A stretch of 64,000 nt of DNA from Takakia lepidozioides (lineage: Eukaryota > Plantae > Bryophyta): assembly GCA_030704615.1 (NCBI GenBank), contig CM060734.1, forward strand, positions 45,570,001-45,634,000. The letters are read 5' to 3'. Numbering within the stretch: the first letter of the stretch is position 1; every line of letters starts with the position of its first letter. The position numbers and the translations under genes were made by a program. The notes beneath the pieces were generated by a model. It searched no databases. It saw only the letters and a program-made list of their open reading frames with translations, and was not told the DNA's origin. Below, in pieces: positions 1-64,000 of the stretch.

Positions 1-856
1 GAGTCTTTGTATATTGTACTTTCATCTTCATTCGAATGTGCAAAAGCCCAGACAGCAACCTCAACGTCTACTTTCAACCTTCTTCAATGTCACCCTGATC
101 TCTTTAGACTGAGGTTGACTTGCACCTATATAGTACGAGTTGGAACTCTGGAACCGTGGGAAGAAGTCTAGCTCGAGAAGGCTTGAAACGTGCCACCGAG
201 TGGTACTAGTCACCTAGTGCATAGAGCTCTCACACTCCATGTGATGGCATGGCGTCCATGATCACATCCGACTCTGATGAATCAGAGTCAGATATTAAAT
301 CAAATGTTGAACAGTCTTGCTCAGCAGCATTGGAGTATGATCAGTGAGACCTTAAATTTCTTGACATCAATTAGTAACTAATTCGATGCCTCCTGAACAA
401 ACAGCGTAGCCCAGGCAAAGTTGAAGATTATCAAGCAGCGAGCTGGGATGTGCCCACATGGAACTAGTTAGTCTAGTGAATGGGAATATGGTGGTGGTCC
501 GAAGCAAACACGATAAAAGCGAGAAGAGGTCCAAGGCCGACAGCATTTCAACTCGGAAGATCTATCCTCAGATCAACTCCCTGGGTTTTGATTGATCAGT
601 TACAGAATTGAAGAATCATCTTGCCTTAAATTGGATTATATCTAGATCGAGCCACGTACAGCCCTAGTGCTGTTTAAATTCAAGACGGTACTTAAAAAAT
701 AAGGATTTGGGCCATTGATACCAGTCGGTCCATAATCCAACAGAATACCCTCTAAGTCATGCAGGAAAAACTCTACACAGTAGGCTTACATGCTGACTAG
801 TTGATACATGTATCGTTCCACTTGTGAGTTCATATATAGAAATGCAGGTAACATGT

Positions 857-1519
857 CTAAAATTTGGATTTTATGTAGTCGATGGCCTTCTCATTCACCA
901 TGAACGCTTTCTCCAGCACAGTGTCGCTGATACCGGAACCAAACAAAGCAGCGGGTATGGCTTGCACGCCTGGATTATGGCTGTTGAGTGCTGCGATAGC
1001 CAAAGCTGGCCCCTTACCCACATTCAGCTCAAAGTGCACAAGGCCTCTTGGGAACACAAACACATCACCCTTGTGCAGCGTAGTAGCAAAGAGCTTGGCA
1101 TTAGTGCTCACAAAACCCACGTAGAGAGAGCCTTCCACCACAAACAGAATCTCTGTGGCCCGCGGATGTGTGTGGGGTGTCACAAGGCCCCCATGTGCGA
1201 AGTCGAGGCGCGCCATGGCGATGCCCAGTGTGTTGAGGCCTGGAAAACCAGATGCGAATGCTGGCGTGACCGCACTCCCTGAGGAAACAGACGTGTTTCC
1301 GGATTTCGCTAAGCCGTGAAAGACGAAATCGTGTGAGGTGACTGTTGTTGGGTTTTTGCACACCAGACCGTTCACGGTGAGCGTGCTGGCCAGGTCTGCC
1401 ACACAAAAGTCTTGCAGAGGATCGGAGTCGGAGGCCATCACCATTACAGGTGCGAGCGTTATCTGCACCACAACTAGTAGCACCAAGGTGGCAGGTAAAA
1501 ACCTAAAGTTTCTTCCCAT
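857..1519 (-). CDS. Germin-like protein (cupin superfamily), intronless, secreted
   Basis: 220-aa ORF with hydrophobic signal peptide, germin box A (DSDPLQDFCVAD), PHTHPRATE and VFPRGLVHF metal-binding motifs, and the KGD tripeptide. Confidence 0.96.
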   Translation of the reverse strand: MGRNFRFLPATLVLLVVVQITLAPVMVMASDSDPLQDFCVADLASTLTVNGLVCKNPTTVTSHDFVFHGLAKSGNTSVSSGSAVTPAFASGFPGLNTLGIAMARLDFAHGGLVTPHTHPRATEILFVVEGSLYVGFVSTNAKLFATTLHKGDVFVFPRGLVHFELNVGKGPALAIAALNSHNPGVQAIPAALFGSGISDTVLEKAFMVNEKAIDYIKSKF

Positions 1520-2262
1520 GGTTCTAGATTACAACTCCAGACTACTGTAGGTGGCTGGTGCAGGTGTGCAGCTCCAATCTCAGTATGCTGCAGAGACAGT
1601 TTGCGGAGACTCTCTTATGTCAGGGTTCGCTTTTCCAGGATGTCAACATAATTTAGAAGACGTCGAAACTAGTTGTTGTAGAAGAGATTGGGAGAGAACA
1701 GTTGAGTGTGATCTGCTTGGTTGAGAGAGATGTACCTGTGCACACAGTGAGAAGGGAGAAGATGGCGAGTGGTATATATACATCTATCTAAGAAGCTGTC
1801 AACGCGGGAAGAAGACTGTATCTACAGCGTGATCATGGGGACCCACCACCGCAACTATCAATTTAGCAGATGTCGCTTAAAAATCTCTTAGAAATGTCTT
1901 TCATATGCACTGTCGTATTCGTGGCCGGCCGAGAAATTGAATGGACATGCAAATGAGTTGGTAATTTTGCTTAGAATAGTAACGCGCAGATCTACAACAG
2001 CCCATAACCCACAATCACCACGGCGAGTCACAGACCTAAACAGAGATACTCTAAAATTTTGGCGTATGCGAAGACGGCAGGCAACTGCACACATTGATCA
2101 CTGCAGCGATTTGACAAGACCAGGTCTGCACGTCTGCACATCAGTCAATTTGCAAGCCAGTACGAATTAGCCCAATACAACCCGCACTACAGGTGCCATG
2201 CCTCCAAGCTCACCGGAGAGCCTTTCCCATCTCACTACTTGGCTCTCTTTCTGGAGTCTGGT

Positions 2263-2350
2263 TCTTCGGGAAGCGCTGTCACACCAGCACTTGTCAGCGT
2301 GTTTCCAGGCTTCAACACATTGGGAATCCCAATGGCTGGCCTTGCCTTCG
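2263..2350 (+). pseudogene. Inverted germin-like gene fragment
   Basis: Translates SSGSAVTPALVSVFPGFNTLGIPMAGLAF, versus SSGSAVTPAFASGFPGLNTLGIAMARLDF in the GLP (about 1200-1285, opposite strand); a stop follows. Confidence 0.85.
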
Positions 2351-4629
2351 AGAAACTCTAGAATAGAATGCCGGCATCTACAGCAACCACCCGTAGGCAG
2401 TAGCCACTCATAAAAAATAGTTACTGCTCTGTTGGGATCCCAATTGCACAATCCAGGGGAAGAATAGAAAGAAGTGTGCACACCACTATCCCACCACTAT
2501 TCACCGACATTTACCCGCCAATGTATGCAGATTACTACAAATTGAACAACGCACAACGCTAGGCAAGGGACTCACACAAGCTATCAACACTTGCTTGGAC
2601 GAGCTAATTCTGAGGGCCCTGACGCGATTCTGGCGAGAGGATCAAGAGGCTGAGTTACGGGGTGACGGGGAATTCGTAGTGCTGTAGTAAGCAGAGGACA
2701 GTAGTGACTGGTGACCAGGATAGGAGTCCGTTGTGGATCTGGCTAGGCAGGATATGATTAGGTTGATAATTCGTTAATCGTAATGATTCCCGCATTCTGT
2801 TGGCTGAGCGCAACTTCCCAGTTTGTGTCCTCTAGCTCCCAATTTTGTTGTGTTTTTTAATTCCAACAATTTTAACTTTATGGACTCTAGCATATCCTCC
2901 TTCTTTGTGGGCATCAAACTGTAGTACATGCGCACTTGTGTTGACGTAAATAAATTCCGTACTGCCTCCCACGCTCCAATTGGCCAAGCATTAGATGGGC
3001 GTGGAGCTGAATGCTAGGGCCGGTTCCGCTAGCGTGGACCGCCCACCCCCCTCCAACACCCGCTAGGGCGGCACGCCCTCCCGCGCCTCATGGCATTCCC
3101 ATCCCATCATGCCCTCATGCATGGCATCGCCCTCCATCTTGCATGCCTTCATCCTCCCCATGCTTACATGGCATCCCAAGCATACATCATGCCCTCTTTC
3201 AAAAATCGTGTTTGGGGAGTACGCCCAAACAAGACTGGCGCTGCTCTTGCTCGTTTTCAGAGAGCACTCCAAAATCTCCACACTGTAGACATAAGCTGGT
3301 TTAACATCTGTGTACATTTGGACATGTTCGTATGTCCTCGTTGTGGAGAGTCCAATGGAGCCCAAAAGGACCAGCATGAATGTTGTTGAAAGCTCACTAG
3401 CACCCTTCCTTAAAGTAACTTGGCAAAATGTTGATGCTGCCGGATTTTCGGGCACAAAAGTCTACCTTGGAGCACGGAGTGGAGACTGGCATGAGTTCTT
3501 TAAATATCCTTCACGATGGTGGGACAACCGTAATCGCAAGGTGTGGCTTTCTCTTAATGTATGAGGTGAAGAAGTTTGGCTCTTCTTGTTAGTATTCACG
3601 ATTTGGTATTTTTCTTTGGTGTTTACAAGGTGCTTAGGAGGGTCAGCTTGGTCTTAGGAGGTCGTGTGTGCGCGAGTTGGGCTGCCACGCCACAGAACCC
3701 AACAGGCACTGAATCAATGACACTATTTTTTGTGATACGGGGAGTTTTCGGGCTCAAGGGTGGTGATGCTCTTAGCCGGGGCCTTAGGTAGAGAAAATAA
3801 CCTCTTTCACCGTAACCACGCCATGAAGGCGTAGGAATGGGACACCGCCCGGGAAGGGGGGGGGGTACTTTGGTACAATGAACCTTGGCAACATTTGCAT
3901 ACCTCTAATTACTACATTTTTAAATATTTTTTAACTTACTTCTATAAAAGTAATTGTATGTTGGTTGATCCACTAAAACTACCATTGTAAGGATACTATT
4001 AGTTTAACTAACTAGTAGGATCTATTGTGGTTACATAAATACATGGAATATTAACCGACCTTACCCAAAAAAAAACACCTAAATAAATTTATGTGTAAAA
4101 ACCACAAACTACACACTATTCACTCATTCCTACCTATATACTCTATTAATTAATAGAGCCGCCATGGTCCTACTTGTTTTGGGAATAATTACTAAGTATA
4201 TGTAAGTACCTAGTAACACACATGTCGTCCCTACAAAAACCTACTCCACTATTTCACAGTTGTGCACTAAACCCCCCCACCTCTAGCAGAGCCCCATTGG
4301 TTCTTCCAATGTCGTGGCTATTTTTGACTTTCCATAAACTATGTTGTAGCCAGTGTCTTTGCCTCTTTGCAGGTGTCCCTAGTCCCTACACCGTGGCCCA
4401 CCTATCCACCGTGGAACCCCCTTGTTCCCTCTGTCCTTCCTCTACCTTCCATGCCCTCACTTAGTCATGCCATCTTTCTATATCTTTCTATATGTACTGG
4501 CTAAAGTTTCTTAAAATAAACATTGGGCTACATATTTGGGCCGAGTATGATCCCAAGTTTGCCCAAAGTAGGGACAAGTTACAAAAAATGGAGCTTATGG
4601 GAGCTTGTGGCATTTACCCCACTTGGAGC

Positions 4630-7600
4630 GCACTGTAGAGGTCGGGGTACTTTAAGCTAAACACAACAGTTCTGAAGAAAGAAGAGCACATCATGTTGTT
4701 GAAAGAAATGTGGCAGAATTCGGGGAACAACTTCACTTCTCCAACAGTGGTCTTCCTTCACAAGCTGCAGGCCACAAGAAAGTTGGCTCAGTCATTATCA
4801 AGATCCCTGGCGCAGGAAAGATCTCAGCGGCTCAAAGCCTTGACAAAGTGTCTCACACATTGTCAAAAGGGACCGGAAATAGGTGTCACAAACCCTGCCA
4901 TTATGGAAAGATACCTAGCTGCCAAGCGAAATCTGGGGGTCTTGTTGGCTGATTCGGATAAATTCCTGAGATCTAGGGCGGGGGTCAACTGGTCCTTGAA
5001 AGGTGAGAAAATCAATTCTTACTTCTTCCAAAAAGTAAAGCAAAGGAGGGAAGCCACTTTCATCACCTGCATCGCTGGCCCTAGTGGTCTCAGTATTGAC
5101 AATCCCAAAGAAATGGCTTCAGCAGCGGCTACGCATTTCACGGCTCTCTTCTCAGAACATGCTGACTCGGCTCTTGCGCAGTCTTCCAGAGAAGAGGTGC
5201 TCAGTTCCTTCACCTCCTTGCTGTCGGCAGCAGAACAAGCCTTGCTCTCCAAGCCCTTTTCTACTGAAGCGTTGCAGCAGGCCATGTAATCATTGAGCTC
5301 AATGAAGACACCAGGTCTGGATGGGCTACCAGTGGAATTCTTCAAGAGTATGTGGGAGTGCATCGCTGATGATTTCCTAAATATGGCCAACGATGTCCTT
5401 CAGAAAGGCATCATGCCCTCCCAAATGTCACAAGGAGTGATCACTCTCATTTATAAGAAGGGGGACAGGGACAACCTCTCCAACTACAGGCCTATCACTC
5501 TTTTAAACTCCACCTACAAAATCTTGGCAAAGGCGCTTGCCCTGCATTGTAACCGCTCCTCTCCAAGCTCATAAGGCCGGAGCAAACTGGCTTCCTAAAG
5601 TACATGATGATTTTGGACAACATCCTCCTCACTAATGAGGCCTTGCATGTCGCTCATTCGAATCAACAACCCCTGGCTTTGCTTATGCTGGATTTCCAGA
5701 AAGCTTTCGACAATATCAACTAGACATATCTGATGGGGGCCCTAAAAGCCATTGGTATCAATGGGATTGTCTTGGATAAATATCCTCCTTTCTTTGGCCT
5801 CCAATAGAGTTATCATCAATGGTACCCTCTACAAAAAATTTCAGCTCTTTAAATTTGTTAGGCAGGGTTGCCCATTAGCCCCTTTCTTTTCCTCATTGCC
5901 GCAGACGGGCTTGGACACTTAATGGATAAGAGAAATGATTCCCTTGATATCATTATCCCTCGCTCCCCATCTCTGGACCCCTCTACCTCCATTAGATCTT
6001 CTCTCTATGCTGACGACACTACCTTGTACATAGATGATAGATCCTCTGCCAATGTCTCCTCCACTCTTAGCTCCCTTAATAGCTTTTGTGAAGCTTCCGG
6101 CCTGAAGATAAACTGGGGCAAATCTATCAGCCTTCTCAGCCAGCTGCAGCAAATGCCATTCTGCAACATTGTGATCCATGGGGAGATGACTTGGGGTTAA
6201 AGTGGCTTGCTCAGGGCCAGACCCACGAATCTCTGGGACATCAGATTGGGATTGACATCTCAGATGACAGCAGGGTAGAAGCTGTTCTAATTAAGCTGAA
6301 AAGAAGATTTGCATACTGGAGTTCACTTCACCTTACGGTGGTTGGGAGAGCCTTGGTGGCCAATCAAATACTGCTAGCTTCCTCTTGGTTCACCTCCTCT
6401 ATATGGTCACCGGGGGCATCCTTCATCAAAAAGCTCAAATCTCTGACTCGGAATTTTATATGGGTGCCACGGATGCTGCATCTAATAAAAAAACACTTGT
6501 TAGTTGGGCTCAGATCTGCCAGGGACAAAAGCATGGTGGTCTTGGAATGCTTGATCCAGAGTCGCAGATAACAGCATTGCTGGCTAAATGGGTGCTGAGG
6601 GTTTTCACCAACTTATCCAGTCCCTGGAGTAAATTGGTGAGGCACCATTTGATGGCAGCGGTGCCTAAAACAAGCCCGTGTTGGCCTCCACCCCTAAGAT
6701 GGACTGTGCAAGGAGGAAAAACGAACGCCAGACCTGCTGTTGGATCCAAAGCTTGGCAATCGATATGGATTTCCTGGTGTAGGCTCCATGACTCTCTCTA
6801 TCAGCTGCAACCCACCTCCTACAATGAAGTAATCAGACAACCTCTTTTCGGAAACTTCAACAGGGACTCTGAGACCTTGGTGTACTGTTCTAAAAGATGG
6901 TCTCATTGGGAAGCAGCAGGGTTCTCCCAGAGAAGAGTGGCTTCTGGTTGGGGCACAATTTTGGAAGACCTCCCCCCCATCTGGACTCAGTTGTTGGCAA
7001 ATCGTCACTTGAGATCTGTTCCTAGATGGCTGGGATTCTCCCAGGCTTCGGAGAAATTCGCGATGTATGCCACATCCATTGATCATAACCACATTTTTGA
7101 TACAAGATTCAGTGTGGCAAGTGATGGTCTTCTCCTTAATCCCTAGCCTTTCAAGCTTCCTGCCAGGTCGGACTGCTATGACATTAGAGTATTATGCTCA
7201 ATATTTGGTAAAGCTGATCCCAACCCCCCCCCCGCTTGAGCTCCAACTTTACAGTGGCTTCTTCATATGGTTCCTATCAGCTCCCGTCGGTCAATTGCAG
7301 TTTGACCCAGGAGAGCAAAAACATTGGATGAGCAAAAACAAGGATCACTTCTTCTCTTATACGGTTAAGATAGGGTATTCTCTACTGACGCCCAATCAAA
7401 CCTTTGACCGGAAATGGTCAAACAAATGGGCTCACCTTGGCGGACAACCGATTCAATGGAAACTGGTATGGGCAGACATATGGAGAAAGCATAGATCTTC
7501 CAAAGTGTCTGCCTTTCTTTGGAAAATCGTCAATCATATAATCCCAGTTGGACACTACATCTTTGACCCTCCTTTGTCATGTGCCACATGCAATAGAAAT

Positions 7601-8629
7601 GCCCCTGAGGATCTGGAACATTGCTTAGTGTCCTGCCCATTTGCTGGTTTAGTTTGGGCTCATGCTATTTCTCTTTATTCTTCTTGGGATAGGGATCTTA
7701 TATACCCCATTTCTACTCTTCTTTTCAATATCGAGGATGGCAGATCTTTCTGCTCTTGCCCTGTTTGGGTTGCTCTTGGAAGCATCACTCTCTGGCATAT
7801 CTGGAAAATGAGATGCTCTACCCTCTTCCAAAATTCAATTCCCTGTTTACAAAAACTTTTGTTCTTAGTTCACTTAGATATGTTGTCTGAGCTCGCAAGG
7901 CATGGGATGTTTTGGTGGCAGCTCTTTCCAGGTGTAATAACAGAAGGAGAAACCAGCTCGTTGCAACATTTGACAGCTCGTGGGGGAGGGGAGGGTTCTT
8001 CTGCAGACGGATTTCAAAGTCAAGAGTTCAGTGGTTCGAAGACCTCCCACCCTGTTGGCAGCTCCATAGGAGCCAAACGGTCCCCCCTCGAATCTGAAGA
8101 AGGAGAAGTGAATTGGAGGCACAAAAGAAGTCTTAGAACGGCAAAATCTAAGGCGCAGTTATCATTCGAGAATCCCAAAAGGAAGCGGGGTTCCTCTTGA
8201 TTACGAGAAGGATTCTAGTTCCCTACCTTCCTTTTTGGAAGATTTGATCATGTCTTTGGTCATTCAGGCCGGGGCCAGGGTACCCCTTTCTTGATCTATG
8301 CTTCTTGTTCTCCTCCCTGCTGCTAGGGATATTGGTTACATTTTATTTCTTGCCATAGTTGTCTGATGCTAGTGCTACAATATGGTGTAGTTAGTTTATG
8401 GCTCCAGCTTAGGCCCTGCGGATGGAGTGGAGCTCCCCACAGAAGAAGCTGGTGCTTGGCTCTTCTGCCATGCCTTAGCTTTGTCCACTTTATCTCCTCT
8501 CTTTAGATCTGCAGGCTCAGAGTGGTATCTCAGTCATCAGCCTTATGGCTCTATGTAAGGTTATTTTTTCCTTACCTCCTTTTTAATAAATTTACAGGGC
8601 TACTATCCCCCTGTTCTCAAAAAAAAAAA
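4630..8629 (+). mobile_element. 5'-truncated, frameshifted L1-clade LINE (ORF2: RT, zf-RVT), 3' UTR and poly(A)
   Basis: GYFKLNT, KTPGLDGLPVEFF, NYRPITLLNSTYKILAK, DFQKAFD, RQGCP.SP and YADD (about 6006); CATC..EDLEHCLVSC knuckle; AATAAA at about 8585 and A-run at about 8618-8629. The 5' edge is approximate and no TSD was found. Confidence 0.93.
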
Positions 8630-9360
8630 CACCTAAATATCCGTAAAATACACAAACTGGTCCCATGGTCTTCTCGATTACATCCAATTTTGACGTCATG
8701 GGCACCTTGGAGTTGCTCCACTTGTCGTTAATTAAATTAAATGACAAGGGACTTGCTAGAGGAGTTCAGGGCGTCCTAATTAAACATGTCAACAGAATTT
8801 GCAACTGCAACAGCACATTGAAAAATCAGTGTGCCTCCCTCTCCATATCGTCAAAGAACTCGTCGTTGCACATCGGCTGGTAGCTCAGCTGGTAAGTGCA
8901 CAATGTGTCGCCCTGGTGGTTCAGGGTTCCATTACAGATAGAACAAGATTAATCAATAAATGAACAGCGGCTGTACTCCAAAGATTCTCTAATCTTTGAC
9001 ATGGCCTCTAACTATTTCCCCCAAAAAAAGACAATGGCAAATCAATATTACCCAGGACATAGCTAGGAGCCCTTCATCCACTTCATTTTCATGAATGGAC
9101 AAAATTACTAGACTGCATCGGTGAACGTGCCATAGCGAAGTCTGTAGCTACAAGTGATCGTCGTGGATGGAAGACAAAGCTCAAGCCTTATCCCAAAAGA
9201 AAAGAGAGAAGGAAGAAAGAGAGATGGGGCATTTCTGGTTAGGATAGATTGGGAGAAGTAGCTGCTGTATGTGAATTGTAGCAGTATAATCAGGGTAGAG
9301 AGACCTTGAGGGAGAGGGCTCATCGTGAAGTAGGAAGCTATGCGGAGAGTGGAGAGAGAC

Positions 9361-9570
9361 GAATCGCCAAGATAGCCTTTGTCTGCAAAAAGCACCTGGG
9401 TCGTAGAGTGCATGGAATGGTGGCCGATGGAAGGTTGGGTCCCAAGGGTCATACAGAGTACATCTGCCTGAAAAGAAGCAAATCAAATGTAGACTTCACG
9501 TAATCATGGAACATGCTGGAAGTTACAAAACAAAAACAGACCTTCACTGCCTTTGTGCCGATCAGTTTAC
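9361..9570 (-). pseudogene. Orphan fragment of a UGT paralogue (exon 2 end, intron, exon 3 start)
   Basis: 9361-9460 closely matches 13401-13500 (aatcgccaagatagcct..gcaaaaagcacctgggtcgta) and 9497-9570 matches 13575-13640, including intron sequence. Confidence 0.85.
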
Positions 9571-9729
9571 CAATGATAACATCATGTGCGATCATGGGTC
9601 TCTGTTTGGTGATAGGCCCTCACTGCGCTAACATGTTTCGATTGTTGTTGGTTGACCGGTACATACTATCGGCATGGGATCTGCTCAATACGGGTACCGG
9701 CACTTACATGGAGCAGCTTACACGCAGTA

Positions 9730-9925
9730 GGCAGGTAAGTAGTAAAGAGAGATGGTTGGGTGATGATGACGTGATGATAAACTTGGTTTCTATCTGCATG
9801 TGCTAGGTATGAGAGGGGTATGAGATCACCAGATTATCATTTTACCGTCATCACACAACAGCTTTTCGAGAAGTTGAATTTGGAAGCACTGTAGCTGCAG
9901 ATGAGGTCGCAAAGATTGATTCGGG
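9730..9925. repeat. Dispersed repeat; inverted copy at about 40210-40385
   Basis: cagcttttcgagaagttgaatttggaagca..gctgcagat and tttctatctgcatgtg.tag.tatgaga are reverse-complement matches to about 40210-40385. Confidence 0.75.
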
Positions 9926-10652
9926 GAGCAAAAGAGCGGTAGTTGGTGATATTATTGCCAAGTACATATCTTCAAGATAGGTTCGATTACGCAGCAGCTT
10001 CTTTCAATTCAGAAGATGTGCTTGCAGCTGCATTGGAATATTGGTCTGCTCCTCTCCCCTTTCCCACACACAAATGATGGCGTGAGCAGTTTGGCAGCTG
10101 GAGTGAAGCTTTTTTATATTGGTTTGAGGTATTGATGATAACACTTAGCTTGAGCACCTTTGACTAGACTCTTCTTTTGAAGATTTTGCAATAAAAGCGT
10201 GGTGAGAGGGAGAAGGCGCTGTAAGATTCATTTCCGGACCCTTCCTCGGAGCAAAAAGAGCCTTAGCAAGAACCTCATGGTAATAGAACATGTAGGTCTA
10301 CAGACAACGGGGATATCAAGACTTGTTGGGGAAATATCAGGTGAGCAAGTGGTCACTCATTCATGGAAGGGGCCAGAGAACAAGGTACTGTCTGTCCTGG
10401 GGAGACGAGAACAAGAAGACTGAAAATATTGCTCTCTGCATCCAACAGAAATTCTACAGACAAGAGTTTGGGCTCTGAGTTTTTCGCTGAGACACCTGCA
10501 CACATGGGCTATTTCCCTTTTCTGCTGTAAGCAAGGACACATGCAGCACAACCATGTACAAGTAGACCAGTCTCGAGTTCAAAGAATGTCTTTCACCTGC
10601 AAGGCACATTCTGACCATACCACAAGTTCAAGCAGCATATGACCAGGACTTT

Positions 10653-13600
10653 TCAAAGTAGCCTCTGTAACTTCAGACCTTCAGTGGGGATCAATGTCCT
10701 GAGATGCTGGACATATGCTTCCAGATTCCTCTCTGAGGAGCCCCCCTTTGCAACAGCCTTTTGCAGACAGATCTTCAGTTCCATCGCCTTCTGTCGCACA
10801 GTCTTACCCTCATTCTCGTGCATCAAAAGCCTCACTTTCCTCTCAACTTCCATCTTATCCACCAGTCCATCTGCTCTTTTTCGCATTTCTATAGCCACCT
10901 TCTGATCCAGTACCACTCTGCAACACAGGCGTGGTAGGTCGACAATCAATTAGAGAATCTTGGCAAAGCTTCGACCTCCGACCACTCACAATAGCAATGC
11001 ACAATACAATGACTAACAATGCACACTCACCAATACCTACCCTTTCCACATAGATTGGGAAGAGTTGATGAATAAACTGTACGCTGGTGTTAGAAATTAG
11101 CGACTCTCTCAGCAGAGGCCCCACTCCTGAGGTGGCCTCCCCTAAAGTATTTACTTCAATTTAGCGTTAGTCAGTTCGCCAAGTAAGAAAAAATTGCCTT
11201 CCTCCCATGCACCAGTGTCCCAAGAAATGGGTGGTTGTTTCACGGCACATTACATCCAGGTTTCTAGGCTTTCCCCCACCCACCATTGTTTATTACTAGT
11301 TAATGCACTCCTTCAAAAATAGGCTGTCTTCTATAAGGGCTTTGTATTCCGGCTGTAGTGTTCATGCTTAGTAAGGCATTCAGGATGTTTAACAGCTGGG
11401 ACAGGGATGACTTCCAACAAGGCAGAACAGCTTTCCACCCACTTTCTCTCCCCTTTCTTCCTGCTTGTACTAGTTAGGTGGACAACATCAATGTGGCAGC
11501 TAAGTCTACCTTGCAAAGACTGTTGTCAAAAGCTCAATAAACTTACAAGTAGAAACTGCAAAGGGTTATCATAGAATCCTGACCTGGCATTTATCATTTG
11601 CTCTGCCTGAACTGGCCAAGTGAGGAGGGGGATACCAGCCCTAAGTCCCTCCAAGATAGAGTTCCATCCACAATGAGTCAAGAAAGCACCAGTGGCTGCA
11701 TGGGACAGTATACGCAACTGAGAAGCCCATCCAGAGAAACACAACCCACGTTCTTTTGTGCGTTCCTCAAAACCTGTTCAGAGGAAACAATGCAGTGACA
11801 CATGTAAGCACGAGAGCTTCACTCTAGCCAGTAGTAGTCCTGGAATACAAAAGGAGATTCAAACTTACATCACTGTTAACTACTTGCAGTCAACACTCAT
11901 CACGTTTACCTTATCCTTCATCTTCCTTTGCGAAGAGTTTCTAATCTTGGACCTTGCCTCCCCTCTCTCTCTTCTGCAGAGGGGTCAACTCTGAGGTTAA
12001 GAAAACCATGCTTTGTCGCGTTATTAGACCTGCCTTGGAGTACGGATCTGCTATATGGGTTGATAACTCCAACCAGGCTAAGTCTCTAGAATCCATTCAA
12101 GTGGGGGTGCTTAAGGAGTGTATGTCAGCGTGCTCCAAAACAGCCAATGTGGCTGTTCGGGGTGTGTTTGGCATTCCGTCCTTAAGCTCCCGACGAGATG
12201 AATTCAAGGTCAGATGGTGGGGTCAGCTGCAACATATGCCCAACACCAGATATCCTAAGTTAATCGACTCTATATCTTGGAAACAGGACCGCCCTGTCAA
12301 ACAGGCTAAGTCCTGGCAGAAGAGAGTAGAAGAGATTCTCAGGAAGCCTACCTTTGAACAGCAAACAGAAGCAGAGAGGAAAGGGAGAGTGCAATTGCCC
12401 GCTGTGTGGGCAATCTGAAGACAGTATTCACTTTCTGATACACTGTCCGGGGTTCTCTCACCGAAGAGACGCTCTCTTCAATTCTATCAAGGGAATTGTG
12501 CCTGTACCCCTGTTTAACAACTTTGAAAGTCTCGAGGCTGAGCCAAAAGCCCAGGCCCTCCTGAGGCCTAGTTTTTGGGCAAATCACACACAGCAGATTG
12601 ATGCTTGTGTGAAGGGATTTCTAGAGGATATCTGGAAAACCCGGATTAATTCTATATATGATGGTAAGTCACACTACCAACGTCAGCCCCTGACAGAGGT
12701 AGGTTCTGTCCCTTTTGTTCCCGCTCAAACTGGGCGCGGGGTCAATGGCCACAAGGCTACGGCAAACAACGTCTTATGTGTACAATCTCTCTTCAGCAGT
12801 CTTCTAGAGCGTTTTAGTACGAGGAAATCCATCGATCACTTGCCCGGGACACATTTGTTCAGGACTGTAATCCAGTAGCAGCACTAGTCCCACATCTAGT
12901 TTATGATTCCAGATGCCACATGACAAGGTATGAAATCTGTTTTCCTCATACAAAACTAGGTGATACAGTTTTACAGCGGACATAGCATGTCCCTGTACAT
13001 GGGTTGCTGGACTTGATAGTTTAGCCATAAGTTGAATAGCACAAGCAGAATCAAACTGAAGCTTCACGTTGCGAAGCCTTCTTATCTAGAATTTCGCCAA
13101 CGTTTTCTTGCAGAGGATACCTGAAGGGAGGAATTCGGTAATGGACGGTGGTATCAATGAAGGAGATGAAGTCGCAGCGTTTGGCGTCCTTAGTATCCAT
13201 AAGAAAGGTTGCTTGCTAGCTTCCAGTCCCTGTGCCAGCTCCAGGATTTGTGGTGCTGAAAGAGTGGCCATGCTTCCAAAACAAATGAAAAGAACTGAAG
13301 AAGGGGCTTGCGTGTTCAGCCATTGTACGCATGGATCTCGCCCTTCGGCTGCTTTTCGTGTCTCAGGATTCAAAATTTCAGACTCTGGTTGCAATGGACC
13401 AATCGCCAAGATAGCCTGTGTCTGCAAAAAGCACCTGGGTCGTAAGTGCATGGAGTGGTGGCTGATGGAAGGTTGGATCCCAAAGGTCAGAGTACAGAGT
13501 AGCTCTGGCTGAAATCTTGAGTGCTGAAAGGATGTGGCGTAGCACATAGAATGATTCATCGCTGCACATGCATGACGTAATCATGGAACATGCAGGAAGT

Positions 13601-14589
13601 TTAACAACAAAAACAGACCTTCACTTCCTCTGGGCTGATGACCTGGGTCTTGAGGGCATGCAGGGCTGTCCCTTCCAGCTCATCAACAGAGTTTACCAGA
13701 ACCACTGATACCTCCCTGATGCGCTTATGAACCCTCACAGATTCCTTGTACGTATCGGGACTTCTCATGTCGGTTGGGAGGTGTAACGGTGTAAGCACTG
13801 GGGCTCCTGGAATGAATGTTATGGGCTTTGACTGGTTCTCAGGGGTCAGAGGTAGATAACCCTCTGCAACAAGCCTTTCCACCTGCCAACAATCAACAAA
13901 TGGGACACATGTGTGAGTCTAGCAACGGCTGCACATGGACCCCTCTAAGCAAATTTCAATATGCTAGTTAGTGAAACTAGAGCATTGCGATAAGCTTGCA
14001 CTAGGTCCTTGTGCGTTGTACCATCTGGACAAAATTAGTACATCACAAAGGAAGGGTCTGGCGAAGTAAATCAAAATTCTGGAATGACTGCTGTTCCCGG
14101 TTTCCTAATTCAATCGGTTGAAAATTAAAATACCTGGAACTCCACGGATAGAGTCAGCGCTGCACAGGTAAATACAACATGTCTAGGAATGCGGAACTTG
14201 TAGGCCACGTCCTGAGCCCAGGATGGAAAGAGGTCCGAGAGAATGCAGCAAGGAGCATCAACGTGAGCAGATGTCAACATATCAACTATTACTGCCTCCA
14301 ACAGTCCAGCTAACTTTTCCTCCATTCCCGGTTGCAGATAGCTAAGCATAAAATCTGTCGCTGATATTGACATCCCGTCCCCAAGCTTCACCAACCGCAA
14401 GCCCAGGGAGCTGAACTCCTGTCCAGCCTTGCTCTTCTGTAGCTCTGCAATATGCTGATCTGTACTCACGTAGGTAACAGTGATCCCGCCCGCCATTAAC
14501 CGCTTAGCAGCCTCTTGGATGGGAATAGCGTGTCCAGGGGTCGGACACGGCAGCATGAGAACATGCGGAGAAGAGTACATACCCACCAT
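10653..14589 (-). CDS. Family-1 UDP-glycosyltransferase; exons 14589-14134, 13882-13619, 13415-13121, 11773-11584, 10917-10653
   Basis: N-terminal [16 protein letters not shown] (catalytic His), [23 protein letters not shown], complete PSPG box [44 protein letters not shown] and C-terminal GGSS. GT-AG junctions join in phase. Confidence 0.9.
11950..12775 (+). mobile_element. 3' fragment of a non-LTR retrotransposon inside UGT intron 3 (antisense to the gene)
   Basis: [12 protein letters not shown] (RT thumb region) and [18 protein letters not shown] zinc knuckle; a second copy lies at 38880-39605. Confidence 0.8.
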
Positions 14590-16470
14590 TGTACCAGCAG
14601 TAAAGCTCAAAGCAGCAAGACAACCGAAAACTGATCAAACTCAATTTCGGTGCAACTCTGCAGGATGTAAGTAGATATACAACAACAAAGCCTCGTTCTT
14701 CAATACTTGTAGTCGGTCCACATGTGCCTAAACAAAACGTATTGAAGCTGTACCTCCACCTTGATGGCAACCTCGCTCACAACTCGCCTTTAACAACTTG
14801 CCAAGTAACCTCCTCATCACGAGCTGTGAAGCTCTTCACCATAACGGTAACCACTAAGAGCTCAGAGCGTTGCATTAATAAGTACTGTCCTGCAGAGTGG
14901 GTTTTGCTCTGCTGCCACATTCTCACCACACAGATCGGATTCCTTTGTGTGCATTACTGTATATAGTTAGAGTGCGTTGATGTGAGATCGAGTGTTCGGA
15001 GGTGGATGAATGTCTACAACCTCCTCAAGCCCTGCAGGCTGCTACTTATACTCGTTTTCCTGTCGTCCTTTCCTCTCTCTTTGAAGGTACACCTGCTGTA
15101 ATCTGCATGTGATATAGCAATGCAACCTACCAGTGCTTTTTTTAAGAAATTTGGAAAACAGCACGAGTTGCTATGTTTTGCAAAAAATAGCGGTATCTTC
15201 TGTTCATCCACTTAAATTCGTCCATCATAACATCCATATGTGGCGAATTCATCCATAGTTTATTTTTTATTTGGAGAAATTTGGCGATTTCATCCATGAA
15301 AAAACAGGGAATTTTCGACAGAATGTTCCATTTATTTCTTGAGGTCGAATTTGAATGGGCTGACAGCGAACTTTTTGTGAGAGATAACTAAACGACCCCG
15401 GCATTCGGAGCCAGATTGGGCGTGTTTGTCTGTAGTGCGCAAAAGTGGGGCTGGTGAGTGGTTGGTTACATTCTGGAGTGGTCCGTAATGAGCCGCGTGG
15501 CCACGTGGAATCGAGGCTAGTACTGCACTGGCTATTCCATGGCTGTGGAATCTGCGGGGCATAACAGAATGCTGGTGGATTACCGGTTGACTATTGTGCA
15601 GCTTGTATGGTGGAGGCAAGTGTCACATCACCGTTAACTCGCAAGGTGTTCAGCAGTCCACATCAGACGTAAAAGAAAGGCCTGTGCGAATATGTGGCCC
15701 GCCGCCAAAGCCGTACGGCCCCTACGTCTACGCGGCGTCGCGGGCGAAAGATTGGCGCCGACACATCCACGTCAGCGGCGAGCACTCCATGGGCCTCCGC
15801 TGCGAGGTACCGTTTTATAATATGAGTTCACTTCACAGTCCTTCAAAAATCAGCGTCATAGGCAGATCCAGAAAAAAAAAAACAAAAAAACAATCAAAAT
15901 GACATGAAACAATGGCATGGATATCTGCCCCAACCACCTGAGAAATCAAATCGGCTAGAGGCCAGCCGACACTGCTCTCCGAATAGAAGTGGCCCCGTGC
16001 ATTCTAGCCCAAGTGGTAAATGGCATGGGCCCCACTTGGCCGCCAAGTGCCTCTGTGTGGCACATAAATCTGAAAACCTCTAAAGGCCATAACCTTCTAA
16101 GAGGTCCGCTGGAACACATCCGCCTAGCCGCTTTTCATTCTACCGTGGGCTGCATGACGGTAGGAGGAGCACTATACCATACCAGGCAGGGAATGTAGGG
16201 AATGTAGCTGAGCGAGGACGGTGTAGGGGAGGATAGAGGCCATTAAAGCAGAAGCACATTAACAATCAAGACGTGTACATTCCTATGCACTATTGGACTT
16301 GTGAATTCAGACATATGTATTGATTGATGGTTATATGTGAATTTTATACACAAAATTAGCTTTCTATCGGATTTGGTTTCGTTCTGAACTCTACTCTGCA
16401 GCCCATCTGACAATTTTCTCAAGATCACATGGGAAGACAATATGAATAATGTAGTGCACACCCATGTCGC

Positions 16471-19073
16471 ATGAAGATTGTATATCTGCCCGAACAATGT
16501 GCACCCAAATTATCGACCGGGTCAAGATCAACCTCCCGTGTTCCTGAAACCTCTTTTAAAAGTCTGGCAGGTTCCGACGGTTATTACAATCGGAGTAACA
16601 CTCTACTGATTGATGATACGGCTTTGAAGTGTGAACCCTCCCGAATCATGTCTTCTTCTCAAGTCTTTTGAGAACATAGACGTCGACAATTTCTTTCTTT
16701 GCAAACTTAGGGAATATGGCTTCTTGGAGTTTGATATCGTTTCCAGCTTTTTAAAAGCAAAGAGGATCTGCTTTCCACCTTTCAAAGTTGACGATCCACA
16801 GTTCATGCCTCTACTTGACTATATTGACAATTCACCTTATCGTGAATTGCGAGTTTATGATAATTGAATATTCGTGACCTCTAGAGTACTGAATTTAATA
16901 TTTAATATTTTATTTCGAAGACATGGAATGCAGTCCTTCTCTGGCTATCTTGTGTATTTCGTAAAAAATGTTATCATACAACTTGATTAGCATTGATCTT
17001 TGAATAAGTTTCCCAATCAAATTGGCGACTCGCGTGATCACGCGTTCATGACATTTTTATTTTACATTTTACATGCAGGTATGCCCAAATACATTTGTTG
17101 TGCACGACAAAAATGCATCTACACTTTCCCAAACTTGTGCCTCTCATATAGTTGACGATGTATACATGATCTGGCCAGACTCTTGGAGAGGATCTGACAT
17201 CTTGTTGTCTACTCAGGCATCATTTCATCAAATTGAGCAGGGTCACTTCACTGTTTCCGATGTTGTTTCGGGGCGAGATCTGTCCACTGGGGCCTCCACC
17301 ATTAGTAGGGTCAATGATGTCAATAGGATTGGATGTATCGAGGAAAAAGAAACGCATATTCTTGAGGAATTCACTCTGGAGCCGCCCTCTTCCAATGTCT
17401 TTCAGCCAAACCCGAACATCGGTCCTCTATTTGTCCCCTCGAAACTACAGGTACCATTAGAAGCCAACGTAGCTGAAGGGCCTCTTCATCATGTCGCAAT
17501 TCCAAGCGGATCACCGGATCACGAGGGCTGGACACCCCAGTTGTTGAGAAGTCAGGTGATTAAATTCTGTTTCAGACTTGTTGTTTATTGTTATCGTTTT
17601 TCTTTTCATCCTTTGATTTTGTCTCTCTATTCCAGGCCAGAAAAGCTGTGACGTATGACCTTCCTGTGAAGCGCCAACTTCTGTGGGGTTGCAATCCAAG
17701 GTAATTCTTTTATACGTTTGAATTCGATTCAGGATTTGGAGAAATCAAGGAACCGCATTCCATTATCAGCCGTCAGAGAGAATGTCACTGCACTCAATAT
17801 TTCGACGACTGATTTCATCACACCGACAAGACAACCAAATTTATCTACTATTTCAAAAGCGCCCAGAATTCTGGTAGGTCCTATAAAACGACACCAAACT
17901 CTACAGTCCGCTACGGTGGTTTCCGTCGACGAAATAGCAGCATTCCGTGGCTTTTATCCCTTCAGCATTCACCTGTTTCATGTTCGAATCCCCCTGCGAA
18001 TCGGAGAGTCATTCTTCCCAAGGTATTAGTTATCTCTATTATTTCAAATATTGTTCTTATTATAGGTGTTTTATTGCTTATACTTATGTATATCTTGGAT
18101 TGACCTACAGACATTGGAACCTAACGCGATCGCGCGTGCTTTCTGGACAATCCGGATTGTGATTGATTGTTTCGTGTCGTTTTGATTCTCAGTGTCCAGG
18201 ACATCCATTTACACTATTATATATTCGTTTCAAGGATATACACTCGGGGTAGACAACCAAACGTAAGTGCGTCGTAATGATTCTTTGTTTGAGGTCATAC
18301 TGTACTGGGAATTATTTTGAATTTTGGGTCATATAACAGAAACAAATGAGCTCTATCGGATGGTTCAAAAGGTTGTGTCTCAACCCATGTGTCATGTACG
18401 AAATGAGAAACGATTGGATGGTCAAACTCTTGTTTCTCATCCAAACTGAATGCTCGGAATGGAGAAACGCATTCTACTGGTCCTCAGTGTCAACAGACTT
18501 CTTTGCTACAGACCGCCTCCTACTGGTGGGGAGTTGTTTAAACAAAGGTTCCACCTAGGGAAAGTGACAATTCGTGTTCCCGCAATACCCTTTGTGGTTC
18601 CAAGACCTGGAGTGTTGGAGTTTCTTACACTTGCATTGAGTCACTTTCATGTTGCAATTTGGTCTTGTTCTGATAGGGACACAGTATTCAAGATGTTGGA
18701 GTGTTTCGTTCCCCCGGAAGTTATGAAACAATTTTGCTTCATTTGGTCTGCAGAGCATTGCAGAGATACTGCTGGATATATTAAGCCTAGAATGAAATAT
18801 CTTATTAAAGATATCAAGAGTATTCTTCTAAAATTTAGTGGGAAAGACTTTGTTAGGGGCAAATGCTACTGGTCGATGATGACCCATCCAAGGCGCTCCA
18901 GAACCAGTGAATACTGGAGTCTTCCCAATGACATTCAAGGAATCAAGCAATACGGAGGATTTGGTTTACCTCATCAAAACTTTATGGCTTTTTCTCTCGG
19001 GCTTGATTGGAGCCCCGTCCATTGTTTGATTATGTCAGTAAGATTTCCTCCATATCTTCCGCCCCACCCATAA
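16471..19073 (+). pseudogene. Degraded gene with two FCP1/NIF (HAD phosphatase-like) domains, probably TE-associated
   Basis: 16471-16860 reads NTLLIDDTALKC..NPPESCLLLKSF (C-terminal half). 18450-19000 reads ILLVLSVNRLL..RPGVLEFL..FHVAIWSCS..FIWSAEHC..KDI, then frameshifted MLLVDDDPSKA. Confidence 0.65.
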
Positions 19074-19782
19074 ATCGGAATCATGTCTACTGGTCTTGGT
19101 AAGCACATGTGGATGGGTAGCATAGTGGTAGTGTGCTTAGGTTTGCAGGAGCTGGTCCAGGGTTCGAATATCCTGGATTTCCGGCACAGGAAGGACAAAA
19201 TTTATTGTTTTTCGACAGCCCTTTTTTTTATTTAATTAATGTCGGACAGCCTAGGCAGGTACGGTAAGTCGTGTAATGTAAATTTCCATTTCGAACAAAC
19301 ATCTAAATTATATTTAAAAATGGCTCTTTAAATTATAAGAAATCTCATCTATGGACAATTGAACAAAACACTTCATAATCCAAATATCATTGCAACAAAT
19401 ATTGCAAGACTGTTCTTAAATAATTATCATACGGTATTGTTAACTTCTGATAAAGTACTATTGTTTGTCATAACTATGTACAAAGAAAAACCAAATTGTA
19501 ATGAATTTAACTGAAATTAATAAAAATAAATCAACATTTAACCAACCGAAAATACAACAACATAATGGCTACAAACAGTTTGGACTAAAAAAATAAAAAT
19601 AAAATTTGGACTACAAGGTAACATATTTAACGTACCCTGCACTAGATCGCATGCAAAGTTGCAAATTCCTTTCGCGAAGAAACAATTGTAGGACCTAGAC
19701 CCTGTTATATTAAATATAAGATTATAATAAAATTTTGTTTATTTGTCAGGGAATGTACGTCAGCACTCCATGATTTGTGCAA

Positions 19783-22290
19783 GGAAGATAATAGGAATAA
19801 TGTAAGAACTTAATGCAAGCGCGTCAGGACGGTCCAGCCCTGACACCCGTACCGCCGGGTTCTTCGCCTCCGGCAGACATCGAAAGGCAGCCGGCTGGCT
19901 CGGTCAATCCCTCCCACCCCCGCCCTCATCCCATCGCGTCGTCGCCCAGGCGCGTCGTCGCCCCCTGCGTCCTCGTTCTGCGAACCAGTCCGCCGCTTCC
20001 AGCAGTCTGCCAGTTCCCTGTAACCCACGCCCCGGGGTTCAACCATCAACCCCATGTAACCCTCTGTAACTCCGCCGAGTGTACCCACATTACCATGTAA
20101 CCCTTTGTAACCCATATAACCCCATGACCCTCTGTAACCCATGTAACCCTCTATAACACCACAGAGTGTCACCCCCACCCCTTATGTAAACCCTCACTAC
20201 ATGTAACCCTCTGTAACACTTTGAAACCCCGGTAACCTATGTAACCCTCTGTAACACCGCAGAGTGTCGCCCTCACCCCTTATGTAACCCTCCACTCCAT
20301 GTAACCCTCTGTAACCCATGTAACCTCTGTGACCCTTTAACCCTCACCACCATGTAACCCTCTGGAACACGCAGAGTGTCACCCTCATTCCATGTTAACC
20401 TCTTTGACCCTCTGTAACCTCACTCATGTAACCCTCTGTGACCCTCTATATCCCTCACCAGGTGTAACCCTTACCTCTATGTAACCTCTGTAACACCGCA
20501 GAGTGTCACCCTCGCCACCATGTAACCCTCATCCATGTACCCTCACAAACCCTCTGTGGCTCTGTAACCTATGTAACCCTCTGTAATACCGTAGAGTGTC
20601 GTCCTCACCCCTTATGTAACCCTCTGTAACCCATGTAACCCCTGTGACCTTTGAACCCTCACCACCATTGTAACCCTCTGTAACACCGCAGAGTGTCACC
20701 CTCACCCCTATGTAACCCTCACTCCATGTAACCCTCTCTGACCCTCTATAACCCCCACCACACTGTAACCCTCTGTAACACCGCAGAGTGTCACCCTCAC
20801 CCCTATGTAACCCTCACTCCATGTAACCCTCTCTGACCTCTATAACCCTCACCACCATGTAACCCTCTGTACCCATGTGAACCTCTATATCCCTCACCAG
20901 GTGTAACCCTTACCACCATGTAACCCTCTGTAACACCGCAGAGTGTCACCCTCGTCACCATGTAACCCTCCGTAACCCTCACAAACCCTCTGTGACACCG
21001 CAGAGTGTCACCCCGCATCCCCATGTAACCCTCACTCCATGTAACCCTCTGTGACCCTCCGTGGCTCTGTAACCCATGTAATCCTCTGTAACACCGTAGA
21101 GCGTCACCCTCACCCCTTATGTAACCCTCACTCCATGTAACCCTCACTCCATGTAACCCTCACTCCATGTAACCCTCACTCCATGTAACCCTCTGTAACA
21201 CATGTAACCCTCTGTAACACCTGTAACCCTCTGTGACCCTTTGTAACCCTCACCACCATGTAACCCTCTGTAACACGCCAGGTGTCACCTCACCCCTATG
21301 TAATCCTCACTCAATGTAACCCTCTCTGACCCTCTGTAACCTCTGTAACCATGTAACCCTCTGTGACCCTCTATATCCCTCACTAGGTGTAACCCTTACC
21401 AACCATGTAACCTCTGTAACACCGCAGAGGTGTCACCCCATCCCTATGCATCCCTCACTCATTGTACCCATGTAATCCTCTGTGACCCTGCGTAACCCGT
21501 GTGTACCTTCTGTGACCCTGTGTAAATGTAACCATGTAACCCCACTCCATATAACCCTCTCTGACCCTCTATAACCCATGTAACCCTCTGTGACCTCTAT
21601 ATAACCCTCACCAGGTGTAACCTTCACCGCCATGTAACCCTCAGTACCCCCTCTGTAACACCGTAGAGTGTCACCCTTCACCCTGTGAACCTCAACTCCA
21701 TGTAACCCTATGTGACCTCTGTGACTCTCTGTACCCTCACCAGGTTTAACCCTCACCACCATGTAACCCTCCGTAACCGTTTATCCTCTGTGTAACCAAC
21801 GCTGAGTGTAACCCAACTCCATGTAACCCTCCCATGTAACCCTATGTCACCCTCTGGTACCCATGTAACCTCTGTTACTCGCGAGGTGAACCCTCACTCC
21901 ATGTTATCCTGCATCGTGTAACCCCAATGTAAGCTTGTATCATGTATCCCATATACCCCTCTCCGTGTAACTCCAGTTCCTCGTAACCCCATCATCCCTG
22001 TAACCCTCTGCACGTCAGCGCTTTAGCTCCGCCTCATGTAACCCTCATGTGCAACTCTCACATGTAACCCCACAATGTAACCCCGATACTGTATCAATCC
22101 CAACCGTGTAACCCCCGATTGTGTCACTCATAGCTCGTGTAACCCCGGATCCTTTATCCCCAACGCATGTCACCCCTGTTCGTGTAGCCCCTTAGTGCTC
22201 GGCAAAAATTGGCGGGCTCAAGAGGGGTCAGATATTTTGAATTTCAAACCTGGGTTACACGATTCGGTGACATCAAAACCCACGTGTAAC
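19783..22290 (+). repeat. Left TIR: about 240-bp unique head plus about 2.2-kb TGTAACCC array
   Basis: The head is the reverse complement of about 36820-37057. It is followed by dense tgtaaccc units and a recurring acaccgcagagtgtcaccctc subunit, decaying inward. Confidence 0.92.
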
Positions 22291-22409
22291 CCTCATCGCT
22301 CGTCATTTTCAACCAGGTGCGTAGACGACGTGCAGTCCCGAGGGTTCCGCTGCGTTGCCCGCGTGTTTATTATGCGATTTGTACTGTACTGGTGGTATTG
22401 TTGCTGCTA

Positions 22410-25400
22410 ATGGATGTGCTGCCGCGAAGGTGCTAGACGAGGAACGCAAAGCAGCATTGGAATCAAATGGTTTGAAAGATGAGGCGGGAGAACTCTGTCA
22501 TTTGCAGCATTTGGTATCTCATTTGAAATGAAAGCATCCTACAGATGCCCCTAGACGGGCTTTTCAATCACACAAACCTCCGTTGGATACGCCAGGTTTC
22601 CCAGGGAAAAGGGAAACTGATATCCATCGAAGTAGCTGTCGTCCATGGTCTCGCATTCCTGATTTTCTGAGGGAGAAAATGAGTAGAGTGGATGGAGACC
22701 CAATTATGTTCAAGATCGAAGGTACCTGAGTGAGTTGCCAGATTTGACAAACAAGGTGCAAACAGTTATCGTCAGTGGCATAAGTAAGTCACTTATGAGG
22801 GTTGTATAACATTCCCAGCCCCACTTCTTTCTGCTAGTCTAGCAAAGTCGTATATGGCGATAAACCCTCCTCGCTTTATATGCTTTTTTTGCAGGTACCA
22901 CTGCTTGCTACGGCCCGATAGATAGGCGCCACGGACCCACCGATTATGAAGAAAAAAGAAAGAAAACCGATAGCAGCCTCCGATAATCAAACAGTAGTCA
23001 AGCGAATCAGACGTAAGGCAGCGGATTTCGGAGAGTCATACAAACGTGGGGTGTACGTGTAGCTTCAAAGTTGGCCAGTGTTTTCTAGATTCAGAGTTGG
23101 CAATCATCACATACTTCCAGAAACAGCATGTGGATGCAAAAGAAAGCCATGTCATGGTTCAGATGACCCCTCTTCCCATTTCTCGCGATTCGTGCATGCC
23201 CCTCGTCTCAGCCAAGATATGAAACAGTGGGATCGTCGATAGTCTTCGCAGTGGCCATCTCCAGCTATGGATTATGACACAACACACTCAACAACTCCAG
23301 GAAGCTTGTGCGTCTCAGCTAGGCATGGAGTGGAGTCGCGATTGTTTCTTGTTCGAGTACGACGTGAGAAACATTGCCGACAGCTTGCGATTGAGAGTTA
23401 CAAAAAACATCAGATGTGCACAAAGTGTACGTAGGTGGGTCAATAGCAATCCTGAAGCGTCTTCTTTACATGAAGAGACAGGCCAGTGGCGGGGATTTGA
23501 AGTTCGTATTGGAATACAAACGGAGTGGGCAAAAAACAGAAAAACAGAAAATGATCGACTTGGAAACCAACCGTTGTGTGGATCCTGCGATGCAACATTT
23601 GGGACCAACGAAAATAAGGTATTCGGTCTGGAACGTTTACCTTCATTGCATTCTGAAATGTGAGTGCCAGCAAACTGTTGCCAATATTTTACGCTACCTT
23701 ATTCATTTTTGTACCATTGCGACACATTGCAGTTCCCCAATGTATACCATGATGGTGTTCGACGAATGGCTCAAAGCATACCTGTTGCTTAATTCTATCA
23801 GCGAGAGAGAAACAAAACGACTGACTTGAGCCCCTGGATGAACGTCTTCGCGACCGACTTTCAGAGCAAAACCAGATTGGAGGCCAAATGCTTTTGTTGT
23901 CGACGATGCAGACGCAGAAATCAATGCTATCAGGTACACGGCTAGAAGTTACAATGTTCTGAGTCACACTACAAGTTGCATGCACGAGGGGTTTCATGGA
24001 CGGGTTACACTGCTGCTAGTACACTGAGAATCACAGTAAGAGTTAACACGCGTACACGAGGGGGTGCATTGCTGCCTGTAACCATTGGAGTTCACTGTCA
24101 GTTGCCGAGGGGTTACATGGATGAGGTTTGCAGTGCTGTCTATTACACTGAGGGTTACACTATCAGTTAGACAGATGGTTATACTGCCTTGAGTTGGACG
24201 GAGGGTTACACTGCTGTGAGTTAGACGAGGGTTATTACTACTGTGAGTTTAGAACGAGGGTTACACTGCTATAGTAGACAGAGGGTTACACTGCGAGTTA
24301 CACAGGGAGTTCACGGCGTGTCATACAGAAGTCCTACATGGATTAGGTTGCAATGCTATAGCATGTGAGTTACACTGGGAGCATCGCAGAGGGTTGTATG
24401 GGTTGCGGTCGCTCTGAGAGTTACACGGTGTGTAACATGGATTGCGTTACAGCGCTGCGAGGGGTTATATGTGTTGGGTTTACACTGCTGTGAGTTTCAC
24501 TGATAGTTACATGACCAGATGCAGAGGGGTTACATGAGTCACACTACTAAGAGTGACACTTTGAAGAGTTACACTTTTCTACGAGTTACACTGCGAAGAG
24601 TTCCTCTGATAAGAGTTACACTGACAAGAGTTACACTGATGGATTGGGTGGCATTGATATGTGTGCGTGCATGGAAATCGTTTGGGGACGTAGCAATATT
24701 TCTATGCCTTTGGCATGTTCGCCGCGCTTGGCTGAAACATTCGTGGCGTAAGATGCCCGATCCATACACTCGCAATGCTGTTTTGAAACAGCTTGGCGAC
24801 GTAATGTACGGCATTAACGCCTGTGTGGGAGTCACCCCAGAAGATGAGGGCGCTGGATGGAGCGACTGGAAGATTTTGAATTATTCCTATCCGCTTGCGC
24901 GTGACTTCCTACGTTACATCAGAATGGAATGGGTCCCAAAACTGAGCATGTGGATCACGGGGCTCGTGATATTTCCCCACGCAAGTCAGGAATACTAATG
25001 CCGCAATTGAATCTTGGCACGGAAATTTGAAGACTCGTTTACGCTCGGGAAAGCAAAAGGCTTGATGGCAGGAGAATCGATTGGCTGATCAGCGAACTCG
25101 TGGGTCTGTTCTAACCCACTATTGGTATAGAGATAACTGAAATCGAAAGGGTTCAAAAGGAATGTACGACAGGAGGAATTTATCAGTAATGTGTTTGGAC
25201 TGCAAGGGAGATCCCTGATGTCAATGTCCATTGCCCACTGTTCCTGGTCATCCGGCGATTGTGGATAGTGTTCAAACGGCCGGTCGAAGCTACACAATCT
25301 ATGCACCTGCGACCACCTGGGCTTGTTGCGATTGTCCATGGGCTTTGAAGGGTAACTTGTGCAAACATCAAATCGCGTTCTTCAATTGATGAAGCCAAAT

Positions 25401-25815
25401 CTGAAGGAAGGGCTTATTGTGAAGCTCTGTGGCACAAAGCTCGGGACCATTCATGGAGGTCTTCACATGTTGATGAAATCGGAACTTCCAGATTTAATGC
25501 AGAGGAGGAAGTTGTGAATCTAGCAGAGCCTACGGAGTGCTCAGCATCATCCCGGCGTGGTCGGCAGGAGCCATCGATGTTTCATCAATTGAATCTGAGA
25601 TGGAAGATGCCCTGTGCGCTCTTGGCAATGAGAGTGAAACAATGCGCAAACATTGTGCTTGCGAGCTTCGTTGTGTTCGTGGAGGCTGTCCACTTTACAA
25701 GTTGAGAATCGACAAAGGTCTGTTGCACCCTCTTCAAGCAGTTCCATTCATAAAAATGATGATGGAAACAACATGTCCCTTGCCAGAAAGTAGATTTTGT
25801 AGACCGGTTCCGTAG
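22410..25815 (+). CDS. MULE DDE transposase with C-terminal SWIM finger (spliced, frameshifted in this consensus)
   Basis: PWSRIPDF, KRG.TCSF, IGIQTEW, DATFGTN (D1), MYTMMVFDEW, WRPNAFVVDDADAEI (D2), CLWHVRRAW (CxxH), TNAAIESWHG (E), IDWLI and CDCPWALKGNLCKH (SWIM). An intron at about 23934-24670 is filled with GGGTTACA variants. The start is approximate. Confidence 0.88.
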
Positions 25816-27173
25816 TAAGTGACATTGAGTCCATTGGCAATGACACTTACTTTGTGATCACCAAGTTTAATATGAAGTACATGTCTGTTCATGGGTGTTA
25901 TTCACTTTGCCATTCCATCCCACATTAAACTATGTAACCCACTCAATGGGACACCCATGGGCCGGGGTACACACGCAGGGTTACACTGTCTGGGGTTTCA
26001 TAACGTAACATAGCTCTACTTAGTGTAATTGCATCTGTGGTACTCCACACAGTGTAACACAGATGAGTGTGACCTCTCAGTGTAACTCATTGTGGTTTAA
26101 CTAACTCAAGTGTTAACTGCAATGTAACTATCAACAGTGTAAACTAGTATGTAACCCCATAGAATATTGCTGTCAGTGGTGTAACTCTGAGAACAATGTG
26201 ACTACAAGGTGAACTACAGGGTCGGGGTTAGTCTGCCGGGGTTACATGACCCTTCAATACAGAGTGGGAAGATGTTGAGTCGAGCACCTTTAGTCACCAA
26301 CACTAGCCCCTGTATGTGAACCCTCTATGTGTAACCCAATTTGTGTGTAACCCATGGACGTGTAATCCATGAGATAGATAATCATTCCGTTCAACCTATG
26401 TTATGGACCAGTGTAGCCCTCCGGAGTGTAACTTGTTGTGTGTTACCCCAAGAAGATGTATCCCGACCATATGTAACCCCCATTGATGTCACCACATCGC
26501 ATCGCATGTAACCCCATTGTACATTTGGGGTGCACGTATTAAAACCCGATGCACATCACACCCCATCTTATGTATCCCACGACACGTAGCCCTTGTATAG
26601 GCAACCCTGCCACGTTTCATTGTGCACAGTGTAACTTAGAACTGTGTAACCCCTCTTGAGTGAGTGTAACCCCCAGAGTGTTGTAACTCCAAGAAGTATG
26701 TAGCCCGACCAGATGTTACCCCCACACTATGTGACCCATCGTATGTAACCCATTGTACATAGCCCTCATGTATGTAACCCCATGTAGTATAAATCTGAGA
26801 AACTTCAGTGCACAAACACTTCAGTGCGAAAATAAAAAAAAATAAAACAAATGCGCATAGTCGAGGTGGGGTTACATGCCACGAAAGTATAACTGTTTCA
26901 GCAACGTGACCCTGACATAGCCAGGTATGGAACCCATAAGTGTAACCCCACGTTGTGAGACCCGGCATGGTGTAAAACCCATTCTTATGTGTGAACCCAC
27001 AGAGGAGTAGCCCATTGCCCCAGGGCCCCAAAGGTTTACCCAAGTACTTGTCTATGATTCCACTTCATGTAACCTATAAGGTGTAACCCCATGTAAGCCC
27101 ATTGCATGAAAACCCAACTATGAAGTGTTACGAACAAACCACATAGAAGCAAAAATGCATCAAGAGACGCTAT

Positions 27174-28125
27174 TTATTTCTTTGGCCATCTGACCAAAGC
27201 TATCATGGTTGACTCGTTGAACCAACTTGCAGTAAACGCCCGCCTATGACGGGTTCGATCTTCTGTGGTTTTCACATTGAACTTCCACTCCAAGTAAAAT
27301 TGCACAAAACAAAGTGCATAATAGCCGCACTCCCAACAGCTCCGGTGGTGGGGGGACACTGGCCTCAAACCATTCCATCCTCTCCATGACGTAACTGAAG
27401 TCAGCAGATCCAGGCATGAAATCAAAGAACGCTATGGCAAAATTCGCAAAATTCCTTCAATGAGTTTGGGTCGGGCAATGGTTTTATGGGAGTCCAAATG
27501 TACTATCCGACCTCGGCGCGCCTAAAAACAGCTACATCCAGTGATCACTGCAACACAAACAAAGCCGTTACGTCGATAGAAAAAAAACATCTCCAATGAA
27601 ACCCATTTGGTGTAACCCAGTAGTGAACCTTTGTACTGTAACTCTAAACGGTGTGTTACACAACTAGTCAGCAGTCATAGTGCAACTCAGTCTAGAATAG
27701 AGGAGTGTAACCCCACATGCTCGTCAATGCTGAAATACTTACTCGAAGACAATAGGGATGACACCAACGTCCACAAAGATCTCGATCTTTGTGAACACCA
27801 TCCCTCGGGCATCCTGAGTGTGTGTACCATTTCTTGCACCAACCGAAATAGCGTCTGCAGATCGTTACCATTGGTACGAATGACATGCATGAAAAGGAGC
27901 ACAGATGACAAACTCAGGTGCGATTAGCCTAAACAATTTGGCCTCCAGAAGTTTGTTGTAACCCGAGAGAGCAATGCATCTGTGACAGTTGCTCTTATTT
28001 ATACATCGGCTCAAAATCTGTCTCTTCCAAGTAAAACTGTAACGGACTAGAAGCCAGAAGGCATCGCCATAATAAAACTCACTTCGGGCGCCCCAGGAGG
28101 GTCCGACCCATTCTGAACTTGTCAA
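27174..28125 (-). CDS. Ulp1/peptidase C48 (SUMO protease-like) domain within the MULE
   Basis: VIPIVF | DHW (joined across a GT-AG intron at about 27548-27742), RIVHLDS and CWECGYYALCF give His, Asp and Cys in C48 order; frameshifts are present. Confidence 0.72.
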
Positions 28126-29899
28126 GTACCGTTGTTTTAGTAGCTATTGCAACAAACCGCACTTGTCAAGTACCGTTGTTTTAGTAGCTATTGCAACAAA
28201 CCGCACCGCACACATTACGAACATTACGATGCATCATACAAGAGTTATAATCAATATTCAAAATCAGAGAGGATCAAAGTACAATGAGGTAACTCGAACG
28301 CTCCCGCAAGTGCTTGGCCAGGACCTCTTGCTGCTGGCAACGTCAACCTCCGAGACCCCTGCACTTTTGCCGTCGGTTTGGTTCGCTGTGTTTTTTGGGT
28401 GCGACAAGAACAGATACTTCTTTGTCAGCAGCTAGGGGTTCAGCAACCGCTTTCTTTGAGCAGGCGGCCGTTTTGACCTCCTGGGATTCTCTGCAACCCT
28501 GACAATGCCGCCGATAGGGGGAATTTCTGAGCCAGAGGTGCCTTGTTTTGAGTTTGCTGCAAGTGCTGAAAGACTGCACTCCCTCGTCTGAGACGTGCTG
28601 GGAAGGTGATTGACCAAGGGCAGAAGTTGTCACAGCTCACCTCCTCGGTGCTACCCCTGTCAGTGTAACCTTCTGTTCAAACCCCTTGTCACGCTCTGTC
28701 TTAGTGTCACCTTCTCTTCGGCTACCTCCTCAGGTCACGATTCTCAGTGTCACCCTTCTCAATGTTACCCTTCTCTTCGGCTACCTCCTCAGTGTCACTC
28801 TTCTTAGTGTCACCCTTCTCTTCAGCTACCTCTCAGAGTCACGCCATCTCAGTGTGCCCTTCTCCTCCGGCTAACTTCTCGTGTCACCCTTCTCTTTGGC
28901 CAATTATCGTGTAACTCTTGCACGCAGTGTCACCCTTCTCATCGGGCCTTCCCCAGTGTCACTTCTGCGAGTAACAATCTTATGTGTGTCACCCTTGGCA
29001 GTGTAGTGTCACTCTCTCAGTGTCTAGATGCTCCGCAACATCCTTCTCTTCGTGACTCTCCACACAGTGAAACGCTTCTCAGTGTGACCCTGCTTTGTGT
29101 CACCCTTCCAACTGACAACCTCCTCGGTGACACCCTTCCCCGTGTCACCCATGTCGATGTCACTCTTCTTTGCATCAACCTCCTCAATGCCATCCTTGTT
29201 TGTGTCGCCCTTCTCCGCACCTCCAAGACCATGTTGACTAGCAGAAGACCGTCATCCGTCGCGACTAGTGGCCGTGGCAAAGGAGTGTCACCTTCCACGA
29301 CTAGTGGTAGTGGAATGTCAATCCATGACAGTGTTACACTCACTGACATCTACCATGTGGGTTGGCTGTGGGGTGTCACCCCTATCAGTGTAACCCATGT
29401 CAATGTCACTCTCAACGGAAGTTGCAGTGTTCAGGGCAATGGTGTGTCACCCACGACAATGTCCCTTCAGACATATGTCAGCACACCGGTATCCTTAGTG
29501 TCACCCTGAGGTGCAGTGTAACCCTCCTTCCCTGTTGCTCCTCTCTGCACAGTGTCACCCCAGGTGCAGTGTAACCCTCCTTCCCTGTTGCCCCTCTCTG
29601 CACAGAGTCACCCTCAGGTGCAGTGTTATAACCTCGTTTCAGGCATCCTCCCCTTGCAGAGTCCCCTGCGCATCAATGGGACCCCGAAGGCTGGGTCATT
29701 CTGAGAGAGGTTTGACCACATGATCCTGACAAATACTTACATTGCTGCATCGAGGGTTCAACCCGAATCTCCAGATTCAAAGTCATACACAGACTCTGGG
29801 TCAAGCGGGTCCCCGATTCTTCGATTAAGACCTTCAAAAGAATGACTGGGGCTGCGGACAAAGAGGTTCGCACTTGGGTGTTCCACCTTTGATGTATCA

Positions 29900-32617
29900 T
29901 TCAGTATCAGTATCAGAAATCATGGGCAAATCCCGCGTCAAGTCTGCTAGGTTCACCCCTAAGTGCAGCTGGGTTGAGTACAATTCACCAACCTGCGACA
30001 AAGATACAACGGCAGATTGACTTGGAATGATGTCCTCGTCATGTACATCGTCGCTCTGCGGGGCGGAAATTGGCCCCATCGCTCGTCTGCGCGCTCCCCC
30101 TACGACCCCTGTATCGCATTGTGGAGGGCCCCATACACAACTTCGTGAAGCTCACGTTGAGCCTCAAAAAGGTTTTTGAACGCATTGGCGACTTGATTGG
30201 TCATGAGCTCGGACTCATAGGTTTTTGAAAGTGCAAGGGTTACACTATGTAAGGGTTACACTGACTAGGACAAGACAGTGGTTCGGATTACACGATATGT
30301 TTACACCACCCTGTTAGAGACAGTAGTTTGCAATGGGTTACACTACCATGGGTTACACTACTGAGATTACACAACGAGAGGGTAACAAATCTAGGGTAAC
30401 ACAGCGAGGGGTACCATTAGGGGTACACTGATTACAGGGTTACATACTCCGAGGGTTACACTGATTTACACACAGCGAGGGGTTACACTGAGTACACAGG
30501 TTCCACATAGCCGAGGGTTACACTGATTACAGGGTTACACACAACGAGGGTTACAACTGAGTTACAAGGGGTTGGTTCCACATAGCGAGCGTTACAATGA
30601 TTACAAGATTACACACAAAGGGTTACACGAGAGAGAGGGTGACAGTGGATGGAGTAACACTTACAGAGATACCAAGGCACTACAGACCAAGGTCTCTCAT
30701 ATACTGGATGCCCAAACGCGCATTGAAGTCCATTTCTGTTGGTGATTCGCTGAAGAGGCCACAACACCAAAGCTGGATAAACGATTTCTCTCTGTTGGAT
30801 CGCAAAGTGATGGCGGCGCGACGACGGCTTGCCTTGCAAAACTGTATAGCTCCGTTGATCTTAATTGACCGGTCACCCCACTCTTCTGTACTCAAACTCG
30901 ATCTTAAGTCTTCGAGCTCAGAATCCAAGGTCGCAATTCCGTCACCAGGTTGTGCAAAGTACATCAGACTAAAGCCGTAATACTCATCGACCAGGTCCTT
31001 CACCTTTGAGGCCGTAAAGAGCACTTTCCAGAAGTTCAGTCGTGAACCCCAACCTGGGATGCGTTTGGGAAACTGACCTGCCATGATTTCTTACATCGTT
31101 GTGGGCTAGAATTCTCAAAAAAGGAGTGGTGGCGGTCCCAATGTGCGGTTTGGTGAGATTCTCCATTGTGACTGATCAATCCTTCGGCAAACCACGAGTG
31201 AATTCCAACGGATGTGGAACAACCAAACCTTTGATTCCATCTACAGTAATAGTGATGACAAGAGGATTTGAAGTTCTGGCATCGTCAAGGTCGGTATTGC
31301 CAACAGCTAGTTCGTCCATCGTGTCATCATCATGTGAGGCTTGGCTCTCTCGATGGACTCGTGTAAGTCCCTCCCACCTTTTTTCTTTTTCTGCTTTGGC
31401 ATGTCAGGATGCCCAATGCTCTCTAAATACTCCTTCACCCGATTCAATTCCTCTATCATTAACGGACCATGATCCGGCTGGGCAGTAAACGCCTTGTGGG
31501 CAGCAACAACACTGTCCATATCATCGCTTCTAAGATGATATCGAGCTCCCTGCGCAATAACAGCGTGAGGGGTTACACCAGAGAAAAATGTTACAGCACG
31601 AGGGTTACACATGAAAATGGGTTACAAACAAGATGGGCTAACACGGGTTACACAGAGGTGGGTTACACACCATAGGGGTTTTTAAAAGGGGTTCCTCTGT
31701 AGGTGGGTTACACTCTGGGTTACACGCCACAGGAGAGACAGGGGGTAACACAGGGTTACATGATAGACAACAGCCCAAAATTTGAAAAACAGAGAAATGG
31801 CAGGGAATCCAACTTGATTGTCTGTCGATAGAACCCAACTTGATTTTGCAGCTGTCGCATGGACTGCGCCCTCGCCTCGCGCAACAAATTCTTGGAATGC
31901 CGGCCAAAACCCCTTCTCATTGACATTCGGAAATGGGAACTGAGGAATAAGGCCATGCGGTAGCAGAAGGATTGAGCCTGGAGTTCTCTTTCGCAAGATG
32001 AACCTTGAGCTCCGGTTTCCCCGGTTTCCAATGTTGATTTTCTTTGCAATAGGGACAGGTAGAGGCGGGCTCAATCGCCGCTTGTCTCTCTCGTTAGAAA
32101 CCTGCCGAATAGAAGGACCAGGGACAGAAACAGCAGGAGCACTAGAAGATGGAACCTCTGTAGCAGAAATAGCCGAAGAAGGTACAACAGCAGGCACTTC
32201 AATAGGATCTGCAATCTCACCCAAAGCCACCCTATTTTGCAGAATCCATGCATGATATGCATCAACAGAAGAAGCTGGAACAGAATTCATCACATTTTCA
32301 ACAGCCATGGCATGCTTGAGCTCCGCATCAGGAAACGGTTTTGTTCCTTTCGGTCTGGCCATACATGCGGCCGTTCCATCGACAATATGCCGATTCAATC
32401 TGCTCTTATCTACCTTTACTGCCCCACAATAAGGACATTTGAACTTAGGCCGGCCCTTTGCTCCCTCCACCTTGGCCTCTCTACACCTGGTGTGGCAGTA
32501 CGCGATCATTGTAGCATGCTCATGCTCAGTGTACCAAAAGCGAACTCGTTCGCCATCCCTTTTCAAGTGATCAAATGGAATAGTAGCCTCTCCAGGGAAC
32601 AAATAACAATCAGCCAT
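29900..32617 (-). CDS. Orphan MULE-borne coding region with N-terminal C-x2-C-x12-H-x7-C zinc finger; may be a separate gene or the 5' part of the Ulp1 gene
   Basis: Exon 32617-31814 (MADCYLFPGE..FKCPYCGAVKVDKSRLNRHIVDGTAAC) splices in phase (GT at 31813, AG at 31551-31550) to an exon starting at 31549 (GARYHLRSDD..). Protein-like frames continue at 31084-30690 and 30220-29900. Confidence 0.65.
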
Positions 32618-33484
32618 GACAAAAGAAAAAGCTGACAGAAGAGAAGAGAAGAGCAAGAGCAAGAAAAGACAAGACAAAAAGACCAAGACCAAGAGAATTC
32701 CGAAGAACGCACAACAGGGAGCACGCACAGCAAGGAGTGCAGGAAGAATATGAATGGCTGCGAGAAGGGGAAAACTGAACAATGATCAAAGAACGAAGAA
32801 CGAAGCTAGCTAGATGTCACCCGTAAGGCACGTCGGTTAAGCGAAAGACGGCGGTTCATTAAAATCTGGCGGCTTGCAATCAATTATATCCGCACTGACT
32901 CACACGTGTATGAGTTGCAATCCCGGTGTCACCCGGAATAGCGGAGTGTAACCCGTAACCCTACACTTGTGAGCGCGACAAACCGGCCGTTACTCGAATG
33001 CCAGGCACGTCGAGTGTAACCCTCCGTCAGGTACCCAGATATGATGTAACCCTTCGTCACAACCTCATGTACCCCTAGTCTATGTGACTCCCGAACACAA
33101 CATCGATGTAACCCCTGTCATATCAAACCATTAGTATGCAACCTCCAGGTAAACATGGTCAATGTAATGCCCCACCCATGTAACCCTAGCCTATGTGGCT
33201 TCCGCGATGCAACATCCACGTAACCCTCAAACATGTCAACCCCATCTAAACCATTTACTAAAACGTCTACCAAGCTAGCATGTATTGAGAAAGAAAACAA
33301 GACCGGTGTAACCCCCTGTGTGTAACCATAGCACACGTGAGGTAGTCATATAAACCATCAGACATGTAACCGGTTTGACAGTGCCTTGCAAAACACGCAT
33401 GATTCGATACGTATTGGCATCCATAATAGCGATGAGTAGGCTGCCCCGGCTGGTGTGTGAACAAAAGATACACGAAGAGGAGAG

Positions 33485-33590
33485 TGAATGGCACCCCGTC
33501 AAATGAGCGGCTGCTTGCATGGCTAGACCGAAAGAAACAAAACCCTTTCCTAATGCGGATCTTAGGAATACCATAGCCATCGGGGACGGT
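33485..33590 (+). pseudogene. Inverted partial duplicate of the zinc-finger ORF
   Basis: AAACMARPKETKPFPNADLRNTIAI versus TAACMARPKGTKPFPDAELKHAMAV at about 32300-32375 on the minus strand. Confidence 0.8.
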
Positions 33591-33954
33591 GACAAAACAA
33601 CAAGAATGACATTGAGAAAGAAAAAAGAATAGAGACAACCGTATCAATCGTAGAGAAAACCGTGGTAATAAATTTGACGGATCGTTGCAACGGGCGGAAG
33701 AGCGTTGTCTTGTATGTTGCTGGGATGACGATACTGAACTGAATGAACTACAAATCTTTTCGCATTGATGTGTGAAGCCGATTGGGCACACAATGGGAAT
33801 TGCAGAAGCTGATGCCCCAAAGCAAAAAAACGAGCGAGCTAAGAATCTGGAAACGGATGGAGAGAGCAAATTAGGGTTTTCGGCCTCTATTTAACCCTCC
33901 ATTCGGCCGTCGGATAGTTTAACCGTGTATGATGTACACGAGGCGGTGATTACT

Positions 33955-36900
33955 GAGGGTTACATGGTGGTGAGGTTACAGAGGGTCAGAGAGGGTTACA
34001 TGGAGTGAGGGTTACATACGGGTGAGGGTGACACTCTGCGGTGTTACAGAGGGTTACATGGTGGTGAGGGTTACAAAGGGTCACAGAGGGTTACATGGGT
34101 TACAGAGGGTTACATAAGGGGTGAGGACGACACTCTACGGTGTTACAGAGGGTTACATAGGTTACAGAGCCACAGAGGGTTTGTGAGGGTTACATGGAGT
34201 GAGGGTTACATGGTGGCGAGGGTGACACTCTTGCGGTGTTACAGAGGGTTACATGGAGGTAAGGGTTACACCTGGTGAGGGATATAGAGGGTCACAGAGG
34301 GTTACATGGAGTGAGGGTTACATGGTGGTGAGGGTTACAGAGGGTCAGAGAGGGTTACATGGAATGAGGGTTACATACGGGTGAGGGTGACACTCTGCGG
34401 TGTTACAGAGGGTTACATGGTGGTGAGGGTTACAAGGGTTACAGAGGGTTACATGGGTTACAGAGGGTTACATGGTACAGAGGGTTACATGGAGTGAGGG
34501 TTACATAAGGGGTGAGGGCGACACTCTGCGGTGTCACAAAGGGTTTGTGAGGGTTACGGAGGGTTACATGGTGGCGAGGGTGACACTCTGCGGTGTTACA
34601 GAGGGTTACATGGTGGTAAGATTACACCTGGTGAGGGATATAGAGGGTCACAGAGGGTTACATGGGTTACAGAGGGTCAGAGAGGGTTACATGGAATGAG
34701 GGTTACATAGGGGTGAGGGTGACACTCTGCGGTGTTACAGAGGGTTACATGGTGGTGAGGGTTACAAAGGGTCACAGAGGGTTACATGGGTTACAGAGGG
34801 TTACATGGAGTGAGGGTTACATAGGGGTGAGGGCGACACTCTGCGTGTCACAAAGGGTTTGTGAGGGTTACGGAGGGTTACATGGTGGCGAGGGTGACAC
34901 TCTGCGGTGTTACAGAGGGTTACATGGTGGTAAGGGTTACACCTGGTGAGGGATATAGAGGGTCACATGGGTTACAGAGGGTTACATGGTGGTGAGGGTT
35001 ACGAGGGTCAGAGAGGGTTACATGGAGTGAGGGTTACATACGGGTGAGGGTGACACTCTGCGGTTTACAGGGGTTACATGGTGTGAGGGTTACAAAGGTC
35101 ACAGAGGGTTACATGGGTTACAGAGGGTTACATAAGGGGTGAGGACGACACTCTACACTAACGGTGTTACAGAGGGTTACATAGGTTTACAGAGCCACAG
35201 AGGGTTTGTGAGGGTTACATGGAGTGAGGGTTACATGGTGGCGAGGGTGACACTCTGCGGTGTTACAGAGGGTTACATGGAGGTAAGGGTTACACTGGTG
35301 AGGATATAGAGGGTCTAGAGGGTTACATGGAGTGAGGGTTACATAAGGTGAGGGACACTCTGCGGTGTCACAGAGGGTTTGTAGGGTTACGGAGGGTTTA
35401 CATGGTGGCGAGGGGGGGGGGGGGTAGGTGACACCTGCGGTGTTACAACAGAGGGTTACATGGTGGTAAGGGTTACACTTGGTGAGGGATATAGAGGGTC
35501 ACATGGGTTACATAGGGTTACATGGTGGTGAGGGTTACAGAGGGTCGAGAGGGTTACATGGAGTGAGGGTTACATACGGGTGAGGGTGACACTCTGCGGT
35601 GTACAGAGGGTTACATGGTGGTGAGGGTTACAAAGGGTCACGAGGGTTACATGGGTTACAGAGGGTTACATAAGGGTGAGGACGACACTCTTAACGGTGT
35701 TACAGAGGGTTACATAGGTTACAGAGCCACAGAGGGTTTTGAGGTTACATGGAGTGAGGGTTACATGGTGGCGAGGGTGACCTCTGCGGTTACGAGGGTT
35801 ACATGAGGTAAGGGTACACCTGGTGAGGGATTAGAGGGTCACATGGGTTACAGAGGGTTACATGGTGGTGAGGGTTACAAAGGTTCACAGAGGGTTACAT
35901 GGGTTACAGAGGGTTACATAAGGGGTAGGACGACACTCTACAACTACGGTGTTACAGAGGGTTACATAGGTTACAGAGCCACAGAGGGTTTGTGAGGGTT
36001 ACATGGAGTGAGGGTTACATGGTGGCGAGGGTGACACTCTGCGGTGTTACAGAGGGTTACATTGAGGTAAGGGTTACACCTGGTGAGGGATATAGAGGTC
36101 ACAGAGGTTACATGGAGTGAGGGTTATAGAGGGTCAGAGAGGGTTACATGAATGAGGGTTACATACGGGTGAGGGTGACACTCTGCGGTGTTACAGAGGG
36201 TTACATGGTGGTGAGGGTTACAAAGGGTCACAGAGGTTACATAAGGGGTGAGGACGACACTCTACGGTGTTACAGAGGGTTACATAGGTTACAGAGCCAC
36301 ATAGGGTTTGTGAGGGTTACATGGAGTGAGGGTTACATGGTGGCGAGGGTGACACTCTGCGTGTTACAGAGGGTTACATACAATTGAGGTAAGGGTTACA
36401 CCTGGTGAGGGATATAAGATACAGGGTTACAGAGGGTTTCAAGAGTGAAGGGGTTACAGAAGGGTCACAGATGGGTTTACATGGATGAGGGTGACACTCT
36501 GCGTGTTACAGAGGGTTACATGGTGGTGAGGGGGGTTACAAGGGTCACGATGGTTACATGGGTTACAGAGGGTTACATGGAGTGAGGGTTACAATCACAT
36601 AGGGGTGAGGGTGACATCTGCGGTGTTACAGAGGGTTACATTGTAGTGAGGGTTACATAGGGGTGGGGGTGACACTCTGCGGTGTTATAGAGGGTTACAT
36701 GGGTTACAGAGGGTCATGGGGTTAAATTGGTTACAAAGGGTTACATGGTAATGTGGGTTACACTCGGCGGAGTTACAGAGGGTTACATGGGGTGATGGTT
36801 GAACCCGGGGCGGGGGTTACAGGGAAACTGGCGGACTGCTGGAAGCGGCGGAGTGGTGTCGCAGAACGGGACGCAGGGTGGCGACGACGGCGCCTGGGGC

Positions 36901-37057
36901 GACGACGCCGATGGGATGAGGGCGGGGGGGGGGGCATTGACCGCCCAGCCGGCTGCCTTCGATGTCTGCCGAGGCGAAGAACCGGCGGTACGGGTGTCAG
37001 GGCTGGACCGTCCTGACGCGCTTGCATTAAGTTCTTACATTATTCCTATTATCTTCC
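33955..37057 (-). repeat. Right TIR: about 2.9-kb GGGTTACA array plus about 240-bp unique head
   Basis: Mirror of the left arm, with higher-order units containing gagggtgacactctgcggtgttacaga. Confidence 0.93.
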
Positions 37058-37974
37058 TTTGTGCAACATGCCTTTGTCCAAAATTGAAAATATTACATGA
37101 ACTAAGTGGGGGAAAAATTTTGTTGGCGCTTTTCAATGGCACTCCCATGTCCCACCAATAATATTACAATAATATTACAAATTGCAAACAAACTGAAGAT
37201 ATTCCAAGCTTAAGTAATGGTGTTAATTCACAGGTTCTATGGAAGGTTCAAGGTTTGATAATGCCTACCATTTCAAGCATTTGAGCAATGCTTGCAATCA
37301 ACCTCGTTGTCCACTTGGTTCAGGCCTCGTAATAATCTGCATAGTTATTGCTAAGACTACTGAGTGAATTGTGGGTATAGGGGTGAGAATCATCTACTGT
37401 GGGTCGGTTTCCATATCTGGTGTAATCAAACTTCCACTATTTTCTTAGCACTACTAAGTTCATTTCAGATAAACTTCTCTTTAATCATAGTGAGATGTTC
37501 TCTATGTCTATCATACAACGAATTTTTAACGACACCATTTCACTATGTAGTGCTACATAGACACGATGGTATACCCAACACTGCTCTGCTTCAGGGTTGG
37601 AGATTCTTGTTACTCACAAGGCCAAGTTCCAATTTCAACGCCTGCAGCAAACTGGATGCCTAACCCCCCCCATGCTCCAATGACCTGCTCAATGCTGTTT
37701 TCAAGATTTATGGGGCCCCCTCACTTAGGTCAATCATAGTACAAGACACAGTACATTTCCGATATTTTCCTTCCGAATTGAACTCCCATCAATATGACTT
37801 CATCGACTATATCAGTTGGTCTTTGATCATCGAAACTGAGGACCCAGCCACCCTACGACAGCAAGCAGAGCAGTGAAAACATCTCATGAAACCAACGGAG
37901 GATGTAGTGCACATGACAACCATCTGGAGGACAGAGGAGCTTAGACTGAATAGAGATGTGAAGTACATGGTGGC

Positions 37975-38371
37975 TGGCAGTCCAATGATTTCTCAGGCTT
38001 CTCCTTCTGAAGACCAAAATAATTCTCTTTCTGAGCTTCTAAAGGTCTCTGAGGGTATGATTTCGTGATCCAGTTGTCCAAGGCATCCTGATGGTCATGG
38101 TTGGCTTCGTTTGCTGAAGGTGAAATAAACCCATCTGACTTTCATGCAGATCGACTGAAGGTGAAATAAACCCATCTGACTTTCATGCAGATCTGGCAGT
38201 CCAATGATTTCTCAGGCTTCTCCTTCTGAAGACCAAAATAATTCTCTTCTGAGGCTTCTAATGTCTTCTGAGGTATTGATTTCGTGATCCAGTTGTCCAA
38301 GGCAGCCTGATGGTCATGGTGGCTCGATTTGACTGAAGGTGAAATAAACCCATCTGACTTTCATGCAGATC
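37975..38371. repeat. About 220-bp tandem duplication with an internal about 40-bp triplication
   Basis: tggcagtccaatgatttctcaggcttctccttctgaagacc occurs at 37975 and 38194; ctgaaggtgaaataaacccatctgactttcatgcagatc occurs at about 38115, 38156 and 38333. Confidence 0.85.
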
Positions 38372-38879
38372 TTTACGCCCTTCTCCATCCCTAGCAACCT
38401 CTTTTCAGGAATTAACACTAAAAATGCTTATAAAAATGGGGCAAAAAAGCATCGAATATGAAGTTTGCTTACTGGTTTCTCTCACTAAAGATCAGTGGCA
38501 TCTGGAGTCTGAGGTCCTTCAACGCCGCCACCCCGCAACTGGATCACTTCAGCGTGGGCATGCACTGCCTCACTCTGTGCATTGGCTATGTCCACCAATA
38601 TTCCCAATGCTGTGTTCATAACGACAACCATCCCCACCCCTTGAAGGATAGATCAGATGCAAGCAATGAACATAGCTTTGCAAGTGGACCTCATGCCAAT
38701 GCCTAACCATCATCTTCCCTCAACGGAAAGAACACAAAGTCATGGAGTAATAAATTGAGCTTCTCAAGGTCAGTCTCTTTTATTGAACAGCTGAGTGCGA
38801 GTAGCAAAGCAAATACATTGCATGGATACACATGTTTGTGTGCCCTTGCTCTCAGAGTCTATTGCCACAATTTCGACTC

Positions 38880-52688: not shown

Positions 52689-52919
52689 TGCTGGAAATTC
52701 TAATATTGGTGACCATTTCTATCTCTGCCTCTTGTGTGTGCTGCTTGTGTTTGTAGTCAGGTGATGTCGGATTAGTCTGTGAGAACCACCACGGTGTAGC
52801 TGAGCAGGCAGAGATGGAAACACGGCCTGTTAAGACCAAGCTGACTCTCCCAAGAACCTTGTAAACATTAGGAAGAATACCAAATCATGGTACTAACAGG
52901 AGCCAAGAGCCCACATTTT

Positions 52920-55900
52920 GCATCTGCGATCGGTGTGTGAAACAAATCCCTCCGCACTCCACAAATCATGCATACACCCTCGCCTTGCCTCGATTGTTCC
53001 ACAAATCCCTCCGCACTCCAGAAATCACGCATCCTCGCCTTGCCTCGATGCTTCTCCTCGTCTCACTCCACCATCCATGGCAGTTCGCTCCCCAGAGCAA
53101 CGAGAGGTGCTGAACACAGCCGCAAACTGCTCCTACTGGAAGACTTTCTCCTCTTGGAAGACCCCAACGCCAACGTACCCCTACCCCTAGCTCACATGTT
53201 CCTGATGCGCACCAGAGTCCAAGCTCCAGACACCAAGTTCAAGAAGAGTCGTCATCTTCACAACGGTCTTCTTCCACTGCTGATTCCAGGTTCTTCCATT
53301 GGCGCCCCACCGACTGAAGAACTCCCATAGTGTCTGTTGAGCCCTCCCCCGCTGCGTCTCTCAGGTAGGGTTCGAGGTCCCACGCCAGTCACTTCTCCTC
53401 CAGGTTCTCCATCCCATTCTCAGCAGCGGCTTCAAGGCAGCCCAACTCCTCTTGGTCATGAGCCTCTCCACGTGTCTTCTTCTCCAGTTGTGCAGCCTGC
53501 ATTGCCGACCCTATCACTCTTACCCCAACAGTAGGCGCCTCTCCCATCAGACCATACCCCATGCCCAGCTTGCGGTCGTCTTTTTGCGCACATCGGAGGG
53601 CTCGCGCGACACCAGCGCACGTGTGCGGCTCTTCATCAGTCCCACACAAATGGTACTTCTCCATTTCAGCCCAGTGTCTTGCACGCGCCACCTCCTGCCT
53701 CTGCTTGGCATTGGCTTTCAGCGCTAGATGTTCTGAGCGCATTTCAGCTAGGACTGCCAATGCCTCGTCTTTATACAAAAATTCCGGTGGCACTACGTCA
53801 TGAGGTCCAACTGGCACTCCGTCTACCCTTAGACAGGCTGGCTCGTGATCCTGATGATATACCAGCATGGTATCTTTTCTTGTTATTTCCTCAGTGGTGT
53901 TTGGTTTTGCCCCCTCGTGGCGGTCAGTCAGGGCACAGAGAGACGCACATCCGTCTTCGCCGTTTTTTATCTGGAGATTGGGAGAGTCTGTAAGATGAGC
54001 ATCAATTACGGGCACTAGCCCTTGCAGCATGCGTCCCTCTCGCTTCCTCCACGCAGCCACCCTCATCGGCCCACAAGCGACTTCGTCATAGTCTCATGTT
54101 AGGCCGCGTTGGCAAGTATTCACGCGCGGCCAAGGCTTTAGCACCTTTCTCACTAGCGCCTCCATCACCGGATACTGTCACTGCTCTCGAAGCCCTTCAC
54201 CCATCAGCTCAGGATATTCTGCCGCTTTTTGTTGAGGACTTCGAGCCAGACCAGGATCTCAAGCTAGATCGGGAGGTCTTCACTCAGGCCTTCACGCGCA
54301 GTCCTCATCTTGCAGCGACAGGTCCTTCCGGTCTCCTGTATGAGCACTTACGCGATTGTTTCTCTCCACATGACTCTGCTAGTGGCTTCTCTCAGCTATT
54401 TCAAATTTGCTCATTTATTGCTGCTGGCCGTATCCCTGCCCCAGTGGCCCGTCTCATTGGGGCCTCCAGATTGTTGGCTATGAGCAAACCCTCAGGTACT
54501 GGCATCCGCCCTATCGCAGTTGGAGAGGTTCTTTACCGCCTTGTCAGCCGCTCACTTTGTCTTAAGTTTCGAGATGCCTTCTCCGGACACCTCTTTCCGC
54601 ACCAGTTCGGGGTCGCCACTCCAGGCGGTTGCGAGGCGATGGTTCAGGGGATTCGTGCAGCTCTTGATCTTTATCCGGATTGGGTGGTTTTCCAGGTCGA
54701 CGTCACCAACGCTTTCAACACTATGTCACGAGCGGCTATCTTTCAGGAGCTCCGTTCAGCTGGAGGAGATTTCCACCAGCTCATTCCGTTTGTTCGATTA
54801 TTCTATGCATCCACCACTCCCCTATACTACAGTCATCATTCTCGCCTAGGAGAGTGCTCCATCATTCAGTCCGAGGTTGGGACCCGTCAAGGCGACCCTT
54901 TATGATGACCTTTGTTTGCCATGGCTCATGTCCGCGCCCTCACGGCTTCTGCACAAGTTCACTCATCTTGTCTTTTTCCGTCGGTGGCAGACGACACGCA
55001 CATTGTAGGCCCTGCCTCACAGGTACTTTCAGCTTACTGTCATTTTGTCACCCAACTCTATGCCGTGGGCCTTTCAGTGCAACCTCGCAAATGTGCGGTG
55101 TGGTCTCCGTCCGGTCTCCCTGCAGATTTTGTCCTCCCTGCTCACTTCATTGCTCTGCCCAATGGCATCAGAATCCTGGGAGTCCCTTTTGGCACCACCC
55201 AGTTCACAACGTCCTTCTTGGAAAATGCACTCCACCAAGATGCCACCCACGTCGATCTCCTTCCTAGGCTCGGAGATGTATAGGTAGCATATGGAATCTT
55301 GACCAAATGTTTCCTTCAGCGTCCCTCATATCTCTTGCGCACTGTTCCACCCAGCCCAGATTTCCTATACCTCTTATCTGGGTTTGATACTACCATGATA
55401 ACTATCTTCGGGAGATTGTTAGGACCAGGAGCTCTGGAGGGTGCTCAGGGACTTTTGCCACGACAGCAAGCTACCTTGCCCGTCTCTTCCGGTGGTGTGG
55501 ATCTTTTGTCCACTGTCACTACCGCCCCGTCAGCTTTCCTCGGCAGTTGGGCATTGGTGGCGCCAGCCCTCGCTTCACGATTTCTCTGTGACCATCGTCC
55601 CATCCTTATGGACGCCATTGCACATGTCGATAGTGACATTTTACCCTTCCAGCAACATCTCCGCTCTGCACGAAATCTTCTTCCGACACCGGCGCGAGCA
55701 TGTCTACCACCATTTGAGCAGTTGGTTGCTCAAGGCCTCGACCATCTTCAAGAGTCCATTTCTAAGCGCGTGCACCGTCATTCCTTTTCCGGCATGCTCT
55801 CAAGTGCTTCTTCTGAGTTGCATCGAGCCCGACTTCTATCATGCGCAGGACCCGGAGCAGGGGCATGGTTGACAGCACGACCCACTATCGCACATTTTTG

Positions 55901-56770
55901 CCTCTCATCCCCTATTTTCACTACTGTGCTCCGCCTTCGACTCGGTTTGCCTCATCCTTCGGCATTGGGTCTTCTGTCTTCAGCCTATCGATGACCTTGC
56001 CATCCATCTCCTCCGCTGTCCATGTGGCGGTGAGCGCACTGCGACTCATGATATGGTTCGCGATGCGGTGGCATCTATTGCTCGGGAGGCAGGGTATCAT
56101 GTACTGCGTGAGCAACCACATCTACGACCCACGCTCACGTCCCACTCTACACGCCGCCGTGTTGACATCGTCCTATCTAGAGATGGTTTGCGTACCTTAG
56201 CAGATGTCGTTCTCGCCGACCCCACTCGAGCGGATCTGCTATCTCGCACAGCTACCACACCAGGCACGGCAGCCACTATAGCAGCCCAGGCCAAGGAGCG
56301 CGACTACAGCGATCGTCACCCCACCGACACATTTCTTCCACTGGCGGTCGAAATATTTGGCTCATTGCACCGGCACTTCGACGATTTCCTGCGGACATGT
56401 GTACATCATGCAGCCAAGAGCGGGTCCGCTGGCATCCCACATGCCTCCGTCCTTGTCGCCTACTATCGACAACGTGTTTCAGTTGCTTTGCAGAGAGCAC
56501 AAACCATCTCTATTTTGCATCGGGCTGATGTGGCTAGCTCCGCGTCATCTCGTCTTCCGACTTTGCCTGACACTTTGCCTATCTCCTTGCCTGATCTCCT
56601 CCAGGTTGTTGGCTGGGAGGGTCGCTCTGCTCGAGTAGTTTACTATAGCTTCTGTTTTCGTCGCTGGTTGAGTAGCTTACTATAGCTTTTGTTTTTTTCT
56701 CTAGCTGAGTAGCTTACTACAGCTTTTTGTTTTCTTCTCTTGTTTCTTGTTCCCCCCGCCCCCCCCTTTT
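52920..56770 (+). mobile_element. Near full-length RT + restriction-like endonuclease non-LTR retrotransposon (CRE-like), disrupted by stops
   Basis: N-terminal CPACGRLFAHIGGLARHQRTC finger (about 53560-53625); GIRPIAVGEVLYRL, HQFGV, DVTNAFN, GTRQGDPL, ADD, ILGVPFG; HLLRCPCGGERTATHD; RVDIV..DV..DP..KERDY..FLPLAVEIFG. Short tandem repeats lie in both UTRs. Confidence 0.9.
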
Positions 56771-58945
56771 TTGAACTTCACATCATATGCACGTTCACCC
56801 ATTGTACATGTTGTAAATAAAGTCTTAGAGGGTTTCATCATAGAAAGAGACCTTACATATTTTTACATTAAAAGTTTGATGGAGGGCGCTTGCTCCAATG
56901 ACATGTCGGAATATGAATGATGGAACTCCTAGAGCCTGGCCCACATATTATTGTTTCCCTGACCGAAAATCTTTGAGGTACATGGAAATTGCGTGAAGAA
57001 GGTTGACCGATGTTGGAGGATCTAGAGTCACAAGCTTGATCACACGAAACACAAAGTTAGGTGCAATTCCGTTCCGAGAGCGCTCGAAATCTGAAAACAA
57101 TCGGCCAGTCACAGGATGCCAACCATTTCGACTTTGGGTTACACGGAAATGCACTCATTATCCAATACTTATTACACAGATGCAAGCAAGAGAATCAGAC
57201 TCCTTCAATTGTGACCTTCGTTGCCACACCTGGCTGTTTACAAAAATAACACATACGCCGTGCATTTGTGTGTGTGTGAGAGAGAGAGAGAGATTCTACT
57301 TCGAGCTGACAAATTAGTGACCAAAAACAGTTGGAAAAGCGAAAGATTGCAGCCTGATTTCACCTGAAACTAGCAACACTGAAGAGAAGTCGAAGGAGGG
57401 GCTGCGGGCACCTTGGCAACATGGCGATGGTTAATCCAACCTTCAACGGCTGCTCTGTAAGTGCGTGCATTCTGTGTATTTTTTGATGGCGTGAGAAGGA
57501 GTCCTGTAATTCGACAAGGCATTCTCATACTAGCTTTCAGTGTAAACCTGGATCGAGTGGTAAGATAAACCAGCTCCAATGCAATGGCTATGTGGCTACA
57601 CTTAGTTTCTTTCTCTTTCCTCTCATTCCACTATGAAGACTAGCGGGTTGTGGAAATAAAGTGCAACAGATTGATGAACGTGAGAGTAGGGAAGGAAGCC
57701 AGAAACGGGGAATTGTGGAGCTTACAGTAGAAAGCAGGCAAACTCAACCACAAAGGGCTGTATGCACCGAGCACAGACTGCATACGTCGAGAGAAAAAGA
57801 GAAGGACGCATATTTCAGTTGGATATGTGTAGATGCTGAACGCTTTGGCAAGTTGCTCGCTGGTCTTTAGCATTCTAGAAGTTCACTGCTGTCCTGAATT
57901 TGCAACAGATGGTTTTCATTATCGTGGTGATGCAATGTAAGGTTGCAAGAGGGGGAATTGGGTGTGATCATTCTCATCCTAGAAGTGGAGGTCATTGTAG
58001 GGCTGCCAGGTAAAGTTAAGTCTATATCTAGATGTTGCCACTTCTCACAAGCCAGTTGTCACTACTTTTTGCATCTACACCCTCCCCTGTAATCTGATCA
58101 TGGAAATAAACTTCATCTGATCTGTGTTGTGTGACTGACATGCATTCAATGTATATTGCCTTTACGTTTCTTGCAATTGATGTGATGGTGGCAGCTGATT
58201 CCCTGTGGGCTTGCTGAAGCATGCGTCCATGAATACCCTGGTGGTCCTTATGATTGTAACTGGTCTGAGGTTGGTCTCTCACAACTCTGACCTAGAAGGG
58301 TAGAATTCAGTGGGGTTACTTGTAGCAAGAATTTGCTTTGTAGTCTCAGAGGTGGATTGGCAAGCTGAGATTCTTTCTAATGGTGTTTTGGAGGAGTTCA
58401 GAAGATAGGTTGGAGGACATTTGTTCTCATAATTGCTGAGGTAGTTGTCCGTGCCCCCCAATATGTATATCATCAACTTCTTTTTATGGGAGTGCAAACA
58501 AGCATGTTACCTTAAAGAGCTTATTCCAATTCACATCATTTGAGGTTTTTCTTATTCACCTAATCATGTGATAGTGGGGCAAGATGGCTTCGTGCAAAAC
58601 AACAACACCCAGATGTGTTTGGAAACAAGGGTATATTCGAAGGGGCCCTGTCCATGTTGGTCAACACAGCCCCACTTCAACAGAAGAACTGAAGAGGTGG
58701 GTTGGTCCAGGTCAGGTCACAAGTGCAGTTTGTCTCGTGGAGCAATGTATTTGGCTCGTTGATTGATGTAGTGTATTGAAGTATGCCAGAGATCCTTCCT
58801 AGTCAGATGAACAATGCAACTGTATGGGTTCAGATCACAAAAAGCACTGAGGACTGGCTGTTCAATTCATTAAGTGGTGGTGAATATACTTTTCTTTGAT
58901 GTGATGCTTCTGGAACTTCAGCCTATCAAAGTTGAACTCTGACAG

Positions 58946-61900
58946 GAAAGGGGATGGATTTCGATCATCAGTCTGCCAGATTCTCAGGATGATGAGGGTG
59001 AGTTTGTAGAGAGCTTCACAATTGAGGATGGGACTTTTGAGGAAACGTTCCCATCAATACGGGACGCCATTACCGAAGAGAAGGGACCAGACGATAGATT
59101 CAGTTTGATACCTGAGGAATGGAGGCTACTGCAGGAGGAGCTGCAGGAGGAGCTGACCATGACCAAAGAAGAGCAAAAGAGAGAGGCCAGAAACGCACTG
59201 GAAGTAAGGGCTGAAAGAATTGAGAACCAGAGAAGGCTCAATCTTCTCAAGCGAGATGCTGGGCATGAAGCATACCGCCGACGGTTTTTCCCTAGGGTAC
59301 TTCTTTGGGAAGATGAGAGCAAAAACGATAAGGAACAGGAGGATGAGTGGGGTGGAAATCCTGCCAAGAATACATACGACTCGAACATGGATGCAATGGG
59401 TGAGTTTATACACCAGACATTTGACAAACGTCTGTTGATGACATATGTTGGTAACAATCTTTCTAAGACATAGTTGGGAAAGCAGAGGTGAGACATCCTG
59501 TGCGCTTGCAACGGGCCATACCAAGGAATCCACGGCTTGCACTTGGTGATGCTACCTTTGAGGATGTAGCGAGATGGTTTCAAGACGACTGTGAAGACTC
59601 TGAAGAAAAGCCGTCCTGCTTGGGGGGAAATGGCAAGGAAGTTAAAGTAAGCTCTGAATTCTGCTTTCTACAGAAACTTCTACTGGAATTGGAGGTGCTT
59701 TTGTGCTAGCTCCATATTTCTTACCCTGTTGACTAGGAGGAAAAGCAATGAGTGAGTGAGAGGGGAGTTGTGTGGTACTTGTCATCTGGTTACTGCCTGG
59801 GTGTAACAAATTAGTTACGCTGTGGTACTGTGCTCATACAGCTTGTATCGCCCTCCCTTGTCTTCCCATATTCATAGTTGCTTTCAGTCATCCTTGTTGG
59901 CAAGTTACCCTTAACACAGACGTACAATCATTTTCTCTGAAATTGGAAGTGCTATTGTATGTTTGACCAGAATTTGTACTAATCTGTCTATGAAACTGCT
60001 GTTCTGAGTTGTAGGAGCTATCAGTTCCACAGCTTCTGTCAGCTGAAGAAAAAGCAATGCTGGAAAGCCCGGACGTCAACCTTGCCAGAATCTCTTCAGT
60101 GAGTAACTTCTGATACACACTGCTCCAGCGTGGATTCCTGCCAGTTGGTCCAAGTTTTTCCCACCATGCTGCTGTCCATTTTGGTTGTACTAAACAGTTG
60201 TATTTGTGGGGAATGCAGGAGAATTGGACTCCATTACACACACTAGCAGCATCAGGGCAGATCAATCTTGTGAACCAGCTTTTGAGGCTCGGTGCAGATG
60301 TGAATGCTATAGACATGGTATGTATAATGCAAGAAGACTGTCAATGCCCAAGAGAAAATATATAATGGTTGAAGGTTGGGTTGCACAGATGTCTGTAAGG
60401 CACCACAATGCTGAAGGACCGGTTTTTATTTAAGGCAATGTTGCAACCTTGTTGCCCCGGTTATGGCAATTAGAACGTGTCCACCTTCCCAATGGAAGCA
60501 GTAGCCTGGTTTGGGGTGAAGTGGTTTAGGATTGCTTTGCCTTCATAAAAATGCGGAGTCCATGCCTTCTCTATTAGTCAAAGTCTTCGGTATGATTTCA
60601 TTACTCGGTAACTAGGGTCAATACTGGCTCCCTGCTGATGACAGCACACTAGCTATCATAAGAACTTCCACTTTTTAGTTACAGCCATTAGATGCCTTAA
60701 TACTACGTGCCCAACTGCCCAGTCATCATAGGCCTGGTTACCCTAGTTGGCTTCAAAGGTCTGGAAAGGGGCTGCAGGATGTTTGACTGCTTGACAGTTC
60801 CTACAAATGTCGCATCATTGCTGTGTACATCATCCTCTATTTCTAAAGAGTACCTAAGAGTTCATTTATCAAAGAGGAAGGAACCAAGGTTTTCTGAATT
60901 CAAAGACAACAAGGATGGATTTTTTCCAGGATGGCATGACAGCTTTGCACTGGGCTGTGCTCCACGGGCGAGAATCCATGGCTAACCACCTTCTTAAAGC
61001 TGGTGCAAATGTGCAGGCCACAGACATGGTAAGTTCTGCTCTCAACTGGCTTTCTTCCGTATTTGTCAGTTGACATGTACACTCTATATTCTCTATCTCC
61101 TCATGAAGGCAGGCCCTTTGTGGCTCTGTCAGGCTTACTCACTTGTGTCTCCAGCCAATATTGACCTGGGTTCAACTGCAGGCTGGTGCTACAGCGTTGC
61201 ATTATGCAGTACAGACAGCCAATGGTACCTTAATCAAACTCTTGATCCAGCACCGTATCAATGTCAACTCATGTGATAATGTGAGACTTCTTGGCCTTAC
61301 TCATCTCATCACCTGCACAGAGAGAGCACAGGGGAAGGGGAGGAAGATGGTAGGTATTTCCAAGTTTTCCACTTGTATGGAGTTCTTATGATTAATGAAG
61401 GGGTGCAAATACTAATCTGGAAACGACCCACGACCAGATGCTCCGTGTCAGTGTCATGCTAACAGACAAACCTGTAGAGTTCCAAGGCAGGGGGGTCCCC
61501 ATGAAAACCTAACTTCACTAAACGTAGTAATATGATTGTAAAGGGACTGCATATCAGGATGCAAAGAAGAGAGCTAGAAGCCCACAGGACATGTCTGCGG
61601 CAGAGTTGAAGGTGCAAAGATTGGTGGATCTTGGGTTTGATCGTGCAGCAGTTCTCCATGCCCTCGCTCTCTTCAAGGGAAATGAAGAGCAAGCTGCTAG
61701 CTATCTATTTGGAGGCTAATGATGGCTTAAGCTGTGCATCATTCTTAGAAGCGAGGCTTTCTAGACAGCCCGCTTTGCAGAAGAGTTTCAATCTACAATT
61801 GAATTTTGTGTAATTCCTGGATAGAAAAATAAATGCATGGAGACTCCCGTGGATTGGTGTGCCAAAGAAATTTCCTGTAAAGGCACCATTGAAAAGCTCC

Positions 61901-62305
61901 ACAATCATTCATCAACACATTTTAGACATTTCATTGTTTTGTGGGTGCACAGGATGGATGGACACCACTCCATGTAGCTGTGCAAAGTGGAAGATCGGAC
62001 ATTGTGAAGCTTTTGCTTGAGTGTGGCGCTGCGATCACTCTTGCAAACAAGGTATTCTTACGCAGTGAATGGAGGGTCTAAGAGAGTAGATGGGGAAGAT
62101 GAATAGGGCAGGTGTGAGCAATTCTCAGATGATTGTCCTTGTCTTTGGTCCTCTTAGACCCTATGCACTGTGGAAAGACAAGAACTGACAAGTTTTTGCC
62201 CATGTTTTGTGGCAGGATGGCAACACACCAGTCGATATGGCGGTGTCATATAGCCTGGGTTTTGGATTCTCCAATATATATGATCTGCTGAAAACACGCA
62301 GTTAG
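58946..62305 (+). CDS. Plastid-type ankyrin-repeat protein, AKRP/EMB506 family (5' exons probably at about 57420-57850, unresolved)
   Basis: [35 protein letters not shown], then one ankyrin repeat per exon: [51 protein letters not shown]. One frame break lies near 59465. Confidence 0.85.
61559..61719 (+). pseudogene. DDI1-type C-terminal UBA domain fragment inside an ankyrin-gene intron
   Basis: [53 protein letters not shown] has the UBA LGF loop and the GNEEQAA..LFG end typical of plant DDI1. Confidence 0.75.
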
Positions 62306-62492
62306 GTGTGATTGGACAAACAAACTCTTTACCAGAGAAAACATTGGCAGACTGCTTGGCAAAGACAAGCAGCATGAGTCAGTAAATAGTTGATGAAAGA
62401 GCATTAGCACTCCTCCAGAAGGGTACTTGTGAATTTAGGATACTCTTCCCCTGCCTGCTTTTCTCAGTTTCTTGGATGTGTGTATGGACAAC

Positions 62493-62669
62493 AAAACAAC
62501 CAACATGTAGCCCATTGGTAAGGGCATATACCCTCTTGGTTGTGGGTTCAAACCACCCTGTTGGTTGTTACAAGGGTGTCCACCTTCCTACCGGAAGGCA
62601 GTAGCCCTACTGGGTCAAGTGACACCATAAGTTACTCTTGCTTCGGCAGTGCGCCCACCTTTTTTTTTA
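62493..62669 (+). mobile_element. tRNA-derived SINE with poly(T) tail
   Basis: A-box TAGCCCATTGG (about 62508), B-box GGTTCAAAC (about 62545), 3' T-run and 9-bp TSD ATGGACAAC at 62484-62492 and 62670-62678. Confidence 0.8.
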
Positions 62670-63349
62670 ATGGACAACGAGAGGTCACATTGTACAACGT
62701 AAGAATCATAACTTGCATGTCGGTGTCAGCATTTAGCTGATCTCTGAATTGGAGGGAAGTTGGCGAACATCAAGGAGTTGGGAACAAAAAACAGCGCCCA
62801 CCTTGTAAGAGGGTTGGACTGCAGAGCGAAGAAGATGGAGACCACAAGAAGGACAAACACGGGACAGAAGAGTATAAATGAGACAAAACGTAAAGGTATT
62901 ATAAAGGTATTATTTCAGTTCTAGCGACGACCGAAGGTCGGAAGCTAGTTTAGCGTAGAGCAGGAATAGGGTGCCAAAGTGCCACGTTTTTGTCGCCACG
63001 TCATCGTTGCCACGTTTCATCGCCACGTTTCGTCGCCACGTTTCGTCGCCAAATTCTGTCGAGTCTGCCCGAACTGCCCGAACTTGTCACTCACGCGCTC
63101 GCCCTGCCGCTTCTTTCTCGCTCGCTGTCTCTGTGCGCGTCTGCCTTTGTGCGCTAGGTGTGGTTGCTGGAATCATGTGGTGTGGAGGGATAGCACCAAC
63201 AATGCACGAGAAATTCACAACGAGGAGGAGAAGAAGCATTTGGAGGGGGGGAGGTCACATTAATCTGAAAGTGAAGGGTTAGGTAATGGAAGCCCATGGC
63301 ATTTTTGTAGAGTTTGTTTCCCTGTTGGCCTTGAAGTTGTTAGGATCGT

Positions 63350-64000
63350 AGAGAATGGCACTTCTGGGCATGTGAAGATGCTTTGTGCGGCAGGCAGTCT
63401 GACAGAGCCTCTACAGACTTTAAACCAAGGAGGCATTTTAGCAGATTCAGATACATATGTCTGTCTCTTGCTTAAGTGCATCAAGATGGAAGGTCTGGAA
63501 GCTGGAAAGCAGATGCACACTCACATTATCCAAAGTGGATTCGCGCCAAAAGTTTTTCTACTCGACACCCTTGTCAACATGTACCAGATGTCATCCTGAA
63601 CATTGCCCTGTTGGACCTGTATGTCAAATGTGAATGCATCGAGGATGCAAAGGGAGCGTTCGACAGGATGACTGAACGAAATGTGGTGTCGTGGAATTCA
63701 ATGATCGCAGGATATGCCCAGCATGGTTGTCATAGGGAGGTCCTGCAACTATTTGAAGGAATGTAAACGAACGGCTTGAAGCCGGACAGTATCACCTTTA
63801 TATGTGGTCTCTCTGGAAGATGGTCAACTGAATGCAGCAGTTGCAGCAGCACAGTTGATGAAATAAGGCACCTCATCCATGGCCGCATCTTCTGAAAGAG
63901 GATCAAGAGAGGGAGTCCACAATACCTCTTCTGGCACTTCTGGGCATGTGAAGATACTTCGTGCGACAGGCAGACTGGCAGAGGCTCAAACCAAGGAAGC
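63350..64000 (+). pseudogene. PPR gene 5' fragment(s), frameshifted, running off the window
   Basis: LCAAGSLTE..TYVCLLLKC..GKQMHTHIIQSG; ALLDLYVKCECIEDAKGAFDRMTERNVVSWNSMIAGYAQHG. The N-terminal module restarts at about 63930. Confidence 0.75.

Follow-up and report, generated by a model that had tools for sequence, protein, structure and literature searches.

A MULE of Takakia lepidozioides is saturated with one 8-letter word, and the core of this word has been kept independently within each compartment that holds it. The element occupies positions 19783-37057 of the window (the whole 64-kb stretch of DNA analysed) and is bounded by the 9-bp TSD TTTGTGCAA. Counting GGGTTACA and its variants GGGTGACA and GAGTTACA on both strands of the whole window gave 283 copies, 278 within the element and 5 in the 46.7 kb of flanks, in agreement with a preliminary description that had put the word at well over a hundred copies and rare beyond the TSDs. 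The element is probably a young, near-intact MULE and seems to carry two genes rather than three, a transposase and a long helper in which a zinc finger precedes a Ulp1-type protease. We assign a probability of roughly 40% to the reading in which the helper recognizes the word and tethers the protease for anti-silencing.

Structure and coding content

The TSD-bounded 17.3-kb unit described earlier is confirmed (Table 1). Its 9-bp TSD, present at both ends, falls within the 8-11 bp of the Mutator/MULE superfamily, and its termini (GGAAGA at the start, TCTTCC at the end) have the G-start/C-end form of that superfamily. The terminal inverted repeats (TIRs) are indeed kilobases long, with arms of 2.3-3.1 kb that are colinear over ~2.3 kb; their ends are 93% identical over 233 nt, with many of the differences being 1-nt indels. 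A motif-free end of ~230 nt followed by arrays spaced at 9/10 and 16/17 nt gives the layout of type-2 foldback MULEs. Alignment of the element to short-read contigs yielded 114 gap columns and 26 substitutions (0.5% substitutions). Owing to this excess of indels, decay was rejected as the chief source of frameshifts; the majority of the reading-frame breaks look like long-read errors, which argues that this copy is young. The word arrays are not assembly artefacts, since L001, an independent contig built from short reads, contains them too (10 copies). The CpG observed/expected ratio is 0.60 in the element and 0.48-0.54 in the flanks, values that carry no information on methylation. An Rfam search found no structured RNA in the element.

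Table 1. Features of the element, in window positions
Feature	Positions	Strand	Content or basis
Left TSD TTTGTGCAA	19774..19782	+	9 bp, read from sequence
Left TIR, terminal part	19783..20010	+	motif-free; first 76 nt equal right end
Left TIR, motif array	20011..22330	-	60/61 GGGTTACA on minus strand; colinear with right arm to ~22150
Transposase exon 1 (predicted)	22410..22721	+	three-frame reading and donor; putative start codon
Transposase intron 1	22722..22894	+	motif-free; word count and splice sites
Transposase exon 2	22895..23933	+	predicted N-terminal Cys/His DNA-binding region, two Asp; motifs across frameshifts
Transposase intron 2	23934..24675	+	motif array, plus strand; word count
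Transposase exon 3	24676..25830	+	CLWH, Glu, SWIM finger; 3' end approximate
Spacer between convergent genes	25831..27173	.	motif mainly on minus strand
Helper exon 5	27174..27547	-	Ulp1 His 27543, Asp 27494, Cys 27329; motif-level
Helper intron 4 (Ulp1 intron)	27548..27742	-	contains motif; word count
Helper exon 4	27743..28141	-	first half of Ulp1 domain, IPIVFE strand at end
Helper intron 3	28142..28292	-	short, motif-free; donor and acceptor visible in short-read contigs
Helper exon 3 (putative)	28293..30218	-	long acidic low-complexity linker
Helper intron 2	30219..30664	-	motif array on plus strand
Helper exon 2	30665..31549	-	basic NLS-like stretch and globular domain without profile match
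Helper intron 1	31550..31813	-	motif array, 264 nt; word count
Helper exon 1	31814..32617	-	zinc finger C-x2-C-x12-H-x7-C (32437-32365), Pro/Ser/Ala linker; no database relative
Upstream motif stretch (putative)	32758..33400	-	acceptor at 32758, donor not fixed
TATA-like box and telobox	33860..33900	-	inner edge of right TIR; probable helper promoter
Right TIR, motif array	33946..36830	+	107 GGGTTACA, all on plus strand; ~730 nt longer than left arm
Right TIR, terminal part	36831..37057	-	alignment with left end
Right TSD TTTGTGCAA	37058..37066	+	9 bp, read from sequence

By motif reading, the transposase displays the DDE, C/D-x2-H, and SWIM signature of a MULE: catalytic Asp residues at 23589 (DATFG) and 23902 (VVDDADAE), CLWH at 24705, a catalytic Glu at 25009 (AIESWH), and a SWIM finger at 25327. 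The DDE identity rests on catalytic motifs read across frameshifts, and the frameshifted pieces gave no match to the Pfam MULE model. The only fitting Pfam matches in the element are the SWIM finger (E=0.0037) and the C2H2-like finger of the helper (zf-Di19, E=0.0065), both below the curated cut-offs. The residues of the DDE/SWIM transposase, Ulp1 protease, and zinc finger named in the preliminary description are present, the DDE and Ulp1 assignments at the level of motifs and the two fingers below Pfam thresholds.

The same description treated the zinc-finger and Ulp1 regions as separate genes, a division that the splice sites do not bear out. The first Ulp1 exon opens at a splice acceptor fed by the linker donor, so a separate Ulp1 gene was rejected; the zinc finger, exon-2 domain, acidic linker, and Ulp1 region most likely constitute one spliced five-exon gene of ~1,460 aa, and on this reading of exon junctions a single fused helper appears well supported. 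Across helper intron 1, which appears to be spliced in a diverged relative, a related contig of RNA type is shorter by 264 nt. The edges of intron 3 coincide with a change at 28292 in contigs X1 and X6 and with a joint at 28141/28211 in X1, and a 40-nt segment of X1 that contains the intron 2 acceptor is missing from this copy. The Ulp1 His-Asp-Cys triad and oxyanion Gln occur in IP-HW-D-Q-xCG order (motif reading), the Gln and the frame being read from a short-read contig. The helper retains its splice sites, the His/Asp/Cys/Gln residues, and the finger ligands. No Peptidase_C48 profile match was obtained with its 27-92-aa frameshifted pieces, searched exon piece by exon piece. The stretch at 32758..33400 probably lies within a helper 5'UTR intron; a 200-aa ORF at 33267-33869 had no Pfam match and was treated as UTR/intron.

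All profile searches were made in this piecewise manner, which lowers sensitivity for the Ulp1, MULE, and VANC tests. Helper exons 1-3 matched no VANC, DUF1985, DUF287, or PMD type in Pfam or PDB sequences, and the previously suggested search of the 29900-32617 product for VANC/DUF1985/DUF287, also run piecewise, gave no match; a remote fold likeness of the helper to VANC may exist. Helper exon 1 retrieved itself and two generic multi-finger proteins from 1.84 billion representatives, and only itself from a 5.8-billion set. Transposase and Ulp1 pieces gave no homologue candidates in a search weakened by the length window and frameshifts. The ESM Atlas returned either no result or clusters without a name, recognition being below threshold, and two single-sequence AlphaFold models of the helper reached a pLDDT of about 39-40. 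A metagenome scan for motif triplets retrieved 120 loci, none of which resembled the element in nucleotides or in protein.

Distribution of the word and probable selection on it

The word was counted by region, as had been suggested. The TIR arrays, in inverted polarity, are the densest in the element: GGGTTACA reaches 26 and 37 per kb in them, and where dinucleotide shuffles predict 0.8 and 1.5 copies, 61 and 107 are present. Internally, GGGTTACA occurs at about 10/kb in transposase intron 2, 11/kb in the spacer between the convergent genes, 10/kb in the Ulp1 intron, 25 and 30/kb in the helper introns with arrays, and 10/kb in the stretch upstream of the helper. Element exons hold 2 copies of the word in 5,895 nt versus 64 in 4,641 nt of internal non-coding DNA (binomial p ~1e-20). 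The earlier claim that the word is sparse in the conserved exons holds for those 5,895 nt; it is refined by the linker at 28641-29640, which we read as exon and which contains 15 copies, chiefly GGGTGACA. Its companion claim, that the word runs through termini, introns, and spacers, stands for the arrays it named; the two short introns (22722-22894 and 28142-28292) and positions 33401-33945 have no copy in the three-word count. A short motif amplified in non-coding compartments and scarce in exons is the pattern of VANDAL-type elements.

In a k-mer test, no 16-mer was common to internal and TIR arrays; the internal arrays had no more than 16 nt in common with one another, and their repeat units also differ (15, 16, 27, 33-35, 45, and 53 nt). 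The internal arrays are therefore not pasted TIR fragments, an origin that was rejected. With common sequence limited to 16 nt or fewer, conservation appears confined to the core, the pattern expected of a selected binding site, and this comparison of arrays supports selection on the word. Inside coding DNA, the word seems to switch to a codon-compatible variant: G fills the variable position at 19/27 linker sites versus 5/84 internal non-coding sites (p=5e-11), and the linker copies are present as G-D-T, G-Y-T, or S-D-T codons. Short spacings between linker words are multiples of three in 12 of 17 cases (p=0.002); transposase intron 2 is likewise rich in such spacings (7/10), so this test is no more than suggestive for a coding linker. 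A stop-codon test on the linker did not tell two of the three frames apart.

Candidate readers of the word

In the reading we favor, (R)GGTNACA would be a selected site for an element-encoded DNA-binding protein. The transposase and helper would be convergent transcription units, each starting at the inner edge of a kb-long modular TIR, as in MuDR. The helper, as the most likely reader, would dock through its N-terminal finger and exon-2 domain on motif clusters in the TIRs and the spacer, in large introns, and in the linker exon of its own gene. Its acidic tether would bring the Ulp1-type protease to the chromatin of family copies, where SUMO removal from silencing factors would keep both promoters and gene bodies active; protease activity and the anti-silencing effect are predictions. 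Several observations favor the helper: the 278 versus 5 copies together with exon avoidance, internal sites lying 2-8 kb from the nearest element end that end pairing would not need, and the retention of splice sites, catalytic residues, and finger ligands alongside an apparently spliced relative. Internal placement is also the VANC pattern (PMC5735166), and the effects of TnpA and the AtMu1 transposase are exerted at termini (bioRxiv 10.64898/2026.08.24.746577). The helper reading is weakened by the lack of a detectable relative or fold and by TIR arrays whose density and inverted polarity resemble a transposase site. A single C2HC finger seldom specifies 7-8 bp alone, which also counts against it. 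The more specific proposition, that a bryophyte MULE evolved a one-protein anti-silencing device without VANC, with an orphan finger linked by a tether to a SUMO protease and directed to the element by a private 8-bp word that selection spread into the helper linker, is tentative.

The transposase is a serious rival, since MULE TIRs with short subterminal repeats are known and a MULE transposase can by itself demethylate and activate its family. Its N-terminal Cys/His domain would read the word, with the TIR arrays serving end binding or pairing as in a type-2 foldback MULE, the internal clusters acting as extra sites for self-activation or autoregulation, and the helper reduced to Ulp1 cargo that is non-specific or recruited by the transposase. 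This scheme is in line with the TIRs, where the word is densest and strictly inverted in polarity, with the 9-15 bp subterminal repeats common in MULE TIRs (PMC5225508), and with the AtMu1c transposase, which alone binds its motif, demethylates, and activates cognate copies (bioRxiv 10.64898/2026.08.24.746577). We nonetheless consider it doubtful, as known transposase and TnpA effects are terminal only, whereas ~80 further copies lie in introns, spacer, and coding linker, each with independent flanks. It is improbable that a host DNA-binding protein, such as a telobox-type Myb, reads a site that the element accumulates for activating or protective chromatin: TTTAGGG was not found inside the element, G or T frequently precedes GGGTTACA within the spacer and introns, GGGTGACA and GAGTTACA break the telomere-like core yet keep TNACA, and the word is near background in the 46.7 kb of host flanks. 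In its favor are 171 copies of AGGGTTA in the element, telomere-polarised TIR arrays with G4-like tracts, and a telobox at the predicted helper promoter. A Myb of this type is suggested because the word overlaps AGGGTT and presumably equals the fission-yeast telomere repeat. Slippage and gene conversion from TIR minisatellites could also have seeded repeats neutrally wherever tolerated; every compartment is polarised and locally tandem, and purifying selection alone would give exon avoidance. This origin is more improbable still, given a constant core with differing spacers and no more than 13-16 nt common between compartments despite the youth of the element (0.5% substitutions).

Relation to known systems and significance

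The Arabidopsis elements VANDAL21 and VANDAL6 with VANC are likewise MULEs with accessory genes (Hosaka et al. 2017, PMC5735166; Sasaki et al. 2023, PMC10398659). In them, too, a single short motif has multiplied in introns, intergenic regions, and non-coding termini (PMC5735166), and exons hold few copies of it. However, VANDALs have no TIRs or short degenerate ones (PMC6446971), unlike the 2.3-3.1 kb arms here, and VANC is dicot-specific and MAIN-like (PMC13547354), whereas our helper has no detected VANC similarity. In addition, the Ulp1 region is apparently fused to the candidate reader, and the word also enters a coding linker. As no VANC homology was detected in the piecewise searches, we classify the element as not a VANDAL; of the VANDAL/VANC-like self-recognition system originally proposed, with a candidate reader not recognised as VANC, the motif layout persists, and the three-gene layout seems not to. 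Type-2 foldback MULEs (Aedes Muta1/Muta5, Phantom) share an 8-9-bp TSD and a terminal part followed by short subterminal repeat arrays (PMC5225508, PMC6446971), but their TIRs are about 150 bp, and the present element differs further in its repeat-filled internal compartments and large second gene. The AtMu1c transposase and Spm TnpA also pair a family-specific motif in dense clusters with an element-encoded reader, as proposed here, and binding goes with activation of the family (bioRxiv 10.64898/2026.08.24.746577). Those proteins act at termini; AtMu1 carries no accessory gene, and the elements with TnpA are of the CACTA type. We take the Peptidase-C48-type cargo next to a DDE/SWIM transposase to be a likeness to the Ulp1-carrying MULEs (KAONASHI, CUMULE, VANB), from which the orphan N-terminal finger and exon-2 domain set the element apart, and two convergent genes driven from TIRs to be a likeness to maize MuDR. 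To our knowledge, motif saturation is not part of the descriptions of any of these four.

The element looks like an apparently separately evolved version of the self-recognition that Arabidopsis transposons use against silencing. Among the systems compared, sequence-specific counter-silencing by transposon proteins is confined to flowering-plant elements (VANC, TnpA, AtMu1); a system in a moss-like plant that is not homologous to these would, if true, show convergence across land plants. Were the transposase the reader, transposase self-activation would extend to internal sites. If the helper does fuse the reader to a protease, deSUMOylation should be targeted to the element, and the reason for the frequent presence of Ulp1 proteases in DNA transposons could be tested directly.

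Element boundaries, age and neighborhood

Perfect 9-bp duplications (TTTGTGCAA) flank the element at both ends, bearing out the preliminary description of a TSD-bounded 17.3-kb unit. Its inverted repeats are identical over the outer 76 nt (the repeat search gives 78 nt, two belonging to the TSD), and the two ends share 93% identity across their outer 230 nt. Upon global alignment, the terminal inverted repeat (TIR) arms are colinear to about 21980 at 82-98% identity per 200-nt bin, fading by 22150; the right arm is longer by about 730 nt of additional repeat units. No further copy of any element part was found elsewhere in the window. In both arms the G-rich strand points to the element end (telomere polarity), and the right arm holds 9-12 G-quadruplex-like tracts.

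The element is a real, young MULE, with the window copy lying within about 0.5% of sampled family sequence. Over 5,168 aligned nt, comparison of the window with the short-read DNA contig X1 gives 26 substitutions and 114 gap columns, and the gaps of a second contig, L001, are 1-2-nt indels, mostly within single-base runs. In natural decay, substitutions outnumber indels; the reverse excess here indicates that most frameshifts are probably long-read errors, and the copy may be intact. The window copy was found in none of the runs on record as RNA.

The flanks contain a germin-like gene, LINE fragments, a NIF-phosphatase ORF, PPR-DYW genes and a tRNA-Lys, a content that marks the DNA as that of a land plant. 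Degenerate ORFs precede the phosphatase ORF (whole stretch 16400-19073, plus strand), and together they may belong to another transposon beside the insertion site. Two tandem duplications are possibly assembly artefacts. By eye, the GC-rich retroelement carries what looks like a C-terminal, CRE-type restriction-like endonuclease.

Features of the window, with predicted genes of the element
Feature	Position	Strand	Remarks
Germin-like gene, intact-looking	857-1519	-	Cupin_1, E=8e-45
Frameshifted LINE with zf-RVT domain	4600-8200	+	low CpG o/e (0.34)
UDP-glycosyltransferase-like pieces	13086-14610		by reading; tested piece without Pfam match
NIF/HAD phosphatase ORF	18450-19073	+	E=5e-6
MULE	19783-37057		
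Left TIR array	20011-22330		
Predicted transposase gene	22410-25830	+	N-terminal Cys/His region; D 23589; D 23902; CLWH 24705; E 25009; SWIM 25327
Predicted helper gene	32617-27174	-	five exons; Ulp1 motifs IPI, DHW (His 27543), HLDS (Asp 27494), WECG (Cys 27329)
Right TIR array	33946-36830		
Tandem duplication	37974-38371		about 219 nt; 93% identity
tRNA-Lys(TTT)	45742-45814	-	
PPR-DYW RNA-editing factor pieces	46389-48200, 50939-51274	-	DYW, E=3e-37
Tandem duplication	47831-48227		about 199 nt; 93% identity
Non-LTR retroelement, GC-rich	53389-56685		reverse transcriptase

Distribution of the motif

The 8-bp motif GGGTTACA and its two variants, counted on both strands, occur 278 times within the element and five times in the 46.7 kb outside, in line with the earlier estimate of more than a hundred copies that become rare beyond the TSDs. 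Counted by region, GGGTTACA is enriched in both TIR arrays, transposase intron 2, the spacer between the convergent genes, the Ulp1 intron, both large helper introns and the upstream stretch, as had been described; across all motif-bearing compartments, enrichment ranges from about 40- to 200-fold over dinucleotide shuffles. Non-linker exons hold two copies in 5,895 nt versus 64 in 4,641 nt of internal non-coding DNA (p about 1e-20). The two shortest introns and 33401-33945 have none. Motif arrays are also present in the independent contig L001.

Every compartment is strongly polarised for motif strand, independently of transcription: transposase intron 2 and the Ulp1 intron hold the motif in sense orientation, helper introns 1 and 2 in antisense orientation. 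This favors a site in double-stranded DNA over a role in splicing or as an RNA signal. The two TIR arrays have about 400 16-mers in common, whereas internal arrays have none in common with the TIRs and one among themselves. The longest strings common between compartments (10-16 nt) are nearly all centred on the motif, and local repeat units vary from compartment to compartment. With a constant 7-9-bp core, varying spacers and no TIR 16-mers, the internal clusters did not arise by recent copying of TIR segments; we infer selection for a putative protein-binding site.

Separately, 40 nt of the Ulp1 intron (27610-27647) are matched by contigs from X9 and X10, runs whose RNA status is only a guess. 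These contigs bear more TGTAACCC copies amid unrelated flanks, so other motif-bearing sequence exists in the species.

A predicted transposase and a probable fused helper

Motif order identifies the plus-strand gene, read across frameshifts, as a predicted MULE transposase. Its SWIM finger matches Pfam below the curated cut-off (E=0.0037); the short transposase pieces searched gave no match to the Pfam MULE model.

The Ulp1 and zinc-finger regions had been regarded as separate, but short-read contigs over 27100-32800 point to one gene of about 1,460 codons. An X9 contig, from a diverged relative rather than the window copy, has two aligned blocks, 31938-31985 and 31388-31447, and between them is shorter by 264 nt (490 - 226), exactly the predicted intron 31550-31813; the matching piece also occurs in X10. 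X1 has 40 additional nt at 30218/30219, ending in a pyrimidine tract and CAG (minus strand), which we read as an acceptor absent from the window copy. X1 and X6, a small run of unrecorded kind, share a change at 28292 that creates a GT donor; in place of a 44-nt duplication near 28117-28206, X1 has sequence that runs up to a CAG acceptor at 28142. The start of the first Ulp1 exon accordingly falls at this acceptor, whose donor lies in the linker. The 40-nt loss and the 44-nt duplication could each be genuine or artefactual. A further intron inside exon 3 is possible, via a possible donor at 29740. Coverage by X6 is confined to the linker and exon 1 (28239-29663, 31762-32800), at a depth of about 23 versus 2-9, and stops about 50 nt within introns.

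The predicted linker exon itself carries the motif and adds to the case for one gene. Over 28641-29640 the coding strand is purine-rich (T 18% versus 32-35% in introns), and translation in the motif-fixed frame gives acidic repeats, EKGDT and EGYT among them, with stop counts leaving two frames undistinguished. The GGTGAC variant occupies 19 of 27 linker sites versus 5 of 84 internal non-coding sites (p=5e-11). Short linker spacings are divisible by three in 12 of 17 cases (p=0.002; Fisher p=0.013 versus internal non-coding arrays), an argument weakened by the same excess in transposase intron 2 (7/10).

Searches limited to pieces gave no profile confirmation of the Ulp1 part, where PQQ precedes WECG in X1. 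At 33880-33894 there is a TATA-like box with a telobox, and at 32758 a splice acceptor; these suggest that transcription of the helper starts from the right TIR's inner edge. The motif-rich upstream array, previously listed as spacer, would then be a 5'UTR intron.

Candidate readers of the motif

Some element-encoded protein probably reads the motif. Helper exon 1 encodes a single C-x2-C-x12-H-x7-C finger that weakly matches C2H2 families (Pfam) and CTCF-type fingers (PDB); among 1.84 or 5.8 billion proteins it has no relative save its own short-read copy. For pieces of exon 2, searches of Pfam, PDB sequences and Atlas gave no match, and single-sequence structure prediction gave no usable fold for the helper. 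VANC21 (structure 9LNK) is MAIN-like and dicot-specific (PMC13547354). Helper pieces matched nothing VANC21-like in Pfam or PDB sequences, so the candidate reader is, as anticipated, not recognisable as VANC and the element, judged by sequence, is not a VANDAL. The motif map nevertheless matches the one published for VANC21, whose sites lie in introns, between genes and in terminal non-coding DNA (PMC5735166).

We tentatively favor, at a probability of about 0.4, a model in which the helper would recognise the motif on family copies, tether a SUMO protease to family chromatin and thereby counter silencing. That the transposase is the reader is somewhat less likely, although subterminal repeats of foldback MULEs offer a precedent (PMC5225508) and the AtMu1c transposase alone demethylates and activates its own family (bioRxiv 10.64898/2026.08.24.746577). 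AtMu1c and TnpA act only at termini (same source), whereas the Takakia element has many internal sites, and for this reason the helper is preferred. Recognition by a host telobox-type factor is unlikely and neutral spread of the motif more improbable still; both fit less well than a helper or transposase reader.

The element thus combines known parts, namely TIRs like those of foldback MULEs, Ulp1 cargo, VANDAL-like motif painting of non-coding DNA and a MuDR-like layout, and adds to them a probably fused helper that is an orphan.
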